Notes under the pieces: model-generated
The model's input: the letters and a program-made list of their open reading frames with translations, nothing else
Told to the model about the DNA's origin: nothing
Databases searched by the model: none
Shown: positions 1 through 64,000 of the stretch, one piece after another
Layout of the letters: each line of letters opens with the position of its first letter
Numbering within the stretch: the first letter of the stretch is position 1
Source: Candidatus Poribacteria bacterium
GTDB lineage: Bacteria; Poribacteria; WGA-4E; WGA-3G
DNA: 64,000 nt
Direction of reading: 5' to 3'
Assembly: GCA_965242965.1 (NCBI GenBank)
Contig: OZ251518.1
Location: forward strand, 256,001 to 320,000
Made by a program: the position numbers and the translations under genes

Positions 1-54
1 AGCCACCAAGATAGCGAGAATTAGTAGCGTTCCTAGTTTCAATCTGATTTGCAT
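1..54 (-). CDS. N-terminus of a secreted or membrane protein (runs off the window edge)
   Basis: ATG at 54 on the minus strand with an AAGGAG RBS upstream; reads MQIRLKLGTLLILAILVA, which is signal-peptide-like. Confidence 0.6.
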   Translation of the reverse strand, partial: MQIRLKLGTLLILAILVA

Positions 55-136
55 GATGTTCTCCTTTGCAATTGAAATTAATAGAGTGTAAACGTTTAAA
101 GTTTACCATATCCCTCGGCAAAATGCAAACGTTTTT

Positions 137-679
137 TTACGAATTCCAGATTTCCTCCGGTGCATCCGAGCGATGATTCACGACGCGGGCCAGCACGAAC
201 AACAAATCCGAAAGCCGATTGAGGCAACGGATGGCTTCAGGATTAACCGATTCTTCATTCGCCAGGCGGACAACGCAGCGTTCGCTTCGGCGGCACACGG
301 TGCGCGCGATATGCAAAATCGCGCCGCCAGGGCTCCCACCCGGCAAGATAAAATTTCTTAGCGGCGGAAGTTCTTCTGAAATCTTGTCAATAGCTTCCTC
401 CATCTCTGTCGTGAAATCCGCGGAGATGCGCAACTCGGCGGACTTGGTATGAGTATCCGGTGTTGCCAAATCCGCGCCTAACGAAAAGAGTTGGTTCTGA
501 ATTTTCGCGAGAAGCTCGGAAACGTCGGCATCCGCAATCAACGTTTGTGCATAGCCGATGTAGGCGTTGAGTTCATCAACCGCACCGATTGCTTCGATGC
601 GTAGCGCGTCCTTCCGGGTCTGCGCGCCGCCATAGAGCGCGGTATCGCCAGCATCCCCGAATTTTGTGTAGATTTTCAT
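137..679 (-). CDS. pduO: PduO-type ATP:cob(I)alamin adenosyltransferase
   Basis: N-terminal KIYTKFGDAGDTAL, GAVDELN, FILPGG, ARTVCRRSER and LNRLSDLLF motifs. Confidence 0.92.
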   Translation of the reverse strand: MKIYTKFGDAGDTALYGGAQTRKDALRIEAIGAVDELNAYIGYAQTLIADADVSELLAKIQNQLFSLGADLATPDTHTKSAELRISADFTTEMEEAIDKISEELPPLRNFILPGGSPGGAILHIARTVCRRSERCVVRLANEESVNPEAIRCLNRLSDLLFVLARVVNHRSDAPEEIWNS

Positions 680-723
680 ATCGGTCTAGTTTATACTATT
701 TTCAAAAAGGAGTCAAACGAATT

Positions 724-2052
724 ATGCAAACCGTGATTGAAAACGTCAACGTCGTCGATTTGCGCGTGCCGACATCGGATACGTTGTTGGGTTCCGATCC
801 GTTTCACAAAAAACCGAACTATTCCGCTGTGCTTACTACGCTAGAAACGAACACGGGACACACCGGCACCTCTGTCGCCTTCACCGCCGGCGCAGGCAAC
901 GACTGGATTGCCTACGGTGTCAGCGACCTCGGGCAACTGCTGAGCGGTATGTCTCTTGATAACTTCATGGATGACCCGGGTGCATTCCATCGGCTTCTCA
1001 TCGATCATCATCAGTTACGCTGGCTTGCCGATGGTGTCAACCGGATGGCGGCAGGGAGCATCGTTAATGCAATGTGGGATGTGTGGGCGAAACGCGCAGG
1101 AAAGCCGATGTGGAAACTGCTCGTGGATTTGCCACCGGAAAAGATTGTCCAATGCATCGATTGGCGGTATCTCCGAGATGCCCTCACCCCCGATGAGGCA
1201 CTCCAAATTCTCACTGACACCCAGGCTAACACGCGCCAGCGCGAACAGGCACTCTTTCAACACGGCCCAAAGGCATATTCCACTGCCGGTTGGCTCGGCT
1301 TAACCGATGCACAGATTATTGAGACGGTGAACCAGGTCAAAGCAGTTGGTTTTGACTGCTTCAAAATGAAGGTTGGACAAAATCTCGCTTTTGATAAGCG
1401 GCGGCTTGCCTTTATTCGGGAGGCAATCGGCGAGGACGCGCAGTTAATGCTGGATGCCAACCAGATCTGGGGTGTTGACGAAGCAATCGTCTACATGGAA
1501 GAATTAACGGCGTTCAACCCGACGTGGATTGAGGAGCCTACCGCGCGCGACGATGTCCTCGGCTTTGTGAAGATTTCGCGTGCGTTAGAAAAACACGGCA
1601 TCGGTGTCGCGGCGGGGGAGCAGGTGCCGTCGCCTGTCGTCTTCAAGCAGCTGCTCACCAGTGGCGGCATCCAGTATTGCCAGATCGATGCGACGCGTCT
1701 CGCCGGTGTAAACGATGTGTTGGCAATTATTTTAATCGCCGCGAAGTTCGGCGTGCCAGTCTGTCCGCACGGCGGCGGTATCGGGCTCTGCAACATGATC
1801 CGACATTATGCAATGTGGGATCAGATTTGCGTTTCGGCGCGCTCCGATACGCAGGTTGTAGAATACTTAAACTTCCTACAAGAGGAGGTTTTCCTTGAAC
1901 CCATCCAAGTTCAGCGAGGCGCGTATGTCGCGCCGACTACACCCGGCTGGGGACTTGAGATGCACGAGGATTTCGTCGCGGCGCATACGTATCCGACAGG
2001 TGCCGTTTGGCAGGGGCGCGAGGCTTCCGGCGGTGTGACATTTTTGGCGTAG
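724..2052 (+). CDS. L-fuconate dehydratase-like protein (mandelate racemase/enolase superfamily)
   Basis: DLRVPTS..LGSDPFH, KMKVG, MLDANQIW, WIEEPT, AGEQ and VCPHGGGIGLC; start moved to ATG 724 after an AAGGAG RBS. Confidence 0.85.
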   Translation: MQTVIENVNVVDLRVPTSDTLLGSDPFHKKPNYSAVLTTLETNTGHTGTSVAFTAGAGNDWIAYGVSDLGQLLSGMSLDNFMDDPGAFHRLLIDHHQLRWLADGVNRMAAGSIVNAMWDVWAKRAGKPMWKLLVDLPPEKIVQCIDWRYLRDALTPDEALQILTDTQANTRQREQALFQHGPKAYSTAGWLGLTDAQIIETVNQVKAVGFDCFKMKVGQNLAFDKRRLAFIREAIGEDAQLMLDANQIWGVDEAIVYMEELTAFNPTWIEEPTARDDVLGFVKISRALEKHGIGVAAGEQVPSPVVFKQLLTSGGIQYCQIDATRLAGVNDVLAIILIAAKFGVPVCPHGGGIGLCNMIRHYAMWDQICVSARSDTQVVEYLNFLQEEVFLEPIQVQRGAYVAPTTPGWGLEMHEDFVAAHTYPTGAVWQGREASGGVTFLA

Positions 2053-2060
2053 TTAAACTG

Positions 2061-2819
2061 TCATCGTTTGGCATTTTCCGCGGCGTGTTTATACGCTGCC
2101 GCGCCGGAGGCTATCCAGTTACTAACGCCTGTCATCAAAAACCGCACGCCGGCCTGCACATATTTTTCGACGGTGGCATTCGTCGTCAATGTCCCTGCGA
2201 CGCGTCCTGCCGCTTGGATACGCGCGAGCGTCTCGTCAAGTGTCCGTTGAACGTCGGGATGTTCGTAGTTGCCGATGTGCCCCATGGAAGTTGCCAAATC
2301 GGAGGGTGCGACGAAGAAAACGTCAATGTGTTCCACGGTGAGGATTTCGTCCAAGTTGTTAACGGCGGCAATATCCTCAACGAGGACGACGAGCAGCGTT
2401 TGCGAATTCGCCTCCGCGAAATAGTTGTCCACGCCGTAGCCTTGCCGACTCGTATACATTCCGCGGTGCCCGATGGGTGCGAACTTCGCGCCATCTACGA
2501 CGTTTTGTGCCTCTGCCTTCGTGTTAACATGCGGCATCGCGATGCCCATCGCGCCGCAATCTAGTGTGCGGTAGATAAGCCCCTGGTCATTCCGATTAAC
2601 GCGCACGAGGGGAGTCATTCCCCACAGATCGCAGGCGCGCGTCAGATCACCGAGTTGCGCGGGACCGACGCGGCCGTGTTCGCCTTCCAGCCACACGCCA
2701 TCAAATCCGAGCGGCCCGAAAGCATCGATGTCGTCGGCGTTCGTTAGGCCGGAGACGACGTATGCGAGTTCGCCATCGGCCAGTTTTTGTTTAATTCGGT
2801 TCGGTCTGAGTGTTGTCAT
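2061..2819 (-). CDS. HpcH/HpaI family aldolase
   Basis: VWLEGEHG, LVRV, LDCGAMG, P.GHRG, LVEDI and FFVAPSDL motifs. Confidence 0.88.
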   Translation of the reverse strand: MTTLRPNRIKQKLADGELAYVVSGLTNADDIDAFGPLGFDGVWLEGEHGRVGPAQLGDLTRACDLWGMTPLVRVNRNDQGLIYRTLDCGAMGIAMPHVNTKAEAQNVVDGAKFAPIGHRGMYTSRQGYGVDNYFAEANSQTLLVVLVEDIAAVNNLDEILTVEHIDVFFVAPSDLATSMGHIGNYEHPDVQRTLDETLARIQAAGRVAGTLTTNATVEKYVQAGVRFLMTGVSNWIASGAAAYKHAAENAKR

Positions 2820-2938
2820 GAATTCCTCCTGTCAATTGGTTAACTCTTTCCGGTAGGAGAGACCTCCCGGTCTCGATGCAGTTTCTCCTATCAATTGGTT
2901 AACGCGCTGCCTCTATAGGAGCGTGATGAGGGTGCGGG

Positions 2939-3901
2939 TTATTCGTCATCCTCGTCTTCGGATGGCCAATCTTCGGCATTGAGGGCTTTAATGCGTTGCC
3001 GGAATACCCTGTCGAAGAGTTCAAGTTTCTCGGCGAGCCAAGCGTGCTGATTTGGCCAGTCAGCTTCGTCGGTTGGATTGGTATCCTTTTTGTGCAACGA
3101 TACCCGACAGGATTTTTTACCGGGTAATTCGTTCCATTCAAGCGAGGTGTCAAATTCTTGCTCAATTTCCACCGCCTGTTCTTCCAGTAGATGGAAGTGT
3201 GCCGTGGCATTTGGGCCTCGCATTCTGAGGCGGATACTGATTTGTGCCTTTTGCGGACTCAGGGTTGCATATAGCCTGAATTCGGGACGGCCAATGCCAA
3301 AACCTACGAAAGTCTTTTCAGAGGATTTCCGGATTTTGAACTTACTTGTCTGCTCAAGTAAGTGCTCACGGAATCGACTCCAAAATCGCGTACGCCAATC
3401 GCTGTCATCGTCATCTATCACCGGAGATGCCCAGTCCTTTGGACTAGAGACGACATTAAACTCCACTCCATAAGCTGAGTCTTCGATCGTCCAAACCTTA
3501 ACCTCCACGCCGAAGAATTGATAGAGATCGTCCGTAATTTCGTTCAGCCAGTTAAGGGTTTCGCGGTGCTCTTCGGTGAATCCTGCTGCGACCCAGACGA
3601 TGGTAGCCGCATCTAGACCTGTTGCATAAGTCAAGACCTGTCCGAGGTGCTTGTGGTCTGCCCTATTTAACTGATTCTCAACTAGCACCCAAGAGTTGTC
3701 ATCCGTGTTACGACATAGGATGTCAGCACGAAATAAGCCAATGTTTTTTTCCTTTTCCACAAACTGAAGGTCTACGTTCAAGGCATCGGCAAGGATAGAC
3801 AGGTTCTCCTCCTTGGCCATCCACGGTGTGAAACATTTGGATTCCTTAGCCCAAACTTCGCGTGGGTTAACGGGTTGCAGGCGAGTGATTTTCTTAGTCA
3901 T
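2939..3901 (-). CDS. DUF4268-domain protein with N-terminal PD-(D/E)XK-like (NucS/RecB-like) nuclease domain, paralogue 1
   Basis: REVW..E...FTPW, ADILC...VLVENQL...DHKHLGQVLTYA; C-terminal FW..F...LEW...DW..QH.WL. Confidence 0.8.
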   Translation of the reverse strand: MTKKITRLQPVNPREVWAKESKCFTPWMAKEENLSILADALNVDLQFVEKEKNIGLFRADILCRNTDDNSWVLVENQLNRADHKHLGQVLTYATGLDAATIVWVAAGFTEEHRETLNWLNEITDDLYQFFGVEVKVWTIEDSAYGVEFNVVSSPKDWASPVIDDDDSDWRTRFWSRFREHLLEQTSKFKIRKSSEKTFVGFGIGRPEFRLYATLSPQKAQISIRLRMRGPNATAHFHLLEEQAVEIEQEFDTSLEWNELPGKKSCRVSLHKKDTNPTDEADWPNQHAWLAEKLELFDRVFRQRIKALNAEDWPSEDEDDE

Positions 3902-3911
3902 CGGGGTTAGT

Positions 3912-4140
3912 TCCTCCTTTAGAAAATATCGTAAAAGCGATCTGATAACCGCTAACTTTATTATAGCATAAATCGCTTTTTTTTGGATAATTATTTTTTA
4001 GAAAATTGTCCCTTTCACCGTAGGGCGAGGGCCTGTCCCTCGCCATGCCGCGGTGTCGCCAGAAAACGTCCTCTGCCGCTGGACTTGAGCGGTTCTAGTT
4101 CGATCGGGAGATCGCGAGGGACAGGCCCTCGCGCTACGGA
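3912..4140 (-). repeat. Duplicated upstream region (promoter plus REP doublet); second copy at ~5244-5471
   Basis: ~230 bp near-identical blocks upstream of paralogues 1 and 2, each with TGCTATAAT (extended -10) on the minus strand and an AAGGAGG RBS. Confidence 0.85.
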
Positions 4141-4263
4141 TAGGGGCGGTTTCTTCTTAAATCCTAACGGACCTTGGAGCGAGTGATACGTATTTTTCTC
4201 TTTCCGGTAGGAGAGACCTCCCGGTCTCGATGCGGGTTATTCGTCGTCCTCGTCTTCGGGTTG

Positions 4264-5232
4264 TCAATCGTCGGCATTGAGGGCTTGAACGCGATGTCGG
4301 AATACCTCGTCGAAGAGTTCAAGTTTCTCGGCGAGCCAAGCGTGCTGATTTGGCCAGTCAGCTTCGTCTGTTGGATTGGTGTTACGCTTGGTTAAGACCA
4401 GGGCGTTAGACTCTTCTCTCCACTCAAGTTGTTCGCCATCACACAGTTCGCCGATTTCGTTCTCAATTTCCTCCTGATCTATTATCAAGAGGTTGAAATG
4501 TGCTTCGGCGTTTGGTCCGAACATGTCAAGGCGGACGACTAACCGATTATTTGACGTGCTCATCAATGCCTTCAACCTAAATCCAGCTGTGCCTATGGCA
4601 AAAAACACGAAGGCTTTTGGAACAGGTCTGGGAGCATTGATCTGGCGGTTTGTCTGGCTCACGTGTTCACCGAATGCAGTCCAGAATCTTTGCCGGAGTA
4701 GTGGTAGTCCAGATAACTCTTCGCTTCCTGCTTGTTGTGCACTCTGACCGACAGAGCGGATCCAATTATTGGGCTTGGAAACGATATTAAATTTCGGGGC
4801 AGCCCGTGAATCTCCGATTTGCCACAATTCAATTTCCACACCGAAGAACTGAAAACGTTCATCCGTAATCGCGTTCAGCCTGTCAAGAGCCGCACGGTGC
4901 TTCTCTTGGAAGGACTTTGCAATCCATACAAATGCAGTTGCCTCCGGGCGTGCTGCTGCGTAGGTGAGAATTTGCCCGAGGTGCGTATGGTTAGTTTTAG
5001 TCAACTGGTTCTCTATCAGTACCAAGGAGTCATCGGTATTTCGGCACAGTAGGTCGACTATGCCTGACTCAACGTTTACCTCGCGTCCCTCAAGTTCCAG
5101 TTCCATGTTCAGTGTTTTCGCAAGGATAGAGAGGTTTTCCTCCTCGGCCAACCACGGTGTGAAGTCAGTAGCCTCGTTGGGCCAGACCTCTCGCAATTCA
5201 ACGCGCTCAAGGCGGCCAAGTTCGTTAGACAT
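4264..5232 (-). CDS. DUF4268-domain nuclease-like protein, paralogue 2 (ends at a TGA that replaces a Trp codon)
   Basis: Same motifs (LREVWPNEATDFTPW, LIENQL, HLGQILTYA); 3' end nearly identical to paralogue 1. Confidence 0.8.
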   Translation of the reverse strand: MSNELGRLERVELREVWPNEATDFTPWLAEEENLSILAKTLNMELELEGREVNVESGIVDLLCRNTDDSLVLIENQLTKTNHTHLGQILTYAAARPEATAFVWIAKSFQEKHRAALDRLNAITDERFQFFGVEIELWQIGDSRAAPKFNIVSKPNNWIRSVGQSAQQAGSEELSGLPLLRQRFWTAFGEHVSQTNRQINAPRPVPKAFVFFAIGTAGFRLKALMSTSNNRLVVRLDMFGPNAEAHFNLLIIDQEEIENEIGELCDGEQLEWREESNALVLTKRNTNPTDEADWPNQHAWLAEKLELFDEVFRHRVQALNADD

Positions 5233-5505
5233 TAGGTGTCATGTCCTCCTTTAGAAAGTATCGTAAAAGCGATTTGATAACCGCTAACCCTATTATAGCA
5301 TAAATCGCTTTTTTTTCGATAATTATTTTTTAGAAAATTGTCCCTTTCACCGTAGGGCGAGGGACAGGCCCTCGCCATGCTGCGGTGTCGCCAGAAAACG
5401 TCCCTTGCCGCTGGACTCAAGCGGTTCTAGTTCGATCGCGAAATCGCGAGGGACAGGCCCTCGCGCTACGGACAGGAGCAGGATCACGAGGGACAGGCCC
5501 TCGCG

Positions 5506-6465
5506 CTACGAAGATGAGACGGTTTCTTCGCGCAGACGCGGGACGAGGACCGCGGTGAATCGTTCAAGCGTCTCAGCAAGCCAGATATGCTGATGCGGCC
5601 ACTCGTCTTCGTCCGTTGGATCGGTGTCGTCCTTGCGCAAGGTGACGCGACACGGGTTTTGTCCGAACGATTTTGTCCATTCCAATGGCGCGCCGAGTTC
5701 ACGTTCGATCTCCTCTCGCTGTGCTCGGAGTTGAGAGAAGTGTGCAGTGGCATTCGGGCCGGAGATATAGAGCCGCACGCCGATATGTTGCTTTATCACA
5801 TCTCGCATCGCCGATAGTTTGAAACCGGAAATGCCGAGACTGAAGGTGAGATAAGAGCGTGGCGGCATTTTCGTTGGTTTGAGAGGACTGTTTGTCTCGG
5901 TGAGATACGCGCGAAAATCGTGCCAGAATTTTTCACGTTGTTGCTGAGGCGTGGACGGGACGATGAAATGTGCATCGGTTGATGGCGCAGGAGCACTCCA
6001 GTCGTTTGGTGATGAGACGACGGTGAATTTCGGCATCGGCGGCGAATCTTCGCGCTGCCACACGGCGATGACGACACCGAAGAATTGAAAGCGTTCCGGT
6101 GTGTTCGCGTTGAGCCAACTCAGAGCTGCGCGATGTTCGTCCGTGAATTCTGTCGCAATCCAGACGATGGTGGCGGCATCTAATCCAGCGGTGTATGTGA
6201 GGAGTTGGCCGAGGTGTCCGTGGTCTGTCGCTTCCAGTTGATTTTCGATTAGCACTCGTGTGTTGTCGGTGCGGTTTCGGCAGAGGATGTCTGCCCGGAA
6301 TTGCCCGACGTTTTTCTCCTGCGCTTCAAACTTGAGTTCCAAGTTGAGTGCTTCGGCGAGTATGGCGAGGTTTTCCGGTCTGGCGAGCCATGGGGTGAAG
6401 TCTTTTGCTTCGTCGGGCCAGATGTCGCGTGGAACTACGTTTTCAAGATCTCCAAGTTCAGGCAT
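5506..6465 (-). CDS. DUF4268-domain nuclease-like protein, paralogue 3
   Basis: RDIWPDEAKDFTPW, RADILC, IENQL, HLGQLLTY; its TAG stop comes from a GTAG hairpin. Confidence 0.8.
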   Translation of the reverse strand: MPELGDLENVVPRDIWPDEAKDFTPWLARPENLAILAEALNLELKFEAQEKNVGQFRADILCRNRTDNTRVLIENQLEATDHGHLGQLLTYTAGLDAATIVWIATEFTDEHRAALSWLNANTPERFQFFGVVIAVWQREDSPPMPKFTVVSSPNDWSAPAPSTDAHFIVPSTPQQQREKFWHDFRAYLTETNSPLKPTKMPPRSYLTFSLGISGFKLSAMRDVIKQHIGVRLYISGPNATAHFSQLRAQREEIERELGAPLEWTKSFGQNPCRVTLRKDDTDPTDEDEWPHQHIWLAETLERFTAVLVPRLREETVSSS

Positions 6466-6490
6466 CAGTCATCATCCTCCCTATTTAATT

Positions 6491-7110
6491 GAGGGTGTTT
6501 CATAATTCGTTTTCCCCGGTAGAAGAGACCTCCTGGTCTCGATTTCTGCCGCCCGGTTTCCCTCGCCAGCGTCCGCGCACTCCAGCGATCGCGGGGGACA
6601 GGCCCCCGCGCTACGGGAAAAAAACGGCATGTCACCGTAGGGCGAGGGCCTGTCCCTCGCCATGCTGCGATCGCGGGGGAAACCCGCTCGGATGCACGTA
6701 TGGAAACCTCCGAGGGGCCCCGCGCTACGGAAAAAAACGCCGCCCCTTCACTCAGGGCGAGGGCCTGTCCCTCGCCATGCCCGGACCCTATAAAAGACCG
6801 TAGTTCGGGATTGCCTTCCACCCCGGTAAAACGGGTCAAGATCAGGTGAGCTTGACTACAGAATGGGGCCCAACGCTCGCGGGGGCCTGTCCCCCGCGAG
6901 CTCCATCGTCACGATGTGTGTTTCCCCTTCTGTAGTTTGTGATCGCCGGATCACAAACGGTTCGGGATCAGGCGATCCCGAACTACAGGGCCTGGCGCGC
7001 GAACGATGGCGAGGGACAGACCCTCGCCCTACGATGAGGGGGCTTTCTGCCGGCGCGGCCCCGGTAGGCGCGCCGCCCTATTGCATCGAGACCGGGAGGT
7101 ATCTCCTACG
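6491..7110. repeat. Composite GTAG-REP cluster starting with the GAGGGTGTTTCATAA terminal motif
   Basis: Multiple hairpins (GGCGAGGG-CCTGT-CCCTCGCC, CGCGGGGG-CCTGT-CCCCCGCG, GAGACC..GGTCTC, TTTGTGATC..GATCACAAA); no right terminal motif seen. Confidence 0.85.
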
Positions 7111-7205
7111 GGGATTTATCCCATCTCCACAATTATAGCATTCGCGTCCATCTTGTATTTAATAGTATATCCGATTTTGCCACGTAGTGCAAGCGAATTT
7201 TGCTT

Positions 7206-8123
7206 CTACCGGCGGAAATCAATAAACGTCTCTATCTCCGACGCAAACCGCGCAAAATCCCCATCGGCGAGAGACTTTAGATGCGCTAACTGCACAACGC
7301 CATCTAACTCCCAAAAATCGATTGCGGGATTAAGGCGCAAGTAATTCTCTTTCAATAGCGCTCTCGTCATCTCTGCCGCTGTCTGAGATTGCACCGTCAG
7401 CAGATATGAAATGATCTTCTGTCCGCCCCAACCTGTCAGGAAACCCCACTTCCGATACTTCTTATACATGTTTTGCGAGTGGCCCGTCCCGATAGAGAAC
7501 ATCCGAATTTCGTCAAGGTTTTTCCCAAAGGCGGAGACTGCATCAGTCAAGGCGACGAGGGAAGGATTGCTTGCCCACAAACTTCCATCGGAGAGTAAGG
7601 CGTTGTCGATGAAACTCGGGTCGAAAAAAGTGGGTGCGGCACAGGAAGCGAGAATCGCCTCGCGCAAAGGCACGTTGCGCACAGACGCGCCATCATTGGG
7701 AAGATGCCTATAGCCGCCTGTTTTGAAGACATACCCGCTGCCGTTGGCTAAATCTGAACAGGTTATCATGAGCGGCGTTTTGATGTCGCCAAGGAGAAGT
7801 TCGGGAAGATGCTTCGCGAGGCTCTTCGCAAGCACCGGTTTTGAATAGCGGCTGAAGAACAACGGATGCCGATACCACTTTTTCCGGAAAATCTGGGGTA
7901 TCTCTTTCTCAAAGAGATAGACGATTTCTTCCATCGGGATGCCGGTGGCGGCAGCCCCCGCGATGATTGCGCCCACGCTCGTTCCGGCGAGGAGAGCGAA
8001 GCAATCCCTGAGCTGCACCTGAAAAGCGCGTTCGATGTTGGCAAGGAGTTGCGCGGTATATATCCCGCGGGTGCCGCCGCCATCAAGCGCGAGGATATGG
8101 AAGGGGGTTTCCGCGTTGCGCAT
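7206..8123 (-). CDS. Patatin-like phospholipase (CapV-like)
   Basis: ILALDGGGTRG, GTSVG (GxSxG), ASCAAPTFF, DGSLWASNP and FSIGTG. Confidence 0.88.
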   Translation of the reverse strand: MRNAETPFHILALDGGGTRGIYTAQLLANIERAFQVQLRDCFALLAGTSVGAIIAGAAATGIPMEEIVYLFEKEIPQIFRKKWYRHPLFFSRYSKPVLAKSLAKHLPELLLGDIKTPLMITCSDLANGSGYVFKTGGYRHLPNDGASVRNVPLREAILASCAAPTFFDPSFIDNALLSDGSLWASNPSLVALTDAVSAFGKNLDEIRMFSIGTGHSQNMYKKYRKWGFLTGWGGQKIISYLLTVQSQTAAEMTRALLKENYLRLNPAIDFWELDGVVQLAHLKSLADGDFARFASEIETFIDFRR

Positions 8124-8167
8124 AGATGTCTCCGCAATTCCTTGCTGGTAGGCGCGCTTTATCTGTC

Positions 8168-8620
8168 CTAATCGGTAGCGATGGTGAAGGCTGGCATGTA
8201 AAAGTCTTCGGCAATTTGAAAGACTTTAAGCGCTATGCCAAAAAACCGCAGATTTCTATCTGTCCTTCTGTTAAGCCAATTCAAAGCGTCGAGGTGCTCA
8301 TCCCGAATTTCCGCTGCGATCCAGATGATGGTGCCTGCATCCAGTCCGGCGGCATAAGTGATGGCTTTGCCAAGGTGCGGATGGTTAGAGCTATCTAGTT
8401 GATTTTCGATAACCACGCGTGAGCCGTCTGCTTTGTTACGACAGACGATATCGGCGCGAAACGCTCCAACCCTTTTTTCCGTTGCTTCAAGTTCTAACTC
8501 TATGCCGAGGGGTTCAGCAAGGTAGGACAGATTCTCTGCCAACCACGGGGTAAAATCGCGTGCTTCGTGAGGCCAGGCATCGCGCAGATCTACTTCTTTC
8601 CGGGGAACGAATTGAGGCAT
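8168..8620 (-). CDS. Short DUF4268-family paralogue 4 (nuclease-like N-terminal domain only)
   Basis: LRDAWPHEARDFTPW, RADIVC, IENQL, HLGKAITYA; its ATG overlaps the TGA of the upstream TPR gene. Confidence 0.75.
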   Translation of the reverse strand: MPQFVPRKEVDLRDAWPHEARDFTPWLAENLSYLAEPLGIELELEATEKRVGAFRADIVCRNKADGSRVVIENQLDSSNHPHLGKAITYAAGLDAGTIIWIAAEIRDEHLDALNWLNRRTDRNLRFFGIALKVFQIAEDFYMPAFTIATD

Positions 8621-9549
8621 CACTCTTCCTCCTTATTCTCAAGCATTCGGCAGCGGGATTCAATGAAGGCTTGGTGCTGTGCATCGCCTGCCTCGCGGGC
8701 GAGTTGTATCGCCGTTTCATAGTCCTGCTCCGCTTCTGCATGGCGGCCTTGGCTCGATCTTATCTGACCGCGGTAGGTGTAAGCCCATGCTTCCCTCGGG
8801 TTTAACCGCATGGCCTCCTCATAGTCAGCGACAGCAGCATCATATTGCCGCAGGTCTTCTTTCGCCAGTCCGCGGCTGACATGGGCGACGGCGTTCCCGG
8901 GTGCAAACCGAACCGCCGCGTCATAGTCCGCAAGGATGCTTTCCCGGTCTTTGTTGGGCATCGTAAATTTCGCAAGGGCCCTGTAGTAATAGGCTTCGGA
9001 GAGCGTCTCGTCTAACCGCAGTGCGGCACCGTAGTCTTCAATAGCAGTCTCACTTTGGCCGAGCAAAGTTTTCGCAAGGCCACGCCAGGTATACGCATAG
9101 GCATCCTCTGGATTGAGCCGAATTGCTTCGTCACAGTCGGCAATTGACTCGGTATACTGTCCAAGGAGCCGCTTCACAAGGCCCCGCTGTGTCCATGCCT
9201 CCGCATAAGCAGGAACGAGACAGATGGCTTTGTCGCAAGCGGCGAGTGCCTGGTTCAGTGCGTCGGTGGCAGACTCGGAACGCAAGGGTGCGTCTGCCCA
9301 CACTTCTTCGTTTTCTAACAGCAGTTTGCTGACAGATACCAGCGCGCGGGCGGCTCCCTTGTCGTCACTGCCCTCAACGACATTCGCGAGAGAACGCCAC
9401 TTTTCTATCGCCTCCCCGGTTTTTCCCTCTTCTTGCAACCTGTCAGCGTCGGCTATCACCTTGTCCACAAGCACTACCGCCGGTGGAACGTGGTATGCTT
9501 GCAAAGCTTCCTCAACTTTCGGCGTGTTCTGTTCGTTATTTTTCGTCAC
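8620..9549 (-). CDS. Tetratricopeptide repeat protein
   Basis: Tandem 34-aa TPRs (AEAWTQRG...AIRLNP; AYTWRG...ALRLD); GTG start after GGGAGG. Confidence 0.88.
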   Translation of the reverse strand: MTKNNEQNTPKVEEALQAYHVPPAVVLVDKVIADADRLQEEGKTGEAIEKWRSLANVVEGSDDKGAARALVSVSKLLLENEEVWADAPLRSESATDALNQALAACDKAICLVPAYAEAWTQRGLVKRLLGQYTESIADCDEAIRLNPEDAYAYTWRGLAKTLLGQSETAIEDYGAALRLDETLSEAYYYRALAKFTMPNKDRESILADYDAAVRFAPGNAVAHVSRGLAKEDLRQYDAAVADYEEAMRLNPREAWAYTYRGQIRSSQGRHAEAEQDYETAIQLAREAGDAQHQAFIESRCRMLENKEEE

Positions 9550-9564
9550 GGTTTCCCTCCCAGG

Positions 9565-10167
9565 CTAATCCTGTGTCTCTGCTTCTGCCTCAGCAGCGTT
9601 GACGCGTTCCAGCCACTCTTCCATCTGCGTTTCAAGCCGCGTGTTATTTGCGGCTTTCGCGATGTCCAACGCGGTTTGGAAATTCTCCCGCGCTTTCTCG
9701 GTGAGTCCCATGTGGTAAGCCGTCCCACCACGTTTGATGTAAATATCCACGTTCTCCGGTTGGAGATGGGCTGCTTCATCCAGATCAGCGAGTGCGGCTT
9801 CGCCATCGCCGTTCATGAAATTCGCCATGCCGCGATTGACGTAAAGTGCCGCCATATCCGGACTCAGCCGAAGCCCTTCGTCGTAGTCCTCAATGGCGGA
9901 TTCATATTGCCCCAGTTTCACTTTGGCGTTAGCGCGATTGTTGTATAATTCGGCGAAATCCGGTCCGAACCGAATCGCTTTGTCAAAGTCACCGAGGGCA
10001 CTCTCATGTTTGTTCAGCGCGGTTTTGGCGAGCCCGCGATTGGAGTATGCCTCGGCATCCCCCGGGTCCAGCCGAAGTGCCTTGTCGTAATCAGAAATGG
10101 CGGCGCGATGCCTGCCTGAATCGTATTTCGCGCGTCCGCGCCGCGTGAAGTATTTGGCTTTTAGCAT
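9565..10167 (-). CDS. Tetratricopeptide repeat protein
   Basis: TPRs (AISDYDKALRLDP, AYSNRG, YNNRANAK); start placed at ATG 10167 after GAGGG. Confidence 0.85.
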   Translation of the reverse strand: MLKAKYFTRRGRAKYDSGRHRAAISDYDKALRLDPGDAEAYSNRGLAKTALNKHESALGDFDKAIRFGPDFAELYNNRANAKVKLGQYESAIEDYDEGLRLSPDMAALYVNRGMANFMNGDGEAALADLDEAAHLQPENVDIYIKRGGTAYHMGLTEKARENFQTALDIAKAANNTRLETQMEEWLERVNAAEAEAETQD

Positions 10168-10238
10168 TTTCGTTTCCCTCTTCAGAATGAGCGTTAATAA
10201 TAAGATACCATATTTTCCAATCAAAATCAACTTTAATT

Positions 10239-10765
10239 AGGGTGTTTCATAAATCCGTGTCGGAGAGCCCTCCTGGTTTCGATGCAAGCGATGTCCCTTT
10301 CATCGTAGGGCGAGGGCCCTCGCATGCCACACGCGCATGCGAGCGGGTTCCCCTCGTCATCGTTCATGTCCGCGCACCCCAACGCTCGCGGGGGACAGGC
10401 CCCCGCGCTACGATAAAAAACGGTTCTTAGGTCCGTAGGACCTTAATGTCTATAGCAGCCGAAACGCAAAAGGCTCTAAGGTCCTTTAGGTCCTTAATAG
10501 GTTTTGCCAGGGCCGCGCGTGGTTTTATTAAGGACCTAAAGGACCTTGAAAACGGTACGACACATGCTGCTATAGACATGTAGGTGCTAAAGCACCTAAA
10601 ACACCACTCTTGACGATGGAGATTGCGGGGGAAACCCGCTCGGATGCGCGTATGGCATCCGAGGGCCCCCGCGCTACGGGAACATCGAGACCAGGAGGTC
10701 TCTCCTACCGGAAATCACGCCCCGAGGTCTCTCCTGCCGAACACATCGAAATATGAAACACCCTC
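10239..10765. mobile_element. TIR-bounded composite REP element (MITE-like)
   Basis: AGGGTGTTTCATAA ... TATGAAACACCCTC with TTAA just outside each end; encloses GTAG hairpins and a nested AGGTCC/GGACCT element. Confidence 0.75.
10427..10599. repeat. ~175-bp palindromic AGGTCC/GGACCT element; inverted second copy at 50209-50384
   Basis: Terminal TTAGGTCC.TAGGACCTTAATGTCTATAG inverted repeats and shared interior GCCAGGGCCGCGCGT. Confidence 0.8.
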
Positions 10766-10824
10766 ACTTTAATAGCATTTACGCACTTTTTCCTATAGGC
10801 GTGGTTCATGAGAATAAAAAAAGA

Positions 10825-10853
10825 TTGACGCAAAAACGGCATTTTGGTAAAAT
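10825..10853 (+). promoter_or_regulatory. Sigma70-type promoter of the sod gene
   Basis: TTGACG-17 bp-TAAAAT. Confidence 0.6.
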
Positions 10854-10885
10854 AGGTATCACAACAAAATGACAAGGAGAATCTC

Positions 10886-11605
10886 ATGAATCGGAGAGAT
10901 TTCTTAATGAAAGGTGGCACAGCGGTGGCAGGACTGTTCCTCGCGAGTTCGCCGCTGAGTCTTTACGCGGCGCACCACGAAGTTGCCGAAGCATCCCATA
11001 AGCTGCCGGAACTGCCGTATGCGTATGACGCTTTAGAACCGCACATTGACACCCTCACGATGACAATTCATCACGGCAAGCACCACCAAGGTTACGTTAA
11101 CAAACTCAACGCCGCCCTCAAGGGGCACGATGAGCTTATGAAGATGTCGGTGGAAGCCCTGTTGCGCAACATCGATAAAGTGCCGATGGACATCCGTCAA
11201 GCCGTTATCAACAGTGGCGGTGGACACGCGAACCATACCCTCTTCTGGAACACGATGACTCCGAACGGTAGCAAACCGCTGGGGGAAGTTCTTGAGGCGA
11301 TTGAATCCGCGTTTGGCTCTTATCAGGCTGGTAGCGACATCTTTGACGAAGCCGCGCTGACGCATTTCGGTTCAGGATGGGCATGGCTCGTCGTTGACGA
11401 AGAAAAAAAGTTGCAAACCTACACCACGGTGAATCAGGATAGCCCCCTGATGAAGGGACATACCCCGATTCTCGGGCTTGATGTCTGGGAGCACGCCTAT
11501 TATCTGAAGTATCAGAATCGTCGCAAGGACTACTTGAAGGCGTGGGAAAACGTTATCGACTGGGAACAGGTGAACGCGCTTTATCTCGCGGCGATAAACC
11601 GGTAG
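10886..11605 (+). CDS. sodA: Fe/Mn superoxide dismutase (Mn-type signature) with Tat signal peptide
   Basis: MNRRDFL Tat motif; LPELPYAYDALEP, HHGKHH, GGGHANH, FGSGWAWL and DVWEHAYY. Confidence 0.92.
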   Translation: MNRRDFLMKGGTAVAGLFLASSPLSLYAAHHEVAEASHKLPELPYAYDALEPHIDTLTMTIHHGKHHQGYVNKLNAALKGHDELMKMSVEALLRNIDKVPMDIRQAVINSGGGHANHTLFWNTMTPNGSKPLGEVLEAIESAFGSYQAGSDIFDEAALTHFGSGWAWLVVDEEKKLQTYTTVNQDSPLMKGHTPILGLDVWEHAYYLKYQNRRKDYLKAWENVIDWEQVNALYLAAINR

Positions 11606-11639
11606 ACACGATTGCCGCATCGCGACACGAGGAACGACT

Positions 11640-12776
11640 ATGGAACGCAGAGATTTCCTGAAGCAGAGCGGCTTCACGCTCACCGCGCTGTTGCTGAGCC
11701 CGTGGAGCATCTACGCCTTTCCCAGCAGGGAAGGCGAGGTGCTTGTCCCGTTCGCAGCGCAGTCGCCAGAATCCGACAGCAACCGGGTGCTGCTGGACTG
11801 GAATCGCTTGGATACTTTCATCACGCCGAACGAGAAGTTTTTCAACGTTTCGCATTATGGGAAACCGGAGGTAGCCCTAGGTGCCTGGAGACTTGAGGTA
11901 AGCGGTTTGGTTGACAACCCGCTGATGCTCACGATAGCGGATATCAAAGCACGCCCGCGCCAAGAGGTAACGTTCACTTTGGAATGTTCTGGCAATCATG
12001 GGTTTCCTACGTTTACCGGGGCCATCGGGAATGCGAAGTGGGCTGGCACGCCGCTTGCGCCGATTTTGAAGGAGTCCGGTATCAAACAAAACGGCATTGA
12101 GGTGATTTTCTTCGGGCACGATACCGGTGAAGAGGAGCGGCGCGGTGTCAAGATGCGTCAGAACTTCGCGCGCAGCATGTCCCTCTCGGATGCGATGGCA
12201 GATACCGTTCTCCTCTGCTATGAGATGAACGGTGAGCCGCTGCCGCATGCGAACGGCGCGCCGCTGCGCCTGATTGCACCCGGTTGGTATGGCATCGCGT
12301 GCGTCAAATGGCTCAAACGGATTGAGGTGCGGGATACCCGTTTCATGGGCAGGTTCATGGCGCGCGATTATGTCACGATGCGCGAAGAGAAACGTCCTGA
12401 TGGCGAATCGGTTTGGATGGAAACCTCTGTCGGCCGCACGAAACTGAAATCGTTAGCAGCGAAGGTGACGCGCCTCGGCGATAAATACCGCATTTACGGT
12501 GCGGCTTGGGGCGCGCCGATTGATAGGGTCGAGGTGAGCCTTGACGGCGGCGCGTGGCAAAAGGCGACGCTTGACACGACTGAATCCGCCGAATTCGCGT
12601 GGAAAATCTGGCACCTCAATTGGGATAACCCGACGAAAGGCGAACACATCATCGTTTCAAGGGCAATTGATACAAGGGGCAACATCCAACCCGCTGGCGA
12701 TTCTGCCCATATCACGGGCAAACACACCTATTGGGAGAGCAACGGACAAATCGTCCGCCGGATTCACATTCCGTAG
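11640..12776 (+). CDS. Sulfite oxidase-family molybdoprotein (SoxC-like) with Tat signal
   Basis: MERRDFLK; TLECSGN (Mo-ligand Cys), MNGEPLP..NGAPLRLIAPGWYG..VKWL; C-terminal dimerisation domain. Confidence 0.88.
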   Translation: MERRDFLKQSGFTLTALLLSPWSIYAFPSREGEVLVPFAAQSPESDSNRVLLDWNRLDTFITPNEKFFNVSHYGKPEVALGAWRLEVSGLVDNPLMLTIADIKARPRQEVTFTLECSGNHGFPTFTGAIGNAKWAGTPLAPILKESGIKQNGIEVIFFGHDTGEEERRGVKMRQNFARSMSLSDAMADTVLLCYEMNGEPLPHANGAPLRLIAPGWYGIACVKWLKRIEVRDTRFMGRFMARDYVTMREEKRPDGESVWMETSVGRTKLKSLAAKVTRLGDKYRIYGAAWGAPIDRVEVSLDGGAWQKATLDTTESAEFAWKIWHLNWDNPTKGEHIIVSRAIDTRGNIQPAGDSAHITGKHTYWESNGQIVRRIHIP

Positions 12777-12836
12777 ATGCAATTGTAACGGCGGATGTCG
12801 TTCATGGACACCTGATAAATAGGAGACATTATCCTT

Positions 12837-13616
12837 ATGCACATCACCGATGAACAGAAACAGCAATTCCGAGAGGAAGGCTACTTTATCCTCGAAAACG
12901 TCATCCCGGAGCCGATGTTGGAACTCCTACGCGGCGAATGCGGGACGTTTATTAGTCAGATGGATGCCGAGATGGACAGGATGCAAACGGATGTCCTCGG
13001 CATTAACCATCGCGACAAGCGGTATTTTGTCTCAAATTGCTTCCGCAAGCAGCCGAGACTGCGCGAATTCCTCTTTAGCGAACTGATGGCGGAGCTCTGC
13101 CGTGCCACCCTCGGCGACACGGCGTATCTCTTCTGGGAGCAGTATGTCGTCAAAGGCGCGGAAGCAGGGATGAAGTTCAGCTGGCATCAGGACTCGGGAT
13201 ACGTCGGATACCCAGAACACAAGCCGTATCTCACCTGTTGGTGCGCCCTTGACGATATGTCCGAAGAGAACGGCACCGTCTATGTGATGCCGTTTTCGCA
13301 GATTGGCATCCGTTCGTGGGTGAAGCACATCCGCGAGGAGGGCAGCAACGACATGGTAGGCTATTTCGGACCGGAAAAAGGCGTGCCGGCTATCGTGCCT
13401 GCGGGGAGCATTGCGGTGTTTACCAGCATCAACTTCCACTGCAGCGGCACGAACCGCACTAAGAAGTTGCGCCGTGCGTATCTTGCGCAGTATTCGGCTG
13501 AGCCGCTCCTTTCGCACGATGGGACGCGTCTGTGGGGCAATGCGGAGCCGCTGTTGCGTGACGGAAAGTCGGCAGTGGGGGAACCGCCGCCGGAGATTGC
13601 GTCGCGGTTTGATTGA
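12837..13616 (+). CDS. Phytanoyl-CoA dioxygenase (PhyH) family protein
   Basis: QFREEGYFILE, WHQD, WCALDD..EENG and FHCSG.N. Confidence 0.88.
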   Translation: MHITDEQKQQFREEGYFILENVIPEPMLELLRGECGTFISQMDAEMDRMQTDVLGINHRDKRYFVSNCFRKQPRLREFLFSELMAELCRATLGDTAYLFWEQYVVKGAEAGMKFSWHQDSGYVGYPEHKPYLTCWCALDDMSEENGTVYVMPFSQIGIRSWVKHIREEGSNDMVGYFGPEKGVPAIVPAGSIAVFTSINFHCSGTNRTKKLRRAYLAQYSAEPLLSHDGTRLWGNAEPLLRDGKSAVGEPPPEIASRFD

Positions 13617-13705
13617 ATTCCTAGTTCGGCGCAAAGGCTGTCCCTGACATCGCGGAGGTGTAGGGGCACCTTTTGTGTCGTTCAACGCAGCATCGGAGGT
13701 CAAAC

Positions 13706-14410
13706 ATGGACAATTTTGAGAGACTGCTGAGTCTGGCGGAATTCGCTGCGAAAAGGCATGAGGAAAGAAGGCAAGTTGAGTTCAGAATCTTCATCACCTA
13801 CCTAACTTTTCTTGCTGTAATTTTCTATCATTTTACGAAAAAAGAGGGTTTAGTCCGAGACTTGATTACTTGGCTCGGTGTGCCTGTCTCAAGTTCTTCG
13901 GATCCAATCAATCCTTGGGTTCTAATTGTTGCCTTATCGCTTATCCACGTGGTTTACTTTTTCTGGCAGACGACTATTGGGATAGCGAATCAGAATGACA
14001 CACGCCGAAGAGATTTCTTTTTGGAGCGGGCGGAATGTATTTCTCAATATTTTATCAAGAACCCTCATAGTAAGACCTTTAGACCGAATGATCAGAAAAA
14101 GGTTCAAGTTGTGCGTGATGGTAAAATTGTTGAAAAATGTGAAATGGAATTTTTTGCGGAACAGCGTCCGCAGATAATTCTACCCCCGTACACAATAAGG
14201 AAAATGATAGAGTATTCTCACAAATTTTTGGAAGATTGGTTTCGCGGATCCCAATTTGCAATTCCAACTATTATGTTGGGGACACTTTTTTTCCTTAAAT
14301 TAGACTTCTGGTGGCAAGGTTTGCTAACCTTAGTCCTTCTTGCGATTTTATCATTGATTTTACCGTTTGTTTCACTTTGTTGGAGAAAAAGGAAACGCAA
14401 TGACAATTAA
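13706..14410 (+). CDS. Hypothetical multi-pass membrane protein (AT-rich)
   Basis: GGAGG RBS before ATG 13706; about four hydrophobic segments; visibly AT-richer than its neighbours. Confidence 0.65.
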   Translation: MDNFERLLSLAEFAAKRHEERRQVEFRIFITYLTFLAVIFYHFTKKEGLVRDLITWLGVPVSSSSDPINPWVLIVALSLIHVVYFFWQTTIGIANQNDTRRRDFFLERAECISQYFIKNPHSKTFRPNDQKKVQVVRDGKIVEKCEMEFFAEQRPQIILPPYTIRKMIEYSHKFLEDWFRGSQFAIPTIMLGTLFFLKLDFWWQGLLTLVLLAILSLILPFVSLCWRKRKRNDN

Positions 14411-14684
14411 GCAATTCCAAAAGCAGATCGAGGCAATCTATTACGAACGCGACGCTGAACGCGGTGTCCCCCTCACCTTCACGTGGTTCGTCGAAGAAGT
14501 CGGCGAACTCGCGAAGGAAATCCGCAAGCATCCGCACGACATAACACGACTCCGCGAAGAGTTCGCAGACGTGTTTGCATGGCTCGCCACGCTGGCTAGC
14601 CTGCTTGATATAGATTTGGCGGAGGCGGCGCAAATCTACGCAGATGGATGCCCGAAGTGCCAAGATACGCCGTGCTGTTGCTAA
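14400..14684 (+). CDS. MazG-like nucleotide pyrophosphohydrolase
   Basis: FQKQIEAIY, VEEVGELAKEI, EEFADVFAWL and C-terminal CPKC..PCCC. Confidence 0.85.
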   Translation: MTIKQFQKQIEAIYYERDAERGVPLTFTWFVEEVGELAKEIRKHPHDITRLREEFADVFAWLATLASLLDIDLAEAAQIYADGCPKCQDTPCCC

Positions 14685-14760
14685 TCCACGACAGTTGTCT
14701 AATTTGTCCAATGCCCGGTAGGCGCGCTTACAAAGCGCGCCTATCCGTTTCGCCTCCCAC

Positions 14761-16601
14761 CTATATCGTTTTGAGATGGCACTGCAACGCGAGGTTCGCC
14801 GCAAGCGTATCAGTCAACGCAATATCACGGCAGATGAAGATGGAATCTTTCGATAGCCGCAGGTGTTCTATGTCTGTCTCCGCGAGCTCTTTGTCTAAAC
14901 AGACATGGAAAGTTTGCGTTCCATCAGGCGCGCTAATTCGGAAGACGGTGTTCGTTTGTAACCCGGCGACTTCTTCCATCGTGCTGTCAAGTGGGTATCC
15001 CTCCTTGAGCGCGATTTCATAAAGGACATCCTCAACTATCCAACCGTTGCGAAGCGTATCAATGGTGTTCTCTAACTGCGCGATATACGTCTGTGCATCC
15101 TCGGCGGTAATCTCGGCTTCCGTGCGGTAGTTCGATTCGGCGAGTTCAAAGACACGGAAGCCTATGTCCCCGTTGAGGTTTTGACAGACGCGCCGAATCC
15201 GTTCCTTCCCAATCTCGGCGATAGTCTGAAAGCCTGCCTTGCGCGCCGCCGATTTCTCAGGTGTCCGTTCCGGCAGTTGCACCATGATAAACTGCCGCGT
15301 GCCCGAATCCTCCTGATTGAGTTCCAACACTGCCTGTGCTGTCGTGCAGGAACCGGCGAAGAAATCCAAAATGATTGAATCGCGGTGAGTGCTAAATTGG
15401 AGAAGGTGCTTGATTAAGCCCACCGGCTTGGGATTGGTAAAGATGCCATCTGCATCGAGAAGCTCCCGCAGCTGGGCCCTGCCGTGACTGTTTTTCTCAA
15501 CATCGGTTAACAGACCGCGCGGGACTCTCCCGCTTGATTCGTTCAGGTAACGCTTGTATTCCACGAGCCACTTCCCTTTTTGCGATTTTCTAAAGACGAT
15601 GCGATTTTCCTTTTTCATTTGCAGAAAACGCGACTCCAGCCGGTTCCACTCGTTGAAGACAAAAGAACCGTCGGGACATTCGATCTTGTATTGCAATCCT
15701 GGGGAGGGATGATCTGGTCTTCCGCGTGTGAAGGCATCGGTTTTATAGGGACCGCGGGTGGCATAATGCTCATCTTTTTGCGTGTAGGCGGCACTCTCCT
15801 TTTCAGTGAGCGGATACCGAAACCTTCCGGTTACAGCGCGGTCTTTTGCGTAAGCGAGGATGTATTCGTGGTTTATCGCGAAGTGTTTGGCATCGTTACT
15901 TCCGCTAGCGTATCGTTGCCACACCAATTGTTGCAGGCAGTTTTCCTCGCCGAAAATCTCGTTCATGAGAAGGCGGAGGTTGTAAACCTCGCGGTCATCG
16001 ATACTGACGAAGATGATGCCGTCATCGGTGAGGAGTTGTCGTGCGAGGAAGAGACGCGGATACATCATCGACAGCCATGCCGAGTGGTATCGGCCGCTCG
16101 TCTCTGGGTTGCTGGTTTGCAGATTGCCCTCGGTATCAAGTTGCCCGGATAGTTGCAGATAAGCCGCCAGCGGTTTCGCGTAGTTATCAGGATAGACGAA
16201 ATCGCTCCCGGTGTTGTAAGGCGGATCGATGTAGACGGCTTTGATCTTGCCGAAATAGGGTTTGTAGAGGAGTTTCAGCACCTCTAGGTTATCGCCTTCA
16301 ATGAAGAGGTTTGGGCTGCTGTCAAAATGCAGGGCAGCATCTCGGTGCGGCTTGAGGGTAGCCTCGGTAGGGACGCTAAGCAGGCGGATGGCATCGCGTT
16401 TGCCTGCCCAATTGAAACTATACCTATCCGATGTCTCTGCTTCAGTCTGTTTACCCCTTTTACCCCCCCTTCACAAATGTATATAATCTGCTGAAGTTTT
16501 TCCGCGTCAATGCTGCCTTCGGTGAGGCATTCAGGGAAGAGTTGCTTAAGTTGGCGGAGTCGTTCCGCGTTGGGGTTAGGGGTTGTTTTCGGGGTTTTCA
16601 T
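14761..16601 (-). pseudogene. mod: Type III Mod-type (beta-class) adenine DNA methyltransferase, frameshifted at a G7 tract
   Basis: The N-terminal LKQLFPECLTEGSID frame switches at the G7 (16463-16469) to RYSFNWAGK...FIEGDNLEVLKLL...YIDPPYNTG...NPKP...LDFFAGSCTT; no res gene adjacent. Confidence 0.85.
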
Positions 16602-16628
16602 TGGCGTTTTTCCTTGCGCTAGGCACGG

Positions 16629-16922
16629 CTATATCTCCGACAGTTCAGGGACGTGTGCGTCCTCATAATTTTCAATGAGCGTCCCAATGAAGTCCATCAA
16701 CGAGGCTAAGATGTGGTCTTCGTTTTCACCAACGGTATCAATTAAACCGTCGAGGATTGCCACGAGTTGTTGATAGTCATTTTCTGTCAATGAGGCGAAA
16801 AGATGGGGTTCGCTCGTGCCAACGGCATCAATTAGATGTTCTAACGCTGGCACAAGTGGTAGAGAATTCCCAATGGGTTCTGCCTGCAACGGACTAGATA
16901 GCGGGGTGTGTCTGGGCATCAT
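16629..16922 (-). CDS. Small protein resembling the N-terminal half of HigA-type antitoxins (no HTH)
   Basis: ENDYQQLV..LDGLIDTVGENEDH.L.SLMDFIGTLIENYED; AAGGAG RBS. Confidence 0.55.
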   Translation of the reverse strand: MMPRHTPLSSPLQAEPIGNSLPLVPALEHLIDAVGTSEPHLFASLTENDYQQLVAILDGLIDTVGENEDHILASLMDFIGTLIENYEDAHVPELSEI

Positions 16923-16942
16923 ATTACTCCTTCAACTTAAGT

Positions 16943-17415
16943 GAGGGTGTTTCATATTTCAATTTCTTCCCGGTAGGAGAGACCTCCCGGTCTCGATTTT
17001 CCTGTAGCGCGGGGGCCTGTCCCCTGCGAGTTCCATCGTCACGATCCGTGTTTCCCTTCTGTAGTTTGTGATCGCCTGATCACAAACGGTTCAGGATCAG
17101 GCGATCCTGACCTACAGAGCCTGGCGCGCGAGCGATGGCGAGGGACAGGCCCTCGCCCTACGGTGAAGTGCCGTTTTTTCCCGTAGCGCGGGGCCCGTCC
17201 CTTGCGAGCTCCATCGTTCCGATGTGTGTTTCCGCCTCTGTAGTTTGTGATCGCCTGATCACAAACGGTTCAGGATCAGGCGATCCTGACCTACAGAGCC
17301 TGGCGCGCGAGTGATGCAGAAATCAAGACCAGGAGGGCTCTCCTACAGGGACATCGCTTGCATCGAGACCGGGAGGTCTCTCCTACCGGGATGCAGCGAT
17401 TTATGAAACTCCCTC
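16943..17415. mobile_element. TIR-bounded composite REP element with an internal tandem duplication
   Basis: TTAA-GT-GAGGGTGTTTCATA ... TATGAAACTCCCTC-TC-TTAA; two ~180-bp internal units. Confidence 0.78.
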
Positions 17416-17417
17416 TC

Positions 17418-18686
17418 TTAATTTGCATCCAAAAACCGCTCAAAATTCCCGCCGAACAGATTGCCGACATCCCGAACGATTTCCGAACGCGTCACACACC
17501 AACCCGCATCCAATAATGTCTGATACTTCTCCGCCAAAACATCGGCGATGATCTGGCGCGAATGTTTCCATTTGTATACCAGCTGATCCAAGATGCGCGC
17601 ATCCGAATGTTGCGGGATAACGCTCAACCCCAGCAACTCAAGCCGCTCACGCGTAATCTCCTCAATAATGCTCGGATTGTTCATGAACCACCAACACCCG
17701 AAAATCATCAGGTTTTTGAACTTCCTGCCGATGACGCATAACTCATGCTGGTTCTCGCGCGACAGAAGCGTTACCAAAAACTTATTGTCGGGATGTTCAC
17801 GGAGCAACGCCTCTAAACTACCCAGGTCTGCCTTCGCGCTGCCATCGCCAGCCATCTGGAGTTGCGGATTCACGGCGCGTTTGACACCAATCATCAGCGC
17901 GAACGGAACGTTGAATTCACGCGAGACCGGCAGGATACAGTTATCGAACACTCTACCGAGGATGCCGTCATCAGGATACCGAAAATCCGGGGGGAGCGAG
18001 ACTGCCATGTATTTTGGTTGCATCCGTTGAATCCACGTCTCCAAGAATCGGCGCACCTCTTTCTGTGCCTTTTCAGATGAGAGCGTTGCATCCACCTCAT
18101 AACCAAGTCCGCGGAGGTGTTCATAAGCGGTTTCTTGGTAAGTGTTGATCAGCACGTCCAGCCGCAGCGCGGCGTGAAACCGCGAATCGCCGGTATTCGC
18201 AGATTCCCACACTGGGGATTCTGCTGCATCAAAAGGGTCATTCGTCATAACGACTTGTGAGACATTGGCGCGGGCAAACACCGTGTCAATGAACGCCTCG
18301 ACGGAGGTATCCGCAAAGTAGTTACGGTAGTCCTGCAGGTTGCGCGCGGTGACATCCAACCCCAATTCGTTTAACGTCGTGACGACACCGCGGCATGCCT
18401 CGCTCAACGGCGAGTTTTCAATGAAGAGTTTCTGCCAGATGAGCTCCGCCTGTTCCGCCTTCGTCATCGCCCAAAACTGCTGATAGGTGACATCCGATTT
18501 GCGGAATACCTCGGCGATGAGGTAGTGATACGTCAGCAATTCGTCAATGCCCCACAGCAACAATTCCCCGAAGGGTGGACTGAACAGATGCGTGTGGATG
18601 TCGGTGACGCTTTGCGCGTGGACCTCTGTCGTAACAGCGGTTTTCAGTTCAGCCGCGTTCGCGATGGGCTGCGTGCCGTTGTTCAT
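17418..18686 (-). CDS. uxaC: Glucuronate (uronate) isomerase, Bacillus halodurans Bh0493-type
   Basis: DIHTHLF, LWGIDELLTYHYL, MTNDPF, MIGVKR, FGCWWF and QHSDARILDQL. Confidence 0.85.
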   Translation of the reverse strand: MNNGTQPIANAAELKTAVTTEVHAQSVTDIHTHLFSPPFGELLLWGIDELLTYHYLIAEVFRKSDVTYQQFWAMTKAEQAELIWQKLFIENSPLSEACRGVVTTLNELGLDVTARNLQDYRNYFADTSVEAFIDTVFARANVSQVVMTNDPFDAAESPVWESANTGDSRFHAALRLDVLINTYQETAYEHLRGLGYEVDATLSSEKAQKEVRRFLETWIQRMQPKYMAVSLPPDFRYPDDGILGRVFDNCILPVSREFNVPFALMIGVKRAVNPQLQMAGDGSAKADLGSLEALLREHPDNKFLVTLLSRENQHELCVIGRKFKNLMIFGCWWFMNNPSIIEEITRERLELLGLSVIPQHSDARILDQLVYKWKHSRQIIADVLAEKYQTLLDAGWCVTRSEIVRDVGNLFGGNFERFLDAN

Positions 18687-18689
18687 TCT

Positions 18690-19094
18690 TCATTCTCCCG
18701 GAGGCGCGCTTTCCAAACGCGCCCGAATAAAATCAACTATCGATTCCGATGGCTGTGTGCCAAATCGGACGTAAACGCCCCGGAAATTCTCCAGCCGCGT
18801 CGGTTTCGCAAAGGGACTGAGCAGTATCCCGTTCGCATCAACATAAGAACTCCGGAACGTAGCCCAGGGCCGTTCCAACCGATAGCAACATGCCGTGACG
18901 ATAAGCCTATCCGTCTCGCACTGGTAGCGGAACGGCAAAAAGTATTTGTAAAGCGAACCGATTAGGAACAGTGCCGATAGCACCACGACCGGGGCAGACC
19001 GGAACCCCCAATAGATGCAGAGGAAAAGGAAACACAGAAAAATCCCCAGTAGCGCGCTCCGTTTCCAATTTTCACGAGCGGATGCACTGTCCAT
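18690..19094 (-). CDS. Hypothetical membrane protein
   Basis: Two N-terminal TM helices, then YFLP..Y and GILLSPF..PTRLENFRG; operonic with secG. Confidence 0.7.
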   Translation of the reverse strand: MDSASARENWKRSALLGIFLCFLFLCIYWGFRSAPVVVLSALFLIGSLYKYFLPFRYQCETDRLIVTACCYRLERPWATFRSSYVDANGILLSPFAKPTRLENFRGVYVRFGTQPSESIVDFIRARLESAPPGE

Positions 19095-19138
19095 GAGATT
19101 TGTTCGTCGGTTTGGTGCTGCGTTTCCATTTTTCTCGC

Positions 19139-19558
19139 CTACTCAGTCTCCTCTGGCGTAACTCCATCGACTTCGGTTTTCGAGGATTGTCCTCCTTCGG
19201 CGGGTGTCTCACTTTCGGTGCTGTCCGCCTCGTCTCCGCCGACGGTGTCAACGGGTTCCGGTGTCTCACCCTGTTGCGTCTGTTCTTGCTCAATCGGGGT
19301 GAGGGCACCGCCGCTCTCCTCGCCGTAGAACCGCATTAAGATGAGCGAGATAACCATGAAGCCGACGGCCAACCACGTCGTCATTTTGCCGAGGAAAGTC
19401 GCGGCACCGCGACTGCCCAACATTGACTGCATCTCCGCGCCGCCAAACGCGCTTGATGACAGCCCTTCGCCTTTGCTGTCTTGTAAGAGGATGATCAGCG
19501 TCAAAATGACGCAGACCGGAACGAAAAGCACTACTGCAAATCCAATGATAATTCCCAT
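19139..19558 (-). CDS. secG: Preprotein translocase subunit SecG
   Basis: IILLQDSKGEGLS.AFGG, GSRGAATFL.KMT.WL; acidic C-tail; follows tpiA. Confidence 0.9.
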   Translation of the reverse strand: MGIIIGFAVVLFVPVCVILTLIILLQDSKGEGLSSSAFGGAEMQSMLGSRGAATFLGKMTTWLAVGFMVISLILMRFYGEESGGALTPIEQEQTQQGETPEPVDTVGGDEADSTESETPAEGGQSSKTEVDGVTPEETE

Positions 19559-19749
19559 GAGATATTCCTTTTAAATCTTAGCCAGTCTGCAGTTTGAGTC
19601 TCCCTGAGCTCAAATTGCCCGGGCTCAGGCGAGCCCGAACTACGGAATAGATTGCACTGACTCAGGCGAGCCCGAACTACAGAATAGATTGCACTGGTAG
19701 GCGCGCTTTGCAAGCACGCCTAGGGTTCATGTTGTTCACGTCTAACTTC

Positions 19750-19963
19750 AGGGTGTTTCATAACTCCGTTAGTGCTTAAAGCCCTGTAGGTCAGGATCGC
19801 CTGATCCTGACCCGTTCGGGAGCGGGCGCTCCCGAACTACAGAGGTGGGCCCGATGCACCTTACGGGCACATCGAGACCAGGAGGTCTCTCCTACGCTCC
19901 CGAACTACAGAGGTGGCCCCGATGCGCTCTCCCCCAAGGAGGATAAATTTATGAAACACCCTC
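19750..19963. mobile_element. TIR-bounded composite REP element
   Basis: AGGGTGTTTCATAA ... TTATGAAACACCCTC enclosing GTAG hairpins. Confidence 0.75.
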
Positions 19964-20018
19964 AGTTTATTGCATCGAGACTGGGAGGGCTCTCCTACCG
20001 GGAAGAAAAACTCCCTCT

Positions 20019-20786
20019 CTAACTTGCGGCTTTCACGATTGCCGCGAAGGATGCCGCGTCAAGACTCGCGCCGCCGACTAACGCGCCATCTACGTCCTGC
20101 TTCCCGAGCAGTTCCGCTGCATTGTCCGGTTTAACGCTGCCGCCATACTGAATACGTATCTGTTCCGCGACATCGTCCGAGGAGGCTATTGCCACTAAAT
20201 TGCGAATAACGGCGTGGACTTCCTGTGCTTGCGCGGGCGTGGCGGTTTTCCCTGTGCCGATGGCCCACACTGGTTCATAAGCGATGACGCTGGAGAGCAA
20301 ATCGGTTGTTGATAAATCGGCGATGCCGCCCGCGACCTGGGATGCGATAACCCCTTCCGTGCGGCCAGCCTCCCGTTCTTCAAGGAGTTCACCGACGCAG
20401 ATAATGGGTTTTAATCCGCTGGCTAATGCCGCCTTCGCTTTCCGATTGACGCTCTCGTTCGTCTCGCCGAAGTATTGCCGCCGTTCCGAATGCCCGACGA
20501 TGACGTATTCGCAACCGACATCTTTCAACATTGTGGGTGAGACTTCGCCGGTGAACGCGCCACTCTCTTCCCAATAAACATCTTGTGCGGCGAGAGAGAC
20601 GTTGCTGCCGGCTATCGTCGCGCTGACTGCCGAGAGCGCGGTAAATGGCGGTGCTACGACAATTTCAACGTCAATCTCAACGCCGTGCGCTTCGGCAACT
20701 AACGCCTTCAATGCCGTTGCGAGCGTCACCGCCTCCCCAACCGTGTTATTCAGTTTCCAATTTCCTGCAATGATAGGTGTTCGCAT
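20019..20786 (-). CDS. tpiA: Triosephosphate isomerase
   Basis: AGNWK, GAFTGE, GHSERR, AYEPVWAIGTG, YGGSVK and LVGGASL. Confidence 0.97.
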   Translation of the reverse strand: MRTPIIAGNWKLNNTVGEAVTLATALKALVAEAHGVEIDVEIVVAPPFTALSAVSATIAGSNVSLAAQDVYWEESGAFTGEVSPTMLKDVGCEYVIVGHSERRQYFGETNESVNRKAKAALASGLKPIICVGELLEEREAGRTEGVIASQVAGGIADLSTTDLLSSVIAYEPVWAIGTGKTATPAQAQEVHAVIRNLVAIASSDDVAEQIRIQYGGSVKPDNAAELLGKQDVDGALVGGASLDAASFAAIVKAAS

Positions 20787-20801
20787 AATCCTCCCGCGCC
20801 G

Positions 20802-21935
<1,134 letters not shown>

Positions 21936-21974
21936 TTAATTATACCACATCACGTGATTAATTGCAAGTTTAAC

Positions 21975-22003
21975 TTGACAATTTACGCGATTTCGGGTAT
22001 CCT
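21975..22003 (+). promoter_or_regulatory. Sigma70-type promoter; predicted start coincides with the ATG (leaderless)
   Basis: TTGACA-17 bp-TATCCT, then 6 nt to ATG 22010. Confidence 0.55.
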
Positions 22004-22009
22004 ATTTTT

Positions 22010-22831
22010 ATGTCAACAACTACTCACAGCAAACCGATTCAACCGTCGGGGAGTTTCCGTGCGATTCCGGTGGATGTGCCGGGTAACCTCGCCAATATTC
22101 GCATTATCCTCTTTGAACCGCGCGAGCCGGGCAACATCGGCTCCGTCGCCAGAGTCGTCAAAGGGATGGGGCTGTCGCAGCTCTATCTGGTGAACCCCGT
22201 GCCATTCCGCGAGGTGGATGCGGCGTGGTATATGGCGCATGGCGCGCAGGATATCCTCGAAAACTGCCATGTCGTTGAGACGCTGCCCGACGCGCTCATC
22301 GGCATCCAATATCTGGTAGGGACAACGCATCGGCGGCGCGATATGCGGATTCCACCGCCGGTGACAGCGCGCGAAGCCGCGCTTACCATCGCGTCAATTT
22401 CACAGGACAAACCGGTCGCGCTGCTGTTTGGCCGTGAAGACTTCGGTTTATCCACCGACCAGGTGAGTCTCTGTCAATTAACGGCAAGCGTACCGATGGC
22501 GACAAAAAACCCATCGTTGAACCTCGCGCAAGCGGTGCAGGTCTTCGCGTATGAGGTCTTCGTCGCGAGTCTCGGCGAGGTATCGCCAGATCCGATTGAC
22601 TACGCCGATGTAAACGCGCTGGAGGAATTTTATGGGCGTGTTGTCCGGTTGCTGGACAAAGTTGGCATGTCTCCCTATAATAGCGAGTGGGAGACGTATC
22701 TGAAATCGCTGCGGCGTGTTTTCTCTCGTGCGCCGTTAGAAGAGCGGGATATCGCCACGTTAGACATGATTTTCTCGACGACGTATCGCTATATTGAGCG
22801 GTTAGAGAAGAAAATTGTGGATTCTGCTTGA
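22010..22831 (+). CDS. trmJ: TrmJ/LasT family SPOUT tRNA/rRNA methyltransferase
   Basis: EPREPGNIGSVAR, LLFGREDFGL and PSLNLAQAV. Confidence 0.85.
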   Translation: MSTTTHSKPIQPSGSFRAIPVDVPGNLANIRIILFEPREPGNIGSVARVVKGMGLSQLYLVNPVPFREVDAAWYMAHGAQDILENCHVVETLPDALIGIQYLVGTTHRRRDMRIPPPVTAREAALTIASISQDKPVALLFGREDFGLSTDQVSLCQLTASVPMATKNPSLNLAQAVQVFAYEVFVASLGEVSPDPIDYADVNALEEFYGRVVRLLDKVGMSPYNSEWETYLKSLRRVFSRAPLEERDIATLDMIFSTTYRYIERLEKKIVDSA

Positions 22832-22856
22832 CATTTTTGGTGGTTTTGGGTATTAT
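22828..22856 (+). promoter_or_regulatory. Sigma70-type promoter for the GmrSD gene, overlapping the trmJ stop
   Basis: TTGACA-17 bp-TATTAT. Confidence 0.65.
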
Positions 22857-22911
22857 GGGGATGTTAAACAAATTTGGTCCGCGGATGGACCGAAGGAGGT
22901 TTTTTGAATTT

Positions 22912-24915
22912 ATGAGAATCGATGGCAATGTTAGGACAGTCAGAGAATTGCTTGCCAACACCAAGTACACGCTTGATTACTATCAGCGTGAATACAGTTG
23001 GCAAACCCGGCATGTCACTGAGTTCATTGACGATCTTACCGGAAAATTCCTAGAAGACTACAATGAATCTCACGAGCAATCTGAGGTGCCCAGATACGGC
23101 CATTACTATCTCGGTGCAATTATCATCAGCCATACTGATGGACGCAGATCTATAGTTGATGGCCAGCAGCGGCTCACGACGCTGACGCTTTTCCTTATCC
23201 ATCTGAGGCATTTGCTCGGAGATACTAGTTTGAGAAGGCAGATAGACCCGCTGATACACTCGCTGGCTTTCGGAATAGAGGGTTTCAATCTGGATGTTCC
23301 ACAATGGGAACCTGTTCTGGATGCCCTCTATTCAGGAGATTCATTTGATGCGATTGATGAGTCGGAATCTATCCGGAACATCGTAGCGAGCTATAATGAC
23401 ATTGGAAACCATTTTGAACTGCCAGAGCAAGCACTACCGTTTTTCGCTGAGTGGTTGCTTGTGAATGTCTACTTGATAGAAATCGCTGCCTTTGACGACA
23501 GAGATGCCTACGAAATTTTTGAAACGGTGAATGACCGCGGGTTATCACTGACTCCCGCCGATATGCTCAGAGGATATCTACTGTCCCATATTACGGAATC
23601 TTCACATAGAGATGCTGCAAGCGAGGTGTGGAGCAACCGTGGCCGGGATTTACAAGGACTCGGGAAAGAAGAGGTGACGAACGCAATCAAAGCGTGGTTG
23701 CGTAGTCAGTACGCCGAAAGCGTTCGCGATTTCGATCTCATCGGATCTGAGTTCCATCGCTGGGTTCGCGATCGAGAAAATGATCTGGACCTCACTTCAA
23801 GTGAAAGTTTCGTAACTTTCATTGAACGGGAATTTCTATTTTACAGCGGCTGGTATCTCCGTTTAAAGGAAGCAACTAAGTCGTTTAAGCCTGAACTTGA
23901 ATGTGTTTATTACAACGCACAGCACAATTTCACGCTTCAGTTTCCCGTCCTGCTAGCTCCTTTGCGCGTAGAAGATTCTGAGGAGGAAAGCATCCGGAAG
24001 ATACAAGTTGTCTCTAGATACCTTGACATCTTCATCCATCGCCGTGTCTGGAATTTGCTCTCCATTACCCAGAATACCATGGTTGAGACTATGTTCTCAG
24101 TCATGCACGACATCAGGGGCAAAAATGCTAGTGAGTTGAGCGAACTGTTGTCTTCGCGGCTCAACGCAAATGCCTCTGTCGGATTCGCCAGCAGCAATCG
24201 ATTTGGGTTGATAGGTGGAAACCGATCGAGGGTTCTTCTTGTCCTTGCGAGGATGACAGACTATGTGGAAAGTCAGTCTTCAAACCAGCCTTCGCGTTTT
24301 CATGAGTATGTTCGGCGAGGGCGCAACAGTTATGAGATAGAGCATATCTGGGCAAACCATTTTGAGGATCACCTAGAGGAATTCACTCATGAAGTTGAGT
24401 TTGATGACTATCGAAACCGCATCGGCGGATTGTTACTTCTTCGCCGGGGCGACAATGCTGCTTTCGGCGATCTGCCCTTTACCGAGAAACGTGAGTTATA
24501 CCTCAGGGAGAATCTATTGGCCTCAAGTCTCCACGAGCGAACCTATGAACGCAACCCCGGCTTTCAGAGATTCATGGAAAGGAGTGGCTTGCGCTTCCGC
24601 CCACATGACGTATTCATGAAAGCAGATCTGATTGCCCGCCAACGCCTCTACCAGCACCTCGCCGAGCAGGTTTGGAGTCCGGAAAGGTTATTGGGCAAGG
24701 ATCCGCAACCGCTAGAACCTTACGATCTGGACTACCCGGTGTCCAGTCTAGCAGATCCGGAACCAGACGAACGGATTAGAACGGAGATTCGCGAATTCTA
24801 CAATGACATGCGCCATGACAGAGTCGGCCAACTTTGTGAACAAGTTGTGGAACTCCAAAGGCTGATTGAAGAAAAAGGTTGGGAACTCACTCGCAGATTA
24901 CGGCGGAGAATTTGA
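22912..24915 (+). CDS. GmrSD-family (DUF262 + DUF1524/HNH) type IV restriction endonuclease, probably frameshifted near the 3' end
   Basis: YQREYSW, VDGQQRLTTL, IFETVNDRG, EIEHIW...GGLLLL...N; AAGGAGG RBS before ATG 22912. Confidence 0.88.
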   Translation: MRIDGNVRTVRELLANTKYTLDYYQREYSWQTRHVTEFIDDLTGKFLEDYNESHEQSEVPRYGHYYLGAIIISHTDGRRSIVDGQQRLTTLTLFLIHLRHLLGDTSLRRQIDPLIHSLAFGIEGFNLDVPQWEPVLDALYSGDSFDAIDESESIRNIVASYNDIGNHFELPEQALPFFAEWLLVNVYLIEIAAFDDRDAYEIFETVNDRGLSLTPADMLRGYLLSHITESSHRDAASEVWSNRGRDLQGLGKEEVTNAIKAWLRSQYAESVRDFDLIGSEFHRWVRDRENDLDLTSSESFVTFIEREFLFYSGWYLRLKEATKSFKPELECVYYNAQHNFTLQFPVLLAPLRVEDSEEESIRKIQVVSRYLDIFIHRRVWNLLSITQNTMVETMFSVMHDIRGKNASELSELLSSRLNANASVGFASSNRFGLIGGNRSRVLLVLARMTDYVESQSSNQPSRFHEYVRRGRNSYEIEHIWANHFEDHLEEFTHEVEFDDYRNRIGGLLLLRRGDNAAFGDLPFTEKRELYLRENLLASSLHERTYERNPGFQRFMERSGLRFRPHDVFMKADLIARQRLYQHLAEQVWSPERLLGKDPQPLEPYDLDYPVSSLADPEPDERIRTEIREFYNDMRHDRVGQLCEQVVELQRLIEEKGWELTRRLRRRI

Positions 24916-25136
24916 GTTTCTACATCGAGAATAAGCGGTGTTTTGGGGTTGACTTGCATTCTACGCCTAGATTTGCTGTTTGGCACCTCACCGGGGAAGA
25001 ATTGGAACAGTGGAGAAGCCAGTGTGATTTTACTCATTATCCCCGCAGCAAAAAAACCGTTTATCCAAGGGGCACAACCGTCACTCAACTGCGTCCTATC
25101 TTCGAGTTTGCCTATCGGAAAATTCAGGGTGCATAA
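24897..25136 (+). pseudogene. Out-of-frame continuation of the GmrSD C-terminal domain
   Basis: The alternative frame reads ENLSFYIENKRCFGVDLHSTPRFAVW...LRPIFEFAYRKIQGA and fills the gap to the next gene, without its own RBS. Confidence 0.5.
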
Positions 25137-25172
25137 CGGACGGATAGAGACATCCGCTAGAAACCATTAAGC

Positions 25173-28100
25173 ATGCGACACATCAAACCCATCGTTTGGC
25201 TCATCTTTATCCTCTCCGGCGCGAGCGGCCTCATCTATGAAGTGATATGGATGCGGCAACTGACGCTCATCTTCGGAAGCACGGTCTTCGCCACGACTAC
25301 GGTGCTAACTGCTTTTATGGCCGGACTAGCACTGGGCAGTTTCTATTTCGGCCGGCAGATCGACCGGAGTGCGCAGTCGCCGTTGCGAATCTACGCGCTT
25401 TTGGAGGCAGGCATCGGTGTCTTCTGCCTCGTGTGGCCGCTCATTTTAGCAGCACTGGGCGCGCTCTATGTGCTCATCCACCGTAACATCACCTCCGAAT
25501 TCTACACGCTTTCGCTCATCCGATTCGTGTTGACGTTCGGGGTGTTGCTGATTCCGTCAACGTTGATGGGCGGCACGTTGCCGGTGCTGACGCGCTTTTT
25601 TGTGCAACGTTTGGAACAACTCGGTGTCAACGTCGGGATTCTGTACGCGTTGAATACGTTCGGCGCGGTTATCGGGTGTGTCGCTACCGGCTTTTTCCTG
25701 ATTGAGCGGATGGGCATCCAACAGGCACTTTTCGTTGGGGTAGCGATTAACTTCGGCGTGGCAGGCGTAGCGGTGTTGCTAACGCGGGCGAGCGGACAAA
25801 GCGAAACTGAGTCAACGCGCTTGGAAAGCGCGCCTGCCGGTAATCTTAAACGCGGTCGCGAGAACGTAGATATCGGCGGTACGGAGAGAGACATCGTTCA
25901 CTCAGAAACCTTTATCGAACGCCTTGCGAATGACAAAAAATTGGTTTTGTGGGCAATCGGCGTTTCTGGGTTCTGCGCGCTCGCTTATGAAGTCCTCTGG
26001 ACGCGCATCCTTGTCTTCTTCCTCGGTAGCACGACGTATGCGTTTGCGACGATGCTGGCGGCGTTCCTGTTCGGCATTGCCCTGGGGAGTTTGCTGTTTG
26101 CGAGGTGGGTAGACAAACTTTCATCGCGCGCGATGGGTATTTTCGGCATCATCCAACTGGGCATCGGGTTCTTCGCGCTACTTCTGATGCCCGCGTTTGA
26201 GGAACTTTACGGGATGAGCCGCGCGTTCCAGTCCACCTTCGGCGGCGGCAGGTTTTGGGCATTCTTTTCCTGCTTCCTCGTGATGAGCGTGCCGACGTTT
26301 TTGATGGGTGCTAGTTTTCCTCTCGTGACGAAGATTTACACGGGCAACGCGAATCAACTCGGCAGGAGCATCGGGAACGTTTACGCAGTGAACACCGTGG
26401 GGAGCATCCTCGGTTCGTTTTGCGCGGGGTTTATCTTCATTCCGCTTTTGGGAATTCGCCCGAGCATCGTTTTGATGGTGGCATTGAACACCGGCATCGG
26501 ATGTTTGCTTCTCTTCTCAGCAGGCGCGGTTTTTCATCGCGCAACTGGAAAGGCGTTCCTACAAGGTGTCGGCATTGCGATGCCGATTCTGAACGTCGGG
26601 TTGGCGGTTATTCTGCTACTTACGGTAAACCAGCCGCTCTTCCTGAAGAGCGCGATTTTCAAAACGCAACGCCCCGGCGATACCCTCGTTGATTACAACG
26701 AAGAGGTAGACGCAACTGTCACTACACTGAAGGACGACGAAGGTGTCTATCGGCTCTATGTGGATACTAACCAAGCCGCTGATGCGTCGCGATGGGATTC
26801 GCCTTCGCATCGGGTGATTGCGCATTTGCCGTTGCTGTTGCATCCGCGTCCGAAACGCGCGCTCGTCGTTGGGTTTGGGATGGGGCTCACTTCGCATTCC
26901 ATCACGCAGCACGGGGTGCGCGTTGACGCTGTGGAATTGTCTAGCGGCGTAATCGCTGCGGCGCAAAAGCATTTCACGCATGTCAACGGGAATGTGTTTG
27001 ACAATCCGCTGTTCAATTATCGGCTCAACGATGGCAGAAATCACATCCTGATGACAGAGACGAAATATGATATGATTTCTACGGGCATCATTCATCCGCT
27101 TGTTAGCGCGGGGAGCTCTAATATCTACACGGCGGATTTTTATCGCTTGTGTAAACGGATTTTGACGGAGGATGGAATTATGTGTCAGTGGGTGCCGTTG
27201 CATCGGCTGCCGGAGGCGCACTACAAGATGATTGTGCGCACGTTCATTGAGGTGTTTCCGCACACGACGCTGTGGTATAAATACACTCCCGATTTCGTCA
27301 TCCTCATTGGCACGCAGGAGCCGTTGACAATTGACTACAAAAACTTCATTGAACGCGCGCGGATAGCAAGCATCAGCGAAGGGCTCGCCGCCGATGATCT
27401 GGACGGTATGTCGTTATTGGATTCGTTTATGATGGGCCCGGCGGCGGTTCGCGAGTATGCCGGCGAAGGGCCTATCCACACCGACAATCGTCCGCGCTTG
27501 GAATTCTTTAAAGGCGAGGCACTCGTCAATACGACAGCGCAAAACATCACGGGGATGGCGAAGTATCGGGAACGGGTTACGCCGTATCTTGCCAATTACG
27601 GCGCGACGTTGGATTCGCAAAAGCAGACGCGCCAGAAAATTGATACCTACTTTAACGCCACACAGAAGCTCATCCAAGGACAAATCGCCTACGCGAATGC
27701 GCAGTATGATGCCGCAGCGGCACTGATGAGCGAGGCGGTTACCATCAATGCTGTCGATGAGACGATTCGCTACAACTTCGGTGTCGTCTCCGGTCTGATT
27801 CGCGAGGATGAGCAGGAAGAACTCCGTCAAATGGAAGAACAGGTGCAGCGTATCCTTGCACAGAATCCAGACGATGTTCAGGGGCATCTCTATCTCGCCA
27901 CGCTTTATGAAATGCGCGGCGAACTTGCGAAAGCGGCGAGCGAATTGGAGGTAGTGCTCCAACGCGAACCGAATCGGGTTGATGTCTATTTGCTCCTCGG
28001 GCCGCTTTATGAGCGTCAGGAACGCTACGCCGATGCACTCCGCACCTATCAACGTTTAGAACAACAGGAGCCGCAACTGCCTGCACCGATTTTCGCGGCG

Positions 28101-28367
28101 ATGGCACAACTCCAAATGCTCCTCGAAAATCTGGAGGAGGCAGAACGTTACGGACAGAAGGGAATTGCTGTCGATGCAAATTCGTGGCGTTCGCACTACA
28201 TCCTCGCGAATGTGTATGGTAAGATGGCTCAACCGCAAAAGCAGCGACACTATTACGAAAACGCTTTGGCGGCGATTGACGCGGCACTCCGTTTGGAGCC
28301 CGATAACTCCGAGTTATCGCTCGCGAGAGAACATATTGAAAAAGAATTTAATCAGACCGAAAAATAA
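25173..28367 (+). CDS. Fused membrane domain / spermidine synthase-like methyltransferase with C-terminal TPRs
   Basis: SGASGLIYEVIW, FGST, FMAGLALG repeated twice; ALVVGFGMG, DAVEL, DGRNHI and TDNRP; TPRs at the C-terminus. Confidence 0.85.
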   Translation: MRHIKPIVWLIFILSGASGLIYEVIWMRQLTLIFGSTVFATTTVLTAFMAGLALGSFYFGRQIDRSAQSPLRIYALLEAGIGVFCLVWPLILAALGALYVLIHRNITSEFYTLSLIRFVLTFGVLLIPSTLMGGTLPVLTRFFVQRLEQLGVNVGILYALNTFGAVIGCVATGFFLIERMGIQQALFVGVAINFGVAGVAVLLTRASGQSETESTRLESAPAGNLKRGRENVDIGGTERDIVHSETFIERLANDKKLVLWAIGVSGFCALAYEVLWTRILVFFLGSTTYAFATMLAAFLFGIALGSLLFARWVDKLSSRAMGIFGIIQLGIGFFALLLMPAFEELYGMSRAFQSTFGGGRFWAFFSCFLVMSVPTFLMGASFPLVTKIYTGNANQLGRSIGNVYAVNTVGSILGSFCAGFIFIPLLGIRPSIVLMVALNTGIGCLLLFSAGAVFHRATGKAFLQGVGIAMPILNVGLAVILLLTVNQPLFLKSAIFKTQRPGDTLVDYNEEVDATVTTLKDDEGVYRLYVDTNQAADASRWDSPSHRVIAHLPLLLHPRPKRALVVGFGMGLTSHSITQHGVRVDAVELSSGVIAAAQKHFTHVNGNVFDNPLFNYRLNDGRNHILMTETKYDMISTGIIHPLVSAGSSNIYTADFYRLCKRILTEDGIMCQWVPLHRLPEAHYKMIVRTFIEVFPHTTLWYKYTPDFVILIGTQEPLTIDYKNFIERARIASISEGLAADDLDGMSLLDSFMMGPAAVREYAGEGPIHTDNRPRLEFFKGEALVNTTAQNITGMAKYRERVTPYLANYGATLDSQKQTRQKIDTYFNATQKLIQGQIAYANAQYDAAAALMSEAVTINAVDETIRYNFGVVSGLIREDEQEELRQMEEQVQRILAQNPDDVQGHLYLATLYEMRGELAKAASELEVVLQREPNRVDVYLLLGPLYERQERYADALRTYQRLEQQEPQLPAPIFAAMAQLQMLLENLEEAERYGQKGIAVDANSWRSHYILANVYGKMAQPQKQRHYYENALAAIDAALRLEPDNSELSLAREHIEKEFNQTEK

Positions 28368-28531
28368 GCACAATAAGCGCGATTTCCACATCGCAACGTA
28401 TCTCGTAGTATCAGGCGGATGTCAAAATGTCCGCAAAATTTTAACTAATACCTGAGGGTGTTTCCCGACTTGCAAGTTCAGGGAACGCTCTCTTCACAAA
28501 CAGAGTTGAACAACCGCTAGGAATAACAAAA

Positions 28532-30697
28532 ATGTCTCAAGAAGCTTATAGCAAGCTTTCCCCTAATCTTGGAAATCTTGGAAATCCTGCTCTAAAACGC
28601 ACCCACTATTGTGGTGCACTCCGCTTAACCGATGCCGGTGCAAGCGCGCAACTCAACGGCTGGGTGCAACGCCGCCGCGACCACGGTGGTGTCATCTTCG
28701 TTGATTTACGCGACAGAACCGGCATCACCCAAGTCGTCTTCGACCCGCAGATTGACGCGGCGGCGCACGAACGCGCGAGTGCTGTCCGCAGCGAATTTGT
28801 GCTAAACGTCAGCGGCACCGTCCGCGAACGCGAGCCCGGCGAACACCTCTTTCAATTAGAAGAGGCGAGGTATGAGTCAACGAGTCTTCTGACCTGGTCC
28901 GTCCGCTCTTCCGATGGGGAAGTGTTTTTCCACTCGGACACAAGGGAAGCAGAGGATGTGACACTGTCCTCGGCATTCCGTGCCAGATTCGCCGAGGTGG
29001 ACAAGAAATACACCCTCTCCGATGAACTGAAGTTCGCGGTGCGAGAGCCCGGCACGCGGTGGCTGCTCACCGATGTGGAAAATAACCGCACCTATGAAAT
29101 CCATCTCGCAGAAGCGCGGGAGAAAGGACGCGTCTTAAACGTCTACCAAGGCACCGTTAATCCGGAACTTGCCACAGGCGAGATAGAGCTCGCCGTGGAT
29201 TCCCTGAACATTTTGAACACGGCGAAAACGCCGCCGTTCCCCGTGGAAGACGATGTCGAGGTAGCGGAAGACATTCGGATGCAGTATCGGTTCATCGATT
29301 TGCGCCGGCCGACGATGCAGCAGACGCTCGCGATGCGCCACAAAGCCGCACTCGCCGCGCGCAACTATATGAACGAGAACGGCTTCTTGGAAATCGAGAC
29401 ACCCATCTTGATGAACAGCACGCCGGAGGGCGCGCGCGATGTCCTCGTGCCGAGTCGGCACTACCCCGGCAGATTCTACGCGCTCCCGCAGTCACCGCAG
29501 CAGTTCAAACAGATTCTGATGATGTCCGGCGTAGATAGGTATTTTCAAATCGCACGCTGTTTCCGCGATGAAGATACCCGGGCAGACCGGCAGTTGGAAT
29601 TCACGCAGCTTGACATTGAGATGTCCTTCGCCGGTGTCGATGATGTGCTGGAAGTCACAGAAGGGTTGATGAAGCGGATATTTGAGGAGGCAGGTGGCAT
29701 TCCTGTTGAAACGCCGTTTCAGCGGTTGTCTTACCATGAATCGATGGCGCGTTTCGGCAATGACAAGCCGGATACGCGGTTTGGCATGGAGCTGACCGAC
29801 CTCGGGGACATCATGGCTTCCTCCGATTTTCAGGTGTTCACGCGCGCGCTAGAAAGCGGCGGACAGGTGAAAGCCATCGCTGTCCCAGGCGGTGCAGACT
29901 TTTCGCGGAAGGACATCGATGATCTGACGAAGTTTGTCGGTATCTACCGTGCAAAAGGACTCGCATGGGTGAAAATCAATCCTGAAAATTCTGCAGATTC
30001 TGCTCAATTTTCATCTGGCATCGTCAAGTTCTTCAAACCGGGACAGTTGGAGACAGCGCAGGAGCGGACAGGCGCGCAACCGGGTGACATCATGTTCTTC
30101 GTCGCAGACCGGGCGAATGTTGTCGCCGATGCCCTTGGCAACCTTCGAACGCATCTCGCACGCAAGCTGAACCTGATTGACGAGAACCGCCACAACTTCC
30201 TCTGGATTGTTGACTATCCGCTTTTTGAGTGGAACGCCGAACAGCATCGGTATGAGCCGTTCCATCATCTTTTCACCGGCGCGACAGATGAGACAGTCGG
30301 TTTACTTGACACCGACCCGAGGAAAGTGCAGAGTCAACACTATGATCTGGTTTGCAACGGCTATGAAATCTGTAGCGGTAGCGTCAGAATCCACGAGTGG
30401 GATGTCCAACAGAAAGTTTTTGACGTTCTGCAGATTAGTCCGGAGGATGTCAAAAGTCGGTTCGGGTATTTCATCGATGCGTTGGCATACGGCACGCCGC
30501 CGCACGCGGGCATCGCTCCCGGCTTGGACCGGATTGTGATGCTGATGCGCAACGAGGATAACATCCGGGAAGTCATTGCGTTTCCGAAATCACAGCAGGG
30601 GCTTTGCCCTTTGACGCAAGCACCCTCTGTCGTGACAGAGGAACAGTTGGCAGAATTGTCTATCCGTGTGGATGCTCCGTTAGGCGCGGATGCCTAA
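28532..30697 (+). CDS. aspS: Aspartate--tRNA ligase carrying a ~103-aa insertion in its anticodon-binding domain
   Basis: RTHYCG, RRRDHGGVIFVDLRD (HGG suggests the non-discriminating type), TPEGARD, LPQSPQ, YFQIARCFRDED, GTPPHAGIAPGLDR and FPK. Confidence 0.96.
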   Translation: MSQEAYSKLSPNLGNLGNPALKRTHYCGALRLTDAGASAQLNGWVQRRRDHGGVIFVDLRDRTGITQVVFDPQIDAAAHERASAVRSEFVLNVSGTVREREPGEHLFQLEEARYESTSLLTWSVRSSDGEVFFHSDTREAEDVTLSSAFRARFAEVDKKYTLSDELKFAVREPGTRWLLTDVENNRTYEIHLAEAREKGRVLNVYQGTVNPELATGEIELAVDSLNILNTAKTPPFPVEDDVEVAEDIRMQYRFIDLRRPTMQQTLAMRHKAALAARNYMNENGFLEIETPILMNSTPEGARDVLVPSRHYPGRFYALPQSPQQFKQILMMSGVDRYFQIARCFRDEDTRADRQLEFTQLDIEMSFAGVDDVLEVTEGLMKRIFEEAGGIPVETPFQRLSYHESMARFGNDKPDTRFGMELTDLGDIMASSDFQVFTRALESGGQVKAIAVPGGADFSRKDIDDLTKFVGIYRAKGLAWVKINPENSADSAQFSSGIVKFFKPGQLETAQERTGAQPGDIMFFVADRANVVADALGNLRTHLARKLNLIDENRHNFLWIVDYPLFEWNAEQHRYEPFHHLFTGATDETVGLLDTDPRKVQSQHYDLVCNGYEICSGSVRIHEWDVQQKVFDVLQISPEDVKSRFGYFIDALAYGTPPHAGIAPGLDRIVMLMRNEDNIREVIAFPKSQQGLCPLTQAPSVVTEEQLAELSIRVDAPLGADA

Positions 30698-30742
30698 GCG
30701 GAGCGACGAACCCAAACAAGTGAAGAAGAAAAGGAGCAATTC

Positions 30743-32317
30743 ATGAGTGAAAACAAAAACAGCAGTCTCAATCTGCTATTCGGCATTGTCATCGCTATTG
30801 TCGCCGGCGCGCTTATCGGTGGCATTTTTCCCGATTTCGCGGGGCATACCTCTATTCTCGGCGAAATCTTTTTGAATCTGCTGAAGATGATCGTGATTCC
30901 GCTTGTCATGCTCTCCATGATAGTCGGCATCACGAACCTCGGCGATATTCGCCACCTTGGTTCCATTGGCGGCAGGACCGTGCTTTACTACACGGCGACG
31001 ACAGGACTCGCTGTCCTCGTCGGCATCATCCTCGTCAACGTGGTCCTCCCGGGAAAAGGGCTCTCCAAAGGTGAAGAACTCCCTAACTTGCGCTATACCC
31101 TCAGCGGTGAGGAGATGCGGAACGTCGCATTAGATGGGAGATTCGAGAAAACCTATAACGACAAATATGTCATTACCCTGAAGGACCAGAATGTGAAAGG
31201 TGAGGTGGCATCTATCTCGGATACGGCGGTTACGGTAAAATCGTGGACGCTGCTGGACGAAGGCGTTACCTACGTGCCAACTACCACCGAGGAACGCTTG
31301 CTGTTCGTTGATGGCAAACTTGACAAACTGACACTCAACGCCACGGGACAAGGCATCGAAGTCTCTCTCCCGATTGCAGGAACTGTGGCCAAAAAGGACA
31401 AAAGCGTTGGCCAAACGCTCAAGGAGGTTGTCCTCGGCAACCATGAAACCGGCAAGGAGGGTATGATTCCGGAGAACGTCTTCAAGGCGATGGCGAACAT
31501 GGATATCCTGCCGCTCATCTTTTTCTCGCTGCTTATCGGTGCGGCGATATCCGTGCTAGGTGAACGTGGCAAACCCGTTGTCGCCGTGATTTCGGGGCTC
31601 AACGATGCCGTGATGCAACTCGTTCACTGGATTATGTATATCGCGCCGATCGGCATTTTCGGCTTAATTGCTGGCCGCATTGGGGAAGCGAAAGGGTTCG
31701 CCGGTTTCTGGCCCGAGCTCGTCGCGGTAGGCAAATACAGTTTCACGGTGGTATTAGGGCTTGGGGTTCACGGTGCTGTAGTGTTACCGCTCCTGCTCCT
31801 GCTGCTGGGCCGCCGGAACCCGCTGAGCTATGTGAAAGGCATGGCAACCGCCTTGCTCAATGCGTTTTCCACAGCAAGTTCCAGTGCTACCCTGCCGATT
31901 ACGATGGACCAGGTTGAAAAGAATAATGGGATTTCAAGCCGCACCTCTAGTTTTGTCATTCCACTCGGCGCGACGATTAACATGGATGGCACGGCGCTTT
32001 ACGAAGCAGTGGCTGTGATGTTTATTGCGCAAGTGTATGGGATTACGATGGATCCAGCGCAACAACTCGTTGTCGTTCTTACGGCGACACTCGCCGCCAT
32101 CGGTGCCGCTGGCATTCCGGAGGCGGGGCTTGTCACCATGGTCATCGTGCTCAGGGCGGTGGATTTGCCGATTGAGGGTATCACGCTGATTCTGTCTGTC
32201 GATTGGCTGCTTGACCGGTTTCGCACCACTGTCAACGTCTGGGGCGATAGCGTCGGTGCCGGTGTGATTGAAACGTATGAAAACAGAGGGGCAGCCGAAT
32301 CGCCTTCCTCAGCGTAG
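30743..32317 (+). CDS. Dicarboxylate/amino acid:cation symporter (DAACS/GltP family) with an enlarged loop
   Basis: GEIFLNLLKMIVIPL, AFSTASSSATLP, GATINMDGTALY, GAAGIP and DRFRTTVNVWGD. Confidence 0.92.
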   Translation: MSENKNSSLNLLFGIVIAIVAGALIGGIFPDFAGHTSILGEIFLNLLKMIVIPLVMLSMIVGITNLGDIRHLGSIGGRTVLYYTATTGLAVLVGIILVNVVLPGKGLSKGEELPNLRYTLSGEEMRNVALDGRFEKTYNDKYVITLKDQNVKGEVASISDTAVTVKSWTLLDEGVTYVPTTTEERLLFVDGKLDKLTLNATGQGIEVSLPIAGTVAKKDKSVGQTLKEVVLGNHETGKEGMIPENVFKAMANMDILPLIFFSLLIGAAISVLGERGKPVVAVISGLNDAVMQLVHWIMYIAPIGIFGLIAGRIGEAKGFAGFWPELVAVGKYSFTVVLGLGVHGAVVLPLLLLLLGRRNPLSYVKGMATALLNAFSTASSSATLPITMDQVEKNNGISSRTSSFVIPLGATINMDGTALYEAVAVMFIAQVYGITMDPAQQLVVVLTATLAAIGAAGIPEAGLVTMVIVLRAVDLPIEGITLILSVDWLLDRFRTTVNVWGDSVGAGVIETYENRGAAESPSSA

Positions 32318-32325
32318 AGAAAACT

Positions 32326-32600
32326 GTATGGCGAGGGAAACCTGTCTTCGCCATGCAACGCTCGCGGGGGGAACCCGCTCGGATGCGCGTATGGCATCCG
32401 AGGGCCCCGCGCTACGGTAGGAGAGCGGTTGTCTCATCCCTCGTATGGCGAGGGAAACCTGTCTTCGCCATGCAACGATCGCGGGGGAAACCCGCTCGGA
32501 TGCGCGGATGGCATCCGAGGGCCCCCGCGCTACGGTACCTGTAGGGCAAGATCGCCTGATCTTGACCCGTTCGGGAGCGGGCGCTCCCGAACTACAGAGG
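32326..32600. repeat. GTAG-REP cluster with a ~115-bp tandem duplication
   Basis: Two copies of GTATGGCGAGGGAAACCTGTCTTCGCCATGCAACG...GGCCCCCGCGCTACGGTA, plus a hairpin doublet. Confidence 0.8.
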
Positions 32601-32652
32601 GTTATCCCACTCAGACAATGCCGAACAACCGCTAGGAACAACAAAAAAGAAA

Positions 32653-34698
32653 ATGGCTACAGAAAAGAACTCATCCACACAAAATTCGCCAATTACCGGT
32701 GCGACGATTCTCGCCATCATTAGCGTGGTGCTAGCCGCCGGATGGATTGCGTTCGCCTACTACATAGGCGGCAGCACGGATGCAAACGGCAACCGCATCC
32801 TGCTTTTACATCCGATTGTGGCGATGCTGCTCATCTTCCTACTAATTCGCGTTTACCGGTGGGTAGAGATAAAAATCATCGCGACGCTTGAAATCGTGAT
32901 GATAGCCTTATGGCTTTTCGTCACGCTGCTCGGCGTGCTGACACCGTTCATTCTCGGTTTCGGGTTCGCCTATCTGCTGCGGTTTATCTCCAGTGCGATT
33001 CCGTTTAACAAGGCGTATCAACGCCGGCTCGCGATGGTGGCTATTTTGATTATCTGTGGCGGTGTCTTCTTTTGGACAAGTCGCCAGATTGGTAGGCAGG
33101 CGAGCCAGATGAGCAAAGGCTTGCAGCAGTTTTACCATGAATCGGTTCTACCGTTCGTCGTCGGTGAAACGCTGGAGGCACTGGCCATTGAGGCTGAGGC
33201 ATCTGGCGAGAAGACGAAATTCTATCTCGGCACCAACCACGGTGTCTATATTATTGAAGAGGATGTCCGTTCGGGAGTGACAAATGGCGACATCATCGGG
33301 AAACGGGTGCAGGCACTCACCCGCACGGATAAGGGGCTTTATGCAGGAACACCAGATGGGCTCTATCGACTTGAGGTGGGAACAGAGAAGGCAACTTGGG
33401 TGAAAGTTGAAAACATCCAGTTTGCTAATCCATCGGTGCAGGCCATCAGTCCCGGGCGTGATGCATCCAGCCTTTACGTGGGAACAGCCTCCGGACTCTA
33501 CGCCAGTTACGATGCTGGTGAGACGTGGTTTTCTGTTGCGCCTGAAATTTTCGCGAGCCTCGCCATCGTCAGCATCACAAGTGAGGACAACAACATCTAT
33601 GTGGTGGCGAGAGGAGAGGCATCGCAAGCACAGCAGACTGTCCTCTGGATGCAAGCAGGTTCAAACATGGAGTGGCAGGTTCTACCATCGGAAGGGTTAA
33701 CGTTTCAGTCCCTCGCCGTTGGCAACAGCACGCTCTATGCGGGGACAACGAGCGGGGTTTATACCTATGAAGGTGCAGTGGGACAATGGAATGAAGTTCA
33801 AGGCGAGGCGCACCTCCCAACCTCGATTTCGCTGTTAGCGGCTACGTCCTCGCATGTCTACGCGGGCGATAAAACGGTTATCCGACACAGTAGCGACGCT
33901 GGCGATTGGCCGCTCGCTATTGCACATAATGAGGGACGTTTTAACACGCTCAAAGATACAGCGATTGGGAGGCAGGTGCAGAAATACTTAACCGAAAGCA
34001 TCCCGAGTGTGGCACAAGCGGGTGGCACTGCTTTCAAATGGCTATCTGCGTCCGCGGGTTCATTCGCTTCCCAGTTCGGCGGGTTTCTCGCGACGCTCTC
34101 CTTCACGTTCATCGTTTTTGTCTACGCCGGTCAGAAGTTTGAGGACTATATCCGCGGGCTTACATTGCTCATCCCGGCAACGCATCGAGAGCAGGTGAAA
34201 GCGCACCTGCGCGAAATTGATAGGAATATGCAGGCGTATTTAAGGGGGCAAGTCGCCGTTATCGCGATTGTTTCTGTCATTTCAACTATTGCTTATGGGG
34301 TTATTGGCGTGCCGTTCGCGCTCCTGGTCGGCTTGCTGGCGGGGCTCTGCAATGCCATTCCGACATTCGGTCCTTTTATTGGCGGTGCGTTCGCGTTCGT
34401 TGCGATGCTGATGGGGCTCGCCGCTGGTGATTTCAGCATGGGTTTTGACTTCCTCATCCGTTGTTTCGCCGTATTGATTGCCATTTTGGGTATCCAAACT
34501 ATCGATAACTCGCTCATTTCGCCGAAAGTCATGAGCAAGGCTGTTGAGGTAGATGCGTTGCTGATTATGTTCGGTGTGATTGTCGGTGGTTCGCTGCTCG
34601 GTTTTTGGGGTGTATTGCTCGCCATTCCGATTCTTGTCGTGATCAAGTCCGTTATTGCGGTTTCGCAAGGGAAAATCAACACAACGGAAGAAGAATAG
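32653..34698 (+). CDS. AI-2E/PerM family transporter with an inserted beta-propeller-like extracytoplasmic domain
   Basis: LTPFILGFGFAYLL, YLRGQ, AGLCNAIP.FGP, QTIDNSLISPKVM and G..G.LLAIP; internal YLGTNHGVY/LYAGTPDGLY/LYVGTASGLY repeats. Confidence 0.85.
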   Translation: MATEKNSSTQNSPITGATILAIISVVLAAGWIAFAYYIGGSTDANGNRILLLHPIVAMLLIFLLIRVYRWVEIKIIATLEIVMIALWLFVTLLGVLTPFILGFGFAYLLRFISSAIPFNKAYQRRLAMVAILIICGGVFFWTSRQIGRQASQMSKGLQQFYHESVLPFVVGETLEALAIEAEASGEKTKFYLGTNHGVYIIEEDVRSGVTNGDIIGKRVQALTRTDKGLYAGTPDGLYRLEVGTEKATWVKVENIQFANPSVQAISPGRDASSLYVGTASGLYASYDAGETWFSVAPEIFASLAIVSITSEDNNIYVVARGEASQAQQTVLWMQAGSNMEWQVLPSEGLTFQSLAVGNSTLYAGTTSGVYTYEGAVGQWNEVQGEAHLPTSISLLAATSSHVYAGDKTVIRHSSDAGDWPLAIAHNEGRFNTLKDTAIGRQVQKYLTESIPSVAQAGGTAFKWLSASAGSFASQFGGFLATLSFTFIVFVYAGQKFEDYIRGLTLLIPATHREQVKAHLREIDRNMQAYLRGQVAVIAIVSVISTIAYGVIGVPFALLVGLLAGLCNAIPTFGPFIGGAFAFVAMLMGLAAGDFSMGFDFLIRCFAVLIAILGIQTIDNSLISPKVMSKAVEVDALLIMFGVIVGGSLLGFWGVLLAIPILVVIKSVIAVSQGKINTTEEE

Positions 34699-34775
34699 GC
34701 GCGGTTTGAAACCGCGTCGTGCGAAAAGAGATGCAAGTCTTGACAGCATCAATGACGGATTACGGAGAAGAAATC

Positions 34776-36143
34776 ATGAGATCAGAAACATCCGCGAAAC
34801 GCCAAAAAATTGTTGCGATTGTCGGCAGACCGAATGTCGGCAAATCGTCCCTATTCAATCGGATGGCGGCCGTCGCTTCTGGGCGTGGGGCATCGAAAAG
34901 ATTCGCTGTCGTTCACGATACCCCCGGCGTAACCCGCGACCGGAATTACACCGACATTGAATGGGCTGATTGCGGTTTCACCATTGTTGATACCGGTGGG
35001 TTAGACACCGACCCGGGTGATAGGCTCATTGACAGGGTGCAGCTGCAAGTCGATGCTGCTGTAGCGGAAGCGAGTCTCGTGCTTTTCGTTGTCGATGTGC
35101 GTGATGGCATCATGCCGCACGATATGACAGTCGCCAATAAACTGCGTGCGGCGGATAAACCCATCTTCCTCGTCATCAACAAAGTTGACAGCGAACGGTT
35201 TTGGAACGACGCGGCAGAATTCTACGCGCTCGGTTTCGATGAACCGATATTTACCTCGTGTGTGCAGAACGAAGGCATCCAAGAAATTCTGGACCGGGTT
35301 GTCGAAGCACTACCTGAAACGGAGGCAGATGATACCAGTGGGGACAATGCGCAAACCGGGATAAAAATCGCCATCGTTGGTAAGCCGAACGTTGGCAAAT
35401 CGTCGCTGATTAACAACTTGCTCGGCGAAGAACGGATGATTGTGGATAACCGGCCCGGCACCACCCGCGATGCTGTCAACATCCATTTCGTCCACGATAA
35501 CATCGCCTTTGAAATAGTGGACACGGCGGGGATGCGGCGCAAGTCCGCGATTGACGATAAATTGGAATCGGCTACCGTGCAGCGCGCTATTCACAGCATC
35601 CGCCAGAGTGACATCGCTGTCCTCGTGTTAGACGTATCGGAAACGGTGTCGCAGCAGGATAAAGCGATTGCGAATTTCATCGCGCGCCAAGGAAAAGCCT
35701 CCGTGCTCGCTGTCAACAAATGGGATCTAATTGAGAAGGACCACGCTACGCACGGCATGTTTCTGGATATCATTGATGCGCAACTGCCGCAACTCGGCTA
35801 TGTGCCGCGCGTGTTCGTCTCTGCTGTCACGGGGCAGCGGGTTACGAGAATTTTAGACACCGCTCTGGAGGTTTACCGCGAGTATTGCACACGGATTCCG
35901 ACACCGCAGCTCAATACGTTGCTCGTTGAGTTGCGGAACGCGTATCCGCCGCCTCGCGTGAAAGGCACACGTCCTGCACTCAAATATATCACGCAAATTG
36001 AGACGAAGCCGCCGACGTTCCTGATTTTTGGACGGAACACGCACCGTTTGCGTCCGCCGTATGAAGCGTATCTGACGAACGCGCTTCGCAAGGAGTTCGG
36101 TTTCCACGGCACGCCGATCCGGATTTATTATCGCCATTCGTAG
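34776..36143 (+). CDS. der: Ribosome biogenesis GTPase Der (EngA)
   Basis: Two G-domains (GRPNVGKS, DTGG, NKVD; GKPNVGKS, DTAG, NKWD) and a KH-like C-terminus (PPTF...GTPIRI). Confidence 0.96.
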   Translation: MRSETSAKRQKIVAIVGRPNVGKSSLFNRMAAVASGRGASKRFAVVHDTPGVTRDRNYTDIEWADCGFTIVDTGGLDTDPGDRLIDRVQLQVDAAVAEASLVLFVVDVRDGIMPHDMTVANKLRAADKPIFLVINKVDSERFWNDAAEFYALGFDEPIFTSCVQNEGIQEILDRVVEALPETEADDTSGDNAQTGIKIAIVGKPNVGKSSLINNLLGEERMIVDNRPGTTRDAVNIHFVHDNIAFEIVDTAGMRRKSAIDDKLESATVQRAIHSIRQSDIAVLVLDVSETVSQQDKAIANFIARQGKASVLAVNKWDLIEKDHATHGMFLDIIDAQLPQLGYVPRVFVSAVTGQRVTRILDTALEVYREYCTRIPTPQLNTLLVELRNAYPPPRVKGTRPALKYITQIETKPPTFLIFGRNTHRLRPPYEAYLTNALRKEFGFHGTPIRIYYRHS

Positions 36144-36274
36144 TTGCACAATGCATCGGCGATAAATAGCGTGCTTTTGCAGATAGAAAACCTTTTTTGG
36201 AACTTTTTTGGGAGTTCGGTGTATAATCTAATCAGAGCAATTCAGTTTTTGCTGATAAGCGATATTCGCGCCAG

Positions 36275-36506
36275 ATAGGGGACATCCTTGTCGTGATACT
36301 GAGTAGGCGGGACATCCTTGTCCCGATAAAGCCCGGTAGGCGGGACATCCTTGTCCCGATATATCTCCTCGGTAGGCGGGACATCCTTGTCCCGATATGT
36401 TGAAAATCGAGCATCAAGACCGGGAGGTCTCTCCTACTCAAAGAAATCGAGACCGGGAGGTCTCTCCTACGGGGAGAAGGCATCGAGACCAGGAAGGCTC
36501 TCCTAC
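36275..36506. repeat. Tandem REP array: 3-4 forward GTAGGCGGGACATCCTTGTCCCG units, then 3 reverse GTAGGAGAGACC-type units
   Basis: Read directly from the sequence; spacers are about 10 nt. Confidence 0.88.
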
Positions 36507-36592
36507 GGGGGCGCGCTGAATCGCTGTTGCACGAAAAATATCTATTTCGCGAGAAGTCCGTTAGGGCTTTCATGTCTATAGGAGAAATGCAA

Positions 36593-37021
36593 ATGAAGAC
36601 TATATTGAACCGTCACTTGATGCTGCCCAGACTCAATCGGAGTTGGCTCAGCACTCTCAGCCTCGCGGTGTTATGCGCGATGGCATTTACCTTTACCGGT
36701 GCACTCTCCCCGATGATGAACACGGCGACTGCACAGGGTGCCTCGAGCGGCGCAGACCTTGCCCCGGCTCCCTCCAATCCTCCTCCATGCTATAATTCGG
36801 CACTTGCAGCCTTACGCACTGCTCGTGCGAACCATAACAGCGCGGTAGCAGCGCACCGGGAGGCACTCAACGAACTACGGAGGAGCCTGTCGGAAAATCC
36901 GCCAGTTTACCCCTTCGTCCTCTTAGCGGCGATAAATGTAGAGATCGCGAAGAGTAATTTGCAAGCGGCGGTGACTACCTTGAGGCAGGCAAAGGCAGCC
37001 CTCGCGCAATGCATAGGATAG
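36593..37021 (+). CDS. Hypothetical exported helical protein
   Basis: AGGAG RBS; hydrophobic signal-like segment; amphipathic helices bracketed by two Cys. Confidence 0.55.
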   Translation: MKTILNRHLMLPRLNRSWLSTLSLAVLCAMAFTFTGALSPMMNTATAQGASSGADLAPAPSNPPPCYNSALAALRTARANHNSAVAAHREALNELRRSLSENPPVYPFVLLAAINVEIAKSNLQAAVTTLRQAKAALAQCIG

Positions 37022-37203
37022 AGGACGCAATTGCCAACCGCCATGCCGCGACGCGTGGGCAAAACGCTGAAAACGGGTGCTGAATTGAACGGCATGCGTC
37101 CACCGCGGATAACCTCAAAAACGACTGGGTGGCGCGTTACTGAAACGCGTCATCCAGTCCCTATCAAGTTTTCTACCCATGTCTTTCTGTAAAGGAGAAT
37201 CCC

Positions 37204-38184
37204 TTGTCTAAATTCAAAGTTTTTATTACACGTCCTATTCCGCAGCAGATTGTCGCGATGATGGAAGCGGATTGCGAGATAGACATGTGGCATACGAGTG
37301 CCATTCTGCCGCCTATCGCTGAGAAGATCGCGCCGCTTGATGGACTCATGACGTATGGGCACGAACCGGTTTCTGCGGCGATGATTGCCGCCGCCCCCAA
37401 TCTCAAGGCAGTCTCCGTCGTTGGTGTTGGCTATGACCACGTTGATGAGGATGCTTGCCGGGAACGCGGTATCGCGCTAGGGCATACTCCCGGCGTGCTG
37501 AGCGATACTACGGCGGATATGACGATGGCACTCTTGCTGGCGGCTGCTCGGAATATTGTCCCGGCGCACCAACACGTCCAAGTCGCCAGAGAGTGGACAT
37601 ATTACGATCCGAATATTTTGTGGGGGACAGATGTGCATCACACCACGTTAGGCATCGTCGGCATGGGGCGTATCGGTTACGCTGTCGCCAAGCGCGCGTT
37701 AGGGTTTGACATGCGCGTCCTCTACCACAAACGCAACCGCCGCCATGACTGGGAAGAAGAGCTCGGCATTGAATACGCCGAGTTGGAACACCTCCTGCAA
37801 GTCTCTGATTTTGTGACGTTGCACGTTCCCTTGACTGAAGAGACGACGCATCTCATCGGGGAGGCGGAGTTGGCGTTAATGAAACCGACAGCGATTTTAG
37901 TAAACATCGCTCGGGGTCCCGTGGTAGACCACGGTGCGTTATACGAGGCACTCGTATCGGGACAAATAGCAGGTGCCGCGTTGGATGTAACGGAGCCGGA
38001 GCCGATAGACACATCTCATCCGCTTTTGGGTTTAGAGAACGTTCTGATTGCGCCGCATCTCGGCAGTGCGACTGTTCAAACGCGCACGAAAATGGCGACG
38101 ATGGCGATGGAGAATTTGTTGGCGGGGTTGAAGGGTGAGCGTTTGCCGTATGCGGTGCTGCAACCGGGGCATCGTAAAAATTAG
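37204..38184 (+). CDS. D-glycerate dehydrogenase / glyoxylate reductase (D-2-hydroxyacid dehydrogenase family)
   Basis: GVGYDHVD, TPGVL, GIVGMGRIG, NIARG, ALDVTEPEP and PHLGSAT; TTG start after AAGGAG. Confidence 0.9.
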   Translation: MSKFKVFITRPIPQQIVAMMEADCEIDMWHTSAILPPIAEKIAPLDGLMTYGHEPVSAAMIAAAPNLKAVSVVGVGYDHVDEDACRERGIALGHTPGVLSDTTADMTMALLLAAARNIVPAHQHVQVAREWTYYDPNILWGTDVHHTTLGIVGMGRIGYAVAKRALGFDMRVLYHKRNRRHDWEEELGIEYAELEHLLQVSDFVTLHVPLTEETTHLIGEAELALMKPTAILVNIARGPVVDHGALYEALVSGQIAGAALDVTEPEPIDTSHPLLGLENVLIAPHLGSATVQTRTKMATMAMENLLAGLKGERLPYAVLQPGHRKN

Positions 38185-38254
38185 ATTTGCTTTTAACGCG
38201 AGTTGATGTTAAAATTAAACGTTAAGGGCGCGTCAAACGTCTTAAGTTTTAAAT

Positions 38255-38783
38255 GAGGGTGTTTCATAAATCGATGCACACCCGTAGGAGAAACCTCGGG
38301 GCATAATTTCTTTCCGGTAGGAGAGACCTCCTGGTCTCGATGTTCCCGTAGCGCGGGGGCCTGTCCCCCGCGATCGTTGGATTGTGTGAACGATGGCGAG
38401 GGACACCCGCTCGCATGCGCGTGTGGCATGCGAGGGCCTTCGCCCTACGGTGAGGGGGCGTTTTTTTTCGTAGCGCGGGGGCCTGTCCCCCGCGTTGGCC
38501 ATCGTCACAATGTGTGTTTCCCCATCTGTAGTTTGTGCTCGCCTGATCACAAACAGGTCAAGATCGGGCGATCCTGACCTACAGGGGTGAGGAGATCTGG
38601 CAGCAAAACGCTGGCGAGGGACAGGCCCTCGCCCTACGGTGAAGGCGGGCTTTCTGCCGCCGCGTCCCCGGGAGGAGCACCGCCCTATTGCATCGAGACC
38701 GGGAGGTCTCTCCTACCGGGAAAACGGAATCGTTCAGGGTGTCACGAAACCATTTTTACTACAACGAGTTAGGAAAGACTCTC
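38255..38783. mobile_element. TIR-bounded composite REP element (degenerate right end)
   Basis: TTAA-AT-GAGGGTGTTTCATAA ... GGAAAGACTCTC-AAC-TTAA. Confidence 0.65.
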
Positions 38784-38812
38784 AACTTAACCTAAGTAGG
38801 AGGAAATGTAAA

Positions 38813-39073
38813 ATGAAAAAGCCATCGGTGCAAACCGACTCACTTCTCGCTTTGGCTGGAACGCTGGAATGCAATCTCGCCGAAATCGAGCCTGCGCCAG
38901 TGGCGGAAATGCGGAAGATTCCGCCGGACCGGAAAGCCGACACGCATGGCACAAATCACTTTCTATCGCTCTTGGGCACGTTGGAATGTGATGTCACCGA
39001 CATCGGTAAACGCCACGACGACTATATCGGCGACGCGTTAATCGTTGAGTTACGAGGAAATGACGATGACTGA
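38813..39073 (+). CDS. Putative VapB-type antitoxin, copy 1
   Basis: [10 protein letters not shown] motif present twice and C-terminal IGKRHDDYI; overlaps the PIN toxin gene. Confidence 0.7.
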   Translation: MKKPSVQTDSLLALAGTLECNLAEIEPAPVAEMRKIPPDRKADTHGTNHFLSLLGTLECDVTDIGKRHDDYIGDALIVELRGNDDD

Positions 39074-39479
39074 GGTTTTTGCAGATACATCCGGATGGGC
39101 GAGTTCCTTTATCAAGAGTGAATCTGATTATGCGAAAGCCTCGGAATTAATGAGAGGGTGGCAACAGGAAAACCGGCGCGTTGTCACAACGAATTATGTC
39201 CTCAGCGAACTCGTCGTTCTATTCACCCGTTTCCGTTTAGATCGAGAAAGCATTCTTGATTATATCAAGTCTATTCGCTCAAATCCGTTGTTTGAAGTTG
39301 TCCACATAGACAAAGCACTAGATGCAGAAGCTTGGTGGCTGCTTGAAAATCGATTGGATAAAGCGTGGAGCCTTGTCGATGCCGCTAGTTTCGTCGTCAT
39401 GCAAGAACGAGGGATAACCGAGGCTCTGACAACAGATCACCACTTTGAGCAAGCAGAATTTACACGGCTGCTGAAATGA
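39066..39479 (+). CDS. vapC: PIN-domain (VapC) toxin
   Basis: VFADTSGW, TTNYVLSE, DKAWSLVDAASFVVM and ALTTDHHFEQA. Confidence 0.9.
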   Translation: MTEVFADTSGWASSFIKSESDYAKASELMRGWQQENRRVVTTNYVLSELVVLFTRFRLDRESILDYIKSIRSNPLFEVVHIDKALDAEAWWLLENRLDKAWSLVDAASFVVMQERGITEALTTDHHFEQAEFTRLLK

Positions 39480-39532
39480 GATTGGTGCTTGTCTTGTCAA
39501 AATTTCCTTTCAAAATCAGGCGAATTTAACCT

Positions 39533-39797
39533 GAGGGTGTTTCATAACTCCGTTTCGGTAGTTATCCCCCTTGGGGGCTGGCGAATACCGGAAGGCATTG
39601 GGCCCACCTCTGTAGTTCGGGAGCACCCGCTCCCGAACGGGTCAGGATCAGGCGATCCTGACCTATAGGGGTGATGCGGTCTGACACCAAAACGCATGGC
39701 GAGGGACAGGCCCTCGCCCTACGTGAAGGGAAGGCGTTTTTTTCACCGTAGCGCGGGGCCTGTCACCGCGATGTCGAACGAGATATGAAACACTCTC
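39533..39797. mobile_element. TIR-bounded composite REP element
   Basis: TTAA-CCT-GAGGGTGTTTCATAA ... TATGAAACACTCTC-AAC-TTAA. Confidence 0.75.
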
Positions 39798-39826
39798 AAC
39801 TTAACCTAGATAGGAGGCAATATAAA

Positions 39827-40087
39827 ATGAAAAAGCCATCGGTGCAAACCGACTCACTTCTCGCTTTGGCGGGCACGTTGGAATGTGATCTTGCCGCTAT
39901 TGAACCCGCCCCGGTGGCGGAGTTAAGGGGAGTTCCCCAAGATTCGGAACTGGCAAAACATGCCACAACTCCGCTCCTCGCTTTGGCTGGAACGCTGGAA
40001 TGCAATGTTCCGGACTTCGGGAAACGCCATGACGAATACATCGTTGATACGTTAATCGCGGAATTACGCGGAAATGACGATGAATAA
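39827..40087 (+). CDS. Putative VapB-type antitoxin, copy 2 (no cognate toxin downstream)
   Basis: Paralogue of 38813-39073 with the same length and AGGAGG RBS. Confidence 0.68.
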
Positions 40088-40110
40088 AGCCGCCGGAGGA
40101 AAACTCTAGA

Positions 40111-43100
40111 ATGCCCCGTATCTTCGATAACATCGCTCAGGCACTGCTGCCTGCACTCCGAGAAACGCTAAAAACCGCCACGCACGCCGACTTTTGTGTC
40201 GGATACTTTAACCTGCGCGGATGGAAGGCACTCGCCGATTCTGTGGAAGCATGGCACGGTGGAGAAGACAACTGCTGCCGAATCCTCGTCGGAATGCAAA
40301 GGTTGCCGGAAGAAGAACTCCGACACGCCAAACGTCTTCGTAAACAGGACGATAGAATTGATAACCAAACCGCTCTCCGCCTCAAACGGAGACTCGCAGA
40401 GGAATTTCGCGAACAACTGACGGTAGGCATCCCGACACGCGAAGATGAAGAAGGGCTCCGACAATTAGCACAGCAACTCCGTGACAAAAAGGTTCAGGTA
40501 AAGTTGTTTCTTCGGCATCCTCTCCACGCGAAACTCTATCTGCTCCACCGTCCCGATGCGATTACGCCGATTGTCGGCTACCTCGGCAGCAGCAACCTCA
40601 CCTTCGCCGGACTTTCAAAACAGGGAGAACTCAACGTTGATGTCCTTGATGCCGACGCGTGCCTAAAGTTAAAAGATTGGTTTGACGCGCGCTGGGAAGA
40701 CCGGTGGTGCATCGATATCTCTGCCGAATTGATTGAAATCATTGAGCAGAGTTGGGCGCGCGAGAAACGCATTCCGCCGTATCATATCTACGTCAAGATG
40801 GCGTATCACCTCTCACAGGAGGCGCGCCTCGGCTTAACGGAATTCCAAATTCCGCGTGAATTTCGGGACAAACTGTTTGAATTCCAGAGTGCCGCGGTCC
40901 AGATTGCGGCGCATCACCTCAACACGCGCGGAGGCGTGTTAATCGGTGATGTTGTCGGACTCGGTAAAACGATGATGGGCACCGCGCTCGCGCGCATTTT
41001 TGAGGATGACCACGGTGTTGAAACGCTCATCATTTGCCCCAAGAACCTCGTCAAAATGTGGGAAACGTATCGCGAGGAATATCACTTGCGCGGGAAAGTG
41101 CTTTCGCTGAGCAGCGTCATCCAAGAGCTGCCGAACCTTCGGCGGTATCGCCTTATCCTGATTGATGAAAGCCATAATTTGCGAAACCGCGAGGGAAAAC
41201 GCTATCGCGCAATTCAGGAATACATCCACGAGAACGATAGCCGCGTTATCCTGCTCTCGGCAACGCCTTACAATAAAACCTACCTCGATCTTTCCAGTCA
41301 ACTCCGCCTGTTCGTTGAGGAGGACAGAGACTTGGGTATCCGTCCGGAACATTATCTCCGTGAGTTGGGAGGCGAGCCTGAGTTTCTCCGCAAGCACCAG
41401 AGCGGGGTGCGCACGCTGCCTGCATTTGAGCAGAGCAAGCATCTTGACGATTGGCGCGAATTGATGCGTATCTATCTCGTCCGCCGCACGCGCAGTTTCA
41501 TCATGGAAAACTACGCCGAGACAGATACCGAGACAGCGCGGAAGTTCCTCGCTTTTCCCGATGGCACGCGCGCCTACTTTCCGCTGCGCGTTCCAAAAAC
41601 GGTGAAGTTCGCCATTGACGACGAAAACCCGGACGATACTTATGCGCAACTTTATTCGCAGCGCGTTGTTCAAATCATTAGCAACTTGCAGCTGCCTCGG
41701 TATGGATTGGCGAATTATATCGTTGATACGGACTTGAAATCGCTGACACCGGCGGAAGAACAGCAGTTAACAAATCTCTCCCGCGGTGGACAGCGGCTCA
41801 TCGGTTTTAGCAGGACCAACCTTTTCAAGCGGCTTGAAAGTAGCGGACAGGCGTTCCTCCAATCTGTTGAACGGCACATTCTGCGCAACTACGTTTACCT
41901 TGACGCGATTGAGAACGGCGAACCGCTTCCCATCGGTGGACAAAGCAGTGAAATGCTCGATGCGCGTCTCTACAATGAGGATGCCGATGTAGATGCGTTT
42001 GATGACGATAGTGATGTGCAACTGGACACTGCGCACTTGGAAACCGCGCCTACCGGAAACCTTTCTCCTGCTGAGGAAGACTTCAAACGGCGCGCCGCCG
42101 AAATCTATCAACTTTACACTACGAGATACAAAGGCCGGTTTAAGTGGATTCGTTCAGAGCTCTTCCGGCCCTCTCTTCAGAAGGCACTCGCCGATGATGC
42201 GAACGCGCTGCTCACTATCTTGCAAGACTCCGGCGCGTGGGATGCCGAAAAAGACGAGAAACTGAACGCGCTGGAGACACTCTTAACCCAAACGCATCCG
42301 AATGAGAAGGTTATCATTTTCACGCAGTTTGCGGATACGGTGCGGTATTTGAAGGCGGCACTTGCGGCGCGCGGCATCTCGCAGATTGGGGCAGTCACCG
42401 GTAACTCCGCAGATCCGACTGGGATGGCGTGGCGGTTCAGTCCGGTGAGTAACGATAAACGGGATAGAGTCTCTCCGGAAAACGAACTGCGCGTCCTCAT
42501 CAGCACGGATATTTTGAGTGAAGGACAAAACTTGCAAGATTGCGCCATTGTCGTCAATTACGATTTGCCGTGGGCAATCATCAGGCTGGTGCAACGTGCT
42601 GGCCGTGTTGACAGAATCGGGCAAACGGCTGAACAGATTTCGTGCTATTCGTTTCTACCGGCTGATGGTGTGGAACGCATCATCAATTTGCGTGGCCGCG
42701 TCCGGGAACGGCTTCGCCAAAACTCGGAGATTGTCGGCACGGACGAGGCGTTTTTTGAAGATGACGATGACGAAAACGGCATCTTGGCGTTGTATCACGA
42801 ACGCGCAGGCTTGCTGGACGATGAACCCGACAACGATGTCGATCTTGCCTCTTACGCGTATCAAATCTGGAAAAATGCGATTACGCGTGAGCCGCGCCTA
42901 GAACGTATCATCCCGGAACTGCCGGCCGTCGTCTATGCCACAAAAGCGCACGATGCTATGGGCGGCGCGCTCGTCTATACGCGAACAGGCGATGGCAACG
43001 ATGCACTCGCGTGGATAAATCGGGATGGCAAAAGCGTCACTGAATCCCAATTCGCAATCCTGCAAGCCGCCGCGTGCACGCCGAATACCAAAGCACTGCC

Positions 43101-43488
43101 GCCGCTTGAAGAACATCACGACTTGGTGCGAAAGGGCACCGAACTCATCCTCTCTGAGGAACGAACGGTGGGTGGACAACTCGGTAGGCCCTCGGGTGCG
43201 CGGTTTCGGACATATCAACGGCTGCAGCAATATGCCGAGCAGGTCCGCGGCACGTTTTTTGATACGCCGGAATTGAAACGCGCGATTGACGACATCTATC
43301 GTTACCCGTTGCGTCAGGCGGCGACAGATACGCTTAATCGTCAACTCCGCGCCGGTATTACTGACGATGCACTTGCTAATCTGGTGATGCTGTTGCGCGA
43401 TGATGATAGGTTGTGCATTGTGCAGCGGGAACGGCAATTAGGAGAACCACAGATTATTTGTTCTTTGGGGCTGGTTGCATCTGTCTGA
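40111..43488 (+). CDS. PLD (NgoFVII-like) nuclease fused to an SNF2-type helicase (restriction-type subunit)
   Basis: LHAKLY and GSSNLT (PLD); [26 protein letters not shown] and [10 protein letters not shown]. Confidence 0.9.
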
Positions 43489-43536
43489 AACAGGATTAGG
43501 CGATCCGTTTCAGAAAAGAAATAAAAGGAGAATCCG

Positions 43537-44382
43537 ATGGTAGAAAATGTTGCAGTGTTAACCCCGTCCTCATTCCGCGCGTGGGTGCGTGCTGTTGTCA
43601 TTGATGAGGCATTCTTTGCCGATAGAGCATCTCTCGCGGCGGTGCTGGCGAGCGGCAAACCCTGCATCTGCGGCAAGCGCGCTAGCACCGACCCGAGTTC
43701 CCCGGAAGAGCCGTTCCGTATTTTTTGGGATGGCTATTGGGACTTTGCGTTCACCTTAGGTGTGCCGGAAGATTCGCTGCTCGCACTGCTTGACTTGTGC
43801 GATGAGGTCGCGCGTCACTTACAGTTGCAAACCGATGTGCCGCTACTGCGGCATCGTTTGAAGGCCATTGAATCGCAGCGGAACATGTCGCCGGTGGGGC
43901 GCAAGGTGCGGCGAAATGGCGGTGATATCGCGATAAACGAGCCTGCACCGTCAATAAAGGTGCGGGATTTATCGGAAGCGGACTTCCGAGCGTTTGTGGA
44001 GAGGCTTGTCAACGGGCCGCTGTTCACTGCCCGTGCCCGGGTTGTGAAAGTGTTGCACACGCTGCCGCCCGTTTGCGCCACGGAGGTGCCGCTGTCCACG
44101 CTGCTCTCGCAGTGCCTCGGTGCCCCCGCGGCGCGGTGTCCGGAGGCGGTGGCAGTCGTTGCGACAGAGATGCCGTTGTTCTCGGCGTTCTTTGCCTTTT
44201 TCGTGGAGCACTTGGCGTTGGAAGTGTTCCTCGAAGAGTATTATTACGACTCCGACGAAGGGTTGGAGCTGCGCGCAGAATTGCTGGAAGAGATAGAACA
44301 CAATCTTGCAGAAAAGAAGGCAGGCAGAACTAAGGCGACTCCCCTGGCAGAGGTGGCGAAAAAGTTCGGGGTAGCGTTGTGA
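43537..44382 (+). CDS. Extended antitoxin-like protein (unknown N-terminal region plus DSDEGLELR antitoxin tail), copy 1
   Basis: Overlaps the relE start; C-tail resembles small antitoxins found upstream of RelE. Confidence 0.6.
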   Translation: MVENVAVLTPSSFRAWVRAVVIDEAFFADRASLAAVLASGKPCICGKRASTDPSSPEEPFRIFWDGYWDFAFTLGVPEDSLLALLDLCDEVARHLQLQTDVPLLRHRLKAIESQRNMSPVGRKVRRNGGDIAINEPAPSIKVRDLSEADFRAFVERLVNGPLFTARARVVKVLHTLPPVCATEVPLSTLLSQCLGAPAARCPEAVAVVATEMPLFSAFFAFFVEHLALEVFLEEYYYDSDEGLELRAELLEEIEHNLAEKKAGRTKATPLAEVAKKFGVAL

Positions 44383-44642
44383 TGTATGCGCTAGAACTTG
44401 AACCTCGTGCCGAATCTGATTTGAAGCGGTTAGACGCGACGATACGGAAACGGATTTTTCAAAGTTTGGCAGATTTGTGCGAGACCTGCGAGACACGCCC
44501 ACACTATGCACTGCGTGGGCCCCATCGGGGTAAATTCCGTATCGTCGTGGCGAGAGTCTATCGCGTCATCTATACTTTTGATAAGTCAAGTCGGGAAGTA
44601 ACCGTTCATCGCATTCGGCACCGAAGCCGCGCCTATGATTAA
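44382..44642 (+). CDS. RelE/ParE family toxin, copy 1
   Basis: YALELEPRAESDLKRLD...LRG..GKFRI..YRVIY....V.VHRIRHRS.AY. Confidence 0.88.
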   Translation: MYALELEPRAESDLKRLDATIRKRIFQSLADLCETCETRPHYALRGPHRGKFRIVVARVYRVIYTFDKSSREVTVHRIRHRSRAYD

Positions 44643-44742
44643 CCGCGAAACCGAACTTCAATAGGACTTACGCAGTCCTAACTGCGTTGAAAGGTATCAT
44701 AATTGGGTATCGCATATTTCATAATAGTTTAAGGAGGCTCAG

Positions 44743-45585
44743 ATGATAGAAAATGTTGCAGCGTTAACCCCGTCCTCATTCCGCGCGTGGGTGCGTTCCG
44801 TTGTCGTTGATGAGGCATTCTTCGCGGATAGGGCATCTCTGGCTGCGGTGCTGGCGAGCGGCAAACCTTGTATCTGCGGCAAGCGCGCCAGCACCGACCC
44901 GAGTTCCCCCGAAGAGCCGTTCCGTATTTTTTGGGATGGCTACTGGGACTTTGCGTTCACCTTAGGTGTGCCGGAAGATTCACTGCTCGCGCTGCTTGAC
45001 TTGTGCGCTGAGGTCTCGCGTCACTTACAGTTGCAAACTGATGTGCCGCTATTGCTGCATCGTTTGAAGGCCATTGAATCGCAGCGGAAAATGTCGCCGG
45101 TGGGACGCAAGGTGCGGCAAAACGGGGGTGACATCGCGATAAACGAGCCGGCACCGTCAATAAAGGTGCGGGATTTATCAGAGGGGGATTTCCGGGTGTT
45201 TGTGGAGACGCTTGTCAACGGGCCGCTGTTCACTGCCCGCGACCGGGTTGTGAAAGTGTTGGACACGCTGCCGCCGGTTTGCACCACGGAGGTGCCGCTG
45301 TCCACGCTGCTCTCGCAGTGCCTGGGTGCCCCTGCGGCGCGCTGCCCAGAGGCAGTGGCATTCATTGCGACAGAGATGCCGTTGTTCTCGGCGTTCTTTG
45401 CCTTCTTCGTGGAGCACTTGGCGTTGGAGGTGTTCCTCGAAGATTACTACTACGATTCCGACGAAGGGTTGGAGCTGCGCGCAGAATTGCTGGAAGAAAT
45501 AGAGCGAGACATTGAGTATATCAAGGCAGGCGGCAGAACTTATACCCTTGAAGAGGTTTTCGATGAATTGGAGTCGGCACCGTAA
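44743..45585 (+). CDS. Extended antitoxin-like protein, copy 2
   Basis: Near-identical to 43537-44382 except for the last ~25 aa. Confidence 0.6.
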   Translation: MIENVAALTPSSFRAWVRSVVVDEAFFADRASLAAVLASGKPCICGKRASTDPSSPEEPFRIFWDGYWDFAFTLGVPEDSLLALLDLCAEVSRHLQLQTDVPLLLHRLKAIESQRKMSPVGRKVRQNGGDIAINEPAPSIKVRDLSEGDFRVFVETLVNGPLFTARDRVVKVLDTLPPVCTTEVPLSTLLSQCLGAPAARCPEAVAFIATEMPLFSAFFAFFVEHLALEVFLEDYYYDSDEGLELRAELLEEIERDIEYIKAGGRTYTLEEVFDELESAP

Positions 45586-45845
45586 TGTATACGTTGGAGT
45601 TGCTCCCAGCTGCCAGAAGGGATATTCGACGCTTGGATGGCACTATCCGCGCCCGCGTCCGCGATGCCCTTGATAAGTTGTGCGCAACTTGCGACACGCG
45701 TCCGCACGAAGCACTCCGCGGACCGCATCGCGGCAAATTTCGCATAAAAGTAGCGAGGCACTATCGTGTCATTTATCGCTTTGACAAGTCAATCCGAGTC
45801 GTTACCGTTCATCGCGTTCGTCACCGAAGCCGCGCCTATGATTAA
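45585..45845 (+). CDS. RelE/ParE family toxin, copy 2
   Basis: Paralogue of 44382-44642; TAATG translational coupling. Confidence 0.88.
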   Translation: MYTLELLPAARRDIRRLDGTIRARVRDALDKLCATCDTRPHEALRGPHRGKFRIKVARHYRVIYRFDKSIRVVTVHRVRHRSRAYD

Positions 45846-45846
45846 C

Positions 45847-46233
45847 AAGGGGGTTTCATATATTGATGTTTTCCCGGTAGGAGAGACCAGGAGGTCTCTC
45901 CTACCGGAAGGCGTTGGGCCCACCTCTGTAGTTTGTGATCGCCAGATCACAAACGGGTCAGGATCAGGCGATCTTGACCTACAGGGGTGATGCGGTTTGC
46001 CAGCAAAACGCATGGCGAGGGACAGGCCCTCGCCCTACGGGAAGGGACGGCGTTTTTTTCATCGTAGCGCGGGGGCCTGTCCCCCGCGATCGTTATCGTC
46101 AAGCGGTGGCGTTTTAGGTCCTACGGATCTGCAGAGAACAAAACACGTTTTTTCCCTAGCGCGAGCGATGGCGAGGGACAGGCCCTCGCCCTACGGTAAA
46201 GTACCGTTTTTTTCCCGTTTATGAAATACCCTT
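45847..46233. mobile_element. TIR-bounded composite REP element
   Basis: TTAA-C-AAGGGGGTTTCATA ... TATGAAATACCCTT-GA-TTAA. Confidence 0.7.
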
Positions 46234-46260
46234 GATTAACCGCGAAACTGAAAATTGCAT

Positions 46261-46289
46261 TTGACAAAAATCGCGTTGCAAGGTATCAT
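46261..46289 (+). promoter_or_regulatory. Sigma70-type promoter of the methyltransferase gene
   Basis: TTGACA-17 bp-TATCAT. Confidence 0.65.
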
Positions 46290-46309
46290 AATTTCAGTCC
46301 AAATCAGGA

Positions 46310-46372
46310 GCAGGATTTCCACGATTTCCAGCAGGATTTTCGGGATTTCCAACAGGATTTCCACGATTTCTA
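46310..46372 (+). repeat. 3 x 21-bp tandem repeat (RCAGGATTTYYRSGATTTCYA) in the 5' UTR
   Basis: GCAGGATTTCCACGATTTCCA / GCAGGATTTTCGGGATTTCCA / ACAGGATTTCCACGATTTCTA. Confidence 0.85.
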
Positions 46373-46415
46373 AGATGATACCAAAACGCTTGTTTCTGCC
46401 GATGAGATAACTTTT

Positions 46416-49400
46416 ATGCAATTTAATGTCAACCAAACACGCAACTATCTCCAAGAATCCGAGTTTGAACCCCTCTTCGTTGAGGAACTCGGATGGGAGT
46501 ATCATACGCAGGCTTTCAGCGTGACGGTAGATGACACCAAATACGCACTCGCCGCTATCGCCGAGAAACGCGGCATGGTGGTATTCCGCTGCACCGCCAC
46601 CGATGGAAAACCGATGCCGAACTACGCCACGCGGCGCGCCATCCAACGGCAGGTGGCGAAATCGGTGCACGAACACGTTATCATTTATACCGACGCGGCG
46701 AAAACTACCCAAGTCTGGCAGTGGGTCAGACGCGAACAAGGAAGACCCGAGGCTTGCCGCGAACACCGCTATCATCACGAACAGGCCGGCGACGCACTCC
46801 TCCAAAAATTGCAAACCCTTGCGTTTAGCTTGGAGGAGGAAGAAGGCGTGTCAATCGTTGATGTTACGGGACGCGTCCGTGCCGCCTTTGACGTGACACC
46901 CGTCACCAAACGCTTTTATGAACGCTTCAAAAAGGAACACGAAGCCTTCCTTCAGTTCCTCAACGGCATCCCCGATATAGAGACGCAAGAGTCGTATGTC
47001 TCTGTCATGCTCAATCGGCTGATGTTTATCTACTTCATCCAGAAGAAGGGGTTTCTTAACGGCGATACCGATTATCTCCGCACGAACCTCAACCGCAGCC
47101 AAACCGAAGGCACCGACAGGTTCTATCAAGAGTTCCTCTGTCCTCTCTTTTTTGAGGGCTTCGCGAAACCGAAACCCGAACGCACCGCGGCGATAAACCA
47201 ACGCCTCGGCGAGGTGCCTTATCTCAACGGCGGCATCTTCCAACACCATCGCATTGAGCAACAGCACGGCGAAACTCTCCACATCCCCGATAAAGCGTTT
47301 GACCGGCTCTTCACGTTCTTTGAGCAGTATCAGTGGCACCTCGATGAACGGCCGCTCCGCAACGATAACGAAATCAACCCCGATGTCCTCGGCTATATCT
47401 TCGAGAAATATGTGAATGAACGGCAGAAAATGGGCGCATATTATACCCCAGAGGACATCACCAAGTATATCAGCCAGAACACGATCATCCCGTTCCTTTT
47501 CGACGCGGCGCGCGAGGCTTGCAAAATCGCTTTTGAAGGCGATGCCACCGTCTGGCAGCTGCTTCAAACTGACCCGGGCCGGTATATTTACGATGCCGTT
47601 AAAAAGGGTGTTAAACAACCCTTACCGCCAAAAATCGCCATCGGCATTGACGATGTCTCCAAACGCACCGCATGGAATACCCGCGCGTCAGCGGAATACA
47701 CATTGCCGACAGAAATCTGGCGGGAAGTCGTCGCGCGGCGGCAGCGTTACGAACGCGTGCATGCCAAATTGGTAAACGGCGAGATTACCGACATCAACGC
47801 GCTCATCACCGAAAACCTTGACATCCAGCAATTCGCGCAAGATGTCATCGAGACATGCGAAGGGCCAGACCTGCTCCGCGCGTTTTGGCATGCCATCACG
47901 CAGGTCACCGTCCTCGATCCGACGTGTGGTTCCGGTGCATTCCTCTTCGCCGCCTTGAATATCCTAGAGCCCCTCTACGATGCATGTCTTGAACGGATGC
48001 AAGCGTTTATTGACGAAGCAGATGCTTCCAGTAGGAGAGACCTCCCGGGCTCGATGAGAACCGACCTCCCGAACGGGTCAGGATCAGGCGATCCTGAACT
48101 ACAGAGTAGGAGAGACCTCCCGGTCTCGACATTTTCCGGTAGGAGAGACCTCCCGGTTTCGAACTCACCTCCCCACGCGCGCTACACCGACTTCCGCGAC
48201 ATCCTCGCACGCACCGCGCAACACCCGAGCCCCCGTTACTTCATCCTCAAATCCATCGTCATCAACAACCTCTATGGCGTGGATATTATGGACGAAGCCG
48301 CCGAGATTTGCAAACTCCGTCTCTTCCTCAAAATGGTGGCGCAGATCGATGACGTGAACCAGATCGAACCGCTGCCAGACATTGACTTCAACGTGCAGGC
48401 AGGCAACACCCTCGTCGGATACACCACCCTTAACGAGGTAGAAAAGGCAGTCACCGGACAGTTCGATTTTGACGACACGATGGCGCGCATCCGCGAACGC
48501 GCCGAGGACGTTGACGCGCTCTTTTCCCTGTTTCGTCAGCAACAGACAGAACTGGGCGGCGATGTAACGCTTGACGACAAACAGGCGTTGCAAGGAAAAC
48601 TGGCGGCGTTATCCGATGAACTGAACGGCTACCTTGCGGGGGAATACGGTGTGGAGACGAACAACGTCGAGGCGTTTCAGCAGTGGCTTTCGTCGCATCA
48701 GCCGTTCCACTGGTTCATCGCGTTTTACGGTATCCTTGACAAAGGTGGGTTTGACGTGATTATCGGGAATCCGCCGTATGTGGAATATAGCAAGGTGAAG
48801 AAGGATTACACGATTCGCGGGTATGAGACAGAGAGTTGCGGTAATCTCTACGCGTTTTCAACCGAAAGAAGTTTGAGACTTCTTAACAACTCAAGCAGTT
48901 TCGGTCTCATCGTTCCGATGAGCCTAGTCTGCAATCAGAGAATGGAAACGCTGCAAGAAATCACTCGGTCATCAAAGTCGGTCTGGCTGAGTAATTTCTC
49001 CGAAAGACCTAGTAAACTCTTCGTTGGTGCTGAAGTTCTTTTAACAATCCTGCTGAGTAGATCGGATCGGAAAGCCGAACAGATCCTTGCTACAACTGGG
49101 TTGACAAAGTGGACTAGCGAGGAACGAAAGGGTCTCTTTCATAATATCGCTTACCATTCCGGCGCGGATAAAATTAATCCGCATGTAATTCCAAAACTTC
49201 GCTCAAATGCGGAGTCCCGTATCCTCGAAAAATTGTCTTCCCAGACAGGATATCTGCGGAATCATCTATTGAAACATTCCGAGAACTCCATCTACTATCG
49301 CACTAGTGGTGGGCGATATTGGAAGGTGTTTACAGATTTCCCACCGGTGTTTAAGGTTAATGGCAAGTCAGAACCTTCTACTGCCGAAAAGTTATTGAGT

Positions 49401-49787
49401 GTTAAAGCTCCCGAAATATTGAAACCTATCATTGCAGTTTTGAGCAGTAATCTGTTTTGGTGGTGGTACACGATTACGACAGACTCTCGAAATCTTCCCG
49501 TGTATGCTATTCAGGATTTCCCTGTGCCTCAGTCTGCGCTGGAGGATCCTGAACTTGCAAGACTCGGCGAGGTGTATTTGGCGGACCTGCGTCGCAACAG
49601 TGAAATGAAGGTTCGCGAACAAAAGTCGAAAGGCAAAACCGAAACGCAGACGTTCAAGATCCAAAAGTCCAAACCGATTATTGACGAGATTGATCGGGTG
49701 CTTGCGGAACATTATGGTTTCACGGATGAGGAGTTGGACTTCATCATCAACTACGACATCAAATATCGGATGGGGCTCGGTGGTTGA
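46416..49787 (+). CDS. Eco57I-like (type IIG/gamma-class) N6-adenine DNA methyltransferase with C-terminal TRD; contains an in-frame REP insertion
   Basis: VPYLNGGIF, LGYIFEK, GAYYTPE, LDPTCGSGAFL, LYGVDI, GNTL and FDVIIGNPPY. Confidence 0.9.
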   Translation: MQFNVNQTRNYLQESEFEPLFVEELGWEYHTQAFSVTVDDTKYALAAIAEKRGMVVFRCTATDGKPMPNYATRRAIQRQVAKSVHEHVIIYTDAAKTTQVWQWVRREQGRPEACREHRYHHEQAGDALLQKLQTLAFSLEEEEGVSIVDVTGRVRAAFDVTPVTKRFYERFKKEHEAFLQFLNGIPDIETQESYVSVMLNRLMFIYFIQKKGFLNGDTDYLRTNLNRSQTEGTDRFYQEFLCPLFFEGFAKPKPERTAAINQRLGEVPYLNGGIFQHHRIEQQHGETLHIPDKAFDRLFTFFEQYQWHLDERPLRNDNEINPDVLGYIFEKYVNERQKMGAYYTPEDITKYISQNTIIPFLFDAAREACKIAFEGDATVWQLLQTDPGRYIYDAVKKGVKQPLPPKIAIGIDDVSKRTAWNTRASAEYTLPTEIWREVVARRQRYERVHAKLVNGEITDINALITENLDIQQFAQDVIETCEGPDLLRAFWHAITQVTVLDPTCGSGAFLFAALNILEPLYDACLERMQAFIDEADASSRRDLPGSMRTDLPNGSGSGDPELQSRRDLPVSTFSGRRDLPVSNSPPHARYTDFRDILARTAQHPSPRYFILKSIVINNLYGVDIMDEAAEICKLRLFLKMVAQIDDVNQIEPLPDIDFNVQAGNTLVGYTTLNEVEKAVTGQFDFDDTMARIRERAEDVDALFSLFRQQQTELGGDVTLDDKQALQGKLAALSDELNGYLAGEYGVETNNVEAFQQWLSSHQPFHWFIAFYGILDKGGFDVIIGNPPYVEYSKVKKDYTIRGYETESCGNLYAFSTERSLRLLNNSSSFGLIVPMSLVCNQRMETLQEITRSSKSVWLSNFSERPSKLFVGAEVLLTILLSRSDRKAEQILATTGLTKWTSEERKGLFHNIAYHSGADKINPHVIPKLRSNAESRILEKLSSQTGYLRNHLLKHSENSIYYRTSGGRYWKVFTDFPPVFKVNGKSEPSTAEKLLSVKAPEILKPIIAVLSSNLFWWWYTITTDSRNLPVYAIQDFPVPQSALEDPELARLGEVYLADLRRNSEMKVREQKSKGKTETQTFKIQKSKPIIDEIDRVLAEHYGFTDEELDFIINYDIKYRMGLGG

Positions 49788-49825
49788 ACGCATTCCACTC
49801 CGGGGTCCGTAGCGATGCCCGTGGC

Positions 49826-50582
49826 CCGTAGCGCGAGGGCCTGTCCCTCGCGATCGTTGGAGTGCGCGGACGATGGCGAGGGACAGGCCCTCGCCCTACG
49901 GTGAGGAATGACGTTTTTTCATCGTAGCGCGGGGGCCTGTCCCCCGCGAGCGCCATTGTCACGATGAGTGTTTCCCCGCTGTAGTTTGTGATCGCCTGAT
50001 CACAAACAGGTCAGGATCAGGCGATCCTGACCTACAGAGCCTGGCGCGCGGACGATGGCGAGGGCCCAAGCCCTACGATGAAGGGGGGGATTTTCGCGGC
50101 CCGTAGCGCGGGGGCCTGTCCCCCGCGATCGTTGGAGTGCGCGAACGCTGGCGAGGGACAGGCCCTCGCCCTACGGGAACGCACGCCGTTTTTTCGGAGG
50201 CATCGTTCTTAGGTCCTTTAGGACCTTAATGTCTATAGAAATACGTGTCAGCCCGTTTTCAAGGTCTTTTAAGACCTTAATAAAAAATACGCGCGGCCCT
50301 GGCAAAACACATTAAGGACCTAAAGGACCTTAGGATTCTTCGCGGACGCGAGTGCTATAGACATTAAGGTCCTAAAGGACCTAAAGAGACGTGTTTTCAT
50401 CTGTAGTTTGTGATCGCCTGATCACAAACGGGTCAGGAGCAGGTGCTCCTGAACTACAGAGCCTGGCGCGCGGGCGATGGCGAGGGACAGGCCCTCGCCC
50501 TACGGTGAGGGAGGATTTTCTGCCGTCGCCCCGAGGGGCGCGCCGACGGTATTGCATCGAGACCGGGAGGTCTTTCCTACGG
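49826..50582. repeat. Large composite GTAG-REP cluster with a nested AGGTCC/GGACCT palindromic element (50209-50384)
   Basis: More than 10 hairpin modules; the nested element has perfect 30-bp terminal inverted repeats. Confidence 0.85.
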
Positions 50583-50633
50583 GGAGGGGAGAGCGAGATA
50601 AATATCAATCTGAATCATATAGGAGGAACAATC

Positions 50634-51536
50634 ATGACGCAAAACGTTTTTCTTGGAGAACACGAACTTACCTTTCCGGGGCCGCACCTCGGCACGCTTC
50701 GGGATTGCAACAGCGTGCTTGAGTCCGCCGAGGGATTGCATGCACAAATCGCTGAGGATGGGTATCTACTCGTCCGCGGCCTGATTGATAGAGAAAAGGT
50801 TATCGCCGCGCGGCGCGCGATTTTGGAATACGCTGAAGGCAACGGAAAGGACAACGTCTTCAAACCCGGCACCGAGATGATGGAGGCAGTCGCGGGCGAA
50901 GGAAGTCCCGGCCGGACGATGGGCGCACCCGCTGTGACGCATCATCCTGATGTGCAAGCCGTCTTGGAAGGCGATGAACTGTTCCGATTTTTCCGCAATT
51001 TTTTTGGCGGCGAGACGCGCACTTTTGATTACAAGTGGCTGCGGTTTATTCGGCCTACCGTCTGGTCTGGCCCGCATTTCGATGTCGTCTATATGGGGCG
51101 CGGTTCCAAGCAGTTGCATACCTGCTGGGTGCCGTTCGGCGATGTGCCTGCGACGATGGGGACGCTCGCTGTCTTGGAGGGTTCGCATAACCTGCCGAGT
51201 TTCGCACGGATACGCGAGACATACGGGAAAACCGATGTCGATAAGGACGGGACACCGGGGCATTTCGGGCGCGACCCGCTGGAAATTAGCGATACTTACG
51301 GCGGCGCGTGGAAAACGGCGGATTTCGAGATGGGCGATGTCATCGTCTTCACGATGCACACGATGCACACCTCAACGAAGAATCTGTCGGATAGATGGCG
51401 CATTAGTTGCGATATCCGCTTCCAACCGGCGGCAGACCCGATTGATGAACGGTGGGTAGGTAAAAACCCGATTTCGCATACGGGCAGCCAGAAGATTTCG
51501 TTTGAGGAAGCGAAGAAGCAGTGGGGGCTCGCGTAG
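50634..51536 (+). CDS. PhyH family dioxygenase
   Basis: EDGYLLVRG, PHFDVVYMGRGS, TCWVPFGD, GDVIVF...H.S and SCDIRFQ; ATG 50634 after AGGAGG. Confidence 0.85.
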   Translation: MTQNVFLGEHELTFPGPHLGTLRDCNSVLESAEGLHAQIAEDGYLLVRGLIDREKVIAARRAILEYAEGNGKDNVFKPGTEMMEAVAGEGSPGRTMGAPAVTHHPDVQAVLEGDELFRFFRNFFGGETRTFDYKWLRFIRPTVWSGPHFDVVYMGRGSKQLHTCWVPFGDVPATMGTLAVLEGSHNLPSFARIRETYGKTDVDKDGTPGHFGRDPLEISDTYGGAWKTADFEMGDVIVFTMHTMHTSTKNLSDRWRISCDIRFQPAADPIDERWVGKNPISHTGSQKISFEEAKKQWGLA

Positions 51537-51564
51537 GATAAGGGATTGTCCTTCGCTGTTCACG

Positions 51565-51745
51565 TTCGCGGGGGACAGGGCCGAGCAGGTCAGGATCAGG
51601 CGATCCTGAACTACAGACTCGCCAGCGTCCGCGCACTTCAACGTTCGCGGGGGACAGGCCCCCGCGCTACGGGCCAGGAACGCCAAACTCACAGGGGACA
51701 GGCCCCCGCGCTACGTTCTGGAAAACGCCAAACTCGCTACGGGCC
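51565..51745. repeat. REP cluster between convergent genes
   Basis: GGGGACAGGCCCCCGCGCTACG...AACGCCAAACTC repeated. Confidence 0.75.
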
Positions 51746-53053
51746 GGGGGTTAGCAATGCCGCCGCAATCGCCGCGAACATTTCCTCCACTTCGGTTACC
51801 TCAATGCACGAATACGCAATCCGCAACTCTGATTCACCGAGTGCGATGGTGCCGATGCCGTGCTCGGTGAGGAGGCGTTGACGGACAGTTTCGGCGTTCC
51901 CTTTTTTCAGGCGCAGGCACGTGAAATAACCGGCGTGACTCGGATAGACCTGCCATAATTCGGCATATCGCGCATCGGAGGCAACCTGTTTGACTTTCAT
52001 CGCGCGTGCCTTGAGGGTTTCAAAGTTGCGCCGCTTTTGTTCGGCGTAATCTGGCGCGTTCATCGCTGCAAGAATAAGTGTCTGCGCGATTTGTGCTGCG
52101 CCGGAAGTATTCGCCCGGATAAGCCCGCTGATTTTTTGTTCAAGCGGTTGCATTACGGCATCGTCCAGCGCGAACGTGAGAAACCCGATGCGCATGCCCC
52201 AGGCGTATTCCTCTTTCGTCGCGCCATCTATTTTCACGGGGACGACGTTCGGATGGCATCCTGCCAACATGCCGAAAAGTGATTCGTGCATCACGTCATC
52301 GTCATACCAGAAGCCCGCGTAGGCATCGTCAAGCATGACGAGGAGGTGGTTATCGGCATCTGCACATTCTGCACATTCGACAATTGCGTTGACAATTTCC
52401 TGCGCTTCGGCGCGCGTGATGGCGTAACCGGTGGGGTTATGCGGAAAATTGAGAAGGACGAGCGTCTTTCCAGCCGAATGTGCGCGCGTTGTGAGCGCGC
52501 CAACCTTGATAAGTGTCTCGCGGAAACCGTCGGTGTTAAAACGGTATTCGGCATCGTAGAAGGGATAAGTCATAACCTGCGCCTGCGCTTTGGTTTCAAA
52601 GATGAGCCGATAGTTGCCCCAGATTTTGTCGGGCAGCACTAGCGTATCACCACTATTGACGAAGAGCTCGGCGAGGAGACTGAGTCCGTGCGTCATGCCG
52701 TTCGTCACGATGGGTGAACTGAACGTCGCTTGGGCAAGCGATGGGTTTGTTTCGCGGAGGTGTGTCTTCCATTTCTGACGTAGTGCGGGTTGTCCAAGCA
52801 CGGGCGCGTAGCCGTAGACATTTTCCAGCGATGGGTTCGGCACGAGGGTGCGTGAGACAGGGAGGTGCATCATTTCTCCGTTTTCTAGTGCGATGGCGCG
52901 CGTTGCATTAAACCGATGCGCTTGCGCGTTCGCCTCGGCTGTCTGGCTTAAGATGCCTTTCGGCAGGTAGATGCGTTTCCCTAATTCGGAGAGGAGCGCG
53001 AAAAGTGCGGGTGATGCCGCGCGGATGTGTTCGTTTAATTCGGTTGCTGGCAT
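51737..53053 (-). CDS. PLP-dependent aminotransferase class I/II
   Basis: PKGILSQTAEA, LNFPHNPTGY, LDDAY and KIDGATKEEYAWGMRIG (PLP lysine). Confidence 0.88.
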   Translation of the reverse strand: MPATELNEHIRAASPALFALLSELGKRIYLPKGILSQTAEANAQAHRFNATRAIALENGEMMHLPVSRTLVPNPSLENVYGYAPVLGQPALRQKWKTHLRETNPSLAQATFSSPIVTNGMTHGLSLLAELFVNSGDTLVLPDKIWGNYRLIFETKAQAQVMTYPFYDAEYRFNTDGFRETLIKVGALTTRAHSAGKTLVLLNFPHNPTGYAITRAEAQEIVNAIVECAECADADNHLLVMLDDAYAGFWYDDDVMHESLFGMLAGCHPNVVPVKIDGATKEEYAWGMRIGFLTFALDDAVMQPLEQKISGLIRANTSGAAQIAQTLILAAMNAPDYAEQKRRNFETLKARAMKVKQVASDARYAELWQVYPSHAGYFTCLRLKKGNAETVRQRLLTEHGIGTIALGESELRIAYSCIEVTEVEEMFAAIAAALLTPGP

Positions 53054-53150
53054 AGTTTTTTCTAACAGAGGAAAATAGTTGTTGAAATTGTGCCGCATAA
53101 TCAATTTAATGTCAACCAATTTCGCCAAAATACGTCTTAAAATATAAATA

Positions 53151-53429
53151 AGGGTGTTTCATAACTCCGTTTCGGTAACTATCCCCCCTTGGGAGGCGCG
53201 CATCGGGCCCATCTCTGTAGTTCGGGATCGCCTGATCCCGAACGGGTCAAGAGCAGGCGATCTTGACCTACAGGGGTGACGCGGTCTGCCAGCAAAACGA
53301 TGGCGAGGGAAACCCGCTCGCATGCGCGTGTGGCATGCGAGGGCCCTCGCCCTACGTAAAGGGGAGTCGTTTTTTTCACCGAGCGCGTGACCTGTCACCG
53401 CAACGTTGAGCGATTTATGAAACACCCTG
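53151..53429. mobile_element. TIR-bounded composite REP element flanked by a direct repeat (candidate TSD)
   Basis: AAAATATAAATA (53139-53150) | AGGGTGTTTCATAA ... TTATGAAACACCCTG | AAAATATAAATA (53430-53441). Confidence 0.8.
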
Positions 53430-53466
53430 AAAATATAAATAGACTACAAAAAGGACTCACATCAAA

Positions 53467-54597
53467 ATGAAAGCACTCCTCAAAAGCCTTGCAGTGGCGA
53501 TACTCTTTATCCTCGCGGTGGGCGCGATTCTCGGTGCCTATATCCTTCAGGCACCGCCGGTTGCGCGACCCGGGCCGCCGAAATTACAAATCCATACGCG
53601 GACTGCGTTACGCGGCAGACCGGATGTGAATTCCAAACCGCTCGCCTACACGAAAGATGTCTACCGACACAGTTTGGCACCGGATTACATCAGCAACTTG
53701 AACAGCGGGGAATTCTCGCCGAAACTGCTGTTCAGCGCGGATTTGGCGCGGCGCGCGCCGTTGGAAGCCGAACGGTTGGACGCAGAATTGCGAGACGGCA
53801 TTGATTGGGAGAAAATGTTCGCCGATTTGACAGAGAACGTTAGGTTCAATGCCCGTTCGTCTGATTTAAAGGTGTTGCTCAGCGGGAAAGAGTGGCATCT
53901 CTTCGATGGGGCTGGCGCGAGGTATAAGGTGGCCCGGGTCCAAAATCGGTTGCATATCTCTCTGCCGGACTTAAGAGAGGCGTTTGAGATTAATAAGGTG
54001 CAGCTCTCCGACAAAACCGAGGCATCTGTTGAAAAGCCGGGGAGACAGTGGATTATCCGCGACATCGGCTATCAGCAGGCGTATACCGTAAAACTTGGCG
54101 GGCAAAAAGGTGAGAAGAAACTGAATGTCTTCCAGCAATCGAAAGTCGAGATTCTCCACTCGCTGTTTGATGCGGATGTGACATCGCAGCCCGCGTTGAC
54201 ATCTGGGCTTCTGAAAGCATCTTCGCAACACTACATTTCGGCAGAACTCCGCGCCGAGTTTGTGGAACAGAACATCGCGCTGACGCGGAAGGCGAAACTA
54301 TCGGTAATTGAAGAAGATAGAGAGTGGCTGATAACCGATGCCGGCCAGAAGTATCGTATCCGTTTGGAAGACGCACCGCAAGATGGCGGAAAAACCTCAA
54401 GGTTGAAGGTATACCTTGACGTGGATAGCGAATGGCTTCGCGTGCGGGTTGATGATAACCTGAAAGGCTGGGTGCAACGGCGGCGCGGGACGGTATTCCA
54501 ACCGCCGCCACCGCAGTTGAGCTCACGTCAACAAGCAAAAGCACGACTTCTGGTGCTGATTGACGACTTAAAATTGAAAATAGGAATAGGAGAATAA
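53467..54597 (+). CDS. Membrane-anchored SH3b-domain protein interrupted by three copies of an unannotated domain
   Basis: N-terminal TM; TALRGRPDVNSKPL ... SKVEIL ... DSEWLRVRVDDNLKGWV SH3b pieces separated by W.[IL].D...Y...L.V[YF] repeats. Confidence 0.7.
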   Translation: MKALLKSLAVAILFILAVGAILGAYILQAPPVARPGPPKLQIHTRTALRGRPDVNSKPLAYTKDVYRHSLAPDYISNLNSGEFSPKLLFSADLARRAPLEAERLDAELRDGIDWEKMFADLTENVRFNARSSDLKVLLSGKEWHLFDGAGARYKVARVQNRLHISLPDLREAFEINKVQLSDKTEASVEKPGRQWIIRDIGYQQAYTVKLGGQKGEKKLNVFQQSKVEILHSLFDADVTSQPALTSGLLKASSQHYISAELRAEFVEQNIALTRKAKLSVIEEDREWLITDAGQKYRIRLEDAPQDGGKTSRLKVYLDVDSEWLRVRVDDNLKGWVQRRRGTVFQPPPPQLSSRQQAKARLLVLIDDLKLKIGIGE

Positions 54598-54642
54598 GCC
54601 ACGCCGATAGGGGCGCGTTAGCCGCTTAATGTCTATAAGACG

Positions 54643-55974
54643 ATGAAAATCCTTTTCCTCTCTCCCACTGTGCCGTTTCCGCTGACTGATGGTGGACGGA
54701 TTCGGGTGTTTAATCTCCTCAAACAGGTTTCCCAGAAATGCGAAGTAACTCTATTGGCATTGGAGACATTGCCTACCGATGCGGAGAGCATCGCGCATCT
54801 GGAACGCTTCGGGATTCAGGTGCATCTCGTCCGACACGGCGGAGAACTTCCACCGGTATCGCTTGGCACAATTCTGAGTGCGTTTCTCAGGCGAGTGCCT
54901 ATCACCGTCGCGCGCTATAACGTGCCTGCCTATCGACAGAAATTTAAAGAATTGGTGGCAACTGAAACCTTCGATCTGGTGCATTATGAAATGTTCCACG
55001 TCGCCCAATTCCACACTGAAACAGATTTGCCAAGCCTTCTTTCACAGCAGAACGTCGATTCTGCCATCTGGCGGCGGCTCTGTCAGGAGACAGCGAATCC
55101 TCTCCGGAAATGCCTGTATTGGACGCAGCAACGCGCTTTTGAACGTTATGAGCGGTTGATTAACCCAAAATTTGACATCGTCACCTGCGCTTCCGAGATA
55201 GACAAGCAGGCATTTCAACGGACAAGCGCGGAAAGCCGTTTTGAGATTATCCCTAATGGGGTGGATATTGAGGACTATCAACCGGATTCCACCCCCGTAG
55301 GCGAGACCTCCCGGTCTCTACTCCCCGTAGGAGAGACCTCTGGTCTCGATGCAATAGAACAAACCTCCGGTCTCAATGCAATAGACGAAACCTCCCGGTC
55401 TCAACACCCCGTAGGAGAGACCTCCCGGTCTCGATTTGACGCGCAAGAACCCCATCTCATCTACATCGGCAGCATGGATTGGTATCCCAACGAAGACGCG
55501 GTAACCTTTTTCGCCGACGAAGTCTTGCCGCGAATCCACGAGAAACTCCCGAACGTTCAATTTTCCGCCGTTGGCGGTAATCCATCGCCGCGCGTGCAAA
55601 AATTAGCGGAGAACCCACAGATTCAGGTTACTGGGCGCGTGCCGGAAATCAAACCGTATTTTGCACGGGCGACTGTGTTTGTCGTGCCGTTGCGCATCGG
55701 GAGCGGCACGCGATTGAAAATTCTTGAGGCATTGGCGATGGGCAAGGCTGTCGTTTCAACCACCGTCGGCGCGGAAGGGTTAGACCTGGGTATCGGGGAG
55801 GAAATTCTCATCGCCGATGAACCGAAAGCGTTTGCAGAAGCGGTGCTTCGTTTGCTCACCGATGTATCTCTGCGTCGCAGACTCGGTGAAAAGGGCCGCG
55901 CGCGCGTGGAACGAGATTACGATTGGCGCAGCATCGGAGAAAAACTGCTTAGGCTTTATGAGTCGCTTTGTTGA
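54643..55974 (+). CDS. Glycosyltransferase family 4 with an in-frame REP-derived insertion
   Basis: MKILFLSP.VPFP...GG.IR, IPNGVD, GSMDWYPN and PLRIGSGTRLKILEALAMG. Confidence 0.9.
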   Translation: MKILFLSPTVPFPLTDGGRIRVFNLLKQVSQKCEVTLLALETLPTDAESIAHLERFGIQVHLVRHGGELPPVSLGTILSAFLRRVPITVARYNVPAYRQKFKELVATETFDLVHYEMFHVAQFHTETDLPSLLSQQNVDSAIWRRLCQETANPLRKCLYWTQQRAFERYERLINPKFDIVTCASEIDKQAFQRTSAESRFEIIPNGVDIEDYQPDSTPVGETSRSLLPVGETSGLDAIEQTSGLNAIDETSRSQHPVGETSRSRFDAQEPHLIYIGSMDWYPNEDAVTFFADEVLPRIHEKLPNVQFSAVGGNPSPRVQKLAENPQIQVTGRVPEIKPYFARATVFVVPLRIGSGTRLKILEALAMGKAVVSTTVGAEGLDLGIGEEILIADEPKAFAEAVLRLLTDVSLRRRLGEKGRARVERDYDWRSIGEKLLRLYESLC

Positions 55975-55984
55975 TTTAGATTCC

Positions 55985-56325
55985 CCGGTAGGAGGGACAT
56001 CCTTGTCCCGATACCTCGGTAGGAGGGACATCCTTGTCCCGATGCAATAGGGCGGCGCGCCTACCGGGGTCGCGGCGGCAGAAGGTCCCCCTTCATCGTA
56101 GGGCGAGGGCCTGTCCCTCGCCATCGTCCGCGCGCCAGACCCTGTAGGTCAGGATCGCCTGATCCTGACCCGTTTGTGATCAGGCGATCACAAACTACAG
56201 AGGGAAACACACATCGGGACGATGACGCTCGCGGGGGACAGGCCCCCGCGCTACGGTAAAGTATCAAGCCCCTTTGTCTCTCCTACGGGAAGAAATCGAG
56301 ACCCGAGGTCTCTCCTACCGGTAGG
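55985..56325. repeat. Composite GTAG-REP cluster
   Basis: GGGACATCCTTGTCCC x2 plus other hairpin modules. Confidence 0.85.
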
Positions 56326-56334
56326 AAATTTCTC

Positions 56335-56363
56335 TTGCATTTCTATCTTGTTTTTGGTAGAAT
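56335..56363 (+). promoter_or_regulatory. Sigma70-type promoter
   Basis: TTGCAT-17 bp-TAGAAT (TG extended). Confidence 0.55.
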
Positions 56364-56398
56364 TATCCATCATCTTTAAAAAATAGGATGGAAACGAA

Positions 56399-57670
56399 AT
56401 GGCACTTCCAAAAATGACGCGGATACAGCAGCAGTTTGAGGCACCTGTCCTCACGGATATCCGCGCGACAATTCACGAGGAATTAGCACGGATTGACGCA
56501 TCCTCCATTGTGCGTCGCGGTGATACCGTGGCGATTACCGCCGGTAGCCGCGGCGTTGCGAACGTCGCCACCGCGGTGAAGGCGACAGCAGATTATCTCA
56601 AAACTATCGGCGCGCAACCTTTCGTTGTTCCCGCGATGGGGAGCCACGGCGGCGCAACTCCCGAGGGCCAACGAAGCGTGTTAGAACATTACGGCATCAC
56701 CGAAGAAACCGTTGGGGTGCCAGTGAAGGCGACAATGGATGTCGTGGAACTCGGTAAAACAGCACTCGGTTTACCCGTGTTTCTCGACCGGTTCGCCGCT
56801 GAGGCAGACCACGTGGTGCCGATTAACCGCATCAAAGCGCACACCGATTTCAACGGCTCAATTGAGAGTGGAGTGATGAAAATGATGGTGATCGGCCTTG
56901 GGAAACAGAAAGGCGCGAATCTCTATCACCGCGCCTTCTTTCAATACGGATTTGAAAACGTTATCACGGCTGTCGGCGGGTTTATGCTTGATACCGGGCG
57001 GATTGCTTTTGGCATCGGGCTCCTTGAAAACGCGCACGAGCAGACTGCGAAGGCGGTTGCGATGCCCGCGCGCCAACTCCTCCAGACCGAACGTCAGCTG
57101 CTCGTTGAGGCGAAATCGTTGATGGGCAGGCTTCCGTTCGATGAACTTGATTTGCTGATTATTGACTGGGTTGGCAAGAACATCAGCGGCACCGGTATGG
57201 ACACGAACGTCATCGGCAGAATGATGCAGAACTTTGAACCGGAACCGGCGAAACCGGCCATCTTGCGGATATTTGTCCGCGATTTGACAGAAGAGAGCGA
57301 TGGCAACGCGACCGGCATCGGCTTGGCGGATTTCACGACGACACGGCTCGTGAACCAGATCGACAGGCATGCAACCTACATGAACGGCATCACCGCGCTT
57401 GGCCCGCAGAAGTCGAAGATACCTTTCTACTACGACACTGACAAGGAAGCAATTTCGGTGGCACTGGATACCATTGGGCTTACCGCACCAGAAGACGCGC
57501 GCGTCATTCGGATTGAAAGCACGTTGAGGTTAACCGAGCTTGACATCTCCGAGGCTCTCCTTGAGGATGCGCAACTCCACACAAGCCTCAAGGTAATCAG
57601 TGAAACCAAGCCGTTCGATTTTGATGCCGCTGGCAACCTGATGCCGTTTTCCAAGGAGACACCGCATTGA
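56399..57670 (+). CDS. Lactate racemase-like (LarA/DUF2088 family) protein
   Basis: VAITAGSRG, PAMGSHGGAT.EGQ, NRIKAHT, IGLGKQKGA, GKNISGTGMDTNVIG and GNATGIGLAD. Confidence 0.78.
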   Translation: MALPKMTRIQQQFEAPVLTDIRATIHEELARIDASSIVRRGDTVAITAGSRGVANVATAVKATADYLKTIGAQPFVVPAMGSHGGATPEGQRSVLEHYGITEETVGVPVKATMDVVELGKTALGLPVFLDRFAAEADHVVPINRIKAHTDFNGSIESGVMKMMVIGLGKQKGANLYHRAFFQYGFENVITAVGGFMLDTGRIAFGIGLLENAHEQTAKAVAMPARQLLQTERQLLVEAKSLMGRLPFDELDLLIIDWVGKNISGTGMDTNVIGRMMQNFEPEPAKPAILRIFVRDLTEESDGNATGIGLADFTTTRLVNQIDRHATYMNGITALGPQKSKIPFYYDTDKEAISVALDTIGLTAPEDARVIRIESTLRLTELDISEALLEDAQLHTSLKVISETKPFDFDAAGNLMPFSKETPH

Positions 57671-58257
57671 AAAGATTGATTGTAGGTATCACTGGTGCGA
57701 GCGCGGTTATCTACGGCGTTCGCCTGCTAGAAGTGCTCACCAAGCAAACGGAAATTGAGGTGCATCTGACGATCTCCGCCTCCGGTGCGCGCGCTTTGTG
57801 GGAAGAACTTCAGATTGAGGTGGATATTGATAACTTTCGGCTGGACTCGCTGATTGGGATTTCGTCGGAGCGCGTCATTTATCACCATCAATCCGACATC
57901 GGTGCCGCCATCGCCAGCGGTTCTTTCCGCACGGAAGGGATGATTGTCGTGCCGTGTAGCATGGGGACTGTCGCTTCGATTGCATCGGGAATTTCGCGTA
58001 ATCTTATCCAGCGCGCCGCAGATGTGTGCATCAAGGAACGCCGCAAACTGGTAATTGTCCCGCGCGAAACGCCGCTGAGTGCCATCCATCTGGAGAATAT
58101 GCTGAAGTTGTCGCGCCTTGGAGTGTGTGTGCTGCCGGCGATGCCGGGGTTCTATCACTTCCCCAAAACCGTCGATGATCAGATTAATTTCGTGGTGACG
58201 AAAATCTTGGATCAGTTCGGCATGGATACCGGGTTGATTCAGCGATGGAAGGAGTAG
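57667..58257 (+). CDS. ubiX: Flavin prenyltransferase UbiX
   Basis: VGITGAS, IASGS, VPCSMGT, RAADVCIKERRKL, PRETP and PAMPGFY. Confidence 0.93.
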   Translation: MKRLIVGITGASAVIYGVRLLEVLTKQTEIEVHLTISASGARALWEELQIEVDIDNFRLDSLIGISSERVIYHHQSDIGAAIASGSFRTEGMIVVPCSMGTVASIASGISRNLIQRAADVCIKERRKLVIVPRETPLSAIHLENMLKLSRLGVCVLPAMPGFYHFPKTVDDQINFVVTKILDQFGMDTGLIQRWKE

Positions 58258-58329
58258 GTGTAGCAATTGCTGCTGACACGAATCTGAGCCAGATTTGCGG
58301 TTCAGTCCGGGAATGGAAATCTCACGAAA

Positions 58330-59178
58330 ATGCGCAAACTCAAAATTATCTTAGAGATGATTAAGTTTGAACATACCGTCTTCGCGCTGCCGTTTGCGGT
58401 GATGAGTGCCTTCATCGCCGCTGATGGGTTGCCATCGCTGGATAAACTGGGTTGGATTCTCGTTGCGATGGTGGGGGCTCGCAGTTGCGCGATGGCGTTC
58501 AACCGCCTTGCTGATGCTGATATCGACAGGGTTAACCCGCGGACTGCGGCGCGTGCAATTCCCGCCGGTCTCATCACGAAAGGGGCAGTGTGGGGCTTCA
58601 CCATTGTTTCTGCGGGACTCTTGGTGCTTGCCGCATGGCGACTCAATCCCCTCGCCTTAGCACTATCCCCGGTTGCCATTGCCGTGATTATGGGATATTC
58701 CTATACCAAACGTTTCACGGCGATGTCTCACTTTTGGTTAGGGCTTGCGCTCTCTATCTCACCTGTCGGTGCGTGGATTGCGATAAAAGGCAGATTTGAC
58801 TGGCCGCCGGTGGTGCTTTGTCTCGTTGTCTTGCTCTGGACAGCCGGATTTGACATCATCTACGCTTGTCAAGATGTCAACTTTGACAGGAAGCATGGTC
58901 TCCATTCGATACCGGCGCGGCTCGGTATCCGGTGGGCATTATGGCTTTCGTCTGCGTTGCATGTCGTCGCGGTGTTGCTCCTCCTCGGTATTCCTTTGCT
59001 CACTGAATTGGGCATCCTCTATTTCGTAGGGGTGGGGATTGTGATGATAATCTTTGTTTATGAACACGCCATCGTCAAGCCGAACGATTTGTCCCGTGTC
59101 AACCTCGCCTTTTTTACGCTAAACGGCATGATTAGTTTGGTTTTGATGGTGCTTTCTATCGCTGATATTTTGCTGTAG
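58330..59178 (+). CDS. UbiA-family (MqnP-like) aromatic prenyltransferase
   Basis: IKFEHTVFALPFA, AMAFNRLADADID..NPRT, YSYTKRF and GFDIIYACQD. Confidence 0.9.
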   Translation: MRKLKIILEMIKFEHTVFALPFAVMSAFIAADGLPSLDKLGWILVAMVGARSCAMAFNRLADADIDRVNPRTAARAIPAGLITKGAVWGFTIVSAGLLVLAAWRLNPLALALSPVAIAVIMGYSYTKRFTAMSHFWLGLALSISPVGAWIAIKGRFDWPPVVLCLVVLLWTAGFDIIYACQDVNFDRKHGLHSIPARLGIRWALWLSSALHVVAVLLLLGIPLLTELGILYFVGVGIVMIIFVYEHAIVKPNDLSRVNLAFFTLNGMISLVLMVLSIADILL

Positions 59179-59206
59179 AAACGATTTCTGGAGAAAAATT
59201 CTAACG

Positions 59207-60031
59207 ATGAAACTTTCACTTTCCGTCCGCGTCGCAGAAACCGCATCCAAAAAGGATGCAACCCATACCTTCAAGCAACTGACCGGATTGGCGGCAGAAC
59301 TGGGCTACGAAGCGGTTTGCATGCGGGCATCGCAAGTCGGTATCCAATCGCCTCTGGAGCAGATTACCGCCGCACGTAAACAGGCGCAATCCCATAACTT
59401 GCACATCTCCATGGTTACGGGCGATTTTGCCGTGCCTATCAATAATGACGAAGGACCCGACGGACTCCGCAACATCACGCCTTATCTCGATTTAACGGAG
59501 CTTCTCGGCGCAGACCTGATTCGCATCGCGATGAAGGTGGAAGCGGATATTCCGTGGGCGCAGCGCGCCGCCGATGAGGCAGCTGAACGCGGCATTCGTC
59601 TCGCGCATCAGTCGCATACGCAAAGCCTCTTTGAAACGGTGGCGGGTTCTATTGACGTGCTGAAACGCATCGGCAGAGCCAATTTCGGGATTATCTATGA
59701 ACCGGCGAACCTCGATTTGTGTGGACAAGATTACGGCGTTGAGACGCTCAAGCGGTTTTCACCGCATCTCTTCAACGTCTATCTTCAGAACCACATCCGC
59801 CGCCCGGAAGGGAAAACGCATCTCTTAACATGGATTCAGGGAGTTGTCCCGCACGACATGATTCCTTTGCAACAAGAAGGCGGCATCGATTTCCCGCTTG
59901 TCTTTCGTGGACTCGAGGCGATTGGTTACGATGGCTACGTCACGGTGCATCAGGCGTTCCGCGAGATAATGGAACCTGAAGACGCAGCGGCGCAGAGTTA
60001 TGCGTATCTCAAGCCGTTTTGCAAGGGGTGA
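59207..60031 (+). CDS. Sugar phosphate isomerase/epimerase (xylose isomerase-like TIM barrel)
   Basis: AAELGYEAV, ADEAAERGIRLA, NFGIIYEPANL and GIDF..V...L..IGYDGYVTV. Confidence 0.8.
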   Translation: MKLSLSVRVAETASKKDATHTFKQLTGLAAELGYEAVCMRASQVGIQSPLEQITAARKQAQSHNLHISMVTGDFAVPINNDEGPDGLRNITPYLDLTELLGADLIRIAMKVEADIPWAQRAADEAAERGIRLAHQSHTQSLFETVAGSIDVLKRIGRANFGIIYEPANLDLCGQDYGVETLKRFSPHLFNVYLQNHIRRPEGKTHLLTWIQGVVPHDMIPLQQEGGIDFPLVFRGLEAIGYDGYVTVHQAFREIMEPEDAAAQSYAYLKPFCKG

Positions 60032-60035
60032 TTCT

Positions 60036-61538
60036 ATGAGCACGCAACGTCCTAATATCCTCATCGTTACGACGGACCAGCAGCGGACGGATAGCCTCGG
60101 TTGCTATGGCTCAGCGTTTACAGATACCCCGCATCTTGACAGATTGGCAAGTGAAGGTGTCTGTTTTGAGCGTGCATATTGCGCGAATCCGGTCTGCACG
60201 CCTGCCCGCGCGTCAATCTTTTCTGGACGATACGTTAGCCGGCACGGCGCATGGAATGTCGGCATGAACGTGCCTGACGATGAATTAATGATTTCGCATC
60301 GACTCGCCGATGTCGGGTATCGCACGCACTATATTGGTAAGGCGCATTTTCAACCGTTCGGCGCATCCGCCGCGCAATCTGTGGAAGCGCGAGGCGACAC
60401 GAATCGCTATCCCGAATTCAGCGGGCCTTACTACGGATTTGAGACGGTAGAACTCGCTCTGGGCCATGCCACTTACGGCATTGCTGGCCATTATGGAGAG
60501 TGGGTAAAAACCCAGGTATCGGGGGAGGTGTTTGCGAGTTATTCCAAAGCGACGCGCCTTGCAAAAACCGGCTTCGGCGGCGAAGCGTATGATTGGCATA
60601 TACCGCTGAAATATCACAATAGCGTCTGGACAGCAGATAGGACGATAGATTTCCTGACAAACCGAGACAGAACTCAGCCGTTCCTCTTGGCGGTGGGATT
60701 TCAGGATCCGCACCATCCACACTGCGTCCCTATTGACTTTGAAGAACGCATTAACCCGGGAGAAGTTCCGCTCCCCGATTTTGTGGCAGGCGAATTAGAG
60801 GATAAGCCGCCCCATTTTTTGGAAGCACACTGTGGGCAGCTTGAAAAATCCGACATCCGCGGCACATTTCCGATTGCTGGACAAGGGGGTGGTGCCGATT
60901 TCCGACGAGTCTCCGATGATGATGCCCGATTGGGAAGAGCATATTACCATAATATGGTGAAAATCATTGATTCGCAGATGGGACGCATTTTGGCGTGTTT
61001 AGATGCGTGCGGGTTGACTGAAAACACGCTGGTGATTTTCACGACAGACCACGGTGAATTGCTCGGGGACCACGGATTGTGGATGAAAGGTCCTTTTCAC
61101 TACGAACAACTTATCCGTGTGCCGATGTTAATGCGGATGCCTTCAGCCATGCCCGCAGGCCTCCGCACGCAGGCGTTATTCAGCCACGTCGACATTGTGC
61201 CGACAATTCTTGGGGCTGTTGGATTGGATGCGCCATCAGATACAGATGGTATAAGTGCTTTGCCGCTGTCCACCGGCGGAAGAGATGCTGTGCTGGTTGA
61301 ATGCGTGGATGATCCGCGCGGTTTACGCCTCAAAACTGTCGTGACTGATACACGGAAATTGACTTGGTATTGTGGGGAAACCTACGGTGAACTCTACGAT
61401 TTGGAGGCAGACCCGGGTGAGCGGATAAATCAGTGGGATAACGCCGCCTACGCCGCTGACAAGGCACATCTCCTCAGCCGTATTCTAGAGGAAATGGAGC
61501 CTTTGGAGAGACGCGTGGAACGGCTCTCTTACGCATAA
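60036..61538 (+). CDS. Sulfatase (Cys-type FGly sulfatase)
   Basis: RPNILIVTTDQQR, CTPAR (CxPxR), GKAH, DPHHP, TTDHGE and ELYDL..DP.E. Confidence 0.92.
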   Translation: MSTQRPNILIVTTDQQRTDSLGCYGSAFTDTPHLDRLASEGVCFERAYCANPVCTPARASIFSGRYVSRHGAWNVGMNVPDDELMISHRLADVGYRTHYIGKAHFQPFGASAAQSVEARGDTNRYPEFSGPYYGFETVELALGHATYGIAGHYGEWVKTQVSGEVFASYSKATRLAKTGFGGEAYDWHIPLKYHNSVWTADRTIDFLTNRDRTQPFLLAVGFQDPHHPHCVPIDFEERINPGEVPLPDFVAGELEDKPPHFLEAHCGQLEKSDIRGTFPIAGQGGGADFRRVSDDDARLGRAYYHNMVKIIDSQMGRILACLDACGLTENTLVIFTTDHGELLGDHGLWMKGPFHYEQLIRVPMLMRMPSAMPAGLRTQALFSHVDIVPTILGAVGLDAPSDTDGISALPLSTGGRDAVLVECVDDPRGLRLKTVVTDTRKLTWYCGETYGELYDLEADPGERINQWDNAAYAADKAHLLSRILEEMEPLERRVERLSYA

Positions 61539-61552
61539 AAAAGGATCTTTCA

Positions 61553-62311
61553 ATGTCACAAACTGCAATTTTTCATCCATACACTTTCGGTGAGGAAGAA
61601 CGGAAAACCATGGACAGGGACGGGCATTTCGTTTTCCCCGGGCTGCTGGTGTCGGATGCACAGGAACAATTACAAAAATCCCTGTCGCACATTCAGACAT
61701 TAGCACGCGACGGTAAGGCGGGCCACGAACCGAACCGATTTTCAGCGGAGTATGACAGTTATCTTGAAAGCCTCATTGCGCATCCGCAGCTGCTGGAGCT
61801 CGCGCGGAAAGTGCTTGGTGACGAAATCCGATTTGACCATTGCGTCAGCCTAAATCGTCCCGGTGGCAACCGCGGTATCGGCTGGCACAGTCACGGATAC
61901 GCCGAGGATGAACCGCGCTTAGGGTTCGTCCGAATCTTCTTCTACGTCAACGGATTTGAGGCTGACGATGGCGGGTTGAAGGCGGTGCCCGGAAGTCATC
62001 TGTATCGGGATGCTAAAATTCATGCCGCGTCGGATGAGGTGTTACGAGCAGGGTGGATGGCAGGCAAAACGCATCCGGAGACAGGAGAACTCTTGGAAAT
62101 TGAAGCGTTATCCGCACCGCCGGGGACGGTAGTGTTGATGTGGACACACGCCGCACACGCGGTTAATCCAAGAAAACCGGGGAGTCATACGCGATGGTGC
62201 GTCGTCTACGCCTACCGAAACCCCGGTAGCCCCTCGGGTGCCAGATGGATTACCCCTGAATTTGAGAGGAAACCGATTCCGGGTGCGGAAGGGTTGATGC
62301 CGCTATACTAA
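61553..62311 (+). CDS. PhyH-like dioxygenase family protein
   Basis: DRDGHFVFPG, WHSH, FFYVNG...DGGL.AVPGSH and PGTVV....HA.H. Confidence 0.75.
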   Translation: MSQTAIFHPYTFGEEERKTMDRDGHFVFPGLLVSDAQEQLQKSLSHIQTLARDGKAGHEPNRFSAEYDSYLESLIAHPQLLELARKVLGDEIRFDHCVSLNRPGGNRGIGWHSHGYAEDEPRLGFVRIFFYVNGFEADDGGLKAVPGSHLYRDAKIHAASDEVLRAGWMAGKTHPETGELLEIEALSAPPGTVVLMWTHAAHAVNPRKPGSHTRWCVVYAYRNPGSPSGARWITPEFERKPIPGAEGLMPLY

Positions 62312-62444
62312 CCGTTGAAACGCCCGGGTAGGAGAGACCTCCTGGTCTCAATGCGCAGTTGATGCCGCTATACTAGCCGTTGAACAAACCCAGTAGGCGC
62401 GGTTTCAAACCGCGCCTCCAGAAATAATCGTGATTCCGAATGCG

Positions 62445-63236
62445 CTACCGCATCCGTTTGATGCGCGCCCATGTACTCGCCAACTTGCCAACGGCAGAGA
62501 CATCGGAAGCCGTCTCCAGTCCGTTGTCCATGATGTCCTTGAGCACGTCATCAGTGAGTGGCGTGTTAAAAACGCCGACATCGTCCAGCACTCCCCTGAA
62601 GTCCCAACCCGGATTTTTCCATGTCGCGAGCCAGATTGAGCCTTGGTGTTGCGCGGGCGTTGCCGCATGCGGCTTGTCATCAGCTTTTCCGACGGCTTTA
62701 TCGGCGACGAACTCTCCATCAACGTAGAGTTGAATCACATCGCCATCGTAAGTGATTGCGACAAAACTCCACGCATCCTGTTTCCACGCGCCGCCTCGGA
62801 CATGCGTTGCCGCCTGATCAGCGTTGACAGCGATGCTGCCATAAAAATCAGCGGGACCGATTTGTATGGTAGGATTGTGCCAATCCCGTTCGATCACGCG
62901 CGTGTTGACGTTGGGTGGATCCTCGGTGGGTTTTACCCAGAGTAGGTAAGTGAAGCCGTTGAGATAATCATCGGTTGTTTTGCTCGCCGGTATCTCAACG
63001 TGCCCGGTGCCATCGAACTCAAGTCCCTTTCCGAATTTTCCGTTCACCCATTTCGCCTTCACGCTCTTCCCATCGTTTCCGTTTCCGGAAGAGTCTTTGA
63101 CAGTGTCGCCCTGTCCTTCGTCAAGCAGCCAGATGCCGACAATTGAACCCGGATCGATTTTGGCATTGGCGTTCTCGACAGAGATTGCCAGCAAACTTAT
63201 GAGACAGAGCATTATTATCCATGTTAGATTTTTCAT
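62445..63236 (-). CDS. Secreted LamG/concanavalin A-like domain protein
   Basis: Signal peptide; VGIWLLDEG.G..VKDSSGNGNDG, GKFGKGLEF, W.FVAITYDG..LYVDG, F.G.LDDV..FN; C-terminal VSAVGKLASTWARIK. Confidence 0.88.
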   Translation of the reverse strand: MKNLTWIIMLCLISLLAISVENANAKIDPGSIVGIWLLDEGQGDTVKDSSGNGNDGKSVKAKWVNGKFGKGLEFDGTGHVEIPASKTTDDYLNGFTYLLWVKPTEDPPNVNTRVIERDWHNPTIQIGPADFYGSIAVNADQAATHVRGGAWKQDAWSFVAITYDGDVIQLYVDGEFVADKAVGKADDKPHAATPAQHQGSIWLATWKNPGWDFRGVLDDVGVFNTPLTDDVLKDIMDNGLETASDVSAVGKLASTWARIKRMR

Positions 63237-63300
63237 CGTAGATTGTTCTCCTTTTAGGGGCCGTTAATGGCCCGACGCGGATAGCATAATGTTAAACCGC

Positions 63301-63329
63301 ATTATACCAAAATCTCGGCGGGATGTCAA
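63301..63329 (-). promoter_or_regulatory. Consensus sigma70 promoter of the LamG gene
   Basis: TTGACA-17 bp-TATAAT on the minus strand. Confidence 0.75.
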
Positions 63330-63408
63330 GGGATACGCAAATGCCATACTCCACCGTTCTGGAAAATTCCTTCGGGATACTCAGTTATCTGGCCAGAAGT
63401 GACTCTCT

Positions 63409-63864
63409 TTACGGCACAGCATCGGCGTTCAACACTGAACCTTCCACAAAGATACCCCGCTGATCCAACATTTTGCGTTGACGGCTCCCTGGCAAAATCG
63501 TTGTGGTTGTTCCACTGGAAACCCAGTGATAACTACTTGACCTTTTCAGATTTTCAAGACTTTGTGCGGCAGATTTACGCCACTGCCTTAACCACTCGAA
63601 TTTCGCGACAACGCTTTTCACTTCGCTCAAGCGACTCGGATGCACCTCAACGTAATAGAGATGCCCGTTATAGCCGAACACGTAATCCCAACGATGTGCT
63701 TCCGGATAACGCTTTTTGAGGCAATCATCAATGTTAACGCTGCCTTCTAACTTCGGGGTAGAGGTAACCTTTACCTTTTTGCTATTTGAGCCCAACGCCT
63801 GTAACCCGTTTTTTAGACAAGCAGCGAGTTCAGGGACGCGCCGAACTGCCTCTTCAAAATTCAC
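63409..63864 (-). CDS. Hypothetical protein (PD-(D/E)XK-like partner of an upstream ATPase)
   Basis: GSVNIDDCL...RWDYVFG...YVEVHP...EV..V.AK.EWL; its GTG overlaps the upstream stop. Confidence 0.65.
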   Translation of the reverse strand: MNFEEAVRRVPELAACLKNGLQALGSNSKKVKVTSTPKLEGSVNIDDCLKKRYPEAHRWDYVFGYNGHLYYVEVHPSRLSEVKSVVAKFEWLRQWRKSAAQSLENLKRSSSYHWVSSGTTTTILPGSRQRKMLDQRGIFVEGSVLNADAVP

Positions 63865-64000
63865 AAATCTGCCCTCCACATGGTATCGGAGATGATGTCC
63901 GAGACCTTCGTGCTGAAGCCAGTGAGTCCGCCCCAGTCTGATACATCTTCGTCCGGATTCTCGGGGTTAAGGGTTGAAATGTCTTTGACGTTCACGACAC
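63861..64000 (-). CDS. C-terminus of a probable AAA ATPase (truncated by the window edge)
   Basis: VKDISTLNPENPDEDVSDWGGLTGFSTKVSDII, a C-terminal pattern I associate with AAA_15/21-type ATPases. Confidence 0.5.
   Translation of the reverse strand, partial: VVNVKDISTLNPENPDEDVSDWGGLTGFSTKVSDIISDTMWRADL

Follow-up and report, generated by a model that had tools for sequence, protein, structure and literature searches.

A small uncatalogued domain inserted in frame in the anticodon-binding fold of a poribacterial AspRS recurs in many unrelated host proteins

The 64,000-nt stretch of Poribacteria DNA analyzed here (the window) encodes an aspartyl-tRNA synthetase (AspRS) whose anticodon-binding fold is interrupted by a segment resembling repeats in an unrelated protein of the same window. 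This raises the question of what the inserted segment is, how it came to lie there, and whether it stays in the enzyme. The original prediction had described an in-frame insertion of ~100 amino acids at 28841–29149, coordinates that correspond to residues 104–206 and run from EHLFQ to LNVYQ. The product of 28532..30697 matched the Pfam families tRNA_anti-codon, GAD, and tRNA-synt_2. The features of the host gene are as follows:

28532..30697, + strand: bacterial-type aspartyl-tRNA synthetase, host gene, 721 aa (open reading frame, Pfam, and PDB alignment)
28592..28837, + strand: N-terminal part of the anticodon-binding OB fold, residues 21–102, strands up to beta4, ending ...VREREP
28838..29149, + strand: inserted guest domain, AspRS residues 103–206 (PDB and orthologue alignments, AF2)
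28868..28927, + strand: nested 20-residue sub-insert in the guest domain, R113–F132, RYESTSLLTWSVRSSDGEVF
29150..29221, + strand: OB fold resumes, residues 207–230, GTVNPELATGEIE..., strand beta5

In a phmmer comparison with PDB sequences, AspRS residues 21–100 corresponded to residues 2–79 of the T. thermophilus enzyme and residues 209–714 to residues 82–579, so that ~106 residues stand in place of two residues of the beta4-beta5 loop. The insertion thus interrupts the OB fold in frame where its beta4-beta5 hairpin turns at the tip, a loop that we take to bear on the reading of anticodon base 36. Its position was identical across an alignment from 17 genomes (VRERxE-...-G(T/A/L)xNP), and the 12 insert-less orthologues in that alignment were contiguous at the site. 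The protein thus has an A1-B-A2 architecture, with OB fold on both sides of the guest. The guest is distinct from the known GAD domain, which is separately present at residues 436–535. Both are extra in-frame AspRS domains, and GAD is described as typical of bacterial-type AspRS in PMC4206432; GAD, however, is located in the catalytic domain, whereas the guest is located in the OB fold and occurs in part of one phylum only. Nor is the insert a compositional island: its GC content shows no anomaly and is the same as in the rest of the host gene.

The original prediction had aligned the insert by eye with two repeats of the protein starting at 53467. BLASTP recovered both alignments (E 3e-7 and 4e-5), so the proposed homology holds, but the count was too low: three copies were found by HMM.

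53467..54597, + strand: membrane-anchored 376-aa protein, three guest-domain copies and a weak SH3-like C terminus
53725..53964, + strand: domain copy 1, residues ~87–166, divergent
53965..54138, + strand: domain copy 2, residues ~167–224, without the N-terminal LF strand
54160..54420, + strand: domain copy 3, residues ~232–318, with a longer loop before the last strand

This HMM was built only from 86 AspRS inserts and was used to search the genome, translated in six frames into 57,628 ORFs. It matched the 376-aa protein at E 8.7e-10 and five more unrelated ORFs at E < 0.01; matches in the same genome included a vWA protein (4.9e-14) and a DUF4861 protein (6.9e-11). An iterated profile search converged on 12 host ORFs with 16 copies in the source genome. 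Protein identity between copies was only ~20–35%. The 53467 protein is kept in relatives at a length of 303–376 aa.

The guest domain is an uncatalogued family. No Pfam family matched the AspRS insert at E ≤ 1, no Pfam or NCBIfam family was common to more than 1 of 15 guest-domain copies, and no PADLOC family was common to more than 1 of 35. The best E of a guest-domain profile among PDB sequences was 0.13, fold libraries returned no recognizable match, and an ESM Atlas look-up of the AspRS insert and the 53467 protein gave no usable match.

Across copies, the family comprises an alpha/beta unit of ~75 residues with the consensus LLF..D..L..LR..F..LS..V.V..W.I.D..Y.I..L.VY, and an alignment of the AspRS copies agreed with the edges originally proposed, LF at the start and L.V[YF] at the end. 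The predicted order in the AspRS insert is beta1 (HLFQL), the nested sub-insert, a short strand, a helix (SSAFRARFAE), and a four-strand meander (YTLSDELKFAVRE / RWLLTD / RTYEIHLAEA / RVLNVYQ). AF2 modeled the insert alone with a pLDDT of 78.8; a model of whole AspRS with 55 close orthologues was poor overall (mean pLDDT 52.1), although its insert blocks reached 66–79. On these models, autonomous folding of the guest domain is the best reading, and the tightness of the host loops suggests that its first and last strands are adjacent. A predicted complex of two AspRS-insert copies, modeled without controls, scored 0.00, a value that weighs neither way. Mean pairwise identity among AspRS was 62% in the insert versus 86–87% in the host, and the insert evolves ~3-fold faster than the surrounding OB fold. 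Fourteen insert positions were invariant among 55 AspRS orthologues, including the polar residues R171, D181, N184, R186, and T187. This constraint at the amino acid level indicates that the insert is translated.

Inteins, too, interrupt essential enzymes in frame at conserved positions, and the original prediction had raised a self-excising unit while noting that intein hallmarks were missing. Their absence is borne out by the aligned copies. AspRS copies start (G)E-L/H-L-F, with no Cys, Ser, or Thr at the element start or at +1; in all AspRS copies aligned, the next residue is Gly, and in non-AspRS hosts the residue after the domain is A, H, M, or E. The domain ends L-x-V-Y-(Q), with no C-terminal His-Asn in aligned copies. 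No Hint chain was present among the fold matches, which by itself decides nothing, and the unit has ~75 residues and one helix compared with at least ~130 residues for Hint. Inteins and BIL domains resemble the guest in being in frame, patchily distributed, and located at conserved sites of essential proteins, but the guest differs from them in lacking splicing motifs and in its size and predicted fold. With neither a nucleophile nor a His-Asn motif conserved, and with the insert under protein-level constraint, excision is without support; we consider it scarcely credible that the insert is a self-excising protein or RNA element, whether intein-like or an intron lost before translation.

Many unrelated housekeeping genes are interrupted in frame by a unit of consistent size and boundaries, which could recall a decayed DNA mobile element of RPE or MITE type that once transposed into coding regions. 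RPEs in Rickettsia, as presented in PMC10969869, likewise recur in frame as a unit in many unrelated, often housekeeping, genes and are apparently compatible with fold and function. They are, however, ~150-bp palindromic repeats recognizable as nucleotides, whereas the guest is a folded unit of ~225 bp without DNA similarity or palindrome, its copies are old, and its hosts differ between lineages. When the 321-nt insert was compared with the whole 5.7-Mb genome by blastn (word size 9), it matched only itself; other matches were ≤31 nt (16–21 nt in all but one) with E ≥ 0.4. The AspRS-insert junctions had no flanking direct or inverted repeats, any terminal repeats or target duplications did not exceed chance expectation, and folding of the insert DNA against 100 shuffles gave z = −0.56, indicating no palindrome. 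Public contigs from four sequencing runs bridged both insert junctions, and no insert-less joint was found among them. Together with host-like GC and the low protein identity between copies, the blastn, repeat, and folding results make a decayed DNA element a very improbable source. The domain can still be called mobile, as originally proposed, but on an evolutionary time scale only, because no DNA-level copy, repeat, or palindrome remains.

The host range matched the expectation of many unrelated proteins, with 12 host ORFs in the source genome, 22 in genome G007, and 23 examined in genomes G002 and G004, in both of which the domain was re-confirmed. Across the four genomes, ~34 named Pfam families serve as hosts. 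As predicted, these include cytoplasmic proteins (AspRS, sigma-54, CCA/poly(A) polymerase, SecA, and trigger factor) and extracytoplasmic ones (BamA, TamB, a CtaA loop, M23, and signal peptidase I), and one weak match (E 1.1e-5) fell within an insertion of RNAP beta'. Pfam host models were split by the guest in the sigma-54 CBD, DUF4861, and CtaA and stretched by it in SecA and RseP. Orthologue pairs of CtaA, DsbH-like, RseP, M23, HEAT, and UPF0182 proteins differed by exact presence or absence of the unit, in keeping with the anticipated loop insertion and patchy distribution.

The domain was present in 117 of 121 sampled Poribacteria genomes, with 1–24 matches each, and all insertions seen were old. 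The AspRS insert itself is patchy, being kept in three families and confined to part of one phylum, and 12 sampled Poribacteria genomes have an insert-less AspRS. The five genomes examined from families f4, f7, and f8 carried 9–15 guest-domain matches each while encoding AspRS of 595–616 aa without the insert, which indicates that the domain is older than its insertion into AspRS. A single gain would fit the AspRS tree, which favors it only weakly. Outside the sampled Poribacteria, the domain occurred in tandem within a metacaspase and in pentapeptide-repeat giants. A word-indexed search with three non-Poribacteria-like copies returned only eight metagenome proteins, viral contigs searched with one copy gave no match, and genome contigs searched with P0098 as the query gave no related loci.

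This persistence might indicate that the domain is a shared functional handle, binding a common partner, itself, or a ubiquitous ligand for phylum-specific regulation, assembly, or localization. Retention across the phylum and long maintenance in essential proteins would fit, as would the conserved membrane-anchored 53467 protein, which consists of little beyond its three copies, and the metacaspase and pentapeptide-repeat contexts, which are typical of interaction modules. Against this, the inner membrane separates some hosts from others, so that one partner confined to the cytoplasm or to the periplasm is excluded. Most of the residues that paralogues have in common are hydrophobic core or turn positions, with no obvious common polar site judged by conservation across copies, and host sets are almost completely different between lineages. 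We consider a shared handle possible but not likely.

A narrower function, co-opted in AspRS specifically, was also considered. The genome, which is 94.7% complete, contains only two class IIb catalytic cores (PF00152), and its best match to the asnS family scored 87 bits (cut-off 342.6), whereas gatB was found at 576.6 bits. With no AsnRS found and GatB present, the host AspRS, which appears to be the sole AspRS of the genome, is probably non-discriminating by its gene complement. PMC9976931 ascribes dual charging by ND-AspRS to peculiarities of its anticodon-binding domain. Long retention in three families in what seems to be the only AspRS, at a hairpin of the OB fold and with 14 invariant positions including polar ones common to the AspRS copies, could thus reflect a host-specific function rather than a passenger. 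However, the 12 genomes with insert-less AspRS in the same phylum show that the insert is not required for the enzyme, the domain also occurs in dozens of non-tRNA proteins, and the insert evolves faster than the fold around it. We regard host-specific co-option as distinctly unlikely.

We favor, with a probability of roughly 0.6, the reading that the AspRS insert is an autonomously folding passenger whose copies were occasionally duplicated and inserted in frame elsewhere, and that it is kept in the mature enzyme. The ~75-residue domain (beta1, helix, and four-strand meander), enlarged in AspRS by a nested 20-residue hairpin, would belong to a family that expanded in Poribacteria, copies having been duplicated in frame into surface loops or linkers of many unrelated proteins as the phylum diversified. 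The AspRS copy would have been inserted at the beta4-beta5 hairpin tip in a lineage already carrying the domain in other proteins. It would then be translated and probably stay in mature AspRS, where its first and last strands would meet and keep the host hairpin closed, and it would project as a passive surface module with no part in catalysis. Its persistence could be explained by the rarity of precise deletions and by selection against variants that misfold in an enzyme both essential and single-copy. Such a domain-level passenger may have been co-opted in some hosts.

Domain insertion into loops is already well known. RNAP insertion modules have been described mostly in subunits of RNAP, across many phyla; the guest domain, unlike these, is concentrated in one phylum and has ~34 named host families. 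The lineage-specific RNAP insertion domains SBHM/BBM2, BEAN, and HABAS are otherwise comparable, being small, beta-rich modules inserted polyphyletically in loops of an essential enzyme (PMC11515920). Insert-only families in an ECOD-wide survey of insertions also share the A1-B-A2 arrangement, with an inserted domain smaller than its host (PMC13114784), but the guest domain differs in having no Pfam-A, NCBIfam, or recognizable fold match, and its host diversity per genome appears unusually high relative to those families, by impression rather than counts. The literature searched contained no account of a small unnamed domain in ~34 unrelated named host families within four genomes of one phylum.

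The guest domain is found in core translation, transcription, secretion, and envelope machinery of sponge-associated Poribacteria, and its hosts include essential single-copy enzymes located to either side of the membrane. As a natural experiment, it can show which core-machinery loops tolerate a folded guest; it is also a candidate scaffold, supplied by nature, for engineering proteins by insertion, and a testable case of whether protein domains can act as selfish passengers. Its presence or absence provides clean characters for Poribacteria phylogeny, and a profile would explain many "oversized" housekeeping proteins in Poribacteria annotation. A bolder proposal is that the domain is a "domain transposon," with Poribacteria-specific in-frame copying of a coding unit, or a universal handle with a phylum-specific partner; we think this unlikely, but if true, AspRS, sigma-54, SecA, trigger factor, and RNAP beta' would share an added layer of biology with signal peptidase, BamA, TamB, and others, one not known from other bacteria.

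The phmmer matches P0091-93, 95, 97, and 99 were multi-repeat, PKD-rich giants aligned partly via the nested sub-insert. The AspRS insert itself had no Pfam match to PKD, no PKD chain appeared in the fold lists, and its AF2 model contains a helix. Of 85 related AspRS, 10 contain the nested sub-insert, for which additional beta strands are predicted.

The AspRS encoded in the window carries approximately 100 extra residues (103–206) within its anticodon-binding domain. The features concerned are:

28532..30697, + strand: AspRS, 721 aa
AspRS residues 41–103: OB-fold anticodon-binding domain (Pfam; profile positions 3–63 of 75)
AspRS residues 246–688: class II core (Pfam)
AspRS residues 436–535: GAD domain (Pfam)

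The 103 residues flagged in the original prediction as an unannotated insertion into the OB fold matched no Pfam family, even at E ≤ 1. In a phmmer search of all PDB chain sequences, AspRS residues 21–100 aligned with residues 2–79 of T. thermophilus AspRS and residues 209–714 with 82–579; because of the gap left in this alignment, approximately 106 residues replace two of the T. thermophilus enzyme, at the β4–β5 hairpin of the OB fold. The Pfam gap and the PDB alignment together confirm the insertion, whose translation runs EPGEHLFQLE...RVLNVYQGTV.

Of 188 candidates in a search restricted to query residues 98–210, 85 proteins had E ≤ 0.01. Each of the 85 has AspRS Pfam domains, and NCBI names two of them as Candidatus Poribacteria. 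The usual insert-bearing AspRS in this set is 669–680 aa long with an insert of approximately 80 residues. A nested 20-residue sub-insert (R113–F132; window 28868–28927) is common to 10 of the 85 (P0002–P0011; 712–758 aa), and several of these also have a variable loop ahead of the last strand of the insert (window 29104–29125), which in P0009 is extended by about 40 residues. These two elaborations are limited to these closest relatives of the window's enzyme. Fourteen insert positions were invariant in 55 aligned orthologues (L106, F107, F153, Y160, L162, R171, W177, D181, N184, R186, T187, Y188, Y205 and Q206). Mean pairwise identity was 62% in the insert, compared with 86% in the OB fold around it and 87% elsewhere in AspRS; as judged from these alignments, the insert evolves more quickly than the protein that carries it, despite the invariant positions.

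An 80-position HMM built from AspRS inserts only was used in an unfiltered search of 57,628 six-frame ORFs from the window's own genome (5.7 Mb). Proteins matched, with E-values, were:

Membrane protein with two vWA domains: 4.9e-14, two copies
DUF4861 protein: 6.9e-11
53467 protein (53467..54597, + strand; 376 aa, membrane-anchored): 8.7e-10, three copies
Sigma-54: 8e-5
Double YibE/F membrane protein: 5.6e-3
319-aa membrane protein with CxxCH motifs: 7.3e-3

The homology proposed between the insert and repeats of the 53467 protein was recovered in this way, and the two by-eye alignments on which it was founded were reproduced by BLASTP (E 3e-7 and 4e-5). Iterated profile searching of the same genome converged on 16 copies in 12 ORFs, adding a Wzy_C protein, TamB, BamA, a histidine kinase and a PolyA_pol/CCA-type nucleotidyltransferase. 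These sequence matches identify the insert as a member of a domain family of approximately 75 residues, here called the guest domain, rather than an AspRS-specific oddity. Its consensus is LLF.ID..F...L....LS.ELR..F....I.LS....V.V.....W.I.D.....Y.I......L.VY; the W and D are invariant and the Y almost so, whether 15 or 35 copies are aligned, and other conserved positions are mainly hydrophobic.

No family was common to more than one copy when 15 copies were searched singly against Pfam-A and NCBIfam (E ≤ 5) or 35 copies with PADLOC, and the best match of the profile to all PDB sequences had an E-value of 0.13. An AF2 model of the insert from a 35-row alignment (mean pLDDT 78.8, pTM 0.67) predicted a strand (4–8), three sub-insert strands (12–34), a short strand, a helix (46–55) and a four-strand meander (65–105). 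Foldseek found nothing in the PDB at E ≤ 0.001 (best 0.16), and a VIA search of 48,161 chains, independent of Foldseek, gave no match at Z ≥ 5 (best 4.7); the top VIA rows, over insert residues 52–107, were single propeller blades, a generic meander. The guest domain has no recognisable relative in these sequence and fold catalogues, which falls short of proving a new fold. Neither the domain nor an AspRS OB-fold insert in Poribacteria was found described in the literature searched.

G007, a genome from the same order as the window genome but another family, has 22 ORFs with 24 guest-domain copies, and 23 host ORFs were examined in G002 and G004, from another class. The hosts include:

G007 (Pfam): UPF0182 (two tandem copies), DUF4861, DsbH/GH76-like protein, TPR protein, HEAT-repeat protein, CtaA/COX15, sigma-54, AspRS, histidine kinase, ECF-sigma fusion, M23 peptidase, RseP (M50 with PDZ), Wzy_C, DUF5683; eight hosts without a Pfam family
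G002 and G004: signal peptidase I (S26), S41 protease, C25 peptidase, trigger factor, SecA, BamA, RseP, MFS transporter, ABC permease, PMT_2 glycosyltransferase, ComEC, ComF-like phosphoribosyltransferase and, weakly, RNAP beta' (E 1.1e-5)

Pooled over four genomes, these come to about 34 distinct named families, in line with the many unrelated hosts that had been predicted. From established knowledge of the families, we take AspRS, sigma-54, SecA, trigger factor and the nucleotidyltransferase to be cytoplasmic, and BamA, TamB, M23, signal peptidase I, the RseP PDZ region and the first external loop of CtaA to be extracytoplasmic; so placed, the hosts span both compartments. That the domain is an interaction handle shared by all these proteins is conceivable, and we think it rather unlikely. 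A 694-aa ORF of G004 cut at one end (L093, contig C1) encodes a RAMP-superfamily (CRISPR-associated) protein with two guest-domain copies.

When G007 hosts were aligned pairwise with their closest matches in the window's genome (G000), clean indels of unit size were seen. CtaA in G007 reads ...MFLYPLSKTVSG, then 74 residues (FLFS...DVYIH), then GVLYEHSHRL, and the matching stretch in G000 is ...MFLYPLSEMVG-GVLYEHSHRL; the DsbH-like protein, RseP, M23, the HEAT protein and UPF0182 show the same pattern. We favour, at a probability of roughly 0.6, a passenger domain that plugs into its hosts. Such a domain would fold by itself, and the LLF strand at its start would meet the L.VY strand at its end, keeping tight host loops closed, since insert-less orthologues are contiguous. 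It would spread by rare duplicative in-frame insertion and persist with precise deletion rare and misfolding purged. This behaviour resembles that of Rickettsia palindromic elements (RPEs; PMC10969869), lineage-specific RNAP inserts (PMC11515920) and the 'insert-only' families of an ECOD survey (PMC13114784), but the guest domain is not one of them.

Conserved Cys/Ser/Thr or His-Asn residues were lacking at the junctions in every alignment, so the insert is not an intein; its lack of intein hallmarks had been noted from the sequence at the outset. Contigs from public runs spanned both junctions and none joined AspRS without the insert; their loose ends corresponded to co-occurring relatives without the sub-insert or with a longer loop. 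Self-excision of the insert is, in our estimate, exceedingly improbable. A current RPE/MITE-type element was also rejected: blastn (word size 9) of the 321-nt insert detected no second copy in the genome, no repeats were found at the junctions, DNA secondary structure was not in excess (z = -0.56), and GC content (0.56–0.57) equals that of the host gene, which itself argues against such an element. A DNA mobile element that has since decayed is very unlikely.

The AspRS alignment covers 17 genomes, and wherever the insert is present its site is identical (VRERxE, insert, G(T/A/L)xNP). By family (f) and genus (g), the distribution is:

Insert present: f1 (G000); f2 (G001, G010, G020); genus g7 of f3 (G007)
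Insert absent: g9 and g11 of f3 (G015, G062); f4 (G053, G080); f5 (G008, G013, G100, G104); f6 (G046); f7 (G002, G006); f8 (G004)

The anticipated patchiness is evident, with the insert confined to f1, f2 and g7 among these genomes. Other proteins of all five f4, f7 and f8 genomes carry the guest domain; therefore, the family is older than the AspRS insertion. With the insert columns left out, a maximum-likelihood tree of AspRS is compatible with the insert having arisen once (one change, support 65/81, 71% of bootstrap trees). The G007 sequence (L060, compared with L110, L111, L112 and L113) clusters with those of f2 (95/95), away from the two other genera of its own family, which have AspRS without the insert. 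This points to the insert having been lost in g9/g11, to aspS having been replaced laterally or having recombined, or to a gene tree at odds with the taxonomy.

Within the window's GTDB phylum, 117 of 121 sampled genomes matched a 15-copy profile at E ≤ 0.001, with 6 to 24 matches per positive genome and a single match in one; the other four (f5 and f6; completeness 89–95%) had none. The lone insert had only 13 phmmer matches among 1.84 billion representatives (E ≤ 0.001), four of them AspRS fragments. Six others (P0091–P0093, P0095, P0097, P0099) are giant PKD-, SpaA- or DUF6242-type repeat proteins with 3–8 matching stretches each, partly via the sub-insert (LTWSVRSSDG-like). These are probably spurious, a repeat-boosted chance similarity; the PKD profile did not match the insert. 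A profile of the guest domain (A2) identified the remaining three as real carriers:

2398-aa pentapeptide-repeat protein: five copies
1392-aa protein: four copies
P0098, 836-aa metagenome metacaspase: two tandem copies within residues 1–240

The P0098 copies lie after the N-terminal start of its caspase domain and ahead of the Pfam match to Peptidase_C14 (234–434). No close orthologue of this metacaspase was found in 61 sampled Poribacteria genomes; therefore, the family probably extends beyond the sampled Poribacteria.

The β4–β5 loop of the AspRS OB fold comes near anticodon base 36, and co-option of the insert for tRNA recognition, specific to AspRS, is an alternative to the passenger domain that we consider improbable. 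The window genome (94.7% complete) has two class IIb cores only, the window AspRS and a 501-aa ORF; GatB is present (576.6 bits), and no AsnRS scored above the cut-off (best 87 bits versus 342.6; loci concerned, G000:C1:5258592-5259902 and C1:4078780-4080213). Because of this gene content, the insert-bearing enzyme is presumably the sole, non-discriminating AspRS, and Asn-tRNA is probably made via the indirect route. A review credits idiosyncratic features of the anticodon-binding domain for dual charging (PMC9976931).

The genes on either side of aspS are:

30743-32317, + strand: sodium:dicarboxylate symporter, 524 aa, next gene after AspRS
25173-28367, + strand: upstream gene, 1064-aa fusion protein with MFS-like membrane and spermidine-synthase-like domains and C-terminal TPRs

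The guest-domain profile did not match the symporter, whose Pfam SDF match is split by approximately 115 extra residues (roughly 125–240) between profile positions ~119 and 120. By its alignment this segment is another in-frame insertion, apparently beta-rich by eye.

Follow-up and report, generated by a model that had tools for sequence, protein, structure and literature searches.

Apparent nested insertions of a small domain in a putative SH3b-like protein of Poribacteria

Introduction

Can one small domain be broken into pieces by repeated in-frame insertion of another, and by what process would such insertions arise? A gene in the genome of a Candidatus Poribacteria bacterium raises this question. 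The DNA analysed here (the window) is a stretch of 64,000 nucleotides (assembly GCA_965242965.1, contig OZ251518.1, positions 256,001 to 320,000 of the forward strand). The source bacterium is a sponge symbiont. A sequence-only reading of the window had proposed that one open reading frame (ORF) encodes a single SH3b domain that two insertions of a mobile domain, the first of them containing a third copy, divide into three pieces, and that an element inserting repeatedly in frame was responsible.

Results

Layout of the gene

The ORF and segment coordinates given in that reading agreed with the ORF list and with our boundary mapping (Table 1). In the AF2 model, the N-terminal helix covers aa 2-27 (pLDDT 73-82) and the C-terminal helix aa 353-372; the former aligns with the transmembrane (TM) region of the insert-free homologue described below. 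The host SH3-like domain, at roughly 55 residues, is smaller than its own inserts. An Rfam search of positions 53000-54700 gave no credible match. In addition, the neighbouring glycosyltransferase gene contains three in-frame palindromic units of the form GAGACC-N(3-4)-GGTCTC.

Table 1. Features of the split gene and of the AspRS gene, in positions of the window
Feature	Position	Strand	Remarks	Basis
Whole gene, membrane-anchored SH3b-like protein with three putatively inserted modules	53467..54597	+	376 aa	ORF list
N-terminal hydrophobic helix	53467..53556	+	aa 1-30, likely membrane anchor	Sequence, AF2, alignment
SH3-like piece a	53587..53658	+	aa 41-64, QIHTRTALRGRPDVNSKPLAYTKD	Profile match to insert-free homologue
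Module A, N-part (A1)	53659..53724	+	aa 65-86, strand beta1 and helix alpha1	HMM gain on rejoining
Module B	53725..53961	+	aa 87-165, complete copy, apparently nested in A	HMM, blastp against C
Module A, C-part (A2)	53962..54132	+	aa 166-222, alpha2 and four strands	HMM
SH3-like piece b	54133..54156	+	aa 223-230, QQSKVEIL, one predicted SH3 beta strand	Alignment to insert-free homologue
Module C	54157..54414	+	aa 231-316, complete copy	HMM, AF2
SH3-like piece c	54415..54486	+	aa 317-340, LDVDSEWLRVRVDDNLKGWVQRRR	Pfam SH3_3, profile
C-terminal Pro-rich linker and helix	54487..54594	+		Aligned with insert-free homologue
Module in OB fold of AspRS	28844..29146	+	gene at about 28532..30694	HMM match
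Extra stretch within AspRS insert, specific to the source genome	28868-28942	+		

Three pieces of a predicted SH3b-like domain

On the 376-aa protein, Pfam SH3_3 (PF08239) matched only aa 312-337 (profile positions 24-49 of 54), and the score of 16.8 bits lies under the gathering score of 27 bits. The same family matched 55 of the 63 orthologues at E<=1 (best E 0.0016), and a whole-genome search of the source genome for SH3_3 at E<=0.01 returned nothing. We also built a profile from the rejoined pieces of 21 orthologues and compared it with an insert-free homologue, a 136-aa protein from a sister family (L068:1950..2360 -). A single continuous match of 65.9 bits covered HMM positions 11-124 of 132, with one-residue gaps at both junctions. 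Scored by parts, this homologue gave 21.9 bits with piece a, 39.5 with piece c (whose profile took in the C-terminal tail, aa 317-376), 61.0 with a+c and 66.1 with a+b+c; piece b aligns to TKLEI of the homologue and is worth about 5 bits. The breaks fall before and after the strand KVEIL, near positions 21 and 29 of the SH3_3 profile.

Relatives of the insert-free homologue match SH3_3. Thirteen of its 15 relatives carry precomputed PF08239, and in the nine that were scanned SH3_3 ran from profile position 5 to between 51 and 53 of 54; the scores were 23.0-30.2 bits and reached the cut-off in four. The host pieces are colinear with these 136-aa SH3_3 proteins and keep the motif W..V....GWV that is common to both, but they differ from Pfam SH3_3 in that the host domain is discontinuous and scores below the cut-off. 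Used as a query, the insert-free homologue found ORF 53467..54597 in the source genome (E 1.5e-5), and its N- and C-terminal pieces matched one ORF separately in six genomes of the source family. The two proteins are about 31% identical over their common parts and lie in different gene neighbourhoods, so that orthology is no more than likely.

Two other approaches added little. A local SH3 HMM made from 20 SH3_3 segments of the phylum Poribacteria showed no gain on rejoining (median 10.2 bits for a+b+c vs 11.3 for c alone), and we judged it too narrow a profile. The AF2 model of the full protein (63-row alignment) had a mean pLDDT of 52.4, with values under 50 at residues 33-109, 223-230 and 320-348, and thus over all three SH3 pieces; Foldseek with this low-confidence model gave no match at E<=0.001. 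The colinearity of the rejoined profile with a contiguous SH3_3 protein nevertheless supports the proposal that the pieces are homologous to an SH3b domain, and that one SH3b-like domain, of predicted fold, has been split in three by two insertions.

Modules A, B and C and their nesting

We also compared the three modules with one another. By blastp, A and C are 35% identical over 43 aa (E 6e-7), B and C are 28% identical over 68 aa (E 3e-6), and A against B gave no significant match; judging from these comparisons, all three are homologous. An independent module HMM (53 rows, all of them modules from other proteins) gave medians of 57.3 bits for A2, 22.9 for B and 64.3 for C over 21 non-redundant orthologues, B covering HMM positions 1-71. 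When A1 and A2 were rejoined, the median rose to 70.8 bits and the match covered HMM positions 1-71, compared with 20-71 for A2 alone. A1 therefore raises the median by about 13.5 bits and carries the match back to HMM position 1, while shuffled A1 brings nothing (57.4 bits with A2) and SH3 piece a joined to A2 gave 56.9 bits. This gain, absent in the shuffled control, supports the view that a third copy lies inside the first insert, with B apparently inserted in the alpha1/alpha2 region of A. The result would be a contiguous insert in a discontinuous host, applied recursively, as in nested domain insertion.

The modules and the host pieces also differ in their rate of change. Mean pairwise identity among the 21 orthologues was 0.50-0.66 for the modules, 0.69-0.82 for the SH3 pieces (0.80 for a and 0.82 for b) and 0.62 for the TM helix, so that sequence change has been faster in the modules than in the SH3 pieces.

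Homologues with other numbers of modules

A full-length three-module orthologue is present in all 36 sampled genomes of the source family (41-59% identity). Orthologues are 347-376 aa long. The orthologous loci are flanked by a glycosyltransferase in 25 of 29 cases and by an aminotransferase in 22 of 29, and contigs from two runs span the whole ORF without indels. These three ancient inserts are conserved and have become fixed in the family.

Orthologues with no, one or two inserts had been suggested as a check. A form without inserts was found, as were forms with three and four, and no homologue with one or two modules occurred among the database homologues retrieved. The four-module form (P0143; 12 cluster members of 433-452 aa) has the layout SH3 > A > B > D. 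Its rejoined host matched the insert-free profile without a break, at 70.4 bits, and its extra module D (90.1 bits) lies inside B, so that nesting reaches a depth of three. The N-part of B (B1) gave no measurable gain in score there (35.8 vs 35.4 bits), and its assignment follows a by-eye similarity to B of the protein P0174. Fifteen shorter database matches were considered as candidate module-free forms; each of the 12 that were fetched had the same architecture in truncated or frameshifted form.

These data bear on an explanation that involves no insertion at all, namely internal tandem duplication or rearrangement of a repetitive protein, or secondary deletion giving rise to the 136-aa proteins. 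The missing intermediates agree with it, as does the existence elsewhere of within-protein copies that are up to 97% identical. However, tandem duplication cannot yield the order A1-B-A2, a contiguous SH3_3 protein aligns colinearly with the rejoined host, with one-residue gaps at the junctions, and SH3_3 is contiguous in the other SH3 proteins of the phylum. In addition, A, B and C resemble one another (28-35% identity) no more than C resembles modules of other proteins (24-34%). We regard this explanation as very improbable, and the earlier preference for insertion over tandem duplication holds.

Fold, range and hosts of the module

The module is about 70 aa long, with elements in the order beta1-alpha1-alpha2-beta2-5 and the motif LLFxxD..LD.G.IS..LR..F...I.LS....V.....G..W.I.D....Y.I.K....LnVY. 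Its W, D, Y, L and F positions are invariant or near-invariant in 55 diverse copies. The AF2 model of module C (pLDDT 81.6) has a beta-alpha-alpha-beta4 arrangement, with strands at its start (4-7) and its end (78-85). Pfam and NCBIfam gave no match in the module regions of the full protein, and each family found in a Pfam scan of the 55 modules matched two of them at most. MOSC_N, which hit one module of the protein P0136 with 27.2 bits, was absent from the 55-module scan and was treated as a local similarity. Foldseek of the module model against PDB returned 0 matches at E<=0.001 (best E 0.18), and ESM Atlas recognised module C poorly and gave no usable lead. The module is a domain family missing from Pfam and NCBIfam.

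Module matches occur in 58 of 61 genomes of the phylum Poribacteria (9-25 in each). A library of 1.84 billion proteins contained 1885 representatives at E<=1e-3, a number that fell to 437 at E<=1e-10; only a few of the matches carried organism names. Eleven proteins of the source genome have a module. The Pfam assignments of the hosts include VWA, DUF4861, sigma-54, Wzy_C, YibE/F, histidine kinase and AspRS, and further hosts are FGE-sulfatase and pentapeptide-repeat proteins, the latter with tandem arrays of 3-5 modules whose within-protein identity reaches 97%. In Poribacteria the module behaves as a generalist insert: it lies in loops of unrelated proteins of the cytoplasm and the envelope, forms tandem arrays and occurs as a near-standalone protein. 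Our literature search, which covered articles without their supplements, found no report connecting Poribacteria with such an inserted domain.

The module in AspRS and sigma-54

The window also contains the gene for AspRS, in which Pfam tRNA_anti-codon ends at profile position 63 of 75, ahead of the insert. AspRS reads VRERLEGD[LLF..VY]LGTINPNL, with the module, in the source family (f1), in f2 and in genus g6 of f3; it reads VRERGE directly followed by GLTNPNL, without the module, in genus g8 of f3 and in f4-f8. Presence and absence are clean and precise, and vary within the single family f3. The module in the core-binding domain of sigma-54 aligns in f1, f2 and both f3 genera, while in f4, f5 and f6 the module region does not align and the ORFs are shorter. 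The phylogenetic spread of the module is therefore unlike in AspRS and sigma-54. Together, these two patterns suggest repeated in-frame insertion into unrelated genes, and repeated insertion of the modules is supported by the sequence comparisons. At the AspRS junction no terminal repeats or target duplications were evident.

Tests for a mobile DNA element

If a dedicated selfish DNA element, rare or extinct today, had carried the module as its coding payload and transposed in frame into genes, the protein family would be its fossil record; such an element would resemble the Rickettsia palindromic elements (RPEs), except that it would encode a whole folding domain. Several observations fit this explanation: the copies are in frame and occupy loops of unrelated proteins, both cytoplasmic and of the envelope, the module nests in itself to depth three, it is cleanly present or absent at one AspRS site within one family, and the genome tolerates in-frame palindromic repeats such as those in the glycosyltransferase gene. 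Among 272 module pairs with at least 55% identity, 138 are in hosts that share no other detectable homology, with identities of up to 73%. A precedent is found in the RPEs as described in the accessible part of PMC10969869.

The DNA, however, speaks against it. The copies within the gene show no nucleotide similarity and no direct repeat longer than 17 nt, and the DNA of module D, the most consensus-like copy, finds only itself in its genome. No recent copy was apparent. There is no excess hairpin potential (mean folding z -0.18 for 10 module segments vs -0.50 for nine flanking host segments). All copies in the source genome lie in frames of at least 319 aa, with none intergenic in a search of frames down to 30 aa. 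The copy number of merely 9-25 per genome and the lack of junction repeats in AspRS also count against an element, as does the absence of presence/absence polymorphism of modules in contigs of close relatives. The copying agent is no longer detectable in the source genome. Of the proposed element inserting repeatedly in frame, the repeated in-frame insertion stands, from AspRS and sigma-54, and the mobile DNA unit is not supported. We therefore consider a dedicated selfish element rather unlikely. The same doubt applies to its more specific form, in which a Poribacteria-wide 'domain transposon', some 210 bp long and copying itself in frame into coding loops, has left the module as its footprint. 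It applies equally to the extension in which the module's own alpha1/alpha2 loop is one of the targets and the adjacent ends render insertion harmless.

Discussion

The explanation that we think probable is a small envelope protein with an N-terminal anchor, a C-terminal helix and an SH3_3-like domain that was cut at two loops by in-frame insertions of three autonomous domains. The contiguous SH3 would be the ancestral state. A DNA segment encoding a self-folding domain may have been inserted in frame, its end strands drawing the termini together, and only in-frame events located in loops would have survived. Once fixed, an insert would have to keep folding so that its host folds, and purifying selection on the module would then need no shared function.

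Alternatively, the hosts may share a function for which the module was recruited, such as partner binding, self-association or targeting to a Poribacteria-specific structure, with positive selection and with insertion as the mode of fusion. The near-invariant positions in the 55 copies, the retention of the module in all sampled genomes of the source family and the arrays of 3-5 copies in pentapeptide-repeat proteins are compatible with this. The loops that usually line the binding face of an SH3 domain enclose one strand, and the two insertion sites in the host would flank the strand between them. However, the hosts are unrelated and include both cytoplasmic and envelope proteins, which counts against one shared function. 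The membrane lies between AspRS and sigma-54 on one side and the SH3b protein, a sensor kinase ectodomain and a Wzy-type ligase on the other, which makes one partner unlikely. Moreover, AspRS and the SH3b protein apparently work without the module in sister lineages, the modules change faster than the SH3 pieces, and family and fold searches yield no functional lead. A common function is thus unlikely.

We rate the arrangement as resembling two known kinds, nested domain insertion and in-frame spread of the RPE type. RPEs are palindromic by name and are found between genes too; they were reportedly first described by Ogata et al. in 2000. Like them, the modules occur in frame in unrelated genes, but they are about 210 bp long, are alike only in protein (about 30% identity), are not palindromic and show no excess hairpin potential or nucleotide similarity, and in the source genome they never occur outside long ORFs. 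They also encode a complete alpha/beta fold. The accessible part of PMC10969869 describes RPEs as in-frame MITEs in protein-coding genes, about 150-bp repeats recognisable at the nucleotide level; there too, many unrelated genes, essential ones often among them, carry one short coding segment in a way compatible with the fold of the protein. Multi-level nested insertions (A1-B1-C-B2-A2) are known from cyanobacterial RNA polymerase, and in the portion of that article available (PMC13114784) a compact contiguous insert likewise breaks its host and can itself act as a host. The strand at each end of our module agrees with the close-termini rule given there. In comparison with the insertions covered in that portion, the present case has one family of about 70 aa inserted at every level, a very small host, many unrelated hosts in one phylum, and a module that lies outside Pfam and NCBIfam and has no PDB fold match.

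A further candidate was an intein, and it was rejected. The module starts with LLF and ends with LxVY, after which the residue varies (Q or L), with no conserved nucleophile or His-Asn at the junctions, and the module Pfam scans gave no Hint or endonuclease match. Intein junctions have an N-terminal Cys or Ser and a C-terminal His-Asn followed by Cys, Ser or Thr. The module also differs from inteins in its length of about 70 aa and in being conserved within the mature sequence. In-frame insertion without internal stop codons is what it shares with inteins, Hint-type inserts and homing inserts such as the ShiLan domain, as the accessible part of PMC11855218 presents them.

The finding provides a natural case of one small domain family threaded into loops of many unrelated proteins in one phylum. 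Its hosts include sigma-54, a roughly 55-residue SH3 domain and, in an essential tRNA synthetase, the anticodon-binding OB fold; it also threads into itself up to three levels deep. It defines a domain family lacking in current libraries and, for studies of protein evolution and design, offers tolerated insertion sites with matched insert-free controls from sister lineages. It also raises the question of whether the family spread through ordinary recombination or through a dedicated element. If the latter were true, a 'domain transposon' would be an analogue of RPEs at the level of the protein domain, able to remodel AspRS and sigma-54.

The host domain

The genome containing the window comprises 5.70 Mb in two contigs. 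From the sequence alone, one of its proteins had been read as a single SH3b domain split into three pieces by two inserts, the first of which holds a nested third copy; our analysis confirms this observation and its segment boundaries (Table). Against Pfam, the sole match of the protein was to SH3_3 and was sub-threshold (16.8 bits, cut-off 27; E 0.0079), with aa 312-337 aligned to positions 24-49 of 54, and an NCBIfam scan gave no match. Genome-wide searches also covered 61 members of the phylum. Every one of the 36 genomes sampled from the window's own family (f1) had a full-length orthologue with three modules (41-59% identity), and none was found in the 24 genomes outside f1. One match outside f1, in which only aa 315-370 aligned, was a short frame in genome G053 of family f4, the source of the insert-free homologue in the Table.

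Features discussed in the text and their locations
Feature	Location	Strand	Details
SH3b protein ORF	53467..54597	+	376 aa
SH3 pieces a, b, c	aa 41-64, 223-230, 317-340		within SH3b protein
Module A	aa 65-86 (A1) and 166-222 (A2)		within SH3b protein
Module B	aa 87-165		inside A
Module C	aa 231-316		within SH3b protein
Insert-free homologue	L068:1950..2360	-	G053, 136 aa: TM helix, contiguous SH3 region, C-terminal helix
P0143 module D	aa 114-184		complete, near-consensus, 90.1 bits
Three palindromic units	window 55290-55435		inside glycosyltransferase gene 54643..55974; in frame, PVGETSRS-like repeats

A profile built from 21 orthologues after joining aa 1-64, 223-230 and 317-376 matched this insert-free protein in a single stretch with 65.9 bits (HMM 11-124 of 132) and one-residue gaps at both junctions. 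Profiles of parts of the host scored 21.9 bits for piece a, 39.5 for c, 61.0 for a+c and 66.1 for a+b+c. When the insert-free protein was used as the query, its match in the window's genome was the SH3b ORF (E 1.5e-5), and in each of six f1 genomes a single ORF gave two separate matches, one to the N-terminal and one to the C-terminal half of the query. The insert-free protein has 15 relatives of 88-146 aa in a big protein database, 13 of which carry a precomputed SH3_3 assignment; the nine that we scanned covered profile positions 5 to 51-53 of 54 at 23.0-30.2 bits, and four of them reached the cut-off. Two results count against the SH3 reading or do not help it: AlphaFold2 of the full protein, which had been proposed as a check, gave a pLDDT below 50 for every SH3 piece, and pieces a and b yielded no score gain with a narrow HMM built from 20 SH3_3 segments of the phylum. 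Judged from the profile matches, the host of the modules is a split SH3b domain, as had been claimed.

When positions are counted along the ungapped alignment of the insert-free protein to Pfam SH3_3, the insertion points fall near 21 and 29, and are therefore placed either side of the strand KVEIL/KLEI. SH3 domains have loops flanking their binding face, and we infer that the inserts occupy these loops.

Homology and nesting of the modules

In blastp, module C aligned to A at 35% over 43 aa (E 6e-7) and to B at 28% over 68 aa (E 3e-6), while A against B was not significant on its own. These alignments place the three inserts in one family, in agreement with the homology that the sequence-only reading had proposed. 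Nesting was assessed with an HMM of 53 module sequences from which the SH3b protein was left out. Across 21 orthologues, A1+A2 rejoined in a script scored a median of 70.8 bits (HMM 1-71), compared with 57.3 for A2 alone (HMM 20-71), 57.4 for shuffled A1 + A2 and 56.9 for SH3 piece a + A2; the corresponding scores of the window protein itself were 56.7, 49.7, 48.6 and 48.7 bits. Given this gain in score and HMM coverage over the controls, a complete module B interrupts module A after about position 19.

A search for orthologues with no, one or two inserts had been proposed as a check. The insert-free form exists, and we also found forms with three and four modules; we saw none with one or two, and the best 120 of the 270 matches were 347-376 aa long. 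Fifteen shorter matches were considered as module-poor forms and rejected, since all 12 that were read were truncated or frameshifted pieces of the three-module architecture. The four-module homologue, P0143 (452 aa; a cluster of 12 members, 433-452 aa), is encoded on a 7.03-Mb Poribacteria chromosome, in the order host a, A1, B1, D, B2, A2, host b (KRSKMEIVP), C, host c. Its rejoined host matched a profile of 11 insert-free proteins in one stretch with 70.4 bits. A1 contributes about 7 bits, and the 14-aa B1 adds no measurable score, so that its assignment is based on likeness to B of the three-module homologue P0174. Module D lies within B at the position that B occupies within A, so the module accepts inserts repeatedly in its alpha1/alpha2 region. 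Module C of P0143 also carries a tandem expansion of three EKPDSTV/I units (aa 350-375), in the loop that precedes the W-containing strand.

Distribution of the module family

A profile of the SH3b modules (21 non-redundant orthologues) matched eight further open frames of the window's genome with E values of 6e-15 to 2e-4, obtained before any of these frames was added to the profile. The iterated search converged on 12 domains in nine proteins, and a broader, later profile found the module in 11. Hosts recognized by Pfam in this genome are a VWA protein, DUF4861, sigma-54, Wzy_C, YibE/F, a histidine kinase and AspRS; in sigma-54, the module lies at 177-249 and the core-binding-domain match picks up again at profile position 48. 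Of the 61 phylum genomes, 58 have 9-25 module matches each, and all three genomes of f5 and f6 have none.

In a library of 1.84 billion proteins, a profile of 12 modules from the window's genome matched 1885 representatives at E<=1e-3 (437 at E<=1e-10, 29 at E<=1e-30), 113 to 5820 aa long. The module was confirmed in 148 of 149 scanned among the representatives listed, in one to six copies each. Four of 10 hosts scanned with Pfam were pentapeptide-repeat proteins, and one was an FGE-sulfatase whose domain spans the module. The metagenomic pentapeptide-repeat proteins P0136-P0138 and P0152 end in C-terminal arrays of 3-5 near-consensus modules; with within-protein identity reaching 97% among representatives, this suggests recent tandem amplification. 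In P0136, Pfam MOSC_N (a beta-barrel) matched the module's W..I.D....Y hairpin at aa 740-772 (27.2 bits, cut-off 25), probably a local similarity because it is missing from a scan of 55 modules. That scan found no common Pfam family, any one family matching at most two modules. From a 55-row alignment, AlphaFold2 predicted module C (pLDDT 81.6) as a strand, two helices and four strands, and Foldseek against the PDB returned nothing at E<=0.001 (top match E 0.18).

Insertions in three hosts

In AspRS, the module sits in the OB fold between VRER.EG(D/E) and (L/Q)GT.NP; f1, f2 and the f3 genus g6 carry it, and it is cleanly absent (VRERGE-GLTNPNL) from genus g8 of f3 and from f4-f8. In sigma-54, alignment covers the module region in f1, f2 and both f3 genera, and in f4, f5 and f6 it starts only past the module, with frames of 501-533 aa against 569-653 aa. 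The SH3b protein has modules in f1 and is free of them in f4. The spread of inserts thus differs among the three hosts, so there must have been several gains or losses, at different times. The earlier proposal of independent and nested in-frame insertions was right.

Within f3 (L129-L134, L106), g6 and g8 differ cleanly in the AspRS module and share that of sigma-54. The g6 AspRS flanks appear nearer to f2 than to g8, which hints at loss or gene replacement. In the window's genome alone, the alpha1 region of the AspRS module has about 22 extra residues (28868-28942, within RYESTSLLTWSVRSSDGEVFFHSDT), at the location used for nesting between modules; this stretch may be left over from another nested copy.

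Is the module a mobile DNA element?

That the module is a repeatedly inserting mobile element, as had been hypothesized, is unproven, and we found no sign of such an element. The copies have no similarity as nucleotide sequences, the SH3b gene contains no nucleotide-level repeat (longest direct repeat, 17 nt), and no second DNA copy of module D was found in the P0143 genome. Module DNA has no stronger folding than codon-shuffled controls, with a mean z of -0.18 compared with -0.50 in the flanks. All copies in the window's genome lie in open frames of at least 319 aa, in a search that included frames as short as 30 aa. In two of four metagenome runs, contigs bridge the whole SH3b ORF and show no indel or joint. 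The modules are also conserved: among orthologues, their mean pairwise identity is 0.50-0.66, lower than in the SH3 pieces (0.69-0.82) and similar to the TM helix (0.62).

Some evidence points towards mobility. Among representatives, 138 of 272 module pairs at least 55% identical (up to 73%) sit in proteins without other detectable homology, and pairs within one protein reach 97%. Copying has thus gone on in some lineages.

Repeats of other kinds were also observed. The palindromic unit GAGACC-N(3-5)-GGTCTC occurs 1310 times in the chromosome, 390 times within open frames of at least 200 aa. Low-complexity stretches (GHRDREGSPTE..., ARGPVPTTPD...) immediately adjoin the module in the Wzy-type protein (L005, aa ~165-200) and YibE/F (L006, aa ~555-595). 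They look like the palindromic repeat in other frames; the strict pattern finds one unit in the Wzy gene and none in the YibE/F gene. Upstream of the SH3b gene, intergenic positions 53140-53440 hold a cluster of short hairpin repeats. Contigs from four metagenome runs accumulate at this cluster, where their summed depth is 1e4-1e6 compared with about 50-20,000 across the gene, indicating a highly repeated element in the sampled communities.

Comparison with known systems

We considered an intein and rejected it: the module has no Hint match and no junction nucleophiles. Our literature search found no description of such an inserted domain. Domain insertion, recursive nesting included, is common: a 2026 survey (PMC13114784) reports it in 20% of multidomain proteins, and describes generalist insert families, close insert termini and six-level nesting in cyanobacterial RNA polymerase. 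Rickettsia palindromic elements (RPE) are a short coding segment spread in frame through unrelated genes (PMC10969869). This case unites nested domain insertion with RPE-type in-frame spread. Here one uncatalogued family is the insert at each level, the host that it splits is smaller than the insert, and it has entered essential proteins of both cytoplasm and envelope within a single phylum. The module lacks the DNA hallmarks of RPE; the GAGACC-N(3-5)-GGTCTC units inside the glycosyltransferase gene are RPE-like at the DNA level.
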